In this document: piece by piece, positions 1 through 43,243 of the stretch
Numbering within the stretch: the first letter of the stretch is position 1
How the letters are laid out: the number at the start of each line of letters is the position of its first letter
Source: a virus
Direction: 5' to 3' (one strand)
IMG/VR virus record: IMGVR_UViG_3300045988_144944
DNA length: 43,243 nt
Translations under genes and position numbers: made by a program
The notes under the pieces: generated by a model
The model's input: the letters and a program-made list of their open reading frames with translations, nothing else
What the model was told of the DNA's origin: nothing
Databases searched by the model: none

Positions 1-188
1 TACCAAAAGAATAGCTTATTATTTAATGCTAATTAACAAAAAGTTTTGCTTGGGGGGGGCAAAAGTTATTATTTTGATCGAATTTTCGATTTAAGGAACT
101 TTCTTCAGACTGCTTGGCATCTTATCCAGATAAAAAAGAAAGTGCCTTAAAAGGCAAAAAAAATAAGCCCGGATAACTCCGAGCTTAT
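1..188 (-). repeat. Intergenic cassette copy A. It is truncated by the window start and is the continuation of copy E at the window end. Terminator-type upstream end, agcat patch allele.
   Basis: Bases 1-144 are identical to 43100-43243. Bases 1-188 align with 31788-31972 (copy C) apart from the 5-nt patch, one SNP and an A8 versus A7 run. Confidence 0.9.
156..186 (-). terminator. Rho-independent terminator ending the late (structural/lysis) unit
   Basis: Minus strand reads AAGCTCGGAGTTATCCGGGCTT, a 9-bp stem with one mismatch and a GTTA loop, followed by ATTTTTTTT. The same hairpin recurs after ssb at 31941-31970. Confidence 0.75.
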
Positions 189-246
189 AAATGTGAGAGG
201 AAAAGAAAAGTTACTTGATGAAATTATTTGGGTTGCGCAAATATAA

Positions 247-867
247 TCATTTTTTTATTTCTATATACTCAACGCCCAAAATTTTTGTATATGGGTTTTT
301 TGAAACAACGTCTATTCGGCTATCTTTTACCTTTTTTGTTTTCCATAAAAAGCCTAAAAACCTCTTATATTTTACCGTTTTGGTAATAATCAAACTATCA
401 TTATTTATTAATTCCCCTGTAAATTCTTTATTATCGTCAACACATCCGTTAATCTCTATCCAATTATTTTTTACGCTCAAACAAGGTATTTTTTTTACAA
501 CTGTGTCGCCGGGAATTATAACAATACTATCCTTCATATTTCCCTTTAACTCCATAATTGTTTTTATCTGTGTAGTCAATATGCTTTCAATTGATCTATT
601 GGCGTTTTTCAGAGTCTCAATAACCTTTAAATCTTCACTTCTGTACTTCTTGTACTCCTTCAATTTTAGTTCCAAAACTTCAACGCTTGCCACGTTAAGA
701 CTATCCTTTGTTTTATACATCTTAACATCTGAAAGTAATACTTCCGTGTTGTTTTTATATCTGTTTTTTTCTTCTTTCAACTTCTTTATCTTCACATTTT
801 GAAAGAAAATAACACCTATTGAAATGATGAAAAAAACAATTGCCGATATTTTTAGGTACTTATTCAT
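247..867 (-). CDS. Membrane-anchored protein, possibly a lysis accessory or spanin-like protein
   Basis: 206-aa ORF and the last gene after the amidase. It has an N-terminal hydrophobic segment (ISAIVFFIISIGVIFF) followed by a K/E-rich stretch. Confidence 0.4.
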   Translation of the reverse strand: MNKYLKISAIVFFIISIGVIFFQNVKIKKLKEEKNRYKNNTEVLLSDVKMYKTKDSLNVASVEVLELKLKEYKKYRSEDLKVIETLKNANRSIESILTTQIKTIMELKGNMKDSIVIIPGDTVVKKIPCLSVKNNWIEINGCVDDNKEFTGELINNDSLIITKTVKYKRFLGFLWKTKKVKDSRIDVVSKNPYTKILGVEYIEIKK

Positions 868-873
868 TTTATT

Positions 874-1392
874 TCATTTTAAATTTTGGTATTCCTCAAT
901 AGCATTAAAACAAGGACATTCTTTCATCCATTCAAAAGGTTCTATAATGCCATTTCCGTTTAAATCTTTAGAAAAGTCCCTATGCCCCTTTATTGTTGCT
1001 TCTGGGTATCTTTTCATCAGCTCTTTTAACAGCCATGTTATCGCTTCTTTTTGCTCTTTTGTTCTTGTATCTTCTGCCTTTCCTTGTTCATTTAACCCGC
1101 CAACGTAACAAATGCCGATAGAATTACTATTGTGCCCGGAAACATGCGCCCCAATTTCAGAAATATAACGTCCTATTTCAATTTCTCCATTTTGCAAAAT
1201 AATAAAATGATAACCGCATGTATGCCCGCTCTTTTGCTGCTTTTTAAAGCCCCTATTTTTATGCCATACATCTAATATTTCAACATTACATTTCACGCCC
1301 AATTTAGTAGCACTGCAATGTATAACTATATCTGTTATCTTTCTATCGCTTTTATCTTTCTCTAAAGCTGTTAAAATGCTATTTCTATCCAT
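874..1392 (-). CDS. N-acetylmuramoyl-L-alanine amidase (endolysin, Amidase_2/PGRP-like)
   Basis: Motifs IVIHCSAT, GYHFII and GAHVSGHNSNSIGICYVGG are typical of zinc amidase_2 endolysins. The gene sits next to a multi-TM ORF. Confidence 0.85.
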   Translation of the reverse strand: MDRNSILTALEKDKSDRKITDIVIHCSATKLGVKCNVEILDVWHKNRGFKKQQKSGHTCGYHFIILQNGEIEIGRYISEIGAHVSGHNSNSIGICYVGGLNEQGKAEDTRTKEQKEAITWLLKELMKRYPEATIKGHRDFSKDLNGNGIIEPFEWMKECPCFNAIEEYQNLK

Positions 1393-1891
1393 TTTGTTTG
1401 TCTTTATCTATTTCGTTTATCTCATCCTTGTATTTCTCGATTATAGGCTTCCAATAAGAAGGCATCGCCCGAGTAAATTCCAGCCTTAATATATGAAAAA
1501 TAATTCTTAATGCTACATTTTTCGGATAAGCTTTTATCAAATTTTTGAACGAATTTGTCGCATACACGTATATAAAAACATACGTTAATGATTTTATCAC
1601 AAAATAGGCTTCTTTTTTATCTCCGCATAAAATAACTATGCTATAAAGCACATGTATAATAACAAGATAAAGACAAATTTCTAACAAAGCATTTTTGAAC
1701 TTGCTAAACTTGAAATTTATACATCTCGATATTGAAACACCGTCTGCTCTCATTCCGGCAAATAGGTTAAATGCAAAAGCTATTATAAGCGCAAATATGA
1801 AATTGCTTGTTGTTGTCATATATGCAATTATAGGACTTGTTACCGTGACGAAAATAATTCGCAATTGCTCTAAATTAAATAATCTATCCAT
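1385..1891 (-). CDS. Holin-like multi-pass membrane protein
   Basis: 168 aa with about four hydrophobic helices. It overlaps the amidase start by 8 nt. The call rests on position. Confidence 0.5.
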   Translation of the reverse strand: MDRLFNLEQLRIIFVTVTSPIIAYMTTTSNFIFALIIAFAFNLFAGMRADGVSISRCINFKFSKFKNALLEICLYLVIIHVLYSIVILCGDKKEAYFVIKSLTYVFIYVYATNSFKNLIKAYPKNVALRIIFHILRLEFTRAMPSYWKPIIEKYKDEINEIDKDKQNG

Positions 1892-1895
1892 ACAA

Positions 1896-4016
1896 TTAAA
1901 ATTTTAATCTTTCCATTATTCTCTGTGCTATTTTTTGGAATCCCAAATCTCCCGGATGTGAGGCAACTCCGCCACTCACTGTTATTGTTTGATAACCTAT
2001 AATTCCTACAACTTTATCGTCAGGATTATTTTCATAACTTCTTACAATTACCTCGCTTGTGTATTGTTTTCCGTTAATTGTAAACGTTATTTTTAATTCG
2101 TTTTCGCTAATAATTTCCAAGACATCGTAATTTATTGTCTGTATTTTTAACGACTCGCTAATAATTACCGTTCCTATCGCACTTTGATTCTCGGGAGTAT
2201 TTAAATCATTTATTTCTATATAATCAACTCCGTAAAGTTTACAATTTTCTTGAATAATACTTCTGACTTGATCGTTCACATACCAGCCATACACCCAAGC
2301 AACACGAGCTTTTGAGCAATATTTTCGTATTTCAGATAATAAAGTAGAGCAAGTATTTTCAAAATTACTTCTTTTCTCTGGAGTATTTATATTGTCTCCA
2401 AGCTGGATTAAAACAAGTTCGCTATTCTCGTCCAAATCAACTGTCAAAACATCTTCTATCCAAGCATTCACTTCTTGTTGCGTTGTCGCATCTTCGAAGG
2501 TTGTACCGCTAATTTTTACTGCTAAATAACTACCTGTGCCCTTTTCTTGAATCGTTTCTCCAATTATTGCAGCGTAATCTTTTGTTTTTTCTGTTGCATT
2601 CATTCCAAAATCTCCATTACCCAACAATAAAGAGTTACCGATAAATGACGCTTTTTCCGGATATAACGGGGTTGTTGTCACTACTCCGTTGTTCCCAACC
2701 AATACTACGTATTTAGTTCCATTTGGGGAAGTCAGGATAATATCCGAACTGCTTTCCAAAGACGTTACTTTCCCTTCCAAAACTGCTATCTCTTTTTGTA
2801 AATCGGAGATTGTTTCCGTAAGATTTTCTGTTTGTCCGATTGGATATTGGGCGCAAATGAAATTCTTGACGTTAACTGTACTTTCTTTATTAGCAGCTAC
2901 TATCAAATAAAAATTAGTTTGATTATTATATACAGAATGATAAGCCGGATCAAATTCAAAACTGTTTTTACCAACTTGTAGCTGTTGAGCTTGTAATTGT
3001 TTGTCTCCATTTGCTCCAAACAGATATACTGTTACTACACCACTTAAAATCGATTGTATTTCTATATCTATTATGCAATGGTAGTTTGGGTTTGGATTAA
3101 AAGTTGTTGTTCTTATACCTCCTGAGCCATTTTGTTGCATATTCTGAAATGTAAATCCATTTTTACCATGATACTCTGTAATGACTCCATTATTCCACGA
3201 ATCTATATTAGCGTTGTCAACATTTTTTATATACCCCGCTTTTATGTTATCCGTTGTTATTTCTACATTTTCCAGAATAGAAATAAATCCGAAATGATCT
3301 TTCAGTACATCGTTATTAAGTCTTAAGGGTTTCATTGCTTCTTGTTTCCCATGTTTCCATAGTGTCCAATCAACAACGATAGATAAATTACCTGTTAACC
3401 CATTTTTATCTTCTACTGCTTGATTCAAAACATAGGATAAATTGTCACCTTTTAAACTTACACTTATATAATTGAAATCTTCCAAATAATTTCCGTCTGC
3501 ATCTGTTTCATAAAGTATTACCGTTTTTATGTCTGTATGAACAGAGATTGGTGACCAATAATGCGGGTCACTTTCCGTACCCAAGATATTACCCGTTATT
3601 TTTATATCAATTATAAAGTTCTCCAAATCTTTGTAATATTGGCAAGCATCTGAAATTTCTTTGTTGTACACGGGCGTTCTATACATCCTGTTAAAAACAT
3701 CCACTGACAATGGTATTCCCGTTTCAAGAGACTCCCAACTGCCACTATCATTGATAAAAATAGCTACCTCATCTGTTACCTGTAAGTTGTCAAAGTACCT
3801 ATATGTTCCGGCGATAGTCGCTATATAGAAAACCTTTGAGTCAGGATTTCCGGGATTTAAATTCAAGGCTGCCAGACCTTTAAACGTTGCTCCATTACCC
3901 AGATAATCAACCATTAGAGCTAAAATATTCCCGAGGATATCTCCGGTAATTTCATTGTTACCGTTATTTCTAATAACTTGCGCTATTGAGCTTTTTAAAT
4001 TTTGATAATTCCCCAT
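1896..4016 (-). CDS. Tail fibre / receptor-binding protein with a C-terminal SGNH (GDSL-like) esterase domain
   Basis: The C-terminal third carries SGNH-like blocks: FIGNSLLLG (block I, GNS), LIQLGDNI (GxND) and a final SHPGDLG (DxxH-like). It is the last large gene of the tail module. Confidence 0.6.
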   Translation of the reverse strand: MGNYQNLKSSIAQVIRNNGNNEITGDILGNILALMVDYLGNGATFKGLAALNLNPGNPDSKVFYIATIAGTYRYFDNLQVTDEVAIFINDSGSWESLETGIPLSVDVFNRMYRTPVYNKEISDACQYYKDLENFIIDIKITGNILGTESDPHYWSPISVHTDIKTVILYETDADGNYLEDFNYISVSLKGDNLSYVLNQAVEDKNGLTGNLSIVVDWTLWKHGKQEAMKPLRLNNDVLKDHFGFISILENVEITTDNIKAGYIKNVDNANIDSWNNGVITEYHGKNGFTFQNMQQNGSGGIRTTTFNPNPNYHCIIDIEIQSILSGVVTVYLFGANGDKQLQAQQLQVGKNSFEFDPAYHSVYNNQTNFYLIVAANKESTVNVKNFICAQYPIGQTENLTETISDLQKEIAVLEGKVTSLESSSDIILTSPNGTKYVVLVGNNGVVTTTPLYPEKASFIGNSLLLGNGDFGMNATEKTKDYAAIIGETIQEKGTGSYLAVKISGTTFEDATTQQEVNAWIEDVLTVDLDENSELVLIQLGDNINTPEKRSNFENTCSTLLSEIRKYCSKARVAWVYGWYVNDQVRSIIQENCKLYGVDYIEINDLNTPENQSAIGTVIISESLKIQTINYDVLEIISENELKITFTINGKQYTSEVIVRSYENNPDDKVVGIIGYQTITVSGGVASHPGDLGFQKIAQRIMERLKF

Positions 4017-4018
4017 TT

Positions 4019-4900
4019 TTAATATATATTAAAGTCGTTATTAAAGTCGTTATTAAAGTCGTTATTAAAGTCGCCGCTATTCGGCATTAAATAACCTCTG
4101 CCAATCTTTTTAACCACTGTATTTGTTTGGAACTCAACAGTGACACTTGCTAAATTACCTTGCGTTTGCCACTGTGGAGTTATTAAGAAGCTATCGCAAT
4201 TATATACTTCCCCATATTTATCAGTAATCTGAATGTGATCTGCCATTCGTATCAACCTCATCACATCGCAAAGGTATTCAGGAGCTAAAATAACAAATTT
4301 ATAAGTCTTTTCAGATATTTGTTTTTCCGGAAAAAAGAAGCCATTCCTATCTTCTCCTTCTTCTTCAAATTCGTAATCAGGCTTTCCAAGCTCTGCACAC
4401 AAATATAAAATATTCCTGAATAAGGGATTTTTGTAAACTATTTGCCCGTTATCAAAAATAACATTTTCATCATCGTACCATTCCAATTTTAAATAGCCTT
4501 CGACACTATTTACAACTGTAAATACTTCCGAATAAATAATATCATCTCCCGTATTAAAGGTTATGTAATACATGCCTTCGCTTATCTTTAAATCCATAAC
4601 AACATTACCCGGATAAACAATAACATCATAACCGAATTGTTCAAATTCCACAAGCTGCAAGCCCGTTCTTTCAACTTCCGAAGTTATGTCTTTTATGTGC
4701 TTTCCATTTTTGTCATATAGATTTATTTCAGGAACATAAGTAATACTATGCTCTCTAATTATTTGAAAGGGGGGCAAAAAATTATTCAAACAATATAACG
4801 GATAAACTTCTCCGTACGAATAACTTCTCCTGCTGTATTGCATGTCCCTTTTTTCATAGAAGGGGAGAACACTTAAATTGTTGTTTTTATTCTGTATCAT
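4019..4900 (-). CDS. Tail/baseplate-associated hypothetical protein with a C-terminal (DFNN)x4 repeat
   Basis: 293-aa ORF between two large tail genes. It overlaps the upstream ORF, and its C-terminus reads GDFNNDFNNDFNNDFNIY. Confidence 0.5.
   Translation of the reverse strand: MIQNKNNNLSVLPFYEKRDMQYSRRSYSYGEVYPLYCLNNFLPPFQIIREHSITYVPEINLYDKNGKHIKDITSEVERTGLQLVEFEQFGYDVIVYPGNVVMDLKISEGMYYITFNTGDDIIYSEVFTVVNSVEGYLKLEWYDDENVIFDNGQIVYKNPLFRNILYLCAELGKPDYEFEEEGEDRNGFFFPEKQISEKTYKFVILAPEYLCDVMRLIRMADHIQITDKYGEVYNCDSFLITPQWQTQGNLASVTVEFQTNTVVKKIGRGYLMPNSGDFNNDFNNDFNNDFNIY
4028..4075 (-). repeat. 12-bp tandem repeat x4 (attaaagtcgtt on plus) encoding DFNN units
   Basis: Three perfect copies plus one variant copy are read directly at the 3' end of CDS 4019-4900. 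Confidence 0.9.
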
Positions 4901-7688
4901 ATTTTAACGTTGCTTCTACTGTTAACGAATTAATTCTTAGCTTAATACTTTCTACTTGACCGTTGCCCAAACCCGTTTTAACTAATTGCATAGGGTTAAT
5001 TTTGGTAGGTGCAGGATAAATTACTGTTTGCTTCTTTTTTCTTTCTATTCCATAAACATACGATTTTTCTTTGTTTATTAGAACATCCGTTGCGGGTAAA
5101 TTATATGTCCAATAAAGCGGATGAAGGCTTGCAAAAGACATATAACCATTTTGTAACGTGTAATCTCCGCCGTCAATGCGCATTTCTACAAATGGCAATT
5201 GCCATGTATCTATAACGTTTAAATTGGTTATTTTGAATTTTTGTACACCTGAACAATAAAAGCCAAAAGTAGCCGCATCTCCCGGTATCTGAACGCTTAA
5301 ATTTAATTGATTTCCACCTCCGGCAATGTCTATTCTTGATTGATAACCCAGATCAGCACCAGAAGAATTAAAAAAGTGCACCCTTAAAAATCCAGATGCT
5401 TCGGCAACACAATTACCAATTATCAACGCTTTGTGTCCTCTGTATAGAGAATTAATTTCGTATGTTGGCGTTGAATAACCGCCGCTTTCATATTGATTTT
5501 GCGAGCCGTAACCGAACGAGTCTGGGTTTGTCATTGCGTTCGGCGATATAGCCGCCATTATAACAAATCCGTCGTCGCTAAAAGCACTGGGATTTAAAAG
5601 CATCATATCTATATCCGAAGAAAAATTCGACACATTTACTTCTTCTATTTTACCGGCGGTTACATATTTCGACAAAATTTCAATTGGATAGCCTTCAAAT
5701 ATTTGCGAAACTTCGTCCATCCAAGAAAATTGAAATCTCTCTGCCATGTCTATTTTGTCGAATTTCCAACTATTTGTGCCGAACACATACTTTTTACCAT
5801 TCCGAACATTTTCTATTTCCGTTAAATCAACGTTTATTATCGGAAAGTAAGAATAAGAGCCACCATTTCTAAACCACTGTATATGCTCTATTTTAAACTT
5901 GTTATCTTCTATATACCAATAACATTGAAAACAATTCTTTAGCATGTTTGTAAACGACTGCAAAGTAATTGTTCCTCGCTGTGCGGGCGTTTGATATTCC
6001 CCAGCCAAAATGTTTGTTTTTTGAGTAACAAATAGATCAAAAATTAAGTTTGAAATCGGGTTTTTTTCGCTATATAAGAACTTGCTATATTCTTCAGTAC
6101 CTTCATGTTTTATTTCTGGAGCTATTTCTTTTAAAAGAACTGAAATGCAAGACCATAAAGGGTAAGCATCTTTCAACGTATAAGGAGACCTACCATTCGC
6201 CTCTATATATTTGTCTGAAAAAGCAAAATCAAACCAAATAGACACATAACGCCAATTTGATTGTGAAATAGGATAGAATTTTTGCCCGTATAAGGTATAA
6301 GGCGGTAAAAAATATCTCCCATTATCTGACTTCCCCCATTCTGTCGGCTCATCCGAAAACCTTGCAGAAATTTCGGCAATGTCTATCGCATAACCTAAAC
6401 AATAATGATAATTTCTATTATTCCCAACTATATCATCGCCGCTTAAGGGATAGGTTGCAATGCCTAAAATACTACTTACATCTAACAAATACCTCACATA
6501 AATGTTATATGTTTTCAATGAACAATGCGCTACACCTGTTGCAAATCCCGAAAAAGGCGACATATCAAAGTTTATATTATCTACACTTTCTCCGGGCGAA
6601 AGGCTCTTAACATAACCGAAAATAGGCACTTTATCAGATGTTCTTTGAATAGTAGCTGTAATTGAAAAATTGGCTGAATAGTTTATATAACATTCATAAC
6701 CGTTACTGTTTTCTGGGTATAAATAACCTGTATAACTACCACCAGAAAGAACATTCATTTTACCACTGTATACGCCTGAACAATCTGAAGGAGTACCTTC
6801 AACAGTTATGTTTATTTCGTTCAAAACATTACATAGCGCAAAATGGAATGTGTTAACAAGCGCATTTTTATCCCCATTCGGCGAAACATCTTGCTCCCAA
6901 TTTCCCCCCCCCAAGAAGCAAGAAATAATACTCTCTCCGGGCAAATAAACCTGAATTAAAGGTCTTTTATATACAGTTATTCTTTCTATCGCCGGAGCAA
7001 GTTCTATCAAGTTGTATTCTTTTTCCATTCCTGCCAGAACATCGTTATATTGGTCGTAAACATCCGGCTGCACGGTTATCATTTCATCATCGGCATTAAA
7101 TTCGCAATCTGTTTTCATGAACTTACCGATAAAAGCATTCTCCCAAGTCAACCTATTATCTTCTGACTTGAAAATATAGAAATAGAAAATAGTATCGAAA
7201 GTCTTATCATCGATAAAATGATAATCTTGTTTTAACAATGAAATTTTTCCAGATAATTTTTGCCTATAAAAATTCTGACTTGTTTCTAACTCATAGGTAA
7301 TACTAAAATCATCGTTATATACCGGAAATACTTGTTTTATAGCATATATTTCTAACCCATTCTCCTGCAGATAATAATCTCTAATCACTGAAATTCTCGC
7401 ATATACAGCCCCTTTGGGAGTCATTACGTAACCGCTTGCTCCGTGTCCGTCAGCAATTCCATCAATATAATTGTAATTTTCATCATAAAAAGCCCCAGCA
7501 AATATAGAATTAATCATTAAACACATACTTCCGGAAACATCCATGTAATCAGTAGAATTAAAGCCAACATGCACCTGTAATTCTCCTGTACTTTCATTTA
7601 CAGAATAATCTACTTTATTCCCAGAAGCATTGTAATCAAAAAGATTTTTACTTTTTGTGTTTATACCAAATTTATAATAAGGGTTCAT
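4887..7688 (-). CDS. Large distal tail protein (Tal/host-recognition candidate)
   Basis: 933-aa ORF immediately after the tape measure, with a 4-nt ATGA overlap. The call rests on position and size only. Confidence 0.5.
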   Translation of the reverse strand: MNPYYKFGINTKSKNLFDYNASGNKVDYSVNESTGELQVHVGFNSTDYMDVSGSMCLMINSIFAGAFYDENYNYIDGIADGHGASGYVMTPKGAVYARISVIRDYYLQENGLEIYAIKQVFPVYNDDFSITYELETSQNFYRQKLSGKISLLKQDYHFIDDKTFDTIFYFYIFKSEDNRLTWENAFIGKFMKTDCEFNADDEMITVQPDVYDQYNDVLAGMEKEYNLIELAPAIERITVYKRPLIQVYLPGESIISCFLGGGNWEQDVSPNGDKNALVNTFHFALCNVLNEINITVEGTPSDCSGVYSGKMNVLSGGSYTGYLYPENSNGYECYINYSANFSITATIQRTSDKVPIFGYVKSLSPGESVDNINFDMSPFSGFATGVAHCSLKTYNIYVRYLLDVSSILGIATYPLSGDDIVGNNRNYHYCLGYAIDIAEISARFSDEPTEWGKSDNGRYFLPPYTLYGQKFYPISQSNWRYVSIWFDFAFSDKYIEANGRSPYTLKDAYPLWSCISVLLKEIAPEIKHEGTEEYSKFLYSEKNPISNLIFDLFVTQKTNILAGEYQTPAQRGTITLQSFTNMLKNCFQCYWYIEDNKFKIEHIQWFRNGGSYSYFPIINVDLTEIENVRNGKKYVFGTNSWKFDKIDMAERFQFSWMDEVSQIFEGYPIEILSKYVTAGKIEEVNVSNFSSDIDMMLLNPSAFSDDGFVIMAAISPNAMTNPDSFGYGSQNQYESGGYSTPTYEINSLYRGHKALIIGNCVAEASGFLRVHFFNSSGADLGYQSRIDIAGGGNQLNLSVQIPGDAATFGFYCSGVQKFKITNLNVIDTWQLPFVEMRIDGGDYTLQNGYMSFASLHPLYWTYNLPATDVLINKEKSYVYGIERKKKQTVIYPAPTKINPMQLVKTGLGNGQVESIKLRINSLTVEATLKYDTE

Positions 7689-10600
7689 TTCCGTATCTTT
7701 CTTTTTAAATTCTTATATATAAGAATGATATTTCCTTGACTATCAACTAACATTTTTGTTTTATTTTGTTCTTTGATCTTCCGGACATTATCATTCAATT
7801 CGGTTATATCTGTCTGGTTATTTACATTTATTGAAAAGCCATTTTGATCGTCATAGATGTTCATATATTTTTTCTCAAAAGTGCCGCTATTCAAAGACTT
7901 TATAATGTCAGGTATTATTCTGCCATACCTTCTCGAATTTCTTTTATTTATAACAGCAAAAAATTCTCCCCCTTCGGCTCTCCTTCTTGTTCCGTCAGGT
8001 TTCATCCCTAAGTCGATGTCATTGCCGCTTTGGTGACTTCCACCCTTTAACAGCTCAACTGTACCCTCTCCATAACTCTCCTCTTGTTGAGCCGCTTTTG
8101 TCAATTGTGCAGCTTTTATTTTTGAAGCTGCGAAAGAAGCCCACATTACAGCTATTGCGGGTAAAGCTCCTAAAAAGCCCATTTGTGCCCAAATTAACGC
8201 TGTTGCGGTAACAAGGCTCGATGCTTGTTGAGCTGCCTGCATAGCTTCCTGTTGTTTTTGCGCACGCTGTTGTTCTTTCAATGCTTTGTCTTGATTCCTC
8301 TTTGCTAATTCAAGCTCTCGTTGTGCCATTTCTACATTATTGGCATAACCATTCGCACGTGCTTGTAATTCTGAATCTAATGCACTTTGCGCACTATCAA
8401 CCTCTTTATCTGCTGCTTCAACAGCGGCATTAGCAATTTCTATTTTCTTTTGTAAATAACTATCTAATTGCGAAATAGCAAAAGAAACAGACGTTGTTAT
8501 TGCCTGTTTTTCATCATCATTTAAATCTAAGCCAAAAATATCGTAAATGTCTTTTTTATCTCCCCCTTTTTTTTGGGTATTTTCGATCTCTTTTTCGATT
8601 TTAGCAATCGTGTTTTGAATAGTTTGTATCTCTATCTCCGAAAGGCTTCCAGCATATTTTTTATTCAGCTCTATTACCTTTTGTAATCTTTCCTTTTCAG
8701 CGTTCAATCGGTATAATGTTTTTTGTTTTTCAGTACTTTCAAGCAATTCAAATTCGCTCTTTGAAAGCTCTTGTTGTTTGCTGAAAATTGCAAGTTGTTC
8801 GTTTATATATGTGTCTGCAACACTTTGCTCCCTCTGTCCAAATTCCGAAGTTATTTCACCTTCTGAACGTCTTTGGCTCGGAGCTTTTTGTTTATTTTGC
8901 AACAACGCTATTTGTTTTTCTTTCGCTATTAATTCCCTTCGCAATTTAAGTTCTTCTTCACTGCCTTCGCTTATAGTGTTAAGCTGCAATTCTAAGCTTT
9001 TCTTTTCAAGTTCAAGCCTATTTAATTGCCTTTCATTGTCTAACTTTAATAAAGCTTGTGTTTGCTGCTGCTCTAATGCCTGTATAGTTTTATTGATGTC
9101 CTCTTTGTTTTGTTTTGTCAGATTTTTTTCTGTTAATAATTGATGCTTTAAATCTTCTATCTGTCTTTGATATTGATTTTTTGTTTGAGTTTCCCTCTTT
9201 TTCCAATCGTCACTTTCCAACTTTAAAAGCTCATCTTCAAGCTTTCTTCTAATCTGTATATTTTTTTTGTAGGCATTTTCTATCTCTTTATCGGTACTTG
9301 TTTGCGTTTCAGTTATTATTACCTCTTCTGATTGATAATTATTTCCTGTGTCTTTGCTTCCGCTCGAAGATGTTGTTACCGGGATAGTTATAGGTTTAAT
9401 CTTCTCATTTGCGTTTTCTATCCCCTTTTGAACATTTTCTGTTATATCTTTTACTTGATTGGCAACTAATGTTTTGTAAGAGTTAGCATAATCGGCAAAG
9501 CCTTGTTTTATAAGATCAAAATCTAATGTAAAAGCCCCTTTTAATGTTGTTCCGAAGCTCTTTACTATGTCGATTAAAAAGCCGAAAATATTTCCAATAG
9601 TATCTACTCCATTTTTAAAGCTTACAACTATGCTTTGCCACAACGCCCGAAAAGCTAAGCTGTCATTATATAGCTCGATGAAGTAATTAATTATCGAAAT
9701 AACACCCTTTATAATGGCAGTTAACCCGTCATTAACGAAAACTTTCGCTCTGGTCGTTAATGTCTCGAAATTACCACCGGTAAGATCAAACAAGCCGGAA
9801 AGAGCATTTTCCAATTCAAGTTGACTATTTAATTGCTCTTCCTGCAATTGTCCTAAAATGCCTGCTTTTTCTTTTACTTCGTCTAAATTAGTTGAAATAT
9901 TCCCGAGCGTCCTGAGGTATTGTAATCCGGCATCCTCTCCCGCACTACCAAATATATCGGCAATAGCTGTACCAACTTCAGTGGCACTATCAGGTAATTC
10001 ATTTAATTTCAAGCTAACTTCTTGCATAACATCGAAGGTCGTCTTTGAACCATTTTGCAAATCTTTCTGAACTTGCTCCGAAGATATACCTATACCTTCC
10101 AATGCCGAAGCCGTTGCCGTTGTCATTTCTCGCAAACGTATGTTTGCTTCTTTTATAGTGTCAATACCTTTGTCTGAGAAAATACCTTGCTTGTTTGTTT
10201 CCGCTATAATGGCAATAAATTCATCTGCCGAAATTCCTGCTTCTTTAAAATACGCCGGGTATTCTCTCAAAGTATCTAAAAATTCCCCATTCGCATTAGC
10301 TCCAGAAACAAAGCCGTCCTGAATGAGTTTTAACGACTCATCAGCACTTATTCCGAATTGCTGAGCAACAGCATTCGAAGCCATTAATGTTTCTTTAAAA
10401 TCGACATTAAAAGCATCTGCAACAGCTTGTACATTATTTCTAAATGCTTTCAAGTCGTCACCTTGTTTTCCCGTGAATTGTTGAGTTAATCTTGTAGCTT
10501 CTACTAACCCGGCGTTATAATCGTACCACCATTTAAAGCCTGCTCCGACTCCCGCTATTCCGGCAATAGCGATAAAAACAGGATTACTCAACAAACCCAA

Positions 10601-11311
10601 TAATGTTTTTCCCAAAGCTTTCGCACCGTCACCTATACCGGCTAAAACGCTTTTCGCATCTTCTCCGCCGCTTCCCAATTTCAAAAGACTTTCACCGAAA
10701 GAATTGTTTAACCCTAAAGCATTTTTTAAATTGTCGCCGTATGAAATTATTGCATCAGAAGCTTTTTCATAATTCCCGACATTTAATTGATACTTTCCGG
10801 TAGCCTGCTGCAAGCGGTTCATTTCTTCATATAACGCTCTTGTTTGCTGCTCTAATTCTCGCCCCTCTTTTGTCGCTTCTCTCTCCTCTTTTGTCATGTT
10901 GTTGAGGTATATTTTATTGAGCGAATATTGAGCGGATAATCTGTTATAGCTACCTTCAACCGATTGGTTGATTTTTACCAACAATTGGTTTATTTGATTT
11001 TGCTCTCTGGTTGCTTGCCTTAACTCGGCTAATCTCTGCGCATTCTCGCTTTCCGCAAAAGCTAATTCCCGTTGTGCTTTGGCTAATTTGTCGGCATCAT
11101 CCGCCGCTTTTTTCGTTGCCTGCCTTCCTTGTTCCGTTGCCCCTGACACATTCTCCAAGCTTCCTGCAAGTTTTACAGCTTCACTTCTTATGTTCTTTAA
11201 CGCATTTGTATAAGTGTCTGAAAGCTCATCTAATTGCTTTATCAATTCCGTTATCGAATTGTCCGGGCTTACAAGATCGCTGTATTTTATAGGGTTATTA
11301 TTATTTGCCAT
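7685..11311 (-). CDS. Tail tape measure protein
   Basis: 1208 aa with long Q/E/K/L coiled-coil tracts and central and C-terminal glycine/alanine-rich hydrophobic segments (e.g. FIAIAGIAGVGAGF, GFLGALPAIAVMWASFAA). It is the largest ORF in the tail module. Confidence 0.85.
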   Translation of the reverse strand: MANNNNPIKYSDLVSPDNSITELIKQLDELSDTYTNALKNIRSEAVKLAGSLENVSGATEQGRQATKKAADDADKLAKAQRELAFAESENAQRLAELRQATREQNQINQLLVKINQSVEGSYNRLSAQYSLNKIYLNNMTKEEREATKEGRELEQQTRALYEEMNRLQQATGKYQLNVGNYEKASDAIISYGDNLKNALGLNNSFGESLLKLGSGGEDAKSVLAGIGDGAKALGKTLLGLLSNPVFIAIAGIAGVGAGFKWWYDYNAGLVEATRLTQQFTGKQGDDLKAFRNNVQAVADAFNVDFKETLMASNAVAQQFGISADESLKLIQDGFVSGANANGEFLDTLREYPAYFKEAGISADEFIAIIAETNKQGIFSDKGIDTIKEANIRLREMTTATASALEGIGISSEQVQKDLQNGSKTTFDVMQEVSLKLNELPDSATEVGTAIADIFGSAGEDAGLQYLRTLGNISTNLDEVKEKAGILGQLQEEQLNSQLELENALSGLFDLTGGNFETLTTRAKVFVNDGLTAIIKGVISIINYFIELYNDSLAFRALWQSIVVSFKNGVDTIGNIFGFLIDIVKSFGTTLKGAFTLDFDLIKQGFADYANSYKTLVANQVKDITENVQKGIENANEKIKPITIPVTTSSSGSKDTGNNYQSEEVIITETQTSTDKEIENAYKKNIQIRRKLEDELLKLESDDWKKRETQTKNQYQRQIEDLKHQLLTEKNLTKQNKEDINKTIQALEQQQTQALLKLDNERQLNRLELEKKSLELQLNTISEGSEEELKLRRELIAKEKQIALLQNKQKAPSQRRSEGEITSEFGQREQSVADTYINEQLAIFSKQQELSKSEFELLESTEKQKTLYRLNAEKERLQKVIELNKKYAGSLSEIEIQTIQNTIAKIEKEIENTQKKGGDKKDIYDIFGLDLNDDEKQAITTSVSFAISQLDSYLQKKIEIANAAVEAADKEVDSAQSALDSELQARANGYANNVEMAQRELELAKRNQDKALKEQQRAQKQQEAMQAAQQASSLVTATALIWAQMGFLGALPAIAVMWASFAASKIKAAQLTKAAQQEESYGEGTVELLKGGSHQSGNDIDLGMKPDGTRRRAEGGEFFAVINKRNSRRYGRIIPDIIKSLNSGTFEKKYMNIYDDQNGFSINVNNQTDITELNDNVRKIKEQNKTKMLVDSQGNIILIYKNLKRKIRK

Positions 11312-11406
11312 TCCTTTTATTTTTATGCTTTATTTTCGATATTTCGCATTTTTATTTGTCGTGCGTTAATTTGTATGCCTGAATAGAAATAATTCAACAC
11401 AAGCCT

Positions 11407-12180
11407 TTATTTATACTTTTTTGAACGTCTCATCTTTCTTGCTTCCTCTTTTATATATTCAAAGCTGTTGTAAAATTCCAAAACACTCATTTTTTTAGCA
11501 TTAACATGCAAGTGCTTAGATAGCATTAAACACATGTTTTCGAATTGCTTGTCGTAATTAACCTCAAAATTTCCATTTCCGGAGAATTTATAGGGCGAAA
11601 AGTAAGTTATTAACTGTGTCGTTATATCTTCTATCTCTTTTAATGTATCTTTTTCATCGTCCTTGTTTATTATGTTTTTTAAAATTAAAAGCGTCCTTTT
11701 CCGTAATTTGTCGTAATATTCCTTTATTTCCGAATTTTCAAACAAAGAAGGAAAATACATCATCATTTCTTCATCTATTTTTTTTTTTGAATCTTCCAAA
11801 TGATTCATTATTTCATTATTCGGAACATCTGAAAATTTTTTAACAATTTCTTTTAATGCTTCATCCGACATATCATTACAAATAACACCGTTTATTTTAT
11901 AAACAAGAACGGCAAAAGCCAAATGTTTAGGAGATAGTCCCATTTGAATAAAGTAAACATTCTGCCTTAAATTTTCTATCTCGGTAATAGCTAACTTGTT
12001 ATTATTTGTACCTATATATCGCAATGCTTTTTCTATATGCCTGTCAAAATCGTTAAGATCAGAACCAATACCCGAATCTATAAGTAGCATTTTATTGTAC
12101 TTGTGAAATCTGGTAATAGGCAGCTCCTCTATATTATCATAAATTTCAACAGACATATTTTTTATTTTCACTTTCTTCAT
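11407..12180 (-). CDS. Hypothetical protein; possible tail assembly chaperone by position
   Basis: 257-aa ORF directly upstream of the tape measure gene. No slippery-site frameshift partner was seen. Confidence 0.35.
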   Translation of the reverse strand: MKKVKIKNMSVEIYDNIEELPITRFHKYNKMLLIDSGIGSDLNDFDRHIEKALRYIGTNNNKLAITEIENLRQNVYFIQMGLSPKHLAFAVLVYKINGVICNDMSDEALKEIVKKFSDVPNNEIMNHLEDSKKKIDEEMMMYFPSLFENSEIKEYYDKLRKRTLLILKNIINKDDEKDTLKEIEDITTQLITYFSPYKFSGNGNFEVNYDKQFENMCLMLSKHLHVNAKKMSVLEFYNSFEYIKEEARKMRRSKKYK

Positions 12181-12425
12181 AGCAATTTCCTTGTTATCAT
12201 AGTTGAAAAAAACGGCACTGCCAACACTCGTAAATCAAAGGTAAACACAAATAAAATAATAGCTATGATGCAATTTACCCACCACGACAAACAAAAATTA
12301 CAAAGGCTCATTTTATGAAAAAAATTATTTCCATATACCTGTAACCATTCTATTACTCCCCATTTATAAGATAAATTCAATATAAATGCAGAAATTAAAG
12401 AGCTTAAAATTATATACTCAATCAT
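12177..12425 (-). CDS. Small membrane protein
   Basis: 82 aa with two or three hydrophobic segments and a CNFC motif. It has a 4-nt overlap with the downstream ORF. Confidence 0.5.
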   Translation of the reverse strand: MIEYIILSSLISAFILNLSYKWGVIEWLQVYGNNFFHKMSLCNFCLSWWVNCIIAIILFVFTFDLRVLAVPFFSTMITRKLL

Positions 12426-12438
12426 AACCGAATAATTT

Positions 12439-12654
12439 TTAATAACCCCATAAATTTAATAACTCTTTTACTTTTTCTTCGCCAATATACAAGGGATATT
12501 CTTTCGAATCTCTTGCCTTTGATTTTTTCAAAATATTTTCCACAATTTCGGCATGAATTAAAGTTTTTGATCCGTCTGGGCTTTTTAGCCTATACATTAA
12601 ATCTTTATCAATGTTTACAAGATCAAGCGTTGGTACTTCATACATTCTTATCAT
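12439..12654 (-). CDS. Hypothetical protein
   Basis: 71-aa ORF with a 4-nt overlap with the end of the upstream 738-aa ORF. Confidence 0.5.
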   Translation of the reverse strand: MIRMYEVPTLDLVNIDKDLMYRLKSPDGSKTLIHAEIVENILKKSKARDSKEYPLYIGEEKVKELLNLWGY

Positions 12655-14867
12655 AATAATTTCCCGTTAAATTGTAAACTTGCTTTGTAATTTTGTTCAA
12701 TTTCTTCTTCTGACAACTTCCTGCTATATAATAGATAATCATACAAGGCTTCTTTACATGCGTATCTATTAGGTCGTTCATAATAATTTCCAGCACCAAG
12801 ACACAAGTTATAAACGTATTCGGGATTATCAACTAATCCACCATTACTGCCTATATATATATTTAAAATTCCTTTTTCGGCTGCAAAATCTTTTGTATAT
12901 AATTCATCTCCTAAATTGTTGCCGTTGTAATATCCATAATCATTATATCCAGTAATTTTACCATTACTAATAACTCCTTGTAAACTTCTATCATTTCCAA
13001 CCATGAAAGATACACTTGAATAAGGAGCTATTTTTGTAACCTCTATGTTTTTCAAAACAACATTTACGGAACGAATGTTTACATCTTTCCATGAAACATT
13101 GCTATAATCGTCTATCCCGTCATACTGAACATAACCGTCGCCGAAGCCCGAATCAATTGTATATGTAAAGTTTTTATTTTCTAAATCGTTACCATTACCC
13201 GACATATCTGGCAATATTTCTTTGTTCTCATCATTATTCGTTCTTCCTCTCCCTGTATAATAAGCAAGTAATCCTTCTTTTATGTAATCTAATACTTCGA
13301 GAACAAGACAATTACATGATAATTTTGGAGCTAAAGAATCAGCCGTCATTATCCAAGTTTGATCTTTATATGTCTCAAAATCTTTGTTCAAATCTAATTC
13401 TTTTGTTTCAGGAGTTTCAACGACATAGTAAAAGATTGTGCTTTCATCCTCAATCATAGCCTTTAAATCATCTTCTGTTGGATAATCTTTTATATCATAA
13501 ACTATAAAAAAGCCGTATAAAATGCTATTCGTCCAAACACCATATACATTGTTCCACTTATTGCTCGTTGAATCACCTGTATAATAAAACTTGTTACATA
13601 TAAAATTAGAAATTGACCCATTAGCTCTATTTCCCAAAGGAGAACCATTTACACGAACACTTCTTAAATCTCCGTTACTTTCTCGACTAGAAAAATCTGT
13701 AACCTTAAAACCTCTGCTTATATTTATACGAGTAGTTTTTTCCCATTTATTATCATAGAATTTTACACTATCATAATGCCCGAAAACAGAACAAAGTAGT
13801 CCTGTATTCAATTCTATTTTTTTGTTAATAGCATCTTCTATTACTCCAAAACATAAGTTAATAGGACTTTCTCCCACTGAAATAGGGTTGATAGGATTAA
13901 ATGGAGTTGCTTTACCTTCTTGTATCGTTTTTCCGTGAATCTCAAAAGATTTAATATTATTTCCTTCTATTGTATTCCAAACAACAAATTTTTCTCCTGA
14001 AGCCACTACTTCAACAAGTGCATTTACCAAATTTACAACTATATTTTGCGGGCTTTCAAGGAGTGTAAAAACAAATCTCTTTCCATTTTCAATCACATCT
14101 CCTTCATACACTTTTCCATTTACGGAAATATTTTCAACTCCTTTGCCTTCAACCGGGTAAATATCAAATACCACATTTGAGCCTAAAGGATAACTGTTAC
14201 CTTTTACCGCTTCTTTTCCGTTAATGGTAAAATTATAACTATTTATTCCTTCTTCCTCAAAAATAGGATTAAAAACAATGCCAGAAGGAATAACCATTTC
14301 GCAAGATTCAGAGACTTCTAACATGCCTTCAAATCTAAAACCTCCATAAGGCTGCATTAAGAATTGATTCTCTGTTTCATCCAAAGAAAAGCCCCTGAAA
14401 ATATTTTCGGATAACTCATATATTCGATTAACCGTTATACGTCCTTTTTTAAGCCAAAAGCCCCCATTTAAGACGTCTAATATCTGCTTTTTAAGTTCTT
14501 CCTTGTTTCGTTGATCTGCGCTATTGTATATGCGGTTAAAATTGAACCAAAATATCAGGGAAAAATTTGTTTTTATCCCAACATTTATTTTCGCTTCCCA
14601 AGACACATTTTGGGGATCATCCACCCAAAAAAAACAGAAATTCCCGATATCTGAACTGGGAGAAATTTCCATATATTCATTTCCTCCAACATAAACATTT
14701 GGAGTATATATTTTCCTGTTGTTAGTGTCAAATTTTACCAATCTTTCAGCTCGCCCGAAAACATAATCTAACCAACCTATATTTTCTGCTAATCCTTTTT
14801 GAATATTGGAAATTATGGAATCTAACAATTCCGGGTTATCAATTATTGGAACTTTTACTTTATTCAT
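12651..14867 (-). CDS. Virion structural protein with a C-terminal LamG/concanavalin-like domain
   Basis: 738 aa. The C-terminal segment LPDMSGNGNDLENKNF...YVQYDGIDDYSNVS resembles the Laminin_G_3 signature (SGNGNDg...fDGiDDyv). Confidence 0.5.
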   Translation of the reverse strand: MNKVKVPIIDNPELLDSIISNIQKGLAENIGWLDYVFGRAERLVKFDTNNRKIYTPNVYVGGNEYMEISPSSDIGNFCFFWVDDPQNVSWEAKINVGIKTNFSLIFWFNFNRIYNSADQRNKEELKKQILDVLNGGFWLKKGRITVNRIYELSENIFRGFSLDETENQFLMQPYGGFRFEGMLEVSESCEMVIPSGIVFNPIFEEEGINSYNFTINGKEAVKGNSYPLGSNVVFDIYPVEGKGVENISVNGKVYEGDVIENGKRFVFTLLESPQNIVVNLVNALVEVVASGEKFVVWNTIEGNNIKSFEIHGKTIQEGKATPFNPINPISVGESPINLCFGVIEDAINKKIELNTGLLCSVFGHYDSVKFYDNKWEKTTRINISRGFKVTDFSSRESNGDLRSVRVNGSPLGNRANGSISNFICNKFYYTGDSTSNKWNNVYGVWTNSILYGFFIVYDIKDYPTEDDLKAMIEDESTIFYYVVETPETKELDLNKDFETYKDQTWIMTADSLAPKLSCNCLVLEVLDYIKEGLLAYYTGRGRTNNDENKEILPDMSGNGNDLENKNFTYTIDSGFGDGYVQYDGIDDYSNVSWKDVNIRSVNVVLKNIEVTKIAPYSSVSFMVGNDRSLQGVISNGKITGYNDYGYYNGNNLGDELYTKDFAAEKGILNIYIGSNGGLVDNPEYVYNLCLGAGNYYERPNRYACKEALYDYLLYSRKLSEEEIEQNYKASLQFNGKLL

Positions 14868-15315
14868 ACAATATTTCTTTTGTTTTTTCTAACAAATCTG
14901 GGTATATATATTGCCAAATAAGGGTACTTAAATTCTCATCTGTTAACCCTAAAATTTGACGTCCATACATTTTTATCAAATGTTCCGTTTTAAAGTCAGA
15001 AGCTTTTATTTCAAAGCTTTCTTTCCCAACTTCCAAAAAAAAGCTACTTTCAAAATCCCCTTCATCCCTTAAAGTAACTCTATTTGTAGGTTGCCCCTTT
15101 GCTTTCTTTATCTCTATTGTTATCTCTGAATAAGGTCGGTAGTCCATTATACTAACGCCCAAGTTATTAACTCCTTGTTCGTATAATTGTTCTTCCGCAT
15201 TCATATCGACAATATAAGCCTCATTTTCATAGATAATATTACTTATAATAACACCTTCTGAAAGCTGCCTATTTAGTTTTTCCGCATTATTTCTTAACCT
15301 CTGTATAACGTCCAT
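14860..15315 (-). CDS. Hypothetical structural protein
   Basis: 151-aa ORF tightly packed in the head-tail region. Confidence 0.5.
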   Translation of the reverse strand: MDVIQRLRNNAEKLNRQLSEGVIISNIIYENEAYIVDMNAEEQLYEQGVNNLGVSIMDYRPYSEITIEIKKAKGQPTNRVTLRDEGDFESSFFLEVGKESFEIKASDFKTEHLIKMYGRQILGLTDENLSTLIWQYIYPDLLEKTKEILYE

Positions 15316-15319
15316 TTGA

Positions 15320-16624
15320 CTAAATAGCTAAATATCTCACTCCTTTATTATTGCAAGTAAGGCAAACACGATCTAAGCCTTTAGTATCGATACTTAAAGC
15401 TTCAAATGCTTTTTTCAAGTCATTTCCCAAACCATTAGCTCTAATACCATTCGTATTGCCGTCAAGCTCGTATAAAATGTCTAATCTCGTAACATTTGAT
15501 TGATTCCTGTTTACTCGCACATTCGGGTTCATTGCCAACGTACGCAAAGCAATAAAGGCTACTTGTTTTTGTATAACACTTTGGAAAATTAGACGTTGAG
15601 AAATGATAAAGTCTGTCAAGTCGCAACCTACTGTTATTTCACAATTAAGCCCGTAATTAACGGTATTCGTGTACATTGTTTGCGAAATATCCCACAATTC
15701 AGGATTTTCGGCAAAATCAGAAGGTGCATTATACATAAAAGGCGTTACCTGCATGTATTTCGTCAACTCTCTCCAGACCTCAACAGAGCCGACATTACAC
15801 GTTCCGCAAGGCTCTCTACTCCAATCTTTAGAAACGTTTATCGCTTCCATTCCTTTAGGTAGTTCATCTTGATTATAACATAAATACCAAGAGCCTCCCG
15901 AATTTATTCCGCTACTTATATACGGTAAGTAACAATCAACATCGAACCATTGAAAGCCCCCATTTTTAACAATAAAGTTTAGTTCAAATGTTTTAATTGG
16001 GTCTATTTTTGAACTATGGAAAAGATACAACTTTACTATTCCTGTTGCTCCTGTCATTTGTAAACCAATTTTCCCAATCTTTGTAGTAACACCCATTGAT
16101 CTAACCGGAGTTATTTCAAAGCCTACGAGCTTATGAGTGTTTTGTAACGTTGCTCTTATTCTACCCGCACCGTCAAATAATGTTCTCCTTTCTAATAAAT
16201 CTTTCGTTTCCTTACCCAACTGCTTTATTTGGATAAAATTCAGGATAGCGGTATTTATTCCGCTAATTGTTAGATCATTCAGGTAATCAGAAAAGACATC
16301 GTATTTTTCCCAATACAAAGAACCTTCTTCAGGTATTTGGCCGATATTCCCCTGTAAAGCTTTCCAAAACTTTTTTTCGCCATACAAAACAATATCGCCG
16401 GAATTATATTCTATACCTTCTTCCCATTCGGGATATTTGTAGAAATAATCATCCGGCATTATAGATCGCATATTTTCCAAAGTTACCAAAGGGTGCGCAT
16501 CCTGAAAATATATACCACTTTCGGAAATAGTCAAGCTCTCACTTATTTTTCCTTGTGGGTTTATAGATTGACGCCAACCAACAACGTTTTTAAGTTCTTC
16601 GTTAATCTCGTTTAATCGTATCAT
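15320..16624 (-). CDS. Hypothetical structural protein
   Basis: 434-aa ORF starting 6 nt after the T-tract of the post-capsid terminator. No motif was recognised. Confidence 0.5.
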   Translation of the reverse strand: MIRLNEINEELKNVVGWRQSINPQGKISESLTISESGIYFQDAHPLVTLENMRSIMPDDYFYKYPEWEEGIEYNSGDIVLYGEKKFWKALQGNIGQIPEEGSLYWEKYDVFSDYLNDLTISGINTAILNFIQIKQLGKETKDLLERRTLFDGAGRIRATLQNTHKLVGFEITPVRSMGVTTKIGKIGLQMTGATGIVKLYLFHSSKIDPIKTFELNFIVKNGGFQWFDVDCYLPYISSGINSGGSWYLCYNQDELPKGMEAINVSKDWSREPCGTCNVGSVEVWRELTKYMQVTPFMYNAPSDFAENPELWDISQTMYTNTVNYGLNCEITVGCDLTDFIISQRLIFQSVIQKQVAFIALRTLAMNPNVRVNRNQSNVTRLDILYELDGNTNGIRANGLGNDLKKAFEALSIDTKGLDRVCLTCNNKGVRYLAI

Positions 16625-16630
16625 AACTAT

Positions 16631-16677
16631 AAAATAAAAAAAAAGAAAAGGGGAAAAGGGACAAATCCCAATCCCCC
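16631..16677 (-). terminator. Rho-independent terminator immediately after the major capsid gene
   Basis: Minus strand reads GGGGGATTGGGATTTGTCCCTTTTCCCC, a G/C-rich hairpin with an internal loop, followed by TTTTCTTTTTTTTTATTTT. Confidence 0.7.
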
Positions 16678-16701
16678 TAAACCAACATGTTACATAAATT
16701 A

Positions 16702-17805
16702 TTAAGCTCCGCTCGGAAAACTTGCTGCATTTGTTACATATACGGGCATTCCAAGAGGTTCATTTGCTGCTCTTGAAGCGATTTCGGCTTTTATGATAGG
16801 ATTAGCAACCGTTGCAGCATCACTATTGTATGCTACTAAGAAAGCAACATCAACACTAAAGCCAAAGTATTCTTTAACAGCGCAAGTTAAGTCCTCAGTT
16901 GCTGCACCCATAATTGAAGATTGATCTCCAACGGCTGTATAATAATGTGAGCCAACCGGCAGGTCTATCAACGGCAAACGAACAACATCCCATTCGTGGA
17001 AATTAGCCTTTGTTCCTCGAAGTGCTTCGCGATCAACACGTGTTAAGACTCCAACATTACCGTCTGCAACAGCAAAGAATGTTCCGTTTTTGCTCGATTC
17101 ATTCAACACATTATTTGTATAATGAAGAACTTTATTATCATATTCCATGCGTTTGTTAACATCGTTGTAAACGCCATGTTGAGCAAGCTTTCTAACCAAG
17201 CTATCAACTCCGGCATTACCGATAATGTGAATCATTTCCGGGTAACAGTTAGCACGCATAATAGGGTTAATGTCACCGAGAATTTCAGTTGCCATTTGTG
17301 TCGGAACTTCGATAACATTACCTTGCTTTGTATAATTCAACAAGTCTTTAAATACCTGTGTTTTGTTTGCTTCTAATGCGGCAATAGCTCCCTTATCCAA
17401 AGTATCAGCCAACGCACGAGTTATTTTCTCTAACTTTCTAAAGAAGTCGTGTTCGTACGTAATTTCATTATTCATATATGCTGCAGGAGTCATGGTAAAC
17501 CCAACTGCATAAGTAGCCCATACAATTGTATATAATGCCGAAGTATTTTCATCATCCGGAATTACACAAGAACGAACGTTGTAAACCTGAACATCGCCGT
17601 CATAATTAATAACGGGTATTTGCACTGTGTTACCAATAGACGCAAATGCTCTGTCTCTTAAATTTTGGCTAATAATCGAAGTAGGTGCGTTTGTTTGTTC
17701 AATGAAAAAATCAAGTGCTCCATACTCGCAAGGACGGGTCATATTCCTATCAAATTCAGGATTTTCAACCCGCCAATTTTGAAGTCTCGTTGCTACTAAA
17801 CTCAT
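16702..17805 (-). CDS. Major capsid protein (HK97-fold candidate)
   Basis: 367 aa placed after a coiled-coil scaffold-like ORF. Local GC is markedly higher (28/60 at 17001-17060), and the gene is followed by a strong terminator. Confidence 0.65.
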   Translation of the reverse strand: MSLVATRLQNWRVENPEFDRNMTRPCEYGALDFFIEQTNAPTSIISQNLRDRAFASIGNTVQIPVINYDGDVQVYNVRSCVIPDDENTSALYTIVWATYAVGFTMTPAAYMNNEITYEHDFFRKLEKITRALADTLDKGAIAALEANKTQVFKDLLNYTKQGNVIEVPTQMATEILGDINPIMRANCYPEMIHIIGNAGVDSLVRKLAQHGVYNDVNKRMEYDNKVLHYTNNVLNESSKNGTFFAVADGNVGVLTRVDREALRGTKANFHEWDVVRLPLIDLPVGSHYYTAVGDQSSIMGAATEDLTCAVKEYFGFSVDVAFLVAYNSDAATVANPIIKAEIASRAANEPLGMPVYVTNAASFPSGA

Positions 17806-17862
17806 AATTTTTGTTTTTTAATTGTTAATAAAAACGGGTTTACCCTTTACCCCTGTATTTGT

Positions 17863-18804
17863 TTATTTTTCAGGCAATGAAGCAATGTTATTATCTTTCC
17901 ATGCCTGCGACATTTCATTTTCAAATTTCTCCGAACCAACGGTGAGACCTTTTGCCAACAAAGAGCTTTTAATTGCTTCAAAAGCTTCTACTCGTGTCTT
18001 AACACCTGAAATATCCAACGCAAAAACATGCCCATTGTTATTCGGAGTCTTTGTTCCTGTGCCTGTTTTTGTTCCGGGTTTTTCCAACACGCCAAGAGCT
18101 TCAAGCTCTTTATTATACATATCTGAAACGGTATAAGGGTTTAATTGGTTATTCGGATTTCTTAAAATTTCACCATTTTCTCCCTTGAAAACGATCATTT
18201 CTCCATTATTACCGTCGTCTATGTAATCAGGGTTCATCGCTTTAATTTTATCCGTTACTTGCTGAAAGATAACTTTTTTTACGCTTTCCGGCAATTCAGA
18301 TTTAATTTTAATTCCTGAATAGGCGTTTTGTAAAGTGCTTTCAATTTTCACATTGAACAAGTCTTTTTTGTACTTCTCCCTTTCTTCGTCAAAACGCTTG
18401 TTCAATTCTGTGTACAAATTGGTAACATTTTGTAGATCAGCTTTTGTTTGTTTTAAGACTTTGGATATTTCCGCATCTCCAGCACCTTCTGCAATAGCTT
18501 TTTCAAGTCTCGACTTTTCTTTCGTCAAATCTTCAACTTGTTTTTTTATTGTATTTGTGTCTGAAATTTTCCCTTTTAATTCGGACAACACCCTTTTTAA
18601 ATAATCATAAGTCTTTTCAGTGCCATTTTTTTGTATTCCTGCTGAATCTAAAATATCATTGTCCAAAGCACCGTATATTTCCCCTATACGCTTCGCAATA
18701 ACGCTATTCTCATCATTTTGAGAAAGAGTTGTAATTGCTGCTATTTGTTCTTCTGTTAAGCTTGCTAATGCTGTATTTGCAATTAAAATATCTTTTGTTA
18801 ACAT
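17863..18804 (-). CDS. Scaffolding-like coiled-coil protein
   Basis: 313 aa, K/E/L-rich helical sequence directly upstream of the capsid gene. Confidence 0.45.
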   Translation of the reverse strand: MLTKDILIANTALASLTEEQIAAITTLSQNDENSVIAKRIGEIYGALDNDILDSAGIQKNGTEKTYDYLKRVLSELKGKISDTNTIKKQVEDLTKEKSRLEKAIAEGAGDAEISKVLKQTKADLQNVTNLYTELNKRFDEEREKYKKDLFNVKIESTLQNAYSGIKIKSELPESVKKVIFQQVTDKIKAMNPDYIDDGNNGEMIVFKGENGEILRNPNNQLNPYTVSDMYNKELEALGVLEKPGTKTGTGTKTPNNNGHVFALDISGVKTRVEAFEAIKSSLLAKGLTVGSEKFENEMSQAWKDNNIASLPEK

Positions 18805-18819
18805 AAACTTACCCTTTGT

Positions 18820-19098
18820 TTAATTTAATGCTATTACACTCACTTTTGCCCCACTCACGTTCATTACTGCTATTGAATATTTGGGCGCATTTTCTGTTGT
18901 TGAATCAATCAAATAACCTAATACTTTGCCGTAATTCTGTTTGTTGGCTGCTTCCGTTGAAACTAATACAACATCTGTAATTGTCCCTCCCTTAATGCAA
19001 TTAATGAGTTTTGTTTTTACATCAGCTTCAAGAGCTGCCATTGCTGTTGATACGACAATAACCAAATTGTCCTGTTGAGCTATTTGTGACATAATCAA
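18820..19098 (-). CDS. Hypothetical head-module protein
   Basis: 92-aa ORF between the repeat-bearing ORF and the scaffold-like ORF. Confidence 0.5.
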   Translation of the reverse strand: MIMSQIAQQDNLVIVVSTAMAALEADVKTKLINCIKGGTITDVVLVSTEAANKQNYGKVLGYLIDSTTENAPKYSIAVMNVSGAKVSVIALN

Positions 19099-19116
19099 TT
19101 ATTTTTTTTGTTAAAC

Positions 19117-19659
19117 TTATTTTTTCTCTTTTGCTTTCTCTTTTGCTTCTGTATCAGGCAAAATTCCGGCTGCTTTCTCTTTTGCTTCTGTATCAGGCAA
19201 AATTCCGGCTGCTTTCTCTTTTGCTTCTGTATCAGGCAAAATTCCGGCTGCTTTCTCTTTTGCTTCTGTATCAGGCAAAATTCCGGCTGCTTTCAATTCC
19301 GCTAAAATTTCAGCCTTTAAAGCTTCTTTTTCTGCTGCCTTTTGTTCGGCTATTCTTTTTTCTTTTGCTTCCTTGATTTTAGCTTCATTGTTTTTTAACC
19401 ACTCTGTTGGGTCGTGGAGAATATCCACTGTATAACCTTGCTTTTTCAAGTTATGCAACAAAAAGTTGTCAAATGATTTCTTACCGAAAACCTGTAATCT
19501 TGGTTTACTCATCCTTTCCCCTGTTTCGGCATTAAATTTTTTTACTTCTATCCGGCAATGATACAAATGTTCTTCTCCTTCCGGAACAACGAAATTTTCA
19601 GGCGTAATATCCAAAATTTTCGTCACATTTTTAGTTTTTGTTTTCTCTCGCATAGTCAA
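19117..19659 (-). CDS. Hypothetical protein with a C-terminal 4x13-aa repeat (AAGILPDTEAKEK)
   Basis: 180-aa ORF overlapping the end of the portal gene. It has a globular N-terminal half, a K/E/A-rich helix, and then four identical 13-aa units. Confidence 0.55.
   Translation of the reverse strand: MTMREKTKTKNVTKILDITPENFVVPEGEEHLYHCRIEVKKFNAETGERMSKPRLQVFGKKSFDNFLLHNLKKQGYTVDILHDPTEWLKNNEAKIKEAKEKRIAEQKAAEKEALKAEILAELKAAGILPDTEAKEKAAGILPDTEAKEKAAGILPDTEAKEKAAGILPDTEAKEKAKEKK
19134..19289 (-). repeat. 39-bp tandem repeat x4, perfect
   Basis: The unit ctttctcttttgcttctgtatcaggcaaaattccggctg is read four times head to tail on the plus strand. Confidence 0.9.
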
Positions 19660-21349
19660 ATAATTTATTTGAAATAATATTTATTTTCTCGTTAAATGGT
19701 ATCTCTGTACCAAATTCAATGATGTTTATATTTTCCCTTTCAAATCTACGAATAAAATTTGAAAAATTAATTTTCACTTTTAATTCATCCTCGCTTATTA
19801 ACCCTTTAGAATACAGATCAACAACTTCATTTCTCGTTAAATGTCTGTAAGGCTCTAATTCTGCCAACAAAATCATTCTTTGTAATTGTGTAGGGTTATT
19901 CCGGTATTCCGTTTCAATGATTTGGTTGTGAAGCAAATCAAGTTCTCCTTCGCTTGAACCACTATCCTTTGCAACCTTATATCTTTGTCTCAACTCGTTT
20001 GCATCGTATATATAAAATTCAGTTCCTAAGTTGATTTTAGCCGAAATAAACGAGTTTCCATACCTCAACCTACATATTGTTTCGTCAACGAATTGTTGTG
20101 CCTTCTCAAAGCCTTTTTTAACTCTATTAAGTACGGTTGTTTGACTTTCAAAGTTAGCTTTTATTTGTTGCTCATTTAAAGCATCACGAGTTGTAATTTC
20201 TTCGTTCGTTCCAACAATTGAAGTAATTATATCATCCCGCAATCTTTTAACCTCTGAAACGTTGTAATCAAGGCTGCTTCTGTCAACAGAAAGCATTTGA
20301 ATAGGGTTTTTTAAGTCTGGTTGATCGTCTCCCGGAATAGGTATTTGAACAAAAGAACCTGCCCCTATAATAGGCTTATGCCCGCATTTCGGGCAAGGAA
20401 TTAAAATACCTGCTTGATCGACTTTGTAATAACCTTGTTTATCCTTTAGAAAGCCACCGTCGCAATAATCTTCATTATCCGCTTTATAATCGCAATTTTG
20501 TTCATATCCGGAGTATATAGGATAAGCTCCGTATAAATCAAGATGCCTTTTTGATAAATGGTAAAACAAATACCAATCTAAACTTTCCAACTCTTTGGTT
20601 AATGGTGACATCTTAATATCTGGCTCTCTAAGGTTAATTGGTTCATCCCAGAAGAAGCGGGCGGGACAATAACCTAAGTTATGCCTACTTTCTAACAACA
20701 ACTCTCCAATGTTTCCATTTCTTTCCTGAAAGATATAGTAACTTAGATCATCAATAACAGCGATTTTGTCTCCATTTTGACGGAAAATGATATAATTCAT
20801 TATGCCGTTATCTTTTGCGGAATAGGTTATAACGCTTTCTATTGGTAGCCAATAAAAATAGGGTTCAGGATATTTTTCTTCACTTCCTTTCAAAGGCATA
20901 TCAACAATTAAAACGCTGTTTATTTCGCTTTTGAAAAATTCCCAACCTTTTGTACTCCAAATTTCAGGCTCTTTCAATACTTCTTGCCTGTACCATTCCC
21001 AATCATCCCGTTGTTCATTGTTCAAGAATTGGTAATTAAATGCGGGATTTCTGCCTTCAAAAATTCTGCTAAGTTTATCAAAACAAATTCCCGTTATCTC
21101 GTTGGTTTTTACGGGATAACGGAAAAGTGTTTTAAATACCTTGAACTTATCTTGCGGAATTAAATTAGAAACAAAATTCAGAAAATCGGTAGTAGGTAAA
21201 CACATTTGAGGCGTTAAGTTCGTCTGTACATGGAACTTTATCCTATTTTGGTGATAAATAGCTCTATTTATTACCTGCCTTTTTCGATTTTCCCTTATTA
21301 TTTCGGGTATTTTGTTTAATTCTAATACCATTTGTAAGATCAAATTCAA
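19631..21349 (-). CDS. Portal protein (putative)
   Basis: 572 aa, the largest head-module ORF between terminase and capsid. The call rests on size and position. The start is uncertain because it overlaps the upstream 72-aa ORF. Confidence 0.55.
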   Translation of the reverse strand: MNLILQMVLELNKIPEIIRENRKRQVINRAIYHQNRIKFHVQTNLTPQMCLPTTDFLNFVSNLIPQDKFKVFKTLFRYPVKTNEITGICFDKLSRIFEGRNPAFNYQFLNNEQRDDWEWYRQEVLKEPEIWSTKGWEFFKSEINSVLIVDMPLKGSEEKYPEPYFYWLPIESVITYSAKDNGIMNYIIFRQNGDKIAVIDDLSYYIFQERNGNIGELLLESRHNLGYCPARFFWDEPINLREPDIKMSPLTKELESLDWYLFYHLSKRHLDLYGAYPIYSGYEQNCDYKADNEDYCDGGFLKDKQGYYKVDQAGILIPCPKCGHKPIIGAGSFVQIPIPGDDQPDLKNPIQMLSVDRSSLDYNVSEVKRLRDDIITSIVGTNEEITTRDALNEQQIKANFESQTTVLNRVKKGFEKAQQFVDETICRLRYGNSFISAKINLGTEFYIYDANELRQRYKVAKDSGSSEGELDLLHNQIIETEYRNNPTQLQRMILLAELEPYRHLTRNEVVDLYSKGLISEDELKVKINFSNFIRRFERENINIIEFGTEIPFNEKINIISNKLFDYARENKN

Positions 21350-21482
21350 AGTTACTATTTTCGGGTAATTTCCACCCGCCGTTAAATTTCATCCTCAACA
21401 GATTTTCTGCATGGCTTATTTCAAAATCTTGCTTTAAATTGTGCTCCTCACAAATCAAAGTCACATTCGTTGTTTTAGCCAT
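21264..21482 (-). CDS. Hypothetical small protein
   Basis: 72-aa ORF. Its last roughly 28 codons (a basic, low-complexity tail) overlap the predicted portal N-terminus. Confidence 0.4.
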   Translation of the reverse strand: MAKTTNVTLICEEHNLKQDFEISHAENLLRMKFNGGWKLPENSNFEFDLTNGIRIKQNTRNNKGKSKKAGNK

Positions 21483-21493
21483 TTTACCACTTT

Positions 21494-22144
21494 TTAAGCC
21501 GGTACTAAATCTGTAAGAGGGTTAAAATTCGGAACAATAATAGCCAAATCATCAGACCAATTAGGCAAGAAAGACCATTGAATTGCGTTGCTGTCCGGAG
21601 CTTCAAGCCCACCGAGCGTTTTATCCCCAATAAACAAAGATCGAATGGGTATAGGATAAAATTTTGTTTCCGTTGTTTCATCCTGAATTGCGCCAATAGC
21701 TCCATTTTCATCGAAAAGATATACACCCAAGTTATCTCCCCAACTTTCACATTGCAATTCTTTTATTACCTTGATAACAGATTGCGGAGTTTTTCTGAAA
21801 ACACCGGTAAAAGGCGTCGGTTCTCTACCAACAATCTCCTCAACTCCACCAACAGTATCATTTCCCCCACCAAATGTTCTTGCTGCTCCGCCTTCTGCCG
21901 TTGGCGCATTGATATAAGGAGAAATAACAACCTTTGTTCCGTCATTCGCTGCTAACAAGCTTGTCCAAGTTGCCAAGACTTTGATGTCTTTTGTAGTTTC
22001 AGCGGCACTGTCAAAAAAATTCTTCGTGCCTTTATCCTTTGTTAAACGTTGAAATGCGACCTTCTGTATCTGTCCAAATGTTTCTGTACAAACAACATTT
22101 GGTATTGTCGGAATAGAAGCCGCCGCTGGACATTTACAAATCAT
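21494..22144 (-). CDS. Putative abundant virion protein (possibly tail-tube-like)
   Basis: 216 aa, preceded by a 260-bp AT-rich gap. GC and codon usage resemble the capsid gene. No motif was confidently recognised. Confidence 0.35.
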   Translation of the reverse strand: MICKCPAAASIPTIPNVVCTETFGQIQKVAFQRLTKDKGTKNFFDSAAETTKDIKVLATWTSLLAANDGTKVVISPYINAPTAEGGAARTFGGGNDTVGGVEEIVGREPTPFTGVFRKTPQSVIKVIKELQCESWGDNLGVYLFDENGAIGAIQDETTETKFYPIPIRSLFIGDKTLGGLEAPDSNAIQWSFLPNWSDDLAIIVPNFNPLTDLVPA

Positions 22145-22271
22145 AATCTTAAATTTTAATGTTAGAAATAATTTTACTTTGATTTAGTGTACCCCTTACT
22201 ATTTGCAAACTTACTATTTTCATTCATAAAAACAAAAATAAACACCTAAAATTTCCATTATCAATATATTA

Positions 22272-22308
22272 TAAAAAATATGTGCCTATCTTCCCAGACA
22301 GACACATA
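22272..22308 (-). terminator. Possible intrinsic terminator
   Basis: Minus strand reads TATGTGTC-(14 nt)-GGCACATA, an 8-bp stem including one G:U pair, followed by TTTTTTAT. The large loop lowers confidence. Confidence 0.35.
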
Positions 22309-22407
22309 AAAAGCATTTTATATTTAGGTTAGTCATTCTTGCAAACGTACAATCTAATAATCTCTATATGGTCAAAAAGAAATATAAAATGCTATTCGTT
22401 TATCAAA

Positions 22408-22710
22408 CTAATAATTCGCTATTCTTTGTTTAGTATTTGCTACAAAAGTTTTATTTGAACCTTTGATATTGATTTCTCCCAAGTTCTCCCAATCTCCATT
22501 TGCCCATGTCTTTGTTATACAAGAGCCTTTATATTTATCAAGATTGGCTTTAATGAGTTTCTTTGCCGTTGCAAGGGAGTAAAATGTAAATGTATCTTTC
22601 CATTCCTCACATTCAACATCACATTCCCACTTTCCCAACTCTTTGTTAAATCTATCTCCTATATAAGTGATCCTTATAGGTTCAGTAAAATAAACTGTAT
22701 ATTGTTTCAT
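22408..22710 (-). CDS. Hypothetical protein
   Basis: 100-aa ORF, the second gene after cassette B. Confidence 0.5.
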   Translation of the reverse strand: MKQYTVYFTEPIRITYIGDRFNKELGKWECDVECEEWKDTFTFYSLATAKKLIKANLDKYKGSCITKTWANGDWENLGEINIKGSNKTFVANTKQRIANY

Positions 22711-22716
22711 TGTCTT

Positions 22717-23001
22717 TTAAAATTCGATATTATTTTCAATAGCTGCACAAGCGATAACCCAAACTTGTTTGTCAGAAACAAAAGCAACTTGCCTATTGTA
22801 AGGGTTCATTTTGCTATCTATTGTTTTAGCTACATTCGAAGCGAAAACATTTAATTTTATTACGCTATCTAAAAGAGTTGATAACTTGTTGAATGCTATT
22901 TCAAAAAATGATCTATTATTTACATCTGTGTTAGCATACAATTTAATTTCATTTGCCAAATTTTGCGCTCTCTTGTAATCTTCAGTTCCTTTCGTAATCA
23001 T
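22717..23001 (-). CDS. Hypothetical protein (start revised to the ATG at 23001)
   Basis: The track ORF starts at a TTG (23043) that is the last 3 nt of the -7 promoter box. The first ATG is residue 15 (MITKG...), about 40 nt downstream of the box. Confidence 0.5.
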   Translation of the reverse strand: MITKGTEDYKRAQNLANEIKLYANTDVNNRSFFEIAFNKLSTLLDSVIKLNVFASNVAKTIDSKMNPYNRQVAFVSDKQVWVIACAAIENNIEF

Positions 23002-23027
23002 ATCTTTATTTTTTATTGTTATTGTTT

Positions 23028-23222
23028 TATTTTGATATGACAAATATACAGCTTATTTTTATTCTACCAAAAGAATAGCTTATTATTTAGTATCAATTAA
23101 CAAAAAGTTTTGCTTGGGGGGGGCAAAAGTTATTATTTTGATCGAATTTTCGATTTAAGGAACTTTCTTCAGACTGCTTGGCATCTTATCCAAAAGAAAA
23201 AGAAAGTGCCGGAAATAGGCTA
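23028..23222 (-). repeat. Intergenic cassette copy B (read-through-type upstream end, gatac patch allele)
   Basis: It aligns base for base with 36046-36240 except for the 5-nt patch and two SNPs. It contains the TAG stop codon of terL at 23220-23222. Confidence 0.9.
23041..23071 (-). promoter_or_regulatory. Bacteroidetes-type promoter (TTTG-N19-TATATTTG) driving the structural/lysis unit
   Basis: Plus caaa at 23068-23071 is the -33 TTTG. Plus caaatata at 23041-23048 is the -7 TATATTTG. The spacer is 19 nt. Confidence 0.75.
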
Positions 23223-24791
23223 ATTTATTCTCTTTATACCTCTACGCTCTCTCCCGTATGGATATATATTATTATCTGCTATTTCTTTTTCATATATGCC
23301 TGTTAGCCCGTCTTCCGGGTCATCGTGCTTATTAGCTTTAAAATCCCTTAGAAACGTTGTTACATGCTCGTAAAAGGTCTTAAATCTCGTTTCCCAACCG
23401 AAAGGCATAATTATATATTGGTTAACCATTGCCGAGCTTGTTATTATCCTGCTCTCTTTATTTCCCTTTTGATAAAAAGGACAAGTCAATGATTTTATTT
23501 TCCTTTTGATAACCTTTTCAAAGCCACTCCCGCCGTTATTACTTTCAACCCATGTTTTTTGCACTCCATTCCTGTTGATTAAGTTAGGTATAGTTACTGT
23601 TGTTATCTCTGTACTTTCATCTGTCATTTCTATATCTGTTATCAAAGCAAATAACAAAGGCTCAAATTTTTTCTTCCTCTCATTGTACACAGAATTCTCC
23701 GACATATATATGTCATAAGTAGCGGCAAATAATAAATCATTCCCTTCATCCGCAACATCAATATAACAACCTGTACGAATGTATTTGCCAAAATCATTTT
23801 TATCTATCCACGTTTTAAAAGGTTGATATAACCTTCCTTCTGTTGAGCCGGGATTACCTTGAAACAGACACTGAAATTGTATAGGGTCTAACAATCGATG
23901 ACTTTCCAATTTCTTTTTACTGTGCCTTTCTTCCCACAATGCCTCACCTTCTTCTCTTGGGTCTATTTCCGTTTTTTCCCCAGATTTAAGACCTTCAAAA
24001 TTTATTCTAACCCATGCCCCCTCCGGAATATCATTTATATCGCCCCAACTTTTTATATCAATTATCTTTTCGCCGCTTTTTTCTATACGCCCAATAAGAT
24101 CATCTTCGTTCCAACGAGTAAAAACTATAAGCTCTTGGCTATTATTATGCAACCTTGCCCGAACAACCGATGTGTACCACTTCCACGCTGCATCTCTAAT
24201 AATTGGGCTATTACCTTCGGAATAATCTTTATAAACATCATCTAATATCGAAATATCAACTGTTTTCGAAGTCAATGCACCACCTCTACCAACAACACGT
24301 AAAGAACCTTTATGTCCTACTATTTCGATAACATCGCTATTTCTCAAATAATTATTTGCAAGTGTAACGACATTTGAGCCATTCAAATAAGTTTCTGGAA
24401 AAACTTTTCTATATCTGTCAGTATCGATTATCCTCTGAACATCTCGGTTAAAATCTCTCGCTATTGTTGCGGCATAGGAACATATACAAATTTTCAAGTC
24501 AGGGTTTATTCCCAATAAAAAGGCAGGCAATTTTCTACTTGAACCTTCCGATTTTCCATGCTGCGGAGGCTGCTGTACGATCATCTTTTTTATTTTGCCA
24601 TGTGCAAACAAGTCTAATAGTTTATAATATACCTCGTGAAAAGGTTTAACTTCCATTTCTGGAGACATATAACGAGAAAACGATAAAAGTCGCTTTCTCG
24701 CCGCACTTAATATCAACTTTTCAGGATCATTTTTAACCCTATCATAAATATTTATATATTCCTTTTTATGTCCCATTTTTAAGATTTTCAA
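23220..24791 (-). CDS. terL: Terminase large subunit
   Basis: 523 aa with a Walker A-like QQPPQHGKSE and a Walker B-like VDISILDDVY, followed by a C-terminal nuclease-sized domain. It lies downstream of a TerS-like ORF. Confidence 0.8.
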   Translation of the reverse strand: MKILKMGHKKEYINIYDRVKNDPEKLILSAARKRLLSFSRYMSPEMEVKPFHEVYYKLLDLFAHGKIKKMIVQQPPQHGKSEGSSRKLPAFLLGINPDLKICICSYAATIARDFNRDVQRIIDTDRYRKVFPETYLNGSNVVTLANNYLRNSDVIEIVGHKGSLRVVGRGGALTSKTVDISILDDVYKDYSEGNSPIIRDAAWKWYTSVVRARLHNNSQELIVFTRWNEDDLIGRIEKSGEKIIDIKSWGDINDIPEGAWVRINFEGLKSGEKTEIDPREEGEALWEERHSKKKLESHRLLDPIQFQCLFQGNPGSTEGRLYQPFKTWIDKNDFGKYIRTGCYIDVADEGNDLLFAATYDIYMSENSVYNERKKKFEPLLFALITDIEMTDESTEITTVTIPNLINRNGVQKTWVESNNGGSGFEKVIKRKIKSLTCPFYQKGNKESRIITSSAMVNQYIIMPFGWETRFKTFYEHVTTFLRDFKANKHDDPEDGLTGIYEKEIADNNIYPYGRERRGIKRIN

Positions 24792-24841
24792 AAATTCGGC
24801 AAAAAAATTCCCGAGTCGATAAAAAAAGTTATGTTCTATTT

Positions 24842-25054
24842 TTAAGATTTTCTACTCTTAAAGTGATTGCATGCCTTTTTATCTCTCAAAATATAAAATT
24901 CGCTATAATCACAAGTTAGGCATATAGGGTCTCCTTTGTAATCTATGTTGGAAAATTCATTTACAAAAGTACCGTTCTCACACTCTTTACAAAAATGTCC
25001 TTCCCATGCAGGTTTTTCGATTTTTTTATTCTGTTTTTTCGCCATTATCTCCAT
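24842..25054 (-). CDS. Small Cys-rich (zinc-ribbon-like) protein
   Basis: 70 aa with CKEC...CLTC...C..H. It sits between terS and terL. The start is ambiguous (M1 or M4). Confidence 0.5.
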   Translation of the reverse strand: MEIMAKKQNKKIEKPAWEGHFCKECENGTFVNEFSNIDYKGDPICLTCDYSEFYILRDKKACNHFKSRKS

Positions 25055-25574
25055 TCTTTAAGGCTTCAAGCCTTTTTTGTTCTACATTCTGCAACTCATC
25101 CGTTATTTTAAACAAAACATCATCTGGTAAGTCGTCAAAGCTGTATATAGGTGCATCATTTTCTTCTTTTATCTCTTTTGTTTCTATTTTCTGCATGTTT
25201 TTCCACTTATACGGAGCGACATTTGTTAAAGCAAATATCAAAGCCCCGGTATCCGGCTGAATGTGCTTAACCTTTGATTTTTGGCTTTTAATTTTCGGAT
25301 TTCCGTTTGCATCGCTTACGTACTCCGTTTCTGTTTCTGTTACCTCATAACCCATTGCACGTTTCCACAATGTAGCCTCCAACTTTCCGGTTATCGTCGC
25401 TTGAAACTCTTCCTTTGCTTTTTTAATACGTTCCGAAAATTCCGGCTTTGCCTTTATCCAGTCGTGAAACGTACTATCTCCAATGCCAACTTTTTTGCAC
25501 GCTAATTTTTGACTATCCCCGTCCCGGATAAATCCGCAAATCGCCTCTACCGTCTGTTTATTATACTTTGCCAT
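25026..25574 (-). CDS. terS: Terminase small subunit (putative)
   Basis: 182 aa. The N-terminal HTH-like KVGIGDSTFHDWIKAKPEFSERIKKAKEE is typical of TerS proteins. It lies just upstream of terL. Confidence 0.65.
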   Translation of the reverse strand: MAKYNKQTVEAICGFIRDGDSQKLACKKVGIGDSTFHDWIKAKPEFSERIKKAKEEFQATITGKLEATLWKRAMGYEVTETETEYVSDANGNPKIKSQKSKVKHIQPDTGALIFALTNVAPYKWKNMQKIETKEIKEENDAPIYSFDDLPDDVLFKITDELQNVEQKRLEALKNGDNGEKTE

Positions 25575-25575
25575 A

Positions 25576-26790
25576 TCATCCTATTTTTACGGCTTTACGC
25601 CCGGTTAATGTTTCCCAACGGTTAATAATCACGTCGCAATAATGCTCTGTTAATTCCATCATGTAGCATTTACGGTTTAATTGTTCGCACGCAATTAGTG
25701 TTGAACCACTACCACCAAATAAATCTAAACAGCTTTCGCTTCCCGGGTTATGGGTTAATGCTGTTGCTATTAATTCTATAGGTTTCATAGTTGGGTGTAA
25801 ATCGCTCTTTTTCGGTCTTTTTATATCCCATACATTTGTAATTGTTCTATTATCGGTAAAATCAATTCCGCTTTCTACCCATCCGAACCATATTGGCTCA
25901 TATTTATTTTGGTATTTACCTCTTCCCAATGTAAATTGGTCTTTGTTCCATATAATTGTTGTTGAATTGTGTAGTAATTTGTCTGCTTCAACAAACATCA
26001 AACGCCCATCTTCTCCTTGCCCTGCACACATATATACACATCCCTTGCAAAATATTTTTATATTGTTTATAAATTTGTTACAGAACTCAATAAAAGATGA
26101 TTTGTCCATATTATCATTTTCTATTTCTCTGACTTTAAATTTTTTGTGCTTTATATTTCCGTAATTTATATTATATGGAGGGTCTGTAAATACCATATCT
26201 GCTTTACATCCATTCATAAGATTTAAAACATCATCTTTGTTTGTACTATCCCCACACATGAGTCGGTGTTCTCCCAACTTCCATATTTCGCCCCGCTTTA
26301 CTCTTGGTTTAAGTTTTTCCGGTTCATTGTAATTATCTTCTTCCGCTTTCTTTCCCGGTGCCTCATTAAACCATCCTTTCGGGGTTTCGATATTCCACGC
26401 CCTTATTTCATCTTTACTCCAATCCTTTGCAAGTTTTTCCCAATCTGTTTGTCCGGTGCTTTCATTATCCAACAACGCCATACGTCGTAATTTCTCAACC
26501 GGGGTATCTTCCGGCAAAGCAATAATTGGCACCTCCTTACGTTTCAAAGCCCTTTGTGCTTCTAAACGTCTATTACCACCTATAACGACGTAACGACCTT
26601 TATAGGGAAAACACAACGCCGCACGTGCAATTGTCATTTCCGGCAAATCCTCAATACTCTTTTCCAAATTACGCTGCTTTGCATCCTCTCTCGTTCTCGG
26701 ATTTTCCGGAACGCCGGGTATTTGTCCCTCGTTGTACTCTAATAATTCTATCGGTACAAACTGAATCTGAATTTCATTGTTATTTTTCAT
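25576..26790 (-). CDS. ParB-like nuclease domain fused to an N6A/N4C DNA methyltransferase
   Basis: The N-terminus (VVIGGNRRLEA) is ParB/Srx-like. It is followed by motif IV VFTDPPYNINYG and a C-terminal motif I DLFGGSGSTLIACEQL. The start is placed at the ATG at 26790 (MKNNNEIQ...), preceded by GAAAGGA. Confidence 0.85.
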   Translation of the reverse strand: MKNNNEIQIQFVPIELLEYNEGQIPGVPENPRTREDAKQRNLEKSIEDLPEMTIARAALCFPYKGRYVVIGGNRRLEAQRALKRKEVPIIALPEDTPVEKLRRMALLDNESTGQTDWEKLAKDWSKDEIRAWNIETPKGWFNEAPGKKAEEDNYNEPEKLKPRVKRGEIWKLGEHRLMCGDSTNKDDVLNLMNGCKADMVFTDPPYNINYGNIKHKKFKVREIENDNMDKSSFIEFCNKFINNIKIFCKGCVYMCAGQGEDGRLMFVEADKLLHNSTTIIWNKDQFTLGRGKYQNKYEPIWFGWVESGIDFTDNRTITNVWDIKRPKKSDLHPTMKPIELIATALTHNPGSESCLDLFGGSGSTLIACEQLNRKCYMMELTEHYCDVIINRWETLTGRKAVKIG

Positions 26791-26812
26791 AAATTTCCTT
26801 TCTACGTGGTTT

Positions 26813-28021
26813 TTATTCCTCGGCGGTCTGTCTTTCCTGCCATTGATTGCACGCAATACAACTGCAATGACTCATTCTGTTTTGCTCGTTGCAAAATCCG
26901 TCGCCATCCCTATCTTCATTTACAAAGTTACTGCAATTCCCACAAACCGTGATTTCCGGTTCCTTGTGCGGGTGTTTACGCATGAACTCCGGGTTTTTCT
27001 CCCTGCCTGCAATTTTATTGTATGCCATTTCCAACAATTCCTTTTGGCTATAACCGAACAATGCTGCGATATGGAACAAAACGGCGTTCATGTCTGCCAA
27101 TTCGTCTATTATTTCCGTCATATCGTCCGGCATTATCCCGTTTACCAACATATCATCAGCAACAACAAACAATTCGTGGTATTCCTCGGTTAATTTGGAA
27201 AATCTGCTTTGTATGTTCTTTCCGAAAAGATTATTCATTTTTGCAAACAATCTTTTTTCGCTAAAACTTAATACGGGGTTGTTTTCTTCCTTTTCTTCAA
27301 ATTCTTCTACAAATGTTTTGTAGTCCATTTTCCCAAATCGTCCATCCGGGAACCTTACAACCGCCCATCTTTCCGGAACGCTCATAATAACGCCATTTTC
27401 TGTTATGAAAGAATATAAACCAATTCCGCCGGGCTTTCTTGGTATCTCCATTGTTCCGCCTCCGGTAAAATCAATCAGTCTTTCGATATTATCCCGTGAA
27501 ACGGGAACGGCTCTAACCTCTAACAATCTGCGGCAATACAAATATCCGGCTTTCTCGTTCGGTTCTCTCTTATCCGCACGTACTTCGTTTGGCAAATTTT
27601 CCGCACCTCTTTCGTACTCAACAAAGAATGTCGCCCCACGCAAAAATATTTGTTCCCAGATATGTTCAACGGCTCGCACTCTCATTCCATAACGACCAAT
27701 AACCGCATCAATTGCGGCTTTTACAATATATTCGTCTTTGTCGTCAACATACATTTTCATTTCAAACAATTCTGCCTTTTCTGTTATTTCCGGTTCATGC
27801 CCGGTAACGCTCTTTATCATCAGAATTGTTTCCGCATCAAACGGGGTTAATTTACTTTCTTTCATCGCTCTTTTGTTTTTTATATAATAACCATTATTTG
27901 CCGGAATTACGCAATCATCACAAATTCCGATCGAACCAAACTCCGAAAGTTTATCTAATATCTCACCTCTACTAATTTCTATTATCTTAAAGCCTTTTTC
28001 ATTTTCAAATATCTTTGCCAT
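26813..28021 (-). CDS. Multidomain protein: unknown N-terminal region, MazG-like NTP pyrophosphohydrolase domain and a Cys-rich C-terminus
   Basis: LTEEYHEL ... IIDELADMNAVLFHIAALFG ... AYNKIAGRE matches the all-alpha MazG EExxE / ExxD pattern. The C-terminus reads CGNC...FCNE...CSCIACNQW. An AAGGAG lies 7 nt upstream of the ATG. Confidence 0.55.
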   Translation of the reverse strand: MAKIFENEKGFKIIEISRGEILDKLSEFGSIGICDDCVIPANNGYYIKNKRAMKESKLTPFDAETILMIKSVTGHEPEITEKAELFEMKMYVDDKDEYIVKAAIDAVIGRYGMRVRAVEHIWEQIFLRGATFFVEYERGAENLPNEVRADKREPNEKAGYLYCRRLLEVRAVPVSRDNIERLIDFTGGGTMEIPRKPGGIGLYSFITENGVIMSVPERWAVVRFPDGRFGKMDYKTFVEEFEEKEENNPVLSFSEKRLFAKMNNLFGKNIQSRFSKLTEEYHELFVVADDMLVNGIMPDDMTEIIDELADMNAVLFHIAALFGYSQKELLEMAYNKIAGREKNPEFMRKHPHKEPEITVCGNCSNFVNEDRDGDGFCNEQNRMSHCSCIACNQWQERQTAEE

Positions 28022-28233
28022 ACTTTTTCTCCTTTTAATTTACTTTTTTTATCTATTATGATCTATTCTTCTAAAATGGGTAATCCCTTCTTGCCTCTTT
28101 AAACCTAAATCCCACCCACCCAAACTGGTTATTGAAGCCGGGTTGAAAGCCATATATGGCTTATCAAATGCCCTATTCTCACGAACCGGGCATTGGACAT
28201 TAACTAAAACTTGAACCTATGGCTAATTTGTAT

Positions 28234-28596
28234 TTAATCTCTTACCTGTTCCATCAATTTTGTATAAGGGTTATATGTTTTCTGTATAAAGAACTGATAT
28301 ATCCCGGCAGGCAATAAGATAGGTTTATGATCCTTTATCGGTAAAAGTTCAGGTGATGAATATGTCTGTTCATTCATCAATGAAATGTCCGTATGCTGTA
28401 ATCTCGAATCTTCATTAAGCTTGTAGATTACTCTATCATCCGATTCATATCTTTCTACATTTCCCGTAACTACATGACAATGGCCGCTGCTACCTACTGC
28501 AATAGGCTTGTTGTCCACTTTCTTAAATCCTACCGGGATTAATTCTATTTGCCGGAATTGTACGTCTCCGGCATGACCTTTTAATAACTCTTTCAT
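28234..28596 (-). CDS. Hypothetical small beta-rich protein (GDV...GH.H motif family)
   Basis: 120 aa. Its start lies 1 nt after the stop of the repeat protein. The motifs AGDVQF, SSGHCH and LPAGIY resemble a family I recall from other phages; this was not checked. Confidence 0.5.
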   Translation of the reverse strand: MKELLKGHAGDVQFRQIELIPVGFKKVDNKPIAVGSSGHCHVVTGNVERYESDDRVIYKLNEDSRLQHTDISLMNEQTYSSPELLPIKDHKPILLPAGIYQFFIQKTYNPYTKLMEQVRD

Positions 28597-28597
28597 G

Positions 28598-29896
28598 TCA
28601 ACTTCTGAAATTAAATGAATATTCTTCTTTGGTAAATGGGGATAATGAAGCGATCGCTTCTATTGCATCATTATATTGAGGATCTACTCCAACAAGATAA
28701 TTAGTCCCGGTTGATGGGCAAGTCATCTTCACCCATGCCATAGGATCATCGCCAAGCTCGGGAAAAGTCTCTTTTGTTTTCAAAAGTTCTACTGTCTCTA
28801 TATCCCCGTTAGCATGATGTATTGTATTTGTATCTGTTATTTCCGCTCCTAACAGGTTTATTATACCTTCTGCCCCTAAAACCTCATATATCGCCCCTTT
28901 TATATCCAAGTTTTTCTCCTGTAAAAATTGATCCTTTATTATTGAATCTTTATTTTCTACTACCCATTTGGGTATTGGCCTGCCGTTAATAAAATAATAC
29001 GAACTTCCATCCCTGAATTTTACTGCCGCTGTAGAGGTGGAATGTAAACGCCCTTGCGAATTTAGTTCAACATATATCGGAGGCTGAATGGCAAAGACAC
29101 AATTATCAAATTCATACGCATTAAATACCCCTGATTTTAGTATCTTTTTATATTGTTTAAAATTAAAATTATCAAGGATGTTTATTTTCTCAAAGAAATC
29201 ATAAAATGATATCCTTCCATAATTAGATAAACCTATATATGAAGAATAACTGTGAAATATGTTGACAGAATCCCAGACAGAAGCCCCGACAGAAGCCCAG
29301 ACAGAATCCCCGACAGAATCCCCGACAGAATCCCAGACAGAAGCCCAGACAGAATCCCCGACAGAATCCCCGACAGAAGCCCTGACAGAATCCCTGACAG
29401 AATCCCAGACAGAATCCCAGACAGAAGCCCTGACAGAATCCCAGACAGAAGCCTCGACAGAAGCCCAGACAGAATCCCAGACAGAATCCCCGACAGAAGC
29501 CCTGACAGAATCCCAGACAGAATCCCAGACAGAATCCCCGACAGAAGCCCTGACAGAATCCCTGACAGAAGCCTCGACAGAATCCCAGACAGAAGCCCCG
29601 ACAGAAGCCTCGACAGAAGACCGAATAGAAGAACCTAATTCATCTTTAATCAACTTATTTAATTTTTTATCTTTGAGAATAGCAATAGTAATTAGACAGC
29701 TTATCCAACTGTCGCAATACACTACCTTCGGTTTTGGCTTGTGAAGAAGATCTGTATATAACCATTCAATCCCCTCTTCAAACATCGTTTTGTCTATCCC
29801 CTTTTGATTCTTTACGTTATCAAAAAACAGGTTGATCCATTCATCTCGCGTCTGGAGCATTAATTTTTTTTGCTCTTCGGTTAGTTTTTCCAACAT
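28598..29896 (-). CDS. Tetrapeptide-repeat protein: 30 units of (W/G/R/E)(D/A)SV between globular N- and C-terminal domains
   Basis: 432 aa. The central 120 residues are a strict 4-aa periodic array. The C-terminal part (GRLHSTSTAAVKFRDGSSYYFINGRPIPKWVV) resembles a widespread domain of unknown function that I recall as DUF6745-like; this was not checked. Confidence 0.7.
   Translation of the reverse strand: MLEKLTEEQKKLMLQTRDEWINLFFDNVKNQKGIDKTMFEEGIEWLYTDLLHKPKPKVVYCDSWISCLITIAILKDKKLNKLIKDELGSSIRSSVEASVGASVWDSVEASVRDSVRASVGDSVWDSVWDSVRASVGDSVWDSVWASVEASVWDSVRASVWDSVWDSVRDSVRASVGDSVGDSVWASVWDSVGDSVGDSVWASVGASVWDSVNIFHSYSSYIGLSNYGRISFYDFFEKINILDNFNFKQYKKILKSGVFNAYEFDNCVFAIQPPIYVELNSQGRLHSTSTAAVKFRDGSSYYFINGRPIPKWVVENKDSIIKDQFLQEKNLDIKGAIYEVLGAEGIINLLGAEITDTNTIHHANGDIETVELLKTKETFPELGDDPMAWVKMTCPSTGTNYLVGVDPQYNDAIEAIASLSPFTKEEYSFNFRS
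29264..29623 (-). repeat. 12-bp tandem repeat x30 (plus-strand unit GACAGAA[T/G]CCNN)
   Basis: The array is read directly. Seven to eight of the 12 positions are invariant, and variation is limited to three or four positions of the unit. Confidence 0.95.
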
Positions 29897-29897
29897 A

Positions 29898-30059
29898 TCA
29901 TTTCGCTTTAAATATCGGTTTAAGAATCTTATTCACATACCACACACAATAAATCAATCCCAAGAAATTTAAATACCAGCAATCTTCGTCATCATTGATA
30001 ACCAATAGACAGGGGAAAGTGAGGATTGAAAAGGCTATCAGATTTAATAATCGTCTCAT
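29898..30059 (-). CDS. Small membrane protein (53 aa, below the ORF-track cutoff)
   Basis: Translation MRRLLNLIAFSILTFPCLLVINDDEDCWYLNFLGLIYCVWYVNKILKPIFKAK. It has an ATGA start/stop overlap with 30056-30268, and its stop lies 1 nt before the next ATG. Confidence 0.45.
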   Translation of the reverse strand: MRRLLNLIAFSILTFPCLLVINDDEDCWYLNFLGLIYCVWYVNKILKPIFKAK

Positions 30060-30268
30060 CTTTCAAAGATTTTTTCGAGAATATCTTTATCCGTTGTGTT
30101 TTCAATTGTCGTGTATTCTAAATGCAAGTCTTTGCATTCAAGAAGTTCTTTATAGGCCTTTCTCGTTTCTTCGAGATTCACGCTCATTTGAGGGTCTTCG
30201 AATGTAACCCTTTTTCTGTTTCCGGTATTAGTTACATAACTTATCCCGGTAATTTTGTAGATTGTCAT
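30056..30268 (-). CDS. Hypothetical protein
   Basis: 70-aa ORF in a co-directional, tightly packed array. Confidence 0.5.
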   Translation of the reverse strand: MTIYKITGISYVTNTGNRKRVTFEDPQMSVNLEETRKAYKELLECKDLHLEYTTIENTTDKDILEKIFER

Positions 30269-30287
30269 ATTTTATGAATTTAAATTA

Positions 30288-30554
30288 TCAGCAATATCTT
30301 GACAGACCTTGTGTGTGACAAATCAAATTATAGGTCTCTAACATCCCGTTTTCTTCGATCTCTCTTTCTTGTTGCAGAGTGTATTCAAATTCTGCATCAT
30401 TTATTGCCTCCCGAATAAGTTCTAAAGCTTCCGATAGTTCACTAATAACAAGAACTAAATAGTGTTCATCACTGTAATTTTCATCGTGAAATCCTTTATC
30501 CTTAGCTATTTTGTACGCTTTATCTCGTAACAAATTAAAATCTACATTTCCCAT
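30288..30554 (-). CDS. Hypothetical protein; its N-terminal half resembles the first helix pair of MazG-like NTP-PPases
   Basis: KAYKIAKDKGFHDE...LVLVISELSEALELIREA is MazG-like. The second metal-binding helix pair is absent, so the protein may be truncated or degenerate. Confidence 0.35.
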   Translation of the reverse strand: MGNVDFNLLRDKAYKIAKDKGFHDENYSDEHYLVLVISELSEALELIREAINDAEFEYTLQQEREIEENGMLETYNLICHTQGLSRYC

Positions 30555-30562
30555 TTGATTTA

Positions 30563-30928
30563 TTATTTAATTATTTCAAGTACATCACTTATCCCCTCTC
30601 TGAGAGCATCTTCGTAACTTTCGTATTCTACAATACTGTCTTTCAGTATTAACTTTTTATTCATTAGTATTAACCAAATATCATAATACCAATAATTATC
30701 ACACATATAAATTACTTCAATATATACATGTTTTTTGTCTCTTAACCATTTATGTACTTCGTATAAAGTTGGACATGAACAACATGTGTCATAAGCGTTA
30801 AAATTTTCCGCACCAAAACGTCTCCAAATTGTTCCTTTATCCGTATATTGGCACAAACAAGGAACATTAAACCCTTTATCCTTTAATATTTTAGCCATTT
30901 CAAGGCTAACAAAATCTTCTTTATTCAT
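30563..30928 (-). CDS. Hypothetical protein
   Basis: 121-aa ORF. Its ATG overlaps the TGA of the upstream small reading frame (ATGA). Confidence 0.5.
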   Translation of the reverse strand: MNKEDFVSLEMAKILKDKGFNVPCLCQYTDKGTIWRRFGAENFNAYDTCCSCPTLYEVHKWLRDKKHVYIEVIYMCDNYWYYDIWLILMNKKLILKDSIVEYESYEDALREGISDVLEIIK

Positions 30929-31089
30929 TCTTTTACTCTTATTTTTAATTGTTTAATCAGTTCATCTGCTTGTTTAATACTTATGCTTGCTGCATCATAT
31001 AAAGTCATTTGAGTTTTCATAAGTGTAGCTACACATTACTTTGCTATCTCATACCTGCGTTGTTCCCAATTTATTTCTTTCTCATCCAT
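30925..31089 (-). pseudogene. Small ORF interrupted by one in-frame TAA (17 codons, TAA, 36 codons)
   Basis: Translation MDEKEINWEQRRYEIAK*CVATLMKTQMTLYDAASISIKQADELIKQLKIRVKE. The stop at 31036-31038 is followed after 1 nt by the 12-nt palindrome GTGTAGCTACAC. The end of the frame is ATGA-coupled to the next gene. Confidence 0.35.
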
Positions 31090-31213
31090 AACATTTATTT
31101 TTATCAATTGAAATTAATCCTATGTTTATTTACTATATAATTTATCGGCGATCTTCTAAAACTTGTGTCCGTTCGATCGCTAACCTTTCTATTTCATCCT
31201 GAAAAATGTCCAT

Positions 31214-31714
31214 TTAAATTTTATTTATACACTTCCAATCATCTGAAGTAATTTTTAATACTGTCGGATATTCAACAATTATCCCCTTTGAGAAATACAA
31301 TGTAAAAAAATTACGAGAACTTTTAATAGGAAATTCAATAACCCTTCTTGGGTTTTTAAAAAGCCACGCAAAGCCTTTTTTTATTTCTTTTCTTCTCTCT
31401 TTGACTATTCTTGTTCTATCCCATTCTTCCTCTGTTAACTCACTAACTTTTTTAACATCATATAAGGTAACTAATCCTAAGCAAACGCCGCTTTCCAAAT
31501 TCGGAAAAACCGGGATGTTGTCAGAACAAATCAATATATCTCCTCTATATTTTATATTAGAATTTCTTATCTCGATACTTTTATTTCCTATTACATCCCC
31601 ATTATCATTTTTAAAACACGGAGTAACGAAATTTTGTGCGAATGGTTGTTTTATAATTAATGCCTTAAAAACATCTACCTCATCTAAAGAAACATTATGC
31701 TTGTATCTTTGCAT
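31214..31714 (-). CDS. ASCH/PUA-like domain protein (putative)
   Basis: 166 aa. ALIIKQPFAQNFV...KSIEIRNSNIKYRGDILICS follows the ASCH pattern (sIrqPwa...K..E.R......rG.i.I). It is the first gene after cassette C. Confidence 0.45.
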   Translation of the reverse strand: MQRYKHNVSLDEVDVFKALIIKQPFAQNFVTPCFKNDNGDVIGNKSIEIRNSNIKYRGDILICSDNIPVFPNLESGVCLGLVTLYDVKKVSELTEEEWDRTRIVKERRKEIKKGFAWLFKNPRRVIEFPIKSSRNFFTLYFSKGIIVEYPTVLKITSDDWKCINKI

Positions 31715-31761
31715 TTTCTTTCTCCCAATTTTATTTATTAAGTATAATTTTACCTGTATGA

Positions 31762-31792
31762 CAAATATACAGCTTATTTTTATTCTACCAAA
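31762..31792 (-). promoter_or_regulatory. Bacteroidetes-type promoter (TTTG-N19-TATATTTG) driving the accessory/terminase unit
   Basis: Plus caaatata at 31762-31769 and caaa at 31789-31792, with a 19-nt spacer. Confidence 0.75.
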
Positions 31793-31940
31793 AGAATAGC
31801 TTATTATTTAGTATCAATTAACAAAAAGTTTTGCTTGGGGGGGGCAAAAGTTATTATTTTGATCGAATTTTCGATTTAAGGAACTTTCTTCAGACTGCTT
31901 GGCATCTTATCCAGATAAAAAAGAAAGTGTCTTAAAAGGC

Positions 31941-31970
31941 AAAAAAATAAGCCCGGATAACTCCGAGCTT
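31941..31970 (-). terminator. Rho-independent terminator ending the early units, 2 nt after the ssb stop
   Basis: Same hairpin as at 156-186 (AAGCTCGGAGTTATCCGGGCTT), followed by ATTTTTTT on the minus strand. Confidence 0.75.
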
Positions 31971-31972
31971 AT

Positions 31973-32398
31973 TTAAAACGGCAAATCATCATCTATATTT
32001 TGAATATTTTCCGGTTGTGGCTCTGGTTCTGGAGGATGGATATTTTGTATATCATTGTTTTCCTTTTTAGTTAGAAGCTCTATAAAATTTATATATACCT
32101 CTGTTACATACCTTTTTATTCCTGCTTGATCATCATAACTTCTATTTCTTAATTCTCCTTCTATGTATATTTTATCCCCTTTTTTAACGTATTTCTCAAC
32201 AATGTTAGAAATACCTAACAAGTTAGATACAACATAATGAAATTCCGCTTTATCCGGAACTTGAACGCCAGATTTTGTCGTATAACCTTTTTTGTTTGTC
32301 GCTAATTGAAATTGTGCGATTTTCCCCCCATTATCGAAAACTTTTATTGCAGGGTCATTACACACATGCCCCAACAAAATAACTTTATTTACACTCAT
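31973..32398 (-). CDS. ssb: Single-stranded DNA-binding protein
   Basis: The OB-fold N-terminus MSVNKVILLGHVCNDPAIKVF...YIEGELRNRSY, a P/E/Q-rich linker and the acidic tip DDDLPF are canonical for bacterial and phage SSB. Confidence 0.9.
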   Translation of the reverse strand: MSVNKVILLGHVCNDPAIKVFDNGGKIAQFQLATNKKGYTTKSGVQVPDKAEFHYVVSNLLGISNIVEKYVKKGDKIYIEGELRNRSYDDQAGIKRYVTEVYINFIELLTKKENNDIQNIHPPEPEPQPENIQNIDDDLPF

Positions 32399-32511
32399 AA
32401 GAACAATTTTAATATAAATGCTATAAGACTATAAATTCCCCAGATATAACATATAATTGTTGTTACAACAAATGATATAAACACGATTTTGTAATACTTT
32501 TTTGCTTTCAT
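32395..32511 (-). CDS. Small hydrophobic peptide (38 aa, below the ORF-track cutoff)
   Basis: Translation MKAKKYYKIVFISFVVTTIICYIWGIYSLIAFILKLFL. It has ATGA overlaps at both ends, with 32508-32840 and with ssb. Confidence 0.35.
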   Translation of the reverse strand: MKAKKYYKIVFISFVVTTIICYIWGIYSLIAFILKLFL

Positions 32512-32840
32512 ACATCATTAAATTTTGCACCTTCGATTAGGTATTCTTTTTTATTATCACTCCAGCCAGCGAACGAATTTAAAGCTTTTCTATCGCTATC
32601 GAAAACAAATTCAAAAAAATAACCTCCAAAACTGCAAGGTCTAACTATTTTAACCAATCTCCCCAAAATAAACGATCTATATTTGAAATAAGAACTATTA
32701 TCAGGAATAAAAAAAATACGCTTTTCTTCATTTTTAGAATTTTTATCGGCATTACTTTTTTTATTCATAATTTCAAAATCTCTTTTTATCGATAATCTTG
32801 AAATTTCCCTATAATCAACTTTTCGTTTTTTTAATCTCAT
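32508..32840 (-). CDS. Hypothetical protein
   Basis: 110-aa ORF with a 4-nt overlap with the upstream gene. Confidence 0.5.
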   Translation of the reverse strand: MRLKKRKVDYREISRLSIKRDFEIMNKKSNADKNSKNEEKRIFFIPDNSSYFKYRSFILGRLVKIVRPCSFGGYFFEFVFDSDRKALNSFAGWSDNKKEYLIEGAKFNDV

Positions 32841-33271
32841 TTTAAAAGCCTATATTCTTTTTTAAGAATCTCTATTGTTTTAATGTTTTTCTTATATATC
32901 CGCATCTCTTTTTTATTTCCATTTTCCCACTTGTTATGGGCTTCAAGGCATAAAATATTTATATTTCTTGGGTCGTGAGCCATTTCCGGATAAGCTCCAC
33001 GAGCCAATATATGTGAACAAAATGCCGCTGAATAATTATATAATGGTCGCATTGTTTCTTCGCATATATGTTTTTTATGTTCCCACACCCAACGAAAAAA
33101 CTTCTCATTTGCAAGCATTATATTTCTTTTGCTTCCGGTAGCCAAACCGAACATTTCTCGCTGTATAGCTACTCTCAACCTTATATCAATAACAAAATTA
33201 TTGTCTATCAGGGGACAAAATCCCCTTGATAAACAATAATCATACTCAAATTTTTCCGTTATAAAAATCAT
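32837..33271 (-). CDS. HNH/NinG-like nuclease-fold protein (weak)
   Basis: FCSHILARGAYPEMAHDPRNINILCLEAHNKWENG resembles the H-N-H core (aH...rG....r.d..N...LC...H). The zinc-binding cysteines are incomplete. Confidence 0.3.
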   Translation of the reverse strand: MIFITEKFEYDYCLSRGFCPLIDNNFVIDIRLRVAIQREMFGLATGSKRNIMLANEKFFRWVWEHKKHICEETMRPLYNYSAAFCSHILARGAYPEMAHDPRNINILCLEAHNKWENGNKKEMRIYKKNIKTIEILKKEYRLLK

Positions 33272-33273
33272 TT

Positions 33274-33879
33274 TTATAATTCTGGTATTTCTACCTCATC
33301 ATCAATATTAACATTTTGCCCGAATAGCTCTAATTGAGCCTTTTTCCCCTTGAATAAGAAGTCGTAAACTTCTTCTTCAATTTCAGTAACAATTTCTTCA
33401 AGTTCTTCTTCAAAGCCGAAACTTTCAACGGATAACTTTATTCTCGGAGAATTAATGCACGTTTTTTGATTGTTATACGTTGTAAACAAGCCTGTTATTA
33501 TAACACCTACATTATCATCATTGCCAGATAAGGAAATACCTCTAACTTCGATGTTATTCATCATCTCTTTTGCGAAATCTTCGGCTATTTCTTTTTGCAT
33601 TTTATTAGCCTTGAAATCATCAGTTGAAATACATGTAAGAAATGAAGTTATGTTAAACACTCTCGCCAAAATTGGCTTAATTCTCACAAATAATTCTATC
33701 AAATCTGGGTGCACATCTTTGGCACTTTCAACGTGATATTTGTTTGTATAACTTTCATCATCTATAACTTCTGTAACGTTATAGTGTACATCTAACCCTC
33801 CACCTTTTAAAAACTTCACTTTTGAAAGTTCAAAGGAGCTTTTTTTAGGAACTACATTTTTTTCATCTTTTTCGCTCAT
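33274..33879 (-). CDS. Hypothetical protein with an acidic C-terminus
   Basis: 201-aa ORF ending in EEELEEIVTEIEEEVYDFL...DDEVEIPEL. Confidence 0.5.
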   Translation of the reverse strand: MSEKDEKNVVPKKSSFELSKVKFLKGGGLDVHYNVTEVIDDESYTNKYHVESAKDVHPDLIELFVRIKPILARVFNITSFLTCISTDDFKANKMQKEIAEDFAKEMMNNIEVRGISLSGNDDNVGVIITGLFTTYNNQKTCINSPRIKLSVESFGFEEELEEIVTEIEEEVYDFLFKGKKAQLELFGQNVNIDDEVEIPEL

Positions 33880-33901
33880 AGTTTTTTTTTAGAATTATTA
33901 A

Positions 33902-34327
33902 CTAATTAGGATCTTCTATATATATCCCAAAATCTTCTGCTGCTATCTGTTTTAAAGTATCTATATGCTCAATTAATTCGGCATTTGAAAGTTCTTTTAT
34001 TTCTTTCAATCTACTTTCATAACATTTTAAGACATTATTATAATGTTGCTCTATCATTATCGGAGAAAAATTTCTTAATCTTTCCTCTACCTTTTCATCG
34101 GTTAATCTTTCTCCAGAATTCCAGAAAGCATTTTTAAATTCAGGAACAACATAATTGAAATAATAGGCTTCTAATGCTTTTGAAAGATCATCCGGCAAAA
34201 TTTCAAAATTTATAACTACTTTTTTGCCTTTATGCAAAGAAAAGAAATAATTTAATTCTCCCATATATAAGGACAAATTCCCATTTTTAGAAATTTGTCC
34301 TGTTACTGAAAATTTACGCTTGTTCAC
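33902..34327 (-). CDS. Hypothetical protein
   Basis: 141-aa ORF overlapping the end of the ATPase gene by 14 nt. Confidence 0.5.
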   Translation of the reverse strand: MNKRKFSVTGQISKNGNLSLYMGELNYFFSLHKGKKVVINFEILPDDLSKALEAYYFNYVVPEFKNAFWNSGERLTDEKVEERLRNFSPIMIEQHYNNVLKCYESRLKEIKELSNAELIEHIDTLKQIAAEDFGIYIEDPN

Positions 34328-35765
34328 TCTCTGTATATTCCTCTATTAACAACTCACTTTGTCCCCTTTTAACTTCCTCTATAAAACCCTGAAAGCCATT
34401 TTTATTAGCTATCTCAATTATAGATTTTAGTCTCTTTTCTCCTAAGCTTTCGCCCCTTGCAATTCTAAAAACTTTGACTTTAGGATTAGAAGCTATTATT
34501 AGTTTCGTTGCTACTTCCATTATTTGACTATCAGAAACATGACCTCTTTGGAATGGTATATTATCAAGAATTAAGCCTTCATTAGTGAAAGATAGCTTTT
34601 CAATTGGCAGTTTAGACCCTGAAATTAAAGCTGCTCTTTCTTCCTGTAAAGACTTCAATGTTTTTTCAACTTCGGAAACTTCCCGCTCTTTATTCTCCTT
34701 AACTTTCTTTTTATTCAAGAAATCAACTACTTCGTCAACTATCCGGTTGTGTTCTTCTGCATCTTTTATCATATCGGAGACACTCATTTCATCCGGCTTG
34801 TTTTCCTCAAATTTTTTCAACCACTCATCAGCATTTAATTTACATTGTTCGGCATATACCTTTTTTTCTTCGATCTTTTTCTTTTCTTCAATCTCAAAAA
34901 CTTTCAATTCTTCAATCTCATTTTTATACCTTGAAAGTATTTCTTTTTTTCTATTTTCAGCTTCTTGTATAGCTTTTTTATAGGCTTCTTCCGCATCATC
35001 AATTATAGAATAGATGTTATTAAGCTTGTTATTTATCTGCAATTTTAAGTTGTTGAATAATGAAGGAATTTCATCAATTTCTTTTATACGGGCATCTCTT
35101 GCTTCCTTTACTTTTTTGTATTTTTCAATCAGAAGAATCTGTGTTTTTTGTTTCTCCATTAGCGAAGATATATCCTTTTTTGTCGAATATTTCGAAACAA
35201 TTTCAGGGTTAAAATCATTTTTCAGAGAATCAAAAACAATAGTAGCACTTTTAAGCTCCCTATTTAAAAACGTCCTATTTTCTTTTAACTCTGCAACCTC
35301 TCTATCTATTTCGTCAATTCTATTTTTTACATCTTCCGGCAACAAGGCTTTTACTACTTCTATCTGCTTTCTCCTGCCTTCTGCACTTTCAGACCAATTA
35401 GAAAATTCGACAGCATCAAAATCTTGATAGCCGAAAATTTTCTGCAACATGGTAACATTATTTGTTTCTAAGCCTGTGTTTTTTTGCTTTATAGTCAAAT
35501 TCCCTCTCGGATTTTTTTCCGTAAAACTTAGCGATACTTCGTATTCTTCGCCATTATCCCCTACTATCATTTTCGCAAAGCCTTTCTTTTCTCCTCTGCT
35601 CAATACATTATCTCTACTTCCTGTTAATAATGCTCCGATAGCCTTTAATAAGGTTGATTTTCCAAGTTCATTATCACCCTTGATAAAATACACATTACCT
35701 TCAAAATCGGCTTTAAATTCTTTTATCACTTGGAAATTAAGTAACTCTATCTTTTTTATAATCAT
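34314..35765 (-). CDS. SMC/Rad50/SbcC-like AAA ATPase
   Basis: The N-terminus MIIKKIELLNFQVI...IKGDNELGKSTLLKAIGAL carries a Walker A motif, followed by a long K/E coiled-coil middle region. The start is moved to the ATG at 35765 because the track start at 35801 lies inside a hairpin. Confidence 0.65.
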   Translation of the reverse strand: MIIKKIELLNFQVIKEFKADFEGNVYFIKGDNELGKSTLLKAIGALLTGSRDNVLSRGEKKGFAKMIVGDNGEEYEVSLSFTEKNPRGNLTIKQKNTGLETNNVTMLQKIFGYQDFDAVEFSNWSESAEGRRKQIEVVKALLPEDVKNRIDEIDREVAELKENRTFLNRELKSATIVFDSLKNDFNPEIVSKYSTKKDISSLMEKQKTQILLIEKYKKVKEARDARIKEIDEIPSLFNNLKLQINNKLNNIYSIIDDAEEAYKKAIQEAENRKKEILSRYKNEIEELKVFEIEEKKKIEEKKVYAEQCKLNADEWLKKFEENKPDEMSVSDMIKDAEEHNRIVDEVVDFLNKKKVKENKEREVSEVEKTLKSLQEERAALISGSKLPIEKLSFTNEGLILDNIPFQRGHVSDSQIMEVATKLIIASNPKVKVFRIARGESLGEKRLKSIIEIANKNGFQGFIEEVKRGQSELLIEEYTESEQA

Positions 35766-35774
35766 ATCTTTATA

Positions 35775-35801
35775 TTTTAAAATGCGGGCAAACACCCGCA
35801 T
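35775..35801 (-). terminator. Weak intrinsic terminator or attenuator
   Basis: Minus strand reads ATGCGGG-TGTTTG-CCCGCAT (7-bp stem) followed by TTTTAAAA, a short T-tract. Confidence 0.35.
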
Positions 35802-35805
35802 TTAA

Positions 35806-36024
35806 TTAATAATCATTTTTACACATCCATTTTAAGTTATCTAAATCTTTTCTTCTTGGTTCAATTGCATTTTTTGTAGCATCAATTATCTCCATGTCTG
35901 TAACCAAAGTTGACCACCTTTTGCCCGTTGTCGGTGAAGTGTAAGTAACCAGATATTGACCATAACCTCTCATTTCAAAACTGAAATCACTAATGTTTGT
36001 TTTAACTTTTCTTTTGTCTCTCAT
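35806..36024 (-). CDS. Hypothetical protein
   Basis: 72-aa ORF, the first gene after cassette D. Confidence 0.5.
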   Translation of the reverse strand: MRDKRKVKTNISDFSFEMRGYGQYLVTYTSPTTGKRWSTLVTDMEIIDATKNAIEPRRKDLDNLKWMCKNDY

Positions 36025-36045
36025 TTTCTTAAAATTTTAGTTGTT

Positions 36046-36240
36046 TATTTTGATATGACAAATATACAGCTTATTTTTATTTTACCAAAAGAATAGCTTA
36101 TTATTTAATGCTAATTAACAAAAAGTTTTGCTTGGGGGGGGCAAAAGTTATTATTTTGATCGAATTTTCGATTTAAGGAACTTTCTTCAGACTGCTTGGT
36201 ATCTTATCCAAAAGAAAAAGAAAGTGCCGGAAATAGGCTA
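36046..36240 (-). repeat. Intergenic cassette copy D (read-through-type upstream end, agcat patch allele)
   Basis: It aligns with copy B over 195 bp. It contains the TAG stop of the methyltransferase gene at 36238-36240. Its two private SNPs are c>t in the promoter spacer and c>t in gcttggYatc. Confidence 0.9.
36059..36089 (-). promoter_or_regulatory. Bacteroidetes-type promoter (TTTG-N19-TATATTTG)
   Basis: Plus caaatata at 36059-36066 and caaa at 36086-36089, with a 19-nt spacer. Confidence 0.75.
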
Positions 36241-37197
36241 AAAATCTAATTTCAAATTAATCTTCTCATTATTTATTCGCCCATTTGCGATATCGAAATA
36301 TTTTTTGTCAATTTCATAACCTATAAATTTTCTTCCTTCTAAAATAGCGCATTTACACTCTGTGCCACTACCGGCAAATGGAACAACAATTAAATCATCT
36401 TTATTTGTCAATGTCGTTATCAACGCTCTTGTAAGCATTTCAGGCTTTACAGTCTCATGATCTATATTTCTACTCTTAACATGTTCGTTTTTAAAATGAA
36501 GAATTTCATTTAAGGAAAGATGATTATTGAATACACGTGTTTTTATGCTCTTTTTTAAGCTTTCATAATCTGACAACACTTTTGAGTAATCTTCATCTAT
36601 ACACAAAATAGATTGTAAAATTTTCCATTGCTTCGAATTTGGAATATTATACCCTTTCTCCCAATTCGTCACCTGTCCGCCATGATTAACATTTTTATAA
36701 AATTTACCTTGTTCCGCAACTTCATTTATCGACAATTTTCTAATTTCTCTTTGTCTTTTAATGATTATTGAAAATGGATTTTTTTCAGAAAAGTTTTTCA
36801 ACAAATGTTCTAAAGTGCTCATTTTTGAATACATTAAAATTCGCTCTGTACAAGGAGCGAATTTCCTTAACAAAGGACTATTTTTCAAATTCATAAAGTC
36901 CCCTTTATCCCAGACTAAATTATTCAACAAATGAAATTTTTTATCTAAAATAATTTGTGTATAAGCTATTTTATTTGAGCTTCCATACCAAAGAAGCGTA
37001 CCACTGTCACTCAAAATTCGGAAACATTCATTTGCCCATTTTTCGACATCTACAAGATAAGATTCAAAGCTATTCCATACAAAGTCAAATTTCCCTTTTG
37101 TTTTAAAATATGGCGGGTCAGCAATTATCAAATCTGCAACACTTTCTTTTAAATCATTATCTAAAAAATCGGAATTATACAACTTGTTATATATCAT
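36238..37197 (-). CDS. DNA methyltransferase (N6A/N4C, beta-class motif order)
   Basis: Motif IV LIIADPPYF lies near the N-terminus and motif I VVPFAGSGTECKCAILEGRKFIGYEID near the C-terminus. No adjacent restriction endonuclease was seen. Confidence 0.8.
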   Translation of the reverse strand: MIYNKLYNSDFLDNDLKESVADLIIADPPYFKTKGKFDFVWNSFESYLVDVEKWANECFRILSDSGTLLWYGSSNKIAYTQIILDKKFHLLNNLVWDKGDFMNLKNSPLLRKFAPCTERILMYSKMSTLEHLLKNFSEKNPFSIIIKRQREIRKLSINEVAEQGKFYKNVNHGGQVTNWEKGYNIPNSKQWKILQSILCIDEDYSKVLSDYESLKKSIKTRVFNNHLSLNEILHFKNEHVKSRNIDHETVKPEMLTRALITTLTNKDDLIVVPFAGSGTECKCAILEGRKFIGYEIDKKYFDIANGRINNEKINLKLDF

Positions 37198-37394
37198 ATA
37201 AACAACTTAATTTGTCTATTATCTAAATTATTAACAACCTTATCAACAAGTTTTTCCCACTTTTCAACTGTTTCAAGGCTTTTAACATTTTGGAAATGTT
37301 TATATCTCCTTTGATTATGCCGCATTTGTTTTACCATTTCGACAAATATTTCAAAAGTAACTTCTTTTATATTTTCTGCTTCCTCTATTCCCAT
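37194..37394 (-). CDS. Hypothetical protein
   Basis: 66-aa ORF with 4-nt and 10-nt overlaps with its neighbours. Confidence 0.45.
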   Translation of the reverse strand: MGIEEAENIKEVTFEIFVEMVKQMRHNQRRYKHFQNVKSLETVEKWEKLVDKVVNNLDNRQIKLFI

Positions 37395-37939
37395 ATTTTC
37401 ACACTACTTTCATTTTTGACATTCAAGTTTTCTTTTACCCATTTCAAATCATTTAGTAAAACAACTCTACCAAAGTGCATCAGTAGAATAGCATCAGAGT
37501 TCCAAAGCGTTACGTTTACTTCTGGATATAAATTTTGAGCTACTTTTTTATATCTATTTTTCCGATCTTTTTTTGCTTCACTCCAATGTCCACGCAATTT
37601 TAATTGGCTTTGCCACTTCAAAGGATGAACTAAACAAAAAGGAATGTTTGAAAGCGTTATAATTGCTTTTAAATGCTCAAAATTCTGCATCATCTTTTGA
37701 ATTCGATACAATTTACCCATGTTTATTTGTCCTTCCTCAACACTTATATCATCCATTCTTACAGACACTCTTTCTAAGAAAATAATAGGACTTGCGATTT
37801 CTTTCATATAAGAAAGAAAATTGTTTATTTCATCTAAATTTTTAGGCATTTTATTCGTTTTTATACCCATTTCCGGTCGCCAAATAGAAATACCTCCACT
37901 CGCTCCGGGATCAATGCCTATCACACAGTTAATTTTCAT
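37385..37939 (-). CDS. RuvC-like Holliday junction resolvase (putative)
   Basis: The N-terminus MKINCVIGIDPGASGGISIW matches the RuvC/RNase H-fold first acidic motif (iGIDPG..G). Confidence 0.55.
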   Translation of the reverse strand: MKINCVIGIDPGASGGISIWRPEMGIKTNKMPKNLDEINNFLSYMKEIASPIIFLERVSVRMDDISVEEGQINMGKLYRIQKMMQNFEHLKAIITLSNIPFCLVHPLKWQSQLKLRGHWSEAKKDRKNRYKKVAQNLYPEVNVTLWNSDAILLMHFGRVVLLNDLKWVKENLNVKNESSVKIWE

Positions 37940-38823
37940 AATTGTATCTCCTCTTTACACATTAATTCAAAAACACGCTTTATTTCTTTTCTTCTCGCTA
38001 TTTTATAAACAAGGTTATCTAATTCTTTACATTCCTTGCCAACATTCCGAACATAGGCTGCTGTAAATTTATTAACCAACCCGGACGAAGCTCTACTTAA
38101 AAATTCGCAAAAAGCCTCTTTTCTATCTTCTTCTTTATCAAGATTTATACCTTCGGAGAGACCTCTCCGACATAACCATTCATAAACAAACATTTCATCG
38201 AAAAAATCAAGCTCAAAAACACCTTTGTATTTAAATTTAAGGAACACATGACGGCATCTATTTTTTATATTTTCGCTTTCTTTTACGTTACTTATAAGCT
38301 TATTTTCAGACTTATTTAACTTGTTATAAACATGTGATATTACACTGTTTTTTTTCGCTAAATAAGCGTTTAAAACACGTGAAAAATAATCAATGTTGAA
38401 ATTCTGGTAATGGCTTTTATCTGCATTTCCTGCCTTGTCTTTCGGTAAATAGTTATTTAATTCCCCTATCAACAAAAATTCAAAAGCAATTTTTATTTCG
38501 CTTAATGATAGTGTAGAAAAATATTTTTTTAACATGTCTAACAACCTCGTACAAGTGTACGACCAAATACTCACATCATCTGGTATATTATACCCAACAT
38601 CGAAAGCTATATAGCGAAAAAGGCTTCTTGTTTTTTCAATGAGAACATTATCTGGAATTTCTGCAATTGGCGTTTTAACAGATGCATTTAGTATTTGTTT
38701 CTCTATGCTTGAACAAACGTTATATTTTGCATCATAGTTAACAATTTTTCTTCTTACATCGATAGCCTTAATATTTCCGCTATTATTCCTGAATAAAGTT
38801 ATATCACTCATTTTCAAAATCAT
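37936..38823 (-). CDS. Hypothetical protein; possible replisome-loading partner of the initiator, by position only
   Basis: 295-aa ORF overlapping the end of the initiator-like gene. No Walker motif was seen. Confidence 0.3.
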   Translation of the reverse strand: MILKMSDITLFRNNSGNIKAIDVRRKIVNYDAKYNVCSSIEKQILNASVKTPIAEIPDNVLIEKTRSLFRYIAFDVGYNIPDDVSIWSYTCTRLLDMLKKYFSTLSLSEIKIAFEFLLIGELNNYLPKDKAGNADKSHYQNFNIDYFSRVLNAYLAKKNSVISHVYNKLNKSENKLISNVKESENIKNRCRHVFLKFKYKGVFELDFFDEMFVYEWLCRRGLSEGINLDKEEDRKEAFCEFLSRASSGLVNKFTAAYVRNVGKECKELDNLVYKIARRKEIKRVFELMCKEEIQL

Positions 38824-39721
38824 TTAAAAAATCCATTGCGCCAACGACATTTATTTTTTTACCTTCATGTTTAAAATCTTGCTTTAAATGCAACTTTCCT
38901 CTTTCAGAATCTCCCCTAATGAAATTTCTAATTGTTGCAACCCAACCCCTCTTTGTCCTCTTTACGCCTTGCTTCGTGTCTGACCAATCGCACACAGCGT
39001 TAAAGTAGTAGATTAAATCTATTTTTTTGAACTCCTCACCATTGAACATTTTTTCAAAATCTGAAAAATCCGGCTTGCCATTTTCATTTTTAACGCTTTT
39101 GTAAACTTCCGAATTTCGAAAAATGGTTGTTCTTTCTTTTATTTCTTTTTCGTGCGTTATGGTGCAAATTTCATTTGCGCCATTATTATTTATAGTATCT
39201 ATATTTATAGTATCTATATTATATGGAGTTACGTTTTGTAACCCGCTCTGGGTTACGTTTTGTAACCCGCTCTGGGTTACGTTTTGTAACCCGCTCTGGG
39301 TTACGTTTTGTAACCCGCTCTGGGTTACGTTTTGTAACCCGCTCTGGGTTACGTTTTGTAACCCGCTCTGGGTTACGTTTTGTAACCCGCTCTGGGTTAC
39401 GTTTTGTAACCCGCTCTGGGTTACATTTTGTTCGTCTAAAGAGTCATAATTGAACCTATAAAAGCATTTCTTTACAGCCGCATTAACATGCTTCTCGTAT
39501 TTTTCAATTATTCCCGCTTCGACTAATTTTTTCAACTTGCAGATAACATTCTTTCTATCTATCCCCACCCAATCGGCAATATAATCGATAGAGCCATTAA
39601 ACCAGGCATTTCCTTCTTGTGTGTGTCCGAGAATAAGAGCTGTTATTAACAGCTCACTATTTTTCAATTTAAGCTTATTTCTTAAATATCCCGGAACAAT
39701 CAAATAACTTTCATCTCTCAT
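38804..39721 (-). CDS. Replication initiator-like protein (N-terminal winged HTH, internal 8x GLQNVTQS repeat)
   Basis: The N-terminus (LITALILGHTQ...GSIDYIADWVGIDRKNVICKLKKLVEAGII) looks like a wHTH. The gene body contains the iteron array, an arrangement analogous to lambda O and its ori. Confidence 0.55.
   Translation of the reverse strand: MRDESYLIVPGYLRNKLKLKNSELLITALILGHTQEGNAWFNGSIDYIADWVGIDRKNVICKLKKLVEAGIIEKYEKHVNAAVKKCFYRFNYDSLDEQNVTQSGLQNVTQSGLQNVTQSGLQNVTQSGLQNVTQSGLQNVTQSGLQNVTQSGLQNVTQSGLQNVTPYNIDTINIDTINNNGANEICTITHEKEIKERTTIFRNSEVYKSVKNENGKPDFSDFEKMFNGEEFKKIDLIYYFNAVCDWSDTKQGVKRTKRGWVATIRNFIRGDSERGKLHLKQDFKHEGKKINVVGAMDFLNDFENE
39191..39220. repeat. AT-rich 15-bp direct repeat x2 (tatagtatctatatt), a possible DNA unwinding element
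   Basis: Two perfect copies lie 7 nt from the iteron array. Confidence 0.6.
39228..39443. repeat. Iteron array: 8 perfect 24-bp repeats plus one degenerate copy (putative origin of replication)
   Basis: The unit gttacgttttgtaacccgctctgg is read eight times head to tail at 39228-39419. Each unit contains the dyad GTTAC-N5-GTAAC. A ninth copy at 39420-39443 is diverged. Confidence 0.6.
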
Positions 39722-39762
39722 AATTAAAATGTTTAAAACCTTTGCGAATATAGGAATTACTT

Positions 39763-40464
39763 TTATTTGTTCAAAATATTATTCTTGAAAGAATCTTTTA
39801 ATTTATTAACATTGTCCTCGCTTTCATTCGGAACAATAGACACTATCGGGTAAACACTCTTATCATCTGGCTTTTGAGAAGTCGCAAATTTAACATTCAT
39901 ATCAAAAATAATTCCTTTAACAAACCCTCTCCCGTTCAACATCTCATCAAAAACATTTCTAATATTGGGAATAGAGGATAAATAACCTTTTGTTTCAAAA
40001 CTCCATAATCCTATTACTCCCCTAATTAAGGGAATTAAAAAATTTATTTTTAATGTAATATCCCAACCTTTATAATCATTTTTTGCCTTTCTATTCGGAT
40101 ATTTTTCAGAAATAATTTCCATTATATCGGGATATTTCGCAATTGAAATTTCCGAATACTTTTGCCCCCCCCAAACATTAAAAATTTCACCGTCACCGAA
40201 AGCAATTAATTTTCCTTTATCATCCCGGTATTCGTATCTTTCAATACATGCTTCCTTAGCATCATCAGAAATAAAAACAATTTGAATGGTATTAGGCTTA
40301 TCTCCGTAAACCCTTTTAAAAAGCTCGGAGTACTTGCCAGAAGGAACAAAATAATCAACTCCTTTCGGATAGCCTTTCTCCGTTTTTATTCCAACTTTTA
40401 TTTTTCCGATAATCGGGAAAGACAATCTTTCTTCTGCAACATTTCTTTTTATCCTTCCATTCAT
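39763..40464 (-). CDS. Hypothetical protein; candidate single-strand annealing partner of the exonuclease, by position only
   Basis: 233-aa ORF with a 4-nt overlap with the exonuclease gene. No motif was confidently recognised. Confidence 0.3.
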   Translation of the reverse strand: MNGRIKRNVAEERLSFPIIGKIKVGIKTEKGYPKGVDYFVPSGKYSELFKRVYGDKPNTIQIVFISDDAKEACIERYEYRDDKGKLIAFGDGEIFNVWGGQKYSEISIAKYPDIMEIISEKYPNRKAKNDYKGWDITLKINFLIPLIRGVIGLWSFETKGYLSSIPNIRNVFDEMLNGRGFVKGIIFDMNVKFATSQKPDDKSVYPIVSIVPNESEDNVNKLKDSFKNNILNK

Positions 40465-41663
40465 AGTTCTATATCATTTTCTAACAAATCAGAAATTTCA
40501 TCATTAGCCATTTTAGAGCCATTTAAGACACTTTCTTTGCTTTCCCCTATACTTTCCTTGCTTTCGTCTTTTTTATTTCGTTTTGGCGTTCTTTTGGGCT
40601 TTATTTCGCTTTCTTTTTGCTGTTGTTCTATTTCTTCCTCTGAAAAACTTATTTTTTCATCCGGGCAATTAATATTATCATCTTTTTTGCTAACAATTTC
40701 AGACAATGAAAGCGATATTACATTATTCGAAAAATCAACATCTTTGTCTAAATCAATAATTCCGGAAACATTTGTGAAAACATTTTCTTTTTTATCATCC
40801 TCTATCGCTGCAAGACCTAACAGATAAGGCATTTTATTCGCATTTACGCTATTTGTTTGATCTTTCAAGTTGTATGTAGGCTTTTTTCGCCAATCTTTCG
40901 GAGAAAAGTTAAAAACCTTCGTTATTTCCAAATTAGGAAAATTGTAATTCCACATTTCCTTGTAAAAATGCAATTGTATTTCCGCTTCCTCGTAAAAGTT
41001 TTTTCTTCCGCTTTTAAAATCTATTATGGCATTTATTCTTTTATCTCCTCCCTGCTTTTCAAGCATGGAACACGGCAAATCAATTGTTCCGGCATAATTT
41101 AATTGTTCGTGAACTAAAGAAATTTCAATTGCAAAAGGCTTTACATCGTAATCTAACACAAAGCGGGCAAAAGCTAACACATCCTTTTTAAGATCATCAG
41201 CGTAATAAATAAAGTCACTCGGCAAATGATTATCTTCTATATATGTCTTTAACCTATCTTTTAAGGTATCAAGATCATACCTTCTATTTATTAGAAGTTC
41301 TTCGAATGCAATGTGCATAAAAGTACCGTAATAGGCTCTTTCTTCCTTGTATCTTTCAGCTTCTTCATAGCCTTTTTCGGCTATCCATTTCATTAAAAAA
41401 CTTGATTTCGGCAATGTCTTTGACAAAATGGTTGTGACAGAGGGATAAAAATTCGGCAATCCTTCTTCATCGTAACAGAAGTAATATCTATAACCTTTGC
41501 TATTCAATTGCCACACTTTTTTCGGAGCTTCAATAAGCGCATTATCATCGAAAAACATTGCTTTCATTTCTTCAACAGTCATTCCCGGAAATATTTCCAA
41601 AGCTGCACTTATGTTTTCCGATACTTCCCCAAAATTTTCATTTAAAGTTTCTTTCTCTTTCAT
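40461..41663 (-). CDS. PD-(D/E)XK (RecB/Cas4/YqaJ-like) exonuclease
   Basis: Ordered motifs GTFMHIAFE, AGTIDLP, IIDFKSGRK and EIQLHFYKE fit the pattern H...D...(D/E)xK...QxxxY. The acidic/lysine-rich C-terminal tail is low complexity. Confidence 0.6.
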   Translation of the reverse strand: MKEKETLNENFGEVSENISAALEIFPGMTVEEMKAMFFDDNALIEAPKKVWQLNSKGYRYYFCYDEEGLPNFYPSVTTILSKTLPKSSFLMKWIAEKGYEEAERYKEERAYYGTFMHIAFEELLINRRYDLDTLKDRLKTYIEDNHLPSDFIYYADDLKKDVLAFARFVLDYDVKPFAIEISLVHEQLNYAGTIDLPCSMLEKQGGDKRINAIIDFKSGRKNFYEEAEIQLHFYKEMWNYNFPNLEITKVFNFSPKDWRKKPTYNLKDQTNSVNANKMPYLLGLAAIEDDKKENVFTNVSGIIDLDKDVDFSNNVISLSLSEIVSKKDDNINCPDEKISFSEEEIEQQQKESEIKPKRTPKRNKKDESKESIGESKESVLNGSKMANDEISDLLENDIEL

Positions 41664-41854
41664 TTCTTATTTATCCTTTTTAAATCATTAATTCCAAAAA
41701 CAACCATTACGACACATCCTACAAGAAAAAGTAAGTGTATAGGATTAAAAAAAGATGCTATAAGGGAAATTATAGCTAAAAAGCCAAATAAATAAACAAT
41801 CATTTTTGCCTGCATTTTGTCCGTTAAAAACCAATTAACGAACAATTTCAACAA
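41660..41854 (-). CDS. Small two-TM membrane protein
   Basis: 64 aa with two hydrophobic helices and a 4-nt overlap with the exonuclease gene. Confidence 0.5.
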   Translation of the reverse strand: MLKLFVNWFLTDKMQAKMIVYLFGFLAIISLIASFFNPIHLLFLVGCVVMVVFGINDLKRINKK

Positions 41855-41857
41855 TGT

Positions 41858-42088
41858 TTAATCTTCATAGCCAAATAAATAATTAGGTGATACTTCGCAC
41901 ATTTCACAAATAATCTCTACCCATTCAGGTTTAAAATACTTAGTTCTTCCGTTACAAAGACTTGTCATATTAACTTGTTGTGCCTGTTGAGAACTTTCAC
42001 TCCAAATTTTTTCTGCAATGTCTTTTTTGTAAACTTTTTTCCCCTTTGTTTGAGCCTTTGCAATAGCTTCATTAACTCTTAATCTCAT
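41858..42088 (-). CDS. XRE/Cro-like helix-turn-helix regulator (start revised to the ATG at 42088)
   Basis: KKDIAEKIW...NMTSLCNGRT...EIICEMCEVSPNYLFG has an HTH_3-like layout. The track start at 42118 is a TTG inside a TATATTTG box. Confidence 0.5.
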   Translation of the reverse strand: MRLRVNEAIAKAQTKGKKVYKKDIAEKIWSESSQQAQQVNMTSLCNGRTKYFKPEWVEIICEMCEVSPNYLFGYED

Positions 42089-42115
42089 AACTATTAATTT
42101 TAAATTTAAGTTCTG

Positions 42116-42123
42116 CAAATATA
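42116..42123 (-). promoter_or_regulatory. Possible internal -7 box (TATATTTG) for the HTH gene
   Basis: Plus caaatata at 42116-42123 lies just downstream of the terminator at 42144-42175. No TTTG was found at the -33 position. Confidence 0.4.
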
Positions 42124-42143
42124 AAGTTTTTTTTTTGTATTTA

Positions 42144-42175
42144 AAAAATCACCCTAACAAATTAAAGTTAGGGTG
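42144..42175 (-). terminator. Rho-independent terminator after the first three early ORFs
   Basis: Perfect 9-bp stem CACCCTAAC / GTTAGGGTG with an 8-nt loop, followed on the minus strand by ATTTTTTAAA. Confidence 0.65.
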
Positions 42176-42182
42176 AAAATTT

Positions 42183-42449
42183 TTAATCATTATACACAAA
42201 GACAATGTTTTCAAAATCTTTTTCTTTTGCAAGTCCTTGTTTTATTATTTGAAAATCTTCCTTTGTTACTTTATCTTTTTTATCGGAATAATTAACCACA
42301 CATTTATTTTGAAAAGCATAAAATATTATATTCCCGACATCTATACCTAATTTAAGAATAGCTATATGCACTCTGGTAGTTCTCATAACTCCTTTCAAAT
42401 AATCAAACTCGTAACTAATTTTTTGCTCTATTTCCTCTGCTGTCAACAT
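42183..42449 (-). CDS. Hypothetical early protein
   Basis: 88-aa ORF, third gene after cassette E, followed by a terminator. Confidence 0.5.
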   Translation of the reverse strand: MLTAEEIEQKISYEFDYLKGVMRTTRVHIAILKLGIDVGNIIFYAFQNKCVVNYSDKKDKVTKEDFQIIKQGLAKEKDFENIVFVYND

Positions 42450-42461
42450 AACTTTTATTTT

Positions 42462-42791
42462 TTAGAATTTATCAATCATTTCTAAGTAATCATTCGCAAA
42501 ATTGAAAATTTGGCTCTTTTCTTCCTCTGTAAGCTCATTTTTTACAAAAACCTCTTTGTCCCCTGAATGATCATAACAATCTAATTCGTTATACACTATT
42601 TTCGATATTTTACCATTGTTGAAATAAACAATGTAATTCACTGTGAAATATAGTTCCGAATACGGCGTTTTTAACTCAATATCCGTCTCAAAAGTAGTAT
42701 CTAAACATCTTTTTATTGTCTCGATATCTGTATTGGCGATAAAATCTGCAACAATGTACTTTAACAAAAACTTTTCTTCTACTCGTATCAT
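42462..42791 (-). CDS. Hypothetical early protein
   Basis: 109-aa ORF. Confidence 0.5.
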   Translation of the reverse strand: MIRVEEKFLLKYIVADFIANTDIETIKRCLDTTFETDIELKTPYSELYFTVNYIVYFNNGKISKIVYNELDCYDHSGDKEVFVKNELTEEEKSQIFNFANDYLEMIDKF

Positions 42792-42802
42792 ATTTTTTAA
42801 TT

Positions 42803-43048
42803 TTAATGATTATAAAATGAAACTTTAATGCCCCTTCTAAGTTTGATATATACAACATCATCTTTGCTTTTAAAAGCTTTTGATAACATCTTATTTGCCA
42901 TTTCTTGCCCGACTATTTTTATTAACCCATAAATACCAATCAACGTGTTTATCTTTTTATTGTTATAAATTCCGGCAACTTTAATCTTGAAAGATTTATT
43001 TATTTCTGTTACTGAATAATTTAACCCTTTATAAATTTCAAGTTCCAT
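42803..43048 (-). CDS. Hypothetical early protein
   Basis: 81-aa ORF, the first gene after cassette E. Its ATG lies 28 nt downstream of the -7 box. Confidence 0.5.
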   Translation of the reverse strand: MELEIYKGLNYSVTEINKSFKIKVAGIYNNKKINTLIGIYGLIKIVGQEMANKMLSKAFKSKDDVVYIKLRRGIKVSFYNH

Positions 43049-43074
43049 TTTTAATTTATCTTTTTGATTACACT

Positions 43075-43243
43075 ACAAATATACAGCTTATTTTTATTCT
43101 ACCAAAAGAATAGCTTATTATTTAATGCTAATTAACAAAAAGTTTTGCTTGGGGGGGGCAAAAGTTATTATTTTGATCGAATTTTCGATTTAAGGAACTT
43201 TCTTCAGACTGCTTGGCATCTTATCCAGATAAAAAAGAAAGTG
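43075..43243 (-). repeat. Intergenic cassette copy E (same genomic copy as A across the circular or terminal junction)
   Basis: 43100-43243 is identical to 1-144. The core is identical to the other copies, and it carries the agcat patch allele. Confidence 0.9.
43076..43106 (-). promoter_or_regulatory. Bacteroidetes-type promoter (TTTG-N19-TATATTTG) driving the early unit
   Basis: Plus caaatata at 43076-43083 and caaa at 43103-43106, with a 19-nt spacer. Confidence 0.75.

What the first reader, a model, noticed from the sequence alone, without database searches (positions are those of the whole stretch)
23028..23222. A near-identical ~195-bp intergenic cassette occurs four times per genome and splits it into four co-directional transcription units
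Copies lie at 1-188 joined to 43075-43243 (one genomic copy), 23028-23222, 31757-31972 and 36046-36240. All share the same orientation. Across roughly 165 bp of shared core they differ only by a 5-nt patch and a few SNPs. In the transcription direction each copy ends with TTTG-N19-TATATTTG, an exact match to the Bacteroidetes primary-sigma consensus (-33 TTTG / -7 TAnnTTTG). An A-rich leader and the first ATG of a gene block follow 28-45 nt later. A promoter needs about 40 bp, so the extra ~130 bp held at near-100% identity across four loci is not explained by promoter function alone. Four ~190-bp direct repeats should also be recombination targets in a phage that encodes its own exonuclease and resolvase. 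Their persistence therefore implies selection. I do not recognise this cassette as a described element.
Basis: partly seen in the sequence, partly recalled or inferred. Interest (0 to 1): 0.8.

Follow-up and report, generated by a model that had tools for sequence, protein, structure and literature searches.

The report
Repeated promoter cassette in Bacteroidales phage
A roughly 190-bp non-coding cassette ending in a host-type promoter is conserved across a family of gut Bacteroidales phages; this phage carries four near-identical copies kept alike by copy-to-copy recombination, much like the promoter/stem-loop cassettes of T4-like phages, and the role of its conserved upstream half is still unknown.

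Summary
There are four co-oriented copies with a 169-nt core that is 94.7-98.2% identical. Each copy ends in TTTG-N19-TATATTTG.

The window is a circular map (144-nt end overlap) of a PDS1/B40-8-like Bacteroidales siphovirus. The cassette is not private to it. About 80 full-length homologues occur in related gut phage contigs and isolates, normally one per genome at the lysis-to-early junction.

The upstream 130 nt does not drift. TGGATAA, the block AAAGTnGCTTAAATCGAAAATTC-N4-AAAATAAC and the inter-block spacings are conserved about as well as the promoter. No conserved RNA fold or Rfam match was found.

What is special here is amplification to four sites and homogenisation. Variant patches pass the four-gamete test and sit at different loci in about 97%-identical strains, which indicates ongoing gene conversion.

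"Four transcription units" is only partly right. Only two copies follow a strong terminator. The 23-kb copy drives two ORFans that end at a strong terminator, and the structural genes have their own consensus promoter at 22206-22236.

Best reading: a composite insulator/regulatory-site/promoter cassette, functionally like T4-type PeSLs and morons. The factor that reads the conserved core is unknown.

The parts
23028..23222 (-). Cassette copy c23k. It starts at the TerL stop codon (TAG, 23220-23222) and ends at the predicted transcription start, a few nt past the -7 box.
   Evidence: (nhmmer 23223-23039, E 6e-42)
31757..31974 (-). Cassette copy c31k, including the strong upstream terminator T1 (31945-31974).
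36046..36240 (-). Cassette copy c36k. It starts at the stop codon of the methyltransferase ORF 36238-37197.
43047..43243 (-). Junction copy cJ, promoter-proximal part. It continues at 145-188 after the 144-nt end overlap.
1..188 (-). Junction copy cJ, upstream part. Bases 1-144 duplicate 43100-43243. Terminator T1 lies at 163-188 and hairpin 2 at 143-156.
   Evidence: T1 plus hairpin 2 -21.8 kcal/mol, z -5.9
23208..23220 (-). Hairpin 2 (GCC-N7-GGC) followed by a T-run. It is weak in c23k and c36k. In c31k and cJ it is the 5-bp variant GCCTTTTAAGGC. Equivalent positions: 31929-31940, 36226-36238, 144-155.
   Evidence: -3.6 kcal/mol
23186..23192 (-). Invariant TGGATAA block (also at 31907-31913, 36204-36210, 43221-43227). 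It matches 8 of 9 positions of a DnaA box on the other strand.
23129..23167 (-). Conserved core motif GAAAGTTCCTTAAATCGAAAATTCGATCAAAATAATAAC (also at 31850-31888, 36147-36185, 43164-43202). It is near-invariant in relatives.
23099..23129 (-). AU-rich hairpin with a poly-C8 loop, then a T-run (also at 31820-31850, 36117-36147, 43134-43164).
   Evidence: -3.0 kcal/mol; C9 in one strain copy
23041..23088 (-). Extended promoter: A-rich upstream stretch, -33 TTTG (23068-23071) and -7 TATATTTG (23041-23048). The same elements lie at 31762-31809, 36059-36106 and 43076-43123.
   Evidence: consensus as described in PMC7366714
22279..23001 (-). Cargo of c23k: two ORFans (22717-23001 and 22408-22710) closed by a strong terminator (22279-22308). 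Together with c23k they form a moron-like insertion that is absent from relatives.
   Evidence: -18 kcal/mol, z -6.3
22206..22236 (-). Separate, non-cassette consensus promoter (TTTG-N19-TAAGTTTG) for the structural/lysis block. It sits at the ancestral promoter site after TerL.

Best explanation
The cassette is a composite, DNA-level transcription-punctuation element of a lytic Bacteroidales siphovirus.

In the direction of transcription it holds:
1. a terminator-like hairpin with a T-run (doubled by a strong terminator in two copies);
2. a TGGATAA block;
3. a roughly 40-nt sequence-specific core (AAAGTnnCTTAAATCGAAAATTC-N4-AAAATAA) at a fixed distance;
4. a weak AU hairpin with a T-run;
5. 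an A-rich upstream stretch;
6. a consensus host sigma-ABfr promoter.

It damps incoming transcription and restarts it from a strong host-RNAP promoter. The conserved core is most likely a binding platform for a phage or host protein that tunes these promoters together.

The ancestral state is one full copy at the lysis-to-early junction, plus shorter promoter-only relatives elsewhere in the genome. In this lineage the full cassette was copied onto three more junctions. Once it was copied together with its terminator, and once as the head of a two-ORFan moron. The copies are kept 95-98% identical by gene conversion through the phage's own recombination genes. As direct repeats at the edges of variable gene slots, they also act as portable homology for module exchange, as PeSLs do.

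Shown: the anatomy, the conservation, the copy history and the gene conversion. Inferred: promoter and terminator activity, protein binding to the core, and a role in shuffling.
For: Promoter:
- Exact TTTG-N19-TATATTTG in all copies. The pattern has 9 hits against 2.7 expected in the window. The consensus is described in PMC7366714.
- The same extended promoter family recurs 3-5 times in PDS1, AS73P1 and TCUEAP2.

Terminator parts:
- T1 plus hairpin 2 fold at -21.8 kcal/mol, z -5.9. The scan flags 163-188, 143-156 and 31945-31974.

Family-wide conservation:
- 88 of the 126 loci held at that point show blastn similarity to the cassette. About 80 of these are full-length homologues.
- Against 24 non-lineage representatives, identity to this phage's copy is 72% in the core motif and 70% in the promoter. 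It is 47-49% in the spacers and 23% in the adjacent CDS.
- Block spacing is almost fixed: 34 nt in 60 of 70 copies, and 117-118 nt in 64 of 70.
- Old duplicate copies in L096, L077 and L098 are only 70-73% identical yet keep every block.
- Strain-level polymorphisms fall only in the segments that also vary between relatives.

Primary-sequence rather than structural constraint:
- RNAalifold gives -3.75 kcal/mol with a covariation term near 0. There is no Rfam hit.
- In the consensus alignment the putative core hairpin varies in its 3' arm while the 5' arm stays the same.

Phage-specific:
- The core motif has one hit in 185,579 genomes, on a 46-kb phage-like MAG contig.

Lineage-specific amplification:
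- Relatives with 65-77% TerL identity have no cassette or repeat near TerL.
- PDS1 and AS73P1 have no promoter at the c31k site.

Gene conversion:
- All four combinations of the two variant blocks occur among the four copies.
- Alleles sit at different loci in roughly 97%-identical strains.

Association with variable cargo:
- ORFans follow c23k.
- A 1.5-kb insertion follows c36k in strains L147 and L149.
- Different ORFs lie between cassette pairs in L096 and L077.
- The phage encodes recombination genes.
Against: - There are no transcript-end data, so promoter, terminator and insulator activities are predictions.
- Hairpin 2 and the AU hairpin are too weak (-3 to -3.6 kcal/mol, z about -1.5) to be efficient terminators in c23k and c36k. 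Insulation there is doubtful.
- In relatives, 5'-half-like copies occur far from any promoter. One overlaps the start of a small gene after RuvC, about 400 nt upstream of a promoter. One lies in the 5' leader of the TerS operon, downstream of its promoter. One lies just before the tape-measure gene. This fits a promoter-proximal operator poorly and keeps an RNA-level or other DNA-level role open.
- An HNH gene splits the two halves in some phages without obvious harm.
- No binding protein is identified. The conserved HTH regulator (67% identical to PDS1 gp12) also occurs in B40-8, which lacks the core motif.
- The DnaA-box resemblance is not statistically supported.
Confidence: 0.6

Rival explanations
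1. The conserved upstream half works as RNA. It would be a cis element in read-through or leader transcripts, for example an antitermination or processing site or a 3'-end stabiliser, read by a sequence-specific RNA-binding factor. In this reading the promoter is merely adjacent.
For: - c23k and c36k abut the upstream stop codon with no strong terminator, so the upstream half should be transcribed.
- In relatives the motif also lies inside transcribed regions. It is found in the TerS-operon leader downstream of a promoter, at the start of a CDS, and before the tape-measure gene. It always has the same orientation.
- The single sequence folds somewhat better than shuffles, z -2.2.
Against: - There is no consensus structure or covariation in 18 diverse copies.
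- There is no Rfam match.
- The z-score is the same on the opposite strand, as expected for DNA palindromes.
- At the ancestral site the element lies downstream of one or two terminators and upstream of the promoter, so it would rarely be transcribed.
- All genes are on one strand, so orientation bias is uninformative.
Confidence: 0.15
2. The upstream half is a DNA site for a non-transcriptional process, such as small-terminase recognition (pac), replication priming or a recombination hotspot. The multiple copies would serve that process.
For: - A core-motif copy lies 150-200 nt upstream of the TerS gene in PDS1, BKO1-3, AS73P1 and TCUEAP2.
- TerS is Sf6-like. The Sf6 type is a headful packager (from my own knowledge), and a headful packager could tolerate several pac sites.
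- Fixed spacings suggest a nucleoprotein complex.
Against: - In this phage no copy is near TerS.
- The best-conserved copy in every relative lies at the early promoter, not at the packaging genes.
- The likely origin is the 24-nt iteron array at 39228-39443.
- No genome-end data are available.
Confidence: 0.08
3. Only the promoter matters. The upstream 130 nt would be hitch-hiking DNA: a relic of an old duplication of the RuvC/gp19 junction, copied along by long conversion tracts.
For: - The upstream half resembles the RuvC-end/gp19-start region of relatives.
- Near-identity in this genome is explained by gene conversion alone.
- An HNH insertion separates the halves in some phages.
Against: - Blocks are near-invariant and spacing is conserved across phages whose portal proteins are only 65-72% identical, including a phage of a different host order.
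- Duplicates that are 70-73% identical keep all blocks.
- Flanking DNA is unalignable.
Confidence: 0.1
4. The cassette is a mobile element (MITE-like or homing-associated), or its copies are an assembly artefact.
For: - The window's ends and several public contigs break inside the cassette.
- One contig (L145) joins non-adjacent flanks.
- HNH genes insert into the cassette in relatives.
Against: - No inverted repeat is reported at the cassette ends, and the aligned flanks share no direct repeat that would mark a target-site duplication.
- Every copy has distinct, syntenic flanks that are confirmed in independent assemblies.
- No transposase is present.
Confidence: 0.04

Closest known systems
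PeSLs (promoter-early stem-loops), the 'mobile regulatory cassettes' of T4-type phages (Arbiol et al. 2010, PMC2839356; Comeau et al. 2014, PMC4122927)
   Same: - Both are intergenic and repeated many times in one orientation.
- Both combine a stem-loop terminator or attenuator, an AT-rich upstream stretch and a consensus host-sigma promoter.
- Both sit next to ORFans and variable genes.
- In both, the copies recombine with each other.
   Different: - There is no sequence homology, and the phage group and host sigma factor differ (sigma-ABfr -33/-7 rather than sigma-70).
- This cassette is two to three times longer.
- It carries an extra sequence-specific core, conserved across genera, between stem-loop and promoter. 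PeSLs have no equivalent.
- There are only four copies, placed at major module junctions rather than dozens in hyperplastic regions.
- Mini-circles are not shown. One chimeric contig is the only hint.
Morons of lambdoid and other siphoviruses. A moron is a promoter, gene and terminator unit inserted between conserved genes. This definition is from my own knowledge (Juhala et al. 2000; Hendrix).
   Same: c23k, two ORFans and the strong terminator at 22279-22308 lie between TerL and the ancestral structural-gene promoter. The whole unit is absent from relatives.
   Different: The moron's promoter is a copy of the phage's own early-region cassette rather than foreign DNA. The other three copies head core gene blocks.
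The 96-bp repeat noted in the Bacteroides fragilis phage ATCC 51477-B1 genome paper (Hawkins et al. 2008, PMC2535602); in the B40-8 record NC_011222.1 analysed here it belongs to a 5-copy family
   Same: It occurs in the same phage supergroup. It is a repeated intergenic unit that follows terminators and carries a TTTG/TAnnTTTG promoter.
   Different: It is not homologous (no HMM hit). The repeat covers the promoter plus a conserved 5' leader rather than a long upstream region. The copies are 76-93% identical.
The single-copy homologous cassette of PDS1-like gut phages (PDS1, PD491P1, C1_85S2P, BKO1-3, AS73P1 and about 80 IMG/VR contigs)
   Same: It is truly homologous. Block order and spacings are the same, and overall identity is about 66%.
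   Different: - These phages usually have one full copy plus diverged half-copies.
- The region is not annotated as a feature in the five isolate records examined, and the PDS1 paper does not discuss promoters, terminators or intergenic regions of the phage.
- They also have a conserved GC hairpin in the 5' leader that this phage lacks.

Membership tests
Bacteroidota sigma-ABfr promoter | -7 box TAnnTTTG with -33 TTTG about 19 nt upstream (PMC7366714) | tested here: met
   All four copies have TTTG-N19-TATATTTG. The pattern is enriched, 9 hits against 2.7 expected.
Bacteroidota sigma-ABfr promoter | Transcription start a few nt downstream of the -7 box | not testable with these tools
   Needs dRNA-seq or 5' RACE of infected cells. 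No such data set was found.
PeSL-type composite terminator/promoter cassette (a functional class, not a homology group) | A stem-loop plus an AT-rich stretch plus a consensus host promoter in one repeated intergenic unit | tested here: met
   Anatomy. The stem-loops are weak inside the cassette and strong only where T1 is attached.
PeSL-type composite terminator/promoter cassette (a functional class, not a homology group) | Copies flank ORFans or variable genes | tested here: inconclusive
   True for c23k, for c36k in strains L147 and L149, and for the cassette pairs in L096 and L077. The cJ and c31k copies head conserved gene blocks.
PeSL-type composite terminator/promoter cassette (a functional class, not a homology group) | Recombination between copies (indels, mini-circles) | tested here: inconclusive
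   Gene conversion is shown. A circle or duplication junction is seen only in one short contig, L145, which may be chimeric.
PeSL-type composite terminator/promoter cassette (a functional class, not a homology group) | Sequence homology to the PeSLs of T4-type phages | tested here: not met
   A blastn search of the phage collection with the cassette found no match at all. Its only homologues are PDS1-like Bacteroidales phages.
Intrinsic terminator | A GC-rich hairpin immediately followed by a U-run | tested here: met
   This holds only for T1 at 163-188 and 31945-31974 and, marginally, for hairpin 2 in those two copies. It does not hold for c23k and c36k (-3.6 kcal/mol).
Moron | A promoter, gene(s) and terminator inserted between genes that are adjacent in relatives | tested here: met
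   This applies to c23k only.
Structured RNA family (Rfam) or new structured RNA | A match to a covariance model, or a conserved fold with covariation | tested here: not met
   no hit at gathering score; the best E-value is 0.34; no consensus fold.
MITE or other non-autonomous transposon | Terminal inverted repeats and target-site duplications | tested here: not met
   No inverted repeat is reported at the cassette ends, and the aligned flanks share no direct repeat.
DnaA box | TTATCCACA-like 9-mer, enriched or clustered | tested here: inconclusive
   Each copy has TTATCCAAA or TTATCCAGA, an 8 of 9 match. Window-wide there are 20 such sites against 14.5 expected, which is not significant.

The most novel reading that the evidence does not exclude
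The TGGATAA block and the 40-nt core, held at fixed distances from the promoter, would be the operator of a so far unrecognised global switch. One phage or host protein, reading the same site at every early and middle promoter, would turn a whole family of abundant gut Bacteroidales phages on or off. In this lineage the same cassettes would double as PeSL-like recombination handles that excise, duplicate or swap whole gene blocks; contig L145 would be such a product.
Probability: 0.25. Interest if true: 0.65.

Novelty: new variant of a known kind. Interest (0 to 1): 0.5.

Why it matters
Almost nothing is known about how lytic siphoviruses of gut Bacteroidales organise and time their transcription. 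This cassette gives a concrete handle that can be tested.

- It provides a strong, portable, host-RNAP promoter with a conserved upstream control region, shared by at least 80 gut phage genomes.
- It is a natural experiment: one genome in which four gene blocks are wired to the same control DNA.
- It extends the PeSL idea, in which regulatory cassettes double as homology for module exchange, from T4-like myoviruses of Proteobacteria to siphoviruses of Bacteroidota.
- It gives a clear case of concerted evolution of non-coding repeats inside a 43-kb phage genome.
- Practically, the repeats explain why assemblies of these phages break or mis-join at these points.

Tried and rejected
- A blastn search of the cassette against 50,697 phage records found nothing. 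Homology to PDS1-like phages appeared only with sensitive local blastn and nhmmer.
- Rfam gave no hit at gathering score or at the permissive threshold. The tRNA scan was also empty.
- RNAalifold on 18 diverse copies gave no consensus fold. Hand-inspected candidate stems (T-run against A-run, core hairpin) are low-complexity or lack compensatory changes, so I built no covariance model.
- A small ORF in the cassette was rejected: at most 9 codons, and not conserved in relatives.
- An antisense promoter in the cassette was rejected. The consensus search found no plus-strand hit inside any cassette.
- A phage sigma factor was rejected. The gene called 'sigma factor' in PDS1 corresponds here to an Sf6-like small terminase.
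- The DnaA-box and IHF-like resemblances are not statistically supported.
- The HTH regulator as a motif-specific partner could not be tested by co-occurrence, because it is present throughout the supergroup, including B40-8, which lacks the motif.
- The host-genome scan for the core motif found only one phage-like MAG contig.
- Literature searches found no transcript maps for these phages and no earlier description of this cassette.

Full report
**1. The observation**

The repeat finder lists the cassette as families D3-D5 and D7. The window's first 144 nt are identical to its last 144 nt. It is therefore a circular map of 43,099 bp whose closure point lies inside a cassette.

All plausible genes are on the minus strand. 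Read in that direction, the four genomic copies share a 169-nt core, from CACTTTCTTTTT to GCTGTATATTTGT. The cores lie at 23040-23208, 31761-31929, 36058-36226 and 43075-43243. Pairwise identity is 94.7-98.2%. Two copies (31.7 kb and the junction) extend further upstream through a shared strong terminator. The other two begin exactly at the stop codon of the upstream gene, TerL or a methyltransferase.

Each copy ends in TTTG-N19-TATATTTG. That pattern is enriched in the window, with 9 hits against 2.7 expected. It matches the sigma-ABfr consensus quoted in PMC7366714.

Every locus, with its flanks, recurs in independent public assemblies. The order of the blocks matches related isolates.

**2. 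What the genome is**

PHROG and Pfam matches identify the following:
- large terminase, Sf6-like small terminase, portal, capsid protein, tape measure and amidase;
- exonuclease, SSB and a RuvC-like resolvase;
- a replication initiator with internal iterons;
- two DNA methyltransferases.

The portal is 71-72% identical to those of Bacteroides phage BKO1-3, Alistipes phage AS73P1, Bacteroides phage C1_85S2P and Parabacteroides phage PDS1. It is 65% identical to Elizabethkingia phage TCUEAP2 and about 53% identical to B40-8 and B124-14. No tRNA, RNA polymerase or sigma factor gene was found, so host RNA polymerase must transcribe everything.

**3. The cassette is a family trait, not a private repeat**

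Of the 126 loci held at that point, 88 show cassette similarity, and about 80 of these are full length.

In 30 representatives the same order of blocks is seen:
1. a variable GC hairpin with a T-run, which terminates the lysis module;
2. a second hairpin with a T-run;
3. TGGATAA;
4. about 25 variable nt;
5. AAAGTnGCTTAAATCGAAAATTC-N4-AAAATAAC;
6. a small AU hairpin;
7. a T-run;
8. AAAATAAAA;
9. TTTTGG-N19-TATATTTG.

Identity of this phage's copy to 24 non-lineage representatives is 72% in the core motif and 70% in the promoter. It is 47-49% in the spacers and 23% in the neighbouring coding DNA. Distances between blocks are almost fixed: 34 nt in 60 of 70 copies, and 117-118 nt in 64 of 70.

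The core motif is phage-specific. A scan of one genome per prokaryotic species found a single hit, on a 46-kb contig binned into a MAG.

**4. Copy number elsewhere**

PDS1, BKO1-3 and AS73P1 each carry the following:
- one full cassette at the lysis-to-early junction;
- a diverged upstream-half copy right after the RuvC gene, overlapping the start of a small gene;
- a promoter-half copy 350-400 nt further on;
- a short core-motif copy in the long 5' leader of the TerS operon.

AS73P1 and one contig also have an upstream-half-like copy just before the tape-measure gene.

Some contigs have two full copies 1.2-1.4 kb apart. These bracket different accessory ORFs and are only 70-73% identical, yet both keep every block. 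In four contigs the two halves lie about 650 nt apart; in the two I examined (L033, L039) an HNH homing-endonuclease gene sits between them.

B40-8 has its own, non-homologous five-copy promoter-plus-leader cassette. The genome paper for the B40-8 strain ATCC 51477-B1 mentions only a '96 bp perfect repeat'.

Repeated promoter cassettes are thus a habit of this supergroup. Four full-length copies at 95-98% identity are peculiar to this lineage.

**5. How the four copies arose and stay alike**

Relatives with 65-77% TerL identity have no cassette or repeat within 10 kb of TerL. Instead, a promoter directly follows TerL and precedes the gene that begins MICKCPAA.

In the window that ancestral promoter survives at 22206-22236. 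Between it and TerL lie c23k, two ORFans with no family match, and a strong terminator. This is a moron whose promoter is a copy of the phage's own cassette.

PDS1 and AS73P1 have no promoter at the site of c31k. Here that site carries the cassette together with a copy of the lysis-module terminator (family D7).

The two variable blocks in the core occur in all four combinations among the four copies, which is a positive four-gamete test. In strains about 97% identical overall, the alleles sit at different loci:
- the junction copy has AGCAT here but GATAC in two other strains;
- a third allele, CATCC, is shared by the 23-kb and junction copies of other strains;
- c36k differs at four sites between this window and L147/L149.

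That is concerted evolution by gene conversion, plausibly through the phage's exonuclease, SSB and resolvase. Each interval between copies holds essential genes. Deletion products therefore cannot survive, and the repeats persist without any need for selection on their identity.

**6. Transcription map implied**

Strong minus-strand terminators lie only at 163-188, 31945-31974 and 22279-22308. The cassette's own hairpins fold at -3 to -3.6 kcal/mol with z about -1.5.

The likely terminator-bounded blocks are:
- junction promoter to SSB, with c36k as an internal promoter;
- c31k to the ORFans, with c23k as an internal promoter;
- the distinct promoter at 22206 to the end of lysis.

The largest block is not driven by a cassette at all.

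**7. What the upstream half does**

The evidence points to primary-sequence recognition:
- no consensus fold or covariation;
- no Rfam match;
- equal fold z-scores on both strands;
- in the alignment, the putative core hairpin changes its 3' arm while the 5' arm stays fixed;
- near-invariant 17-nt and 8-nt blocks with fixed spacing.

I therefore favour a protein-binding platform that couples to the promoter.

Several points weaken this reading. Motif copies in relatives lie in transcribed DNA, away from promoters. The HNH insertion shows that the halves can be separated. An RNA-level role, or a packaging or recombination role, remains possible.

No binding partner was pinned down. TGGATAA resembles a DnaA box, but such sites are not enriched. 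A conserved HTH regulator exists, but it also occurs in phages without the motif.

**8. Comparison with known systems**

By function, the closest are the PeSLs of T4-type phages. These are repeated intergenic units made of a stem-loop terminator, an AT-rich stretch and a consensus host promoter. They are associated with ORFans and recombine with one another.

The present cassette is not homologous to them and uses the Bacteroidota promoter type. It is longer and far fewer in number. It also carries a conserved sequence-specific core that PeSLs lack.

The 23-kb copy with its cargo also fits the definition of a moron. The cassette is not a MITE and not a known RNA.

**9. Verdict**

It is a new variant of a known kind rather than a new kind.

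The promoter half is ordinary. The points of interest are the conserved, fixed-spacing upstream half of unknown reader, and the clear gene conversion among four copies.

Interest is 0.5.

Noticed in passing
window 1-144 and 43100-43243: The window ends are identical over 144 nt, and the overlap lies inside the cassette. Public contigs of the same phage also begin or end inside cassettes. Assemblies of this phage evidently break or close at this repeat.
   Followed up: yes
L145 (OHOQ01003609.1) 433-3499: This metagenome contig joins the TerL end and a cassette to the gene that normally follows c31k. That is the junction expected from a circle or tandem duplication of the 31.7-23.2 kb block. It could equally be an assembly chimera at the repeat.
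   Followed up: partly
window 23107-23114 and the same place in the other copies; L001: Every copy has a C8 run in the loop of the AU hairpin, about 40 nt upstream of the -33 box. Relatives have no such run there. One strain copy reads C9. This could be slippage that changes the phasing between core and promoter, or a sequencing error.
   Followed up: no
window 39228-39443: Eight or nine exact 24-nt direct repeats lie inside the replication-initiator-like ORF 38804-39721, where they encode LQNVTQSG repeats. This is probably an iteron origin inside the initiator gene. The window-versus-L147 alignment breaks and overlaps within this array, suggesting that copy number differs between strains.
   Followed up: partly
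window 29179-29694: A long 12-nt tandem array encodes about 40 four-residue repeats (W/G/R/E, D/A, S, V) in ORF 28598-29896. The only family match is an uncharacterised PHROG.
   Followed up: no
window 19132-19326: Four to five 39-nt repeats encode AAGILPDTEAKEK units at the C-terminus of ORF 19117-19659, just downstream of the portal gene.
   Followed up: no
L149 1100-2475; L147 6027-7373: L149 carries a 1.5-kb insertion between the first small ORF after c36k and the SMC-like ATPase. It holds two ORFans and a C5 cytosine methyltransferase. L147 has about 1.35 kb of DNA at the same point that does not match the window, probably the same insertion (not examined).
   Followed up: partly
L033 10400-10960; L039 7600-8165 (L044 and L103 show the same split): In L033 and L039 an HNH (NUMOD-type) homing-endonuclease gene of about 165-185 codons is inserted inside the cassette, right after AAAATAA and before the promoter half. 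L044 and L103 have the two halves the same distance apart and were not examined.
   Followed up: yes
L143 (B40-8) 7-125, 16711-16835, 18932-19031, 20944-20999, 32481-32600: B40-8 has five copies (76-93% identical) of a different cassette. It consists of a promoter plus a 45-nt conserved leader running up to the ATG. At least three of the copies are visibly preceded by a hairpin plus T-run. The 2008 genome paper reported only a 96-bp repeat.
   Followed up: partly
L005 (PDS1) 22240-22610; L127 31254-31815; L128 42300-42700: The TerS operon of relatives has a long (about 250 nt), purine-rich, conserved 5' leader. It contains a core-motif copy, and a T-run lies shortly before the ATG. It could be a regulated leader. 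This window has no equivalent.
   Followed up: no
L005 (PDS1) 3149-3192, 10835-10881, 44265-44306; L149 about 1098-1125: A small repeated GC hairpin (TAATAACCAAGCCGGGG..CAATCCCCGGCATAAC) sits directly after stop codons at several gene ends in PDS1. It also occurs in the insertion of strain L149.
   Followed up: no
window whole; L005, L006, L127: The window has 33.6% G+C, against 44.7-47.1% in its closest isolates. The host may therefore be a lower-GC member of the Bacteroidota than Parabacteroides, Bacteroides or Alistipes.
   Followed up: no

Follow-up and report, generated by a model that had tools for sequence, protein, structure and literature searches.

A conserved helix-and-box module, homologous across many phage loci, precedes a predicted σABfr promoter at four operon starts of a circular phage contig

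Intergenic cassettes are repeated along a viral contig of 43,243 bp (33.6% G+C; hereafter the window, that is, the whole stretch of DNA analyzed), the plausible genes of which all lie on the minus strand. The upstream half of the cassette contains three symmetric elements: a hairpin with a G8 loop (C8 on the transcribed strand; element (i)), a palindrome resembling the operator of a dimeric regulator (element (ii)) and a widely spaced 8-bp inverted repeat (element (iii)). This raises the question of whether the three are separate devices, as a first-pass annotation of the locus had suggested, or parts of a single unit, and what such a unit might do. The annotation referred to copy B, for which its coordinates are exact, and all three elements recur, as claimed, in identical form in all four copies of the cassette.

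The first 144 nt of the window recur exactly at its end. This terminal overlap shows the window to be a circular phage contig and the cassettes at its start and end to be one copy (A/E), so that the number of copies is four (A/E, B, C and D) and not five. We considered and rejected the possibility that the cassette marks genuine genome termini or a DTR, since the 144-nt overlap arises from a circular contig overlapping itself; on the contigs of relatives, the module occupies arbitrary positions. The large terminase (23220–24776) is 72–75% identical to the terminases of six phages, namely those of Bacteroides (C1_85S2P and BKO1-3), Parabacteroides (PDS1 and PD491P1), Alistipes (AS73P1) and Elizabethkingia (TCUEAP2). 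This identity indicates a siphophage of a Bacteroidota host, whose order, judging from sequence, is most likely Bacteroidales. Two N6/N4 methyltransferases are encoded in the window, within which we recognized no sigma or polymerase gene, detected no N-, Q- or NusG-like gene or antiterminator-like domain and identified no regulator or partner protein of the module. Comparison of the whole window with Rfam 15 gave no family match at gathering score, and only noise (E ≥ 0.44) for positions 22900–23350.

A covariance model derived from the module alignment described below recognized exactly four copies in the window, all on the minus strand with scores of 69–72 bits, and no others. On this strand, which is the transcribed one, each copy presents the same order of parts, namely the stop codon of the upstream gene, a small GC hairpin accompanied by a T-tract (P0), a helix corresponding to element (iii) (P1; ACTTTCTT, 30 nt, AAGAAAGT), a conserved box enclosing element (ii), the dyad of element (i), an AT-rich stretch, a promoter and an ATG (Table 1). 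Module and promoter together stand at four operon starts, i.e. those of the early genes, the recombination/SSB genes, the ASCH-to-terminase block and the structural genes. The upstream stop codon is followed by a strong terminator, with a 13-bp stem and a T-run, in copies A and C. No terminator was found upstream of copies B and D, which would therefore be transcribed by read-through, and the P0 of copy B corresponds by homology to the second of the terminator hairpins in relatives. The spacer of element (iii) differs between the two types of copy, as had been noted before (CAGATAAA in the terminator-type copies A and C, CAAAAGAA in the read-through copies B and D).

Table 1. Positions of the four cassette copies and their parts in the window.
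Feature	Position	Strand	Details
Copy B, P0	23208..23220	-	GC hairpin GCCTATTTCCGGC, small and degenerate; immediately follows the TerL stop codon
Copy B, helix P1 (element (iii))	23162..23207	-	5′ arm 23207-23200 ACTTTCTT, 3′ arm 23169-23162 AAGAAAGT; read on the plus strand, ACTTTCTT at 23162-23169 and AAGAAAGT at 23200-23207; 30-nt spacer
Copy B, conserved box	23129..23158	-	TTAAATCGAAAATT 23158-23145, N6 = CGATCA, AAAATAATAAC 23139-23129; stretch reads TTAAATCGAAAATTCGATCAAAATAATAAC in the window copies; encloses element (ii), ATCGAA-TT-TTCGAT at 23141-23154, with TCGA at 23142 and 23150 and GATC at 23140
Copy B, AT-rich dyad/weak hairpin (element (i))	23108..23128	-	TTTTGC-CCCCCCCAA-GCAAAA; read on the plus strand, TTTTGC 23108-23113 and GCAAAA 23123-23128 around TTGGGGGGG
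Copy B, σABfr-type promoter	23041..23071	-	TTTG-N19-TATATTTG; ATG 39 nt after the -7 box
Copy C	31762..31970	-	strong terminator 31970-31941, then P0-like hairpin; covariance model 69.1 bits
Copy C, parts	P1 31928-31883, conserved box 31879-31850, dyad 31849-31829, promoter 31792-31762	-	
Copy D (read-through type)	36059..36238	-	covariance model 71.3 bits
Copy D, parts	P0 36238-36226, P1 36225-36180, conserved box 36176-36147, dyad 36146-36126, promoter 36089-36059	-	
Copy A/E, end-of-window part	43076..43243	-	continues at window 1-186 via the 144-nt overlap
Copy A/E, end-part pieces	promoter 43106-43076, dyad 43163-43143, conserved box 43193-43164, P1 43242-43197	-	
Copy A/E, start-of-window part	1..186	-	same physical copy; covariance model 72.4 bits
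Copy A/E, start-part pieces	dyad 44-64, conserved box 65-94, P1 98-143, P0 144-155	-	
Copy A/E, strong terminator	157-186	-	ends the lysis operon

The downstream half of the cassette is a predicted σABfr promoter. In Bacteroides, the consensus for this sigma factor consists of TTTG near –33 and TAnnTTTG at –7, ~19–21 nt apart (PMC7366714), and TTTG-N19-TATATTTG, a perfect match, is present in all four copies, with the ATG 27–47 nt after the –7 box. The three symmetric elements make up roughly 110 nt upstream of this host-type promoter. From the start of the conserved box to the –33 box, the distance is 86–88 nt in 105 relatives and 86–87 nt in the window, where it has been kept despite a 7-nt C-tract insertion, compensated elsewhere. 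Other sequence groups have box-to-promoter distances of 65, 57, 45 or 30 nt, with no common helical phase. A-tracts phased at ~10 bp are found in PDS1 and C1_85S2P; in the window, the phasing is not significant. We also considered a σABfr promoter inside the module itself and discarded it, a –7 box (at least five of six positions) being absent upstream of the conserved box in 28 of the 30 sequence groups.

Dinucleotide shuffling of the segment yielded p-values of 0.11, 0.32 and 0.44 for the single inverted repeats and of 0.018 for the three jointly. As each repeat alone is thus within chance for AT-rich DNA, support must come from cross-phage comparison. A blastn search of the cassette against cultured phages returned no match and exact-pattern scans matched two near-identical contigs only, the other homologues emerging via synteny and pattern scans. 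Scanning for TTAAATCGAAAATT-N(4–12)-AATAAC retrieved at least 120 viral contigs, to which further scans added instances, and the upstream half of the cassette proved homologous to a module in at least 167 phage loci from viral and metagenome contigs, which form 30 sequence groups. One homologous copy each is carried at the lysis-to-early junction by C1_85S2P, PDS1, PD491P1, BKO1-3 and AS73P1; in the first four of these, the copy is flanked by the last gene of the lysis module and the first early gene, a position corresponding to that of copy A/E. Among 185,579 species genomes, in turn, the first 14 nt of the box (TTAAATCGAAAATT, the 14-mer) together with AAATAAC gave four matches. Since all four are on phage-like MAG contigs, the module is carried by phages, and an origin from the host chromosome, e.g. 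as an att site or part of a host regulon, was rejected.

The seeming invariance of the 14-mer is partly built in, because the search patterns behind most instances contained it; of the six relatives found by synteny, three have it exactly, and variants occur in BKO1-3 (TTAAAATG..) and AS73P1 (CTAAAACG..). The Flavobacteriales phage TCUEAP2 displays the same architecture with TTAAAAGGATTTTT as its 14-mer. We derived the general layout from 29 representatives anchored on the 14-mer, the features upstream of which were absent from the search patterns. In order, it comprises a T-rich tract (–45 to –40), GGATAAnTTAnC as a box (–33 to –21), rAAAGnnGC (–10 to –1) and the 14-mer itself, after which come a C, five variable positions and AAAATAACT. 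This layout is almost free of indels over 87 nt between otherwise unrelated flanks, the GGATAA-type box in the P1 loop is always 27 nt from the 14-mer, and the module is always oriented in the same direction as the genes. Of the two P1 arms, the T-rich tract following P0 provides the 5′ and the AAAG block the 3′ arm. On comparative grounds, the three elements are thus parts of one module homologous across many phages and not independent of each other, with the G8 loop and the perfect palindrome as local embellishments of this lineage. The module is non-coding, occurs widely in gut Bacteroidales phages, is fused here to a host-type promoter and seems previously undescribed, neither the papers that we found nor Rfam containing it.

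Other identities of the conserved stretch were considered and set aside. TTG-initiated mini-ORFs in the cassette (MPPPSKTFC* in the window) vary in frame and length among families and with the length of the T-run, a peptide ending in the box would meet a stop codon three codons upstream in the window, and terminal inverted repeats as expected of a MITE are absent. An all-against-all comparison of flanking ORFs revealed no linked partner protein common to unrelated contexts; it recovered main-family synteny only, namely an 81-aa first early protein (phrog_32997).

What is conserved of element (ii) is asymmetric, i.e. the 14-mer and AAATAAC at a fixed distance of 6 nt. The perfect 6+6 (14-bp) palindrome exists only in the lineage of the present phage, where N6 is CGATCA, and its right arm reads TTCCAA, TTTCAA, TTCGAC or TTCGCC elsewhere. 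In 14 of the 29 groups, N6 starts with CG, which results in a partial dyad (CGAAAATTCG). The operator-like palindrome is real in every copy of the window, but its reading as the site of a dimeric regulator is weakened by the lack of full symmetry in relatives. The two TCGA sites and the one GATC site within it are likewise present. They are not distinctive, since TCGA occurs 98 times (observed/expected 0.92) and GATC 66 times (0.78) in the genome, and the two methyltransferases consequently give no specific link to element (ii), so that the suggested influence of methylation is not borne out.

For element (i), TTTTGC-C7AA-GCAAAA on the transcribed strand, the corresponding position in relatives reads CTTTTG(G)-AA(C)-CCAAAA(A)C, with deeper variants of TTTGG-GAA-CCAAA, TTTGC-GGGGA-GC(C)AAA and CTTTG-AAAACAGC-CAAAG, and TCUEAP2 has CTTTGG-TT-CCAAAA. 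The homopolymeric C8/G8 loop has thus been inserted, in this lineage only, into the conserved dyad TTTTG(G)-AAC-CAAAA. G8 runs on the plus strand are confined to cassettes (five of five; otherwise, the strand has twelve G4 runs and one G6). Tract length is G8 in all four window copies and in two of three related copies; a G9 tract was seen in one near-identical contig, in a copy located ~130 nt from the contig end. Folded sequence by sequence because of its differing loop lengths, the hairpin reaches –3.0 kcal/mol on the transcribed strand of the window, with two G-C pairs and a 9-nt loop, and 0 to –1.2 kcal/mol in most relatives (mean z –0.28). The dyad is conserved as a sequence, not as a stable hairpin. 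Intrinsic terminators consist of a G+C-rich stem of at least 5 bp, a short loop and a U-tract directly thereafter. Element (i) lacks this constitution and no terminator was called in positions 22900–23350, which speaks against the proposed termination in both directions; the hairpin with its G8/C8 loop does exist in all copies, as a thermodynamically marginal structure with a loop particular to the lineage.

Compensatory changes, by which the first-pass annotation had proposed to judge these structures, were found for element (iii). We scored an 11-pair P1 helix in a MAFFT alignment of 22 diverse relatives that had not been fitted to structure, and compared it with 500 shuffles. Pairing was observed in 74% of cells as opposed to 64% in shuffles (0/500), and in 44–58% for controls slid out of register. 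In ten of the 11 pairs, both partners vary (1/500 shuffles), the covariation score was 0.371 vs. 0.210 after shuffling (0/500), and own 5′ arms performed better than swapped ones (p = 0.00015). Different arms occur in the same register, such as GCCGTTTTC/GAAAACGGC (L166), GATTTTCTCCTGCG/CGCAGGAGAAAGTC (L172) and a 15-bp helix of GCGCGTTTCGTTTGT/ACGAGCGAAACGCGC (L076). The gain in pairing is of the Watson-Crick type only (154 pairs vs. 125 expected; G-U 25 observed vs. 30 expected). RNAalifold alone predicted no consensus structure on the module alignment, and P1 is marginal (z about 0) in the two largest families, which are also those most closely related to this phage. In copy B, the sense RNA folds better than shuffled sequences (z = –2.3; antisense z = –0.09); across groups, fold z-scores average –1.39 for sense and –0.95 for antisense (p = 0.12), that is, without overall strand preference. 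By eye, no consistent complement indicative of a pseudoknot between N6 and the loop, or of pairing between N6 and positions –4 to –1, was seen in the representatives. Element (iii) is thus a conserved helix with compensatory covariation in a fixed register, which may form on either strand and in RNA or DNA.

The module is encountered in three genomic contexts. In one, it lies 0–12 nt before the start codons of varied genes inside operons, for instance between portal and head morphogenesis genes, before the major tail gene, after DnaB or before an integrase module. In the second and commonest, which includes copies A and C, it is located behind terminators and upstream of a σABfr promoter; the strong copy of relatives, too, sits between late/lysis-operon terminators and a σABfr early promoter. 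In the third, it is found downstream of a consensus promoter (L114 and L179), a context shared by a weaker copy in the TerS-operon leader of C1_85S2P, AS73P1, L012 and L006. With its fixed geometry and its orientation along the genes, the module marks the start of expression units.

Multiple copies are not restricted to the present phage, as one 27-kb phage contig has at least five, and L066, L072 and L086 contain two tandem units of module plus promoter each. In the lineage studied here, module and promoter were duplicated together and now stand at four operon starts. Cassette B and two small ORFs (22408–23001) represent an insertion when compared with the 13 terminase relatives, all of which have a plain promoter only at this position, and cassette C takes the place of the radical-SAM gene of C1_85S2P. 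Variant positions are mosaic among the copies (ATGCT/GTATC vs. CAGATAAA/CAAAAGAA), a pattern as gene conversion would produce. The quadruplicated cassette accounts for the breaks that assemblies of relatives exhibit at cassettes, and may also explain where the phage gains genes.

As to function, we tentatively favor, at less than even confidence, a sense-strand cis-regulatory element at boundaries or in leaders that is read by a factor of the host clade. Such a module would mark the boundary or start of an expression unit by acting on sense-strand transcripts: P1 would fold in RNA that enters from the cistron or operon upstream, a factor shared by Bacteroidales hosts (and concerned with elongation, processing or translation) would bind the neighboring single-stranded box in a sequence-specific manner, and transcripts would be reset, i.e. 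processed, insulated or rendered elongation-competent, ahead of the next cistron or promoter. RNA as the acting molecule, the identity of the factor and the effect are what we infer here, and the RNA level is favored because P1 covaries, many copies occupy transcribed positions and copies B and D have no upstream terminator. A box that differs in TCUEAP2 within the same architecture is as expected for a host-clade-specific factor. Conversely, the terminators just upstream in the commonest context would starve an RNA element of transcripts, and the constant 86–88 nt spacing and indel-free geometry look more like a protein-DNA architecture. The marginal P1 in the closest relatives, Watson-Crick-only pairing, the missing strand preference, the RNAalifold result and the lack of a partner protein are further observations on the same side. 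The more specific proposal that P1 and TTAAATCGAAAATT-N6-AAATAAC constitute an undescribed, widespread cis-element through which a host factor controls elongation, processing or translation start is possible, though on balance doubtful. The earlier notion of a regulatory platform is retained insofar as the region is conserved, structured and adjoins operon boundaries; its division into three separate devices and its role as a terminator are not.

Nearly as likely as an RNA element, though on balance doubtful, is an upstream site acting at the DNA level, where the box, perhaps together with the TTTTG..CAAAA dyad, would bind a host architectural protein, RNA polymerase alpha or a phage regulator and thereby activate, repress or insulate the promoter ~87 bp downstream, P1 being an inverted repeat in duplex DNA. 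This would accord with the box-to-–33 distance held at 86–88 nt in 105 sequences and, despite the C-tract insertion, in the window, with the duplication of module and promoter as a unit (four times here, twice in L066, L072 and L086) and with terminators upstream in most phages. The Watson-Crick-only complementarity without strand bias, the ~10-bp A-tract phasing in PDS1 and C1_85S2P, and dyad (i), kept as sequence even in the Elizabethkingia phage TCUEAP2 and not as a stable hairpin, point in the same direction. However, many instances lack a downstream promoter and have the box abutting a start codon, the module is sometimes downstream of the promoter, and the distance varies between 30, 45, 57, 65 and 87 nt across groups without common helical phase. 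The phasing is, moreover, not significant in the window, and protein half-sites 20–35 bp apart would hardly account for arms that covary among phages.

Three further readings are each less likely than these two. The module could itself be an unconventional promoter for an alternative or phage-modified holoenzyme, in tandem with the σABfr promoter here, with GGATAA at ~–33, AAAG at ~–7 and the conserved box as 5′ leader. A layout fixed over ~75 nt, the size of a polymerase footprint, and boxes ~33 and 6–9 nt upstream of the conserved box would suit this, as would the box-to-ATG distance of 28–40 nt, which matches typical Bacteroides 5′ UTR lengths (PMC7366714), and the consensus σABfr promoter that L114 and L179 have at the same place with the leader kept. 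We nevertheless regard it as improbable, given that 28 of 30 groups have no σABfr –7 box upstream of the conserved box, that no sigma or polymerase gene was recognized in the window and that covariation of a 5′ arm outside the transcript would be left unexplained. A similarly low probability is assigned to a mainly recombinational linker that persists by mediating gene shuffling and whose upstream half has no separate function, for which the promoter-early stem-loop (PeSL) cassettes of T4-type phages set a precedent (PMC2839356, PMC4122927). The insertion of cassette B with its two small ORFs relative to 13 terminase relatives, the replacement of the C1_85S2P radical-SAM gene by cassette C, the mosaic variants and the assembly breaks at cassettes could all be so understood; yet single-copy relatives conserve the same module, whose conservation is therefore independent of repetition, and covariation together with the fixed geometry indicates that the module itself is under selection. 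Least probable of all, and in our estimation very unlikely, are three distinct devices in the form of a bidirectional terminator with slippery G8 tract (phase variation), a methylation-sensitive dimeric operator and a separate 8-bp hairpin. The motifs are in all copies, G9 occurs in one related contig, the phage encodes two N6/N4 methyltransferases and 14 of 29 groups have the partial dyad CGAAAATTCG, but no terminator was called for a hairpin of –3.0 kcal/mol with two G-C pairs only, the tract is G8 in all four copies and two of three related ones, with the G9 copy beside a contig end, relatives do without full palindrome or C-tract, and TCGA and GATC are common genome-wide.

To our knowledge, gene regulation in Bacteroidales phages is almost unmapped, and Bacteroidota feature unusual promoters as well as translation signals without a Shine-Dalgarno sequence. 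If the more specific proposal of a widespread cis-element addressed by a host factor were true, the module would be a portable ‘expression-unit start’ signal, exchanged and amplified by phages. Being common to more than 150 phage loci and present in the cultured phages PDS1, C1_85S2P, PD491P1, BKO1-3 and AS73P1, it is directly testable. It could lead to a host factor exploited by phages and supply parts for Bacteroides engineering, and it would aid the annotation of operon boundaries in gut viromes.

Among known systems, UP-like or curved-DNA upstream elements are similar in their AT-rich tracts at a fixed distance upstream of a strong host-type promoter and in the ~10-bp A-tract phasing of this phage’s relatives. 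They differ in that the module, ~90–125 nt upstream of the start of transcription, lies outside the usual location of UP elements, that the same box occurs without a downstream promoter and that the phasing is not significant in the window. The stoperators of mycobacteriophage L5, reportedly ~30 per genome and specific to one repressor/immunity group, are likewise asymmetric sites of ~13–14 bp with one orientation relative to transcription, present in several copies per genome and situated close to the starts and ends of genes in short intergenic gaps. In contrast to these, the box described here has 1–5 copies per genome, is common to unrelated phages and is accompanied by a helix and a second box.

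PeSLs consist of a σ70 promoter plus a terminator stem-loop and nothing more (PMC2839356, PMC4122927). Like them, the cassettes of the present phage are short terminator/promoter composites with a host-type promoter that are repeated intergenically in one genome (four copies, a terminator in A and C, a 1.1-kb insertion carried by cassette B and absent from relatives), and both are situated at borders of variable gene modules, where they can, or for the present cassettes might, promote recombination. The two have no sequence homology; the host promoter is of the Bacteroides –33/–7 type here, an extra conserved module of ~110 nt (P1, box and dyad) precedes it, and in other phages this module is found singly or without a promoter. 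The sites of antitermination systems, i.e. nut/rrn (boxB plus boxA) and the ops/RfaH or UpxY leader signals (PMC7819879), differ from the module in that its box is unlike boxA or ops, most of its copies, including those of the window, are upstream of a promoter (most behind terminators), and no N-, Q- or NusG-like gene was detected in the window, so that the architectural resemblance is by analogy only. They nonetheless share with it the combination of a variable, covarying hairpin with a conserved single-stranded box, dependence on orientation and a location in leaders or between the cistrons of long operons, and, by that analogy, the conserved part of the module could be the one read by a host factor.

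Cassette B, one of the copies of the conserved non-coding module and its sigma-ABfr promoter, forms a 1.1-kb insertion together with two small ORFs (22408-23001; 94 and 100 aa, both without family matches), placed between the terminase gene and a conserved 216-aa gene. This insertion was not found in any of the terminase relatives examined. Cassettes also mark the contig boundaries: positions 1-144 of the window exactly repeat 43100-43243, and this 144-nt terminal overlap makes the contig circular, with both ends inside cassette A/E. The start and end of the related contig 3300045988_119061 likewise fall within cassettes; assemblies are thus broken by the cassette repeats.

Read on the minus strand, hairpin (i), the TTTTGC/GCAAAA dyad around the G8/C8 loop, carries in its 5′ arm a TTG that opens a 9-codon ORF (23108-23135; TTG CCC CCC CCA AGC AAA ACT TTT TGT TAA, MPPPSKTFC*), in whose predicted peptide the C8 run would create a polyproline stall motif. 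Since it is not conserved among relatives, this mini-ORF is probably meaningless and was set aside. Two further homopolymers lie in coding sequence (see table) and could be sites of slippage or mis-calling.

Tandem repeats occupy three genes of the window. The nine 24-nt units look like iterons, making their array a probable replication origin. Translated, the 12-nt array would give its protein a repeat of 4 residues, and the ORF with 39-nt repeats lies immediately downstream of the portal-like gene. Across the whole window, the palindromes CTAG (1 observed vs. about 50 expected), GGCC (4 vs. 53) and CGCG (2 vs. 27) are strongly depleted, unlike TCGA and GATC, whose counts are close to expectation; such avoidance points to selection acting against certain restriction systems of the host.

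Repeats and homopolymers in window genes, and module copies in other phages
Feature	Location	Strand	Context
24-nt tandem unit GTTACGTTTTGTAACCCGCTCTGG, x9	39228-39443		HTH_36/DnaD-like replication-initiator gene 38804-39721
12-nt tandem repeats, long array, about 30 registers	29179-29694		DUF6745-like ORF 28598-29896
39-nt tandem repeat, four exact copies	19132-19287		ORF 19117-19659
C9 run (G9 on coding strand)	6904-6912	+	ORF 4887-7688
C8 run (G8 on coding strand)	40165-40172	+	ORF 39763-40464
Weak extra module copies	19556-19625; 32150-32238		C1_85S2P (L019)
Weak extra module copy	31580-31671		AS73P1 (L185)
Terminator, small hairpin, AAAATAAC, CTTTGG-TT-CCAAAA dyad, promoter	22740-23060		TCUEAP2 (L186)

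Module copies recur in other phages. The 27-kb metagenome contig Ga0310697_10001487 (L175/L179), an unrelated small phage, carries at least five, placed before different genes; a sigma-ABfr promoter begins 3 nt past the AAATAAC of one copy and lies 14 nt upstream of the conserved box (14-mer-N6-AAATAAC) in another. The cultured relatives C1_85S2P and AS73P1 hold extra copies that are weak and diverged, one located in the TerS (late) operon leader, where a perfect TTTG-N20-TAAATTTG promoter lies upstream of it, and another overlapping a small CDS at its annotated start. The whole architecture is kept in the Flavobacteriales phage TCUEAP2, which infects Elizabethkingia; its 14-mer, TTAAAAGGATTTTT, differs from that of the module, a hint that the box tracks host clade.

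Follow-up and report, generated by a model that had tools for sequence, protein, structure and literature searches.

Tetrapeptide arrays and comparable repeats in phage proteins

The closest known case to the gene described here is gp54 of mycobacteriophage Tweety, which is analogous to it and not homologous. In the gp54 array the third codon positions are invariant and the GC content is high, and arrays of this type were reported to comprise 48, 26 and 15 units in phages whose flanking sequences are more than 95% identical (PMC2884959). According to a review (PMC9262239), gp54 acts as a tunable counter-defence against Phrann gp29/gp30, its repeat number is altered in defence-escape mutants, and it is the only tetrapeptide-repeat phage protein that has been studied experimentally, with counter-defence as the outcome. 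An in-frame tandem repeat with a copy number that varies by isolate has also been reported for the VR2 region of bbp36, a non-essential gene of the Bordetella phages BPP-1/BMP-1 (PMC2884959).

The window analysed here is a stretch of viral DNA of 43,243 nucleotides (IMG/VR record IMGVR_UViG_3300045988_144944), in which one gene carries a similar array (Table 1). Like Tweety gp54 (with Che8 gp57 and PMC gp51), its product has a central array of 12-base units, each encoding four amino acids of which two are fixed and two are variable. In both cases the silent positions are invariant, the GC content of the array greatly exceeds that of the genome, one of the variable positions is occupied mainly by W and G, and the gene is non-structural and early or accessory. 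Unit number also differs strongly between phages with near-identical flanks in both, the counts for the window array being taken from short-read assemblies. Unlike the window protein, gp54 has no match to DUF6745, its two fixed residues are AA and its C-terminal tail comprises only about 40 aa, and homology between gp54 and the family of the window protein was rejected (best BLASTP E 0.095; hhalign probability 0.4%). As for bbp36, the VR2 unit measures 24 bases (a repeat of 19 bases and a spacer of 5) and lies in an unrelated protein.

Pentapeptide repeat proteins, such as Qnr and MfpA, adopt the Rfr fold and have the consensus A(D/N)LXX, with a period of 5. The window array resembles them in the order of its residues (small, polar N/D/S/Q, aliphatic, variable) and in being long and uninterrupted, but its period is 4 and not 5. 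The window protein has no match to the Pentapeptide Pfam family at E<=0.1, and neither a beta-helix signal nor a link to DNA mimicry was found for it.

The array gene and its surroundings

Table 1. Features of the array locus (positions in the window)
Feature	Position	Strand	Remarks
Tetrapeptide-repeat DUF6745-family protein gene	28598..29896	minus	432-aa ORF
N-terminal part, aa 1-87	29636..29896	minus	Conserved, helical; co-folds with the C-terminal part
Array	29264..29635	minus	Degenerate unit GSSI (aa 88-91) and 30 units (W/G/R/E)(D/A)SV (aa 92-211)
C-terminal DUF6745-like domain, aa 212-432	28601..29263	minus	Near-invariant H285 and C393-P-S-T396 motif
Partner gene, 120-aa protein	28234..28596	minus	Invariant GDV, HxH, H and DH motifs; ATG 1 base after the array gene stop
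53-aa hydrophobic ORF	29898..30059	minus	Overlaps/abuts neighbours; doubtful gene
70-aa ORF within the shared cassette	30056..30268	minus	Called in L005 and L006
2.27-kb cassette	28166..30431	minus	Found at 97-98% nucleotide identity in phages with otherwise unrelated backbones

The first-pass annotation had described a strict 12-bp repeat at 29264-29623. Tandem Repeats Finder recovered it (29264-29618, period 12, 29.6 copies, score 486), and in the minus-strand frame of the array gene it forms 30 in-phase units; the small exception to its strictness is the first unit, which reads CGG TCT TCT GTC (RSSV). TCT GTC, encoding Ser-Val, is present in all 30 units. Bases 3 and 6-12 are constant throughout the array, base 1 is T in 12 units, G in 11, A in six and C in one, base 2 is G in 27 and A in three, and base 5 is A in 17 and C in 13. 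Leaving the first unit aside, only bases 1, 2 and 5 vary, all third codon positions being invariant, and the array comprises eight 12-mer types. The earlier tally of the 29 units after the first (12 W, 8 G, 6 R and 3 E) proved correct, E is paired with A in every case as had been noted, and the view that the array is something other than random low complexity is supported. Its GC content is 55.8%, against 33.8% in the remainder of the gene and 33.6% in the window. Two plus-strand ORFs over the array (29252-29638 and 29259-29744) were rejected as by-products of the repeat, since homologues conserve the flanks solely in the minus frame.

The tight spacing that had been claimed for the gene was found on both sides, with one base between the stop of the 53-aa ORF and the ATG of the array gene, and one base from its TGA to the ATG of the 120-aa ORF. 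The methyltransferase and MazG neighbours were likewise confirmed (N6/N4 methyltransferase at 25576-26856, MazG-like protein at 26813-28021); the array gene lies among early and accessory genes that encode SSB, ASCH, MazG-like and methyltransferase proteins. The window contained no Rfam family and no tRNA, and megablast of its right half (20000-43243) against cultured phages gave no match.

DUF6745 membership and fold of the flanking parts

A link to DUF6745, which the first-pass annotation had tentatively named, is real: the window protein is a divergent member of this family. Its match to the Pfam profile (PF20530) scores 23.4 bits (E 4.1e-5; aa 261-353, profile positions 43-135 of 206) and does not reach the gathering cut-off of 27 bits. 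PF20530 is present in close homologues as well as in distant relatives, and homology to accepted members extends over the whole domain. At E<=1e-3 the window protein has 3290 homologues, the best with 79-91% identity, and its C-terminal domain has 2743 representative clusters (phmmer, same threshold), many of them above the DUF6745 cut-off. It also matches phrog_31813 (E 1.5e-10), a family annotated as of unknown function. Among the relatives, gp38 of the Mycobacterium prophage prophiGD102-1 (DUF6745 101 bits; BLASTP E 1e-20) has a homologous C-terminal domain and an identical division into three parts, the array at the shared site numbering 46 units (G/D)QL(W/R/G); unlike the window locus, it is without the 120-aa partner. 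The C-terminal domain is homologous as well to that of the DUF6745 protein of Microcystis phage Ma-LMM01, which was matched by Foldseek with E 1.9e-18.

Folded parts on either side of the array had been proposed, and AF2 modelling supports them. The 5-unit allele was modelled with a pLDDT of 92.1 and a pTM of 0.84; in the model of P0031, the flanks of which are identical to those of the window protein, pLDDT is 95-98 in the N-terminal part and 91-98 in the C-terminal domain (for the near-invariant columns of this domain, P0031 numbering plus 104 gives window numbering). The N-terminal part has invariant columns at T16 R17 D18 E19 W20 and Y60 C61 D62. Since the pTM of 0.84 and the existence of array-less homologues point to a single globular body, the array probably projects from it as an arm, with a length set by the number of units. 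In the window protein it would then be a projecting arm and not a spacer between two domains, a difference from gp54.

Database comparisons gave little beyond family membership. Foldseek with the well-modelled flanks found no match in the PDB (best E 0.1) and only other DUF6745 proteins in BFVD, and searches of NCBIfam and PADLOC returned no match for the array protein. Pfam, PHROG, PADLOC and PDB matches give no hint of an activity for the array protein or its partner, and no paper in the literature library searched mentions DUF6745, a family without a described function.

Array site and unit grammar across the family

Throughout the family the array occupies one fixed site between the N- and C-terminal parts, where relatives have nothing, a degenerate linker or a clean array. 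Clean arrays, with units [D/A/N/G][S/Q/N][V/L/I][W/G/R], are found in 32 of 149 representatives and also in gp38 of prophiGD102-1; the hosts span Bacteroidota to Mycobacterium. About half of the family members have a short linker without array, which means that the core function does not need it. In six independent arrays variation is confined to bases 1 (rarely 2) and 5, while the silent sites differ between lineages (TCT vs TCG) and are constant inside each array. The same W/G/R by D/A unit set recurs around the cores SV, QV, NV, NL, NI and QL, in hosts of 33% to 60% GC. Very distant lineages have in all likelihood kept the same few types of unit, with W/G/R at one position and D/A at the other.

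Adjacent units avoid W-W (0.76 of expectation) and G-G (0.73) and favour W-G (1.31), values that, like the other array statistics, were computed on related, non-independent sequences. In 38 long linkers without residue repeat the hydrophobic period is 4.0 (z 18.8 against shuffles), period 3.6 reaching a z of only 2.3; in such degenerate linkers the beta-branched residues I and V are abundant at the hydrophobic position, as N and S are in the other phases. The first-pass annotation had named the lack of a conserved periodicity in homologues as an outcome against an ordered array, and the reverse was found, as period 4 is kept even in linkers that have lost their residue repeats. The persistence of this pattern in diverged linkers implies purifying selection on a structure.

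Such selection is hard to reconcile with a tolerated microsatellite, that is, a slippage-prone 12-base unit in a permissive surface loop, the length and order of which have no function, 0 or 50 units being alike. The recurrence of one unit set with different cores across hosts of widely differing GC, the restriction of variation to non-synonymous sites with constant silent sites, and the avoidance of W-W and G-G neighbours also argue against it. This alternative is consistent with the short linkers in about half of the family, with the internal homogenisation that makes the arrays look young, with a unit order that has neither super-period nor hairpin complementarity, and with the low AF2 confidence for the array. 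Overall we consider it somewhat unlikely.

Structure of the array

The full-length AF2 model, built with 54 close homologues, reached a pLDDT of 49.6 and is too poor to be used for the array. Array residues have a pLDDT of 30-56 in this model and of 55-66 in that of the short allele, in both cases as low-confidence helices. No multi-unit super-period of the kind that solenoid coils might produce was seen in the unit order (no correlation at lags of 3-5 units), nor was there a helical-hairpin signature, in which W would lie opposite G at mirrored units (z 0.18). When the family, the partner and two arrays were compared with the PDB by profile or sequence, nothing relevant was returned; the sole match was to the tetrapeptide (EEVG-type) repeats of Plasmodium P230.

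The first-pass annotation had proposed a solenoid- or ladder-like fold, which would make the array a period-4 relative of pentapeptide repeats, and perhaps a mimic of DNA, displaying two variable surface positions. This reading was not supported and is very doubtful. The unit [A/D][N/S/Q][L/V/I][R/G/W] is indeed close to the pentapeptide consensus minus one residue (e.g., ANLR/DNLW in P0134), and both the beta-branched preference at the hydrophobic position, with N/S in the other phases, and a period of exactly 4.0, as against the 3.6 of a helix, would suit this reading. The missing Pentapeptide Pfam match, the absence of correlation at lags of 3-5 units and the helices, of low confidence, in the AF2 models speak against it, as do the PDB searches with the arrays, which revealed no solenoid with four residues per side; to our knowledge, no solved structure has one. 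Moreover, D would be awkward at the position that would have to face inward.

A helix has a period of 3.6, and canonical coiled coils lie between 3.5 and 3.67. A speculative and on balance unlikely proposal is that the unit [D/A/N][S/Q/N][V/L/I][W/G/R] forms an undescribed regular structure, neither a canonical coiled coil nor a known beta-solenoid, which would serve as the length-adjustable arm of a widespread system of DUF6745 protein and histidine-rich partner, retuned against host or prophage immunity through gain or loss of 12-base units in phages of Bacteroidota, Actinobacteria and Cyanobacteria.

Copy-number variation and mode of evolution

Wide variation in repeat number, which had been anticipated from the in-frame repeat, was found among homologues, and between near-identical phages the number of units shifts rapidly. 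Seven homologues with 100% identical flanks carry 5-28 units, against 31 in the window, and L005, a phage with 99.8-99.9% identity to the window phage over about 20 kb, has 18; these counts come from short-read assemblies, often broken at the array (6-7 of 18 IMG/VR contigs begin inside it), and assembled unit counts therefore need caution. Three alleles (P0002, P0005 and P0031) correspond exactly to the window array with internal units deleted, and some of these could be assembly collapses. Taken to its limit, this would mean that all length differences are artefacts of short-read assembly, that there is one true length and that any significance of the DNA repeat would lie at the level of the nucleic acid, where GGG occurs once per 12 bases (six arrays have it at bases 2-4 of each unit). 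We regard this as highly improbable: among identical-flank alleles the kinds of unit and their succession vary too (P0003 and P0008 contain WSSV units), and collapse could not produce such differences; the pattern is conserved at the protein level across different codons, which argues against a role of the DNA; and the same has been seen in finished genomes of isolated mycobacteriophages (PMC2884959).

We strongly infer that the array evolves as slippage or unequal recombination adds or removes complete 12-base units; as a consequence it stays in frame and its silent sites are homogenised. The architecture and mode of evolution proposed here are very probably correct. An origin through a diversity-generating retroelement was rejected, as no reverse transcriptase was present among the window ORFs scanned and the mutation pattern is the wrong one: within a tandem array, base 1 takes any of T/G/A/C and base 5 takes A/C, and this does not follow the adenine-templated pattern.

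Partner gene and cassette

The first-pass annotation had placed the array gene in a module with a small membrane ORF upstream and a 120-aa ORF downstream. The latter is a real conserved partner: in 29 of 31 non-mycobacterial loci a histidine-rich protein of about 120 aa is encoded next to the DUF6745 gene, in most cases downstream of it and, in L029/L030, upstream in reversed order, and the two genes are a two-gene unit. A profile search identified 487 homologues of the partner, nearly all labelled “hypothetical protein”, and no match to it was found in Pfam, PHROG, PADLOC or the PDB. The membrane ORF of 53 aa was rejected as a conserved component. It is not conserved beyond the 97%-identical cassette, has no upstream counterpart in L003, L009 and L010, and was not called by gene callers in L005/L006. 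The 70-aa ORF has no family match in Pfam or PHROG.

The pair is carried on a 2.27-kb cassette that has been exchanged between unrelated Bacteroidota phages. Its end points are identical in blastn comparisons with L006, L011 and L012, and its left end lies inside an 88-aa MazG-like ORF (30288-30554). In L003 and L006 the pair is located in early regions beside lysogeny and replication modules; the array gene is also found in large, lytic-looking phages, such as L032 (with PolB, ThyA and DHFR).

Two-gene accessory modules of prophages are often defences. Accordingly, the pair could be a defence or exclusion module that the phage carries and that is aimed at other phages or at mobile elements, or have another accessory role, such as the takeover of a host process, the array being a variable recognition or spacer element. 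The transfer of the pair, in cassette form, between backbones of temperate and of other phages would fit, as would the early position near lysogeny and replication modules. Against this, the PADLOC-DB 2.0 defence-system models matched neither the array protein, nor the partner, nor the 53-aa ORF, the gene occurs in lytic-looking phages as well, and the one tetrapeptide-repeat phage protein with experimental results acts in counter-defence. We judge a defence module, or another accessory role of this kind, to be decidedly unlikely.

Proposed role and significance

The explanation we prefer is that of an expandable array on a DUF6745 protein which, with its partner, acts in conflict or counter-defence. 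The 30-unit array is an expandable insertion at a fixed site between aa 1-87 and aa 212-432, and gain or loss of 12-base units would change the length of an arm on a globular body. By analogy, the array protein and its partner may act in conflict between phage and host or between phages, most likely by binding and neutralising a component of a host or prophage defence; if so, a different length or composition of the array might quickly retune the interaction, as experiments have shown for the unrelated gp54. Function has been demonstrated for gp54, and the window protein is likened to it by its architecture; because the two are not homologous, architecture is what the functional analogy is built on. 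Taken as a whole this explanation is a tentative but real possibility, and the conflict or counter-defence function as such we hold with slightly less confidence.

The tetrapeptide-repeat design of gp54, a protein whose unit number is tuned by mutation against a prophage defence and so far a single curiosity, recurs here in a family that is much larger and not related to it. This family has thousands of metagenome clusters, its hosts ranging from Bacteroidota to Mycobacterium and Microcystis. It combines a conserved partner, cassette-like mobility and a conserved unit grammar (W/G/R by D/A around a polar-aliphatic pair). It offers a natural allelic series, from 0 to about 57 units, in which repeat length can be tested against protein interaction, and the period-4 hydrophobic pattern that outlasts the decay of the repeats poses a concrete structural question. 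If the conflict function is true, in-frame 12-base arrays at the DUF6745 site would be a general and readily recognised marker of fast-evolving phage counter-defence genes.

Array anatomy and variation across the family

The first-pass annotation had described a 12-base tetrapeptide array in the gene under study, which was confirmed by Tandem Repeats Finder (29.6 copies) and by an in-frame count of 30 units, corresponding to aa 92-211 of the 432-aa product and preceded by a degenerate unit, GSSI. Its residue counts and the constant pairing of E with A proved correct when the array was read unit by unit. Ser-Val (TCT GTC) and every third codon position are constant. Apart from the first unit (CGG TCT), variation is confined to base 1 (T12/G11/A6/C1), base 2 (G27/A3) and base 5 (A17/C13). 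The GC content of the array is 56%, versus 34% elsewhere.

The two flanks enclose a site whose position is constant throughout the family and whose content varies. Among 149 representatives, a short linker (<40 aa) is present in 71, a clean period-4 array in 25-32 and a long linker without residue repeats in about 49. Clean arrays are built on the fixed pairs SV, QV, NV, NL, NI and QL and follow a common grammar, [D/A/N/G][S/Q/N][V/L/I][W/G/R...]. In gp38, from a prophage of a 60%-GC Mycobacterium, 46 units of (G/D)QL(W/R/G) precede a 101-bit DUF6745 domain. In the DNA of six independent arrays, variation is limited to base 1 (where the NGG codon yields W, G or R), base 5 (D versus A or G) and, rarely, base 2. 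Silent sites are lineage-specific (Ser is TCT in the window and TCG in contig L003) and uniform within each array, a sequence signature of concerted evolution via unit duplication and loss, by which a small set of unit types is kept. The residues at the two variable positions combine almost independently, with an observed/expected ratio of about 1 when W, G or R meets D or A and a lower one (0.59) for E with D. Between neighbouring units, W-W (0.76) and G-G (0.73) are under-represented and W-G (1.31) is over-represented. A solenoid or DNA-mimic scaffold would be an alternative reading of the arrays, but the lack of multi-unit periodicity in them argues against a solenoid; mirrored W-G complementarity was not seen in them either.

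Neutral expansion in a permissive loop is another explanation to be weighed at this site. In 38 long, decayed linkers, residue identity at lag 4 has fallen to background (0.069 versus 0.056-0.060 at lags 3 and 5), and hydrophobicity shows a sharp period of exactly 4.0 (power 3.8 versus 1.01 ± 0.15 in shuffles, z 18.8; z 2.3 at period 3.6), a signal that the same analysis did not detect in the C-domains. Since this period persists without residue repeats, it has been kept by selection after repeat decay, which argues for a defined structure over a purely disordered spacer. The decayed linkers carry I/V at the hydrophobic phase and N/S at the other phases, and this composition, together with the exact period, is at odds with a standard helix or coiled coil. 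AF2 returned low-confidence helices for the array, and nothing similar to the array was found in the PDB.

Seven homologues with flanks (87 + 221 aa) 100% identical to those of the window protein carry 5, 14, 17, 18, 19, 21 and 28 units, against 31 in the window with GSSI included. Three have arrays that correspond exactly to the window array with internal units deleted, and others differ from it in unit types and order. Contig L005 represents the same phage (99.83-99.87% identity over 9.9 + 10.3 kb) and differs in the array (18 units) and in two other tandem repeats. A rival explanation of the length variation is an assembly artefact: six to seven of the 18 IMG/VR contigs with the array gene start inside the array (L012, L021-L026), indicating that short-read assembly breaks there, so that some short alleles may be collapses and database repeat counts are unreliable. 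However, collapse cannot explain alleles of different unit content.

Protein family and predicted fold

Against Pfam DUF6745 the window protein scored 23.4 bits, below the 27-bit cut-off; PHROGs matched it to a family without assigned function, and NCBIfam and PADLOC scans gave no match. A search of 5.8 billion proteins yielded 3290 matches, the close ones mostly with PF20530, and exhaustive phmmer with the C-terminal 221 residues as query retrieved 2743 representative clusters at E<=1e-3. Relatives in cultured phages were limited to the Microcystis Ma-LMM01 group, one metagenomic Caudoviricetes record and the Mycobacterium abscessus prophage prophiGD102-1. H285 and the C393-P-S-T396 motif (window numbering) are among the near-invariant positions.

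The five-unit allele P0031, with flanks 100% identical to the window protein, was modelled from a diverse 149-sequence alignment (pLDDT 92.1, pTM 0.84). Its N-terminal 76 and C-terminal ~215 residues scored 91-98 and the short array 55-66; from such a high whole-chain pTM we infer that both flanks form one globular body. Foldseek found no match to this model among solved structures (best E 0.1) and only DUF6745 proteins among viral models, and family sequence profiles found nothing in the PDB.

Partner gene and mobile cassette

A single base separates the array gene's stop codon from the start codon (ATG) of a 120-aa ORF, hereafter the partner. In a profile search of 31 non-mycobacterial loci, 29 had a partner homologue directly beside the DUF6745 gene, among them array-less members, Bacteroidota MAGs (L007, L008) and distant QV- and NL-array relatives (L009, L010). 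Its position is upstream rather than downstream in L029 and L030, and neither the mycobacterial prophage nor L032 has it. The partner's invariant motifs are GDV, HxH, H and DH, and it matched nothing in any library searched. An upstream small membrane ORF (53 aa, hydrophobic), previously proposed as part of the module, is not conserved.

A 2.27-kb segment comprising a 70-aa ORF, the 53-aa ORF, the array gene and the partner shares 97-98% identity with at least three contigs of otherwise different backbone (L006, L011, L012), in which its end points coincide. Judging from this same-ended segment on different backbones, it behaves as a mobile accessory cassette. Its left recombination end point (30431) falls within the 88-aa MazG-like gene, one of two MazG-like genes that bracket the cassette. 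MazG enzymes are linked to (p)ppGpp, and the defence countered by gp54, a tetrapeptide-repeat protein of mycobacteriophage Tweety, is (p)ppGpp-synthetase-like; this connection is only a lead.

In L006, a temperate phage with the cassette, a 1243-aa nSTAND3 (STAND NTPase) gene (792-4523), likely a prophage-borne defence, adjoins the lysogeny module. Two DUF6745 paralogues stand in tandem in L032 (3691-6365), a phage contig of 84 kb that also encodes PolB, ThyA and DHFR; both have long degenerate period-4 linkers, and they are followed by a TEN/YD-shell protein.

Phage genome and other repeats

The two ends of the window match at 144/144 bases, so it represents a circularly closed assembly and a complete phage genome of ~43.1 kb. 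Every gene is on the minus strand, and genes for tape measure, portal, capsid, terminase, SSB and methyltransferase were identified among them; no close relative was found among cultured phages. The host is probably a member of the Bacteroidota, on the basis of MAG matches (Dysgonamonadaceae, Bacteroidetes) and of the promoter-like TAnnTTTG motif carried by repeated intergenic elements. Read on the minus (coding) strand, these ~190-base elements carry a terminal TATATTTG motif resembling the Bacteroidota -7 promoter box and are probably a repeated promoter/regulatory region in front of every operon; the array gene belongs to the operon that follows the copy at 31757-31946. The 24-base repeats are probably origin iterons. 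This region differs in L005, where the copy number of the 39-base repeat also appears different.

Features of the phage genome and of the array locus
Feature	Coordinates	Remarks
Matching ends	1-144; 43100-43243	
Array gene	28598-29896	minus strand
12-base repeat (Tandem Repeats Finder)	29264-29618	
In-frame array	29264-29623	
Partner ORF	28234-28596	
Cassette	28166-30431	
MazG-like pyrophosphatase gene, 88-aa ORF	30288-30554	phrog_9236
402-aa ORF, MazG-like pyrophosphatase in its C-terminal part	26813-28021	phrog_715
~190-base intergenic element, 4 near-identical copies	23015-23223; 31757-31946; 36034-36244; across ends 43075-43243 / 1-188	
24-base tandem repeat, 8.5 copies, 99% matches	39228-39431	inside replication-initiator-like ORF 38804-39721
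Perfect 39-base tandem repeat, 4.2 copies	19132-19294	inside ORF 19117-19659, adjoining portal gene
Perfect 12-base tandem repeat TATTAAAGTCGT, 3.9 copies	4027-4073	junction of ORFs 1896-4016 and 4019-4900, tail region

Possible role

As tetrapeptide-repeat phage proteins are known (gp54) and DUF6745 is catalogued, the array protein is not a new category. The literature searched made no mention of DUF6745, and several findings appear to be undescribed: that tetrapeptide repeats are linked to this domain, that units follow one grammar throughout the family, that decayed linkers keep a period-4 signal, that the partner is conserved and that the array gene and partner share a 2.27-kb cassette.

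For Tweety gp54 the same DNA-level peculiarities have been described as for the window array (PMC2884959), and its defence-escape mutants add or lose repeats, thereby overcoming Phrann gp29/gp30 (PMC9262239). Although alike in these DNA-level features, the two proteins are not homologous, gp54 having been rejected as a homologue by sequence/profile comparison; it thus illustrates the potential of the design and not the role of the window protein itself. In the proposed mechanism, the array would project from the single body formed by the flanks as an arm whose length scales with unit number. Phage-borne defence is a rival explanation of function. The array protein and its partner may instead act in conflict with host or prophage immunity, as suggested by their accessory and mobile setting, by in-frame changes of length that are very fast, and by gp54 as a precedent.
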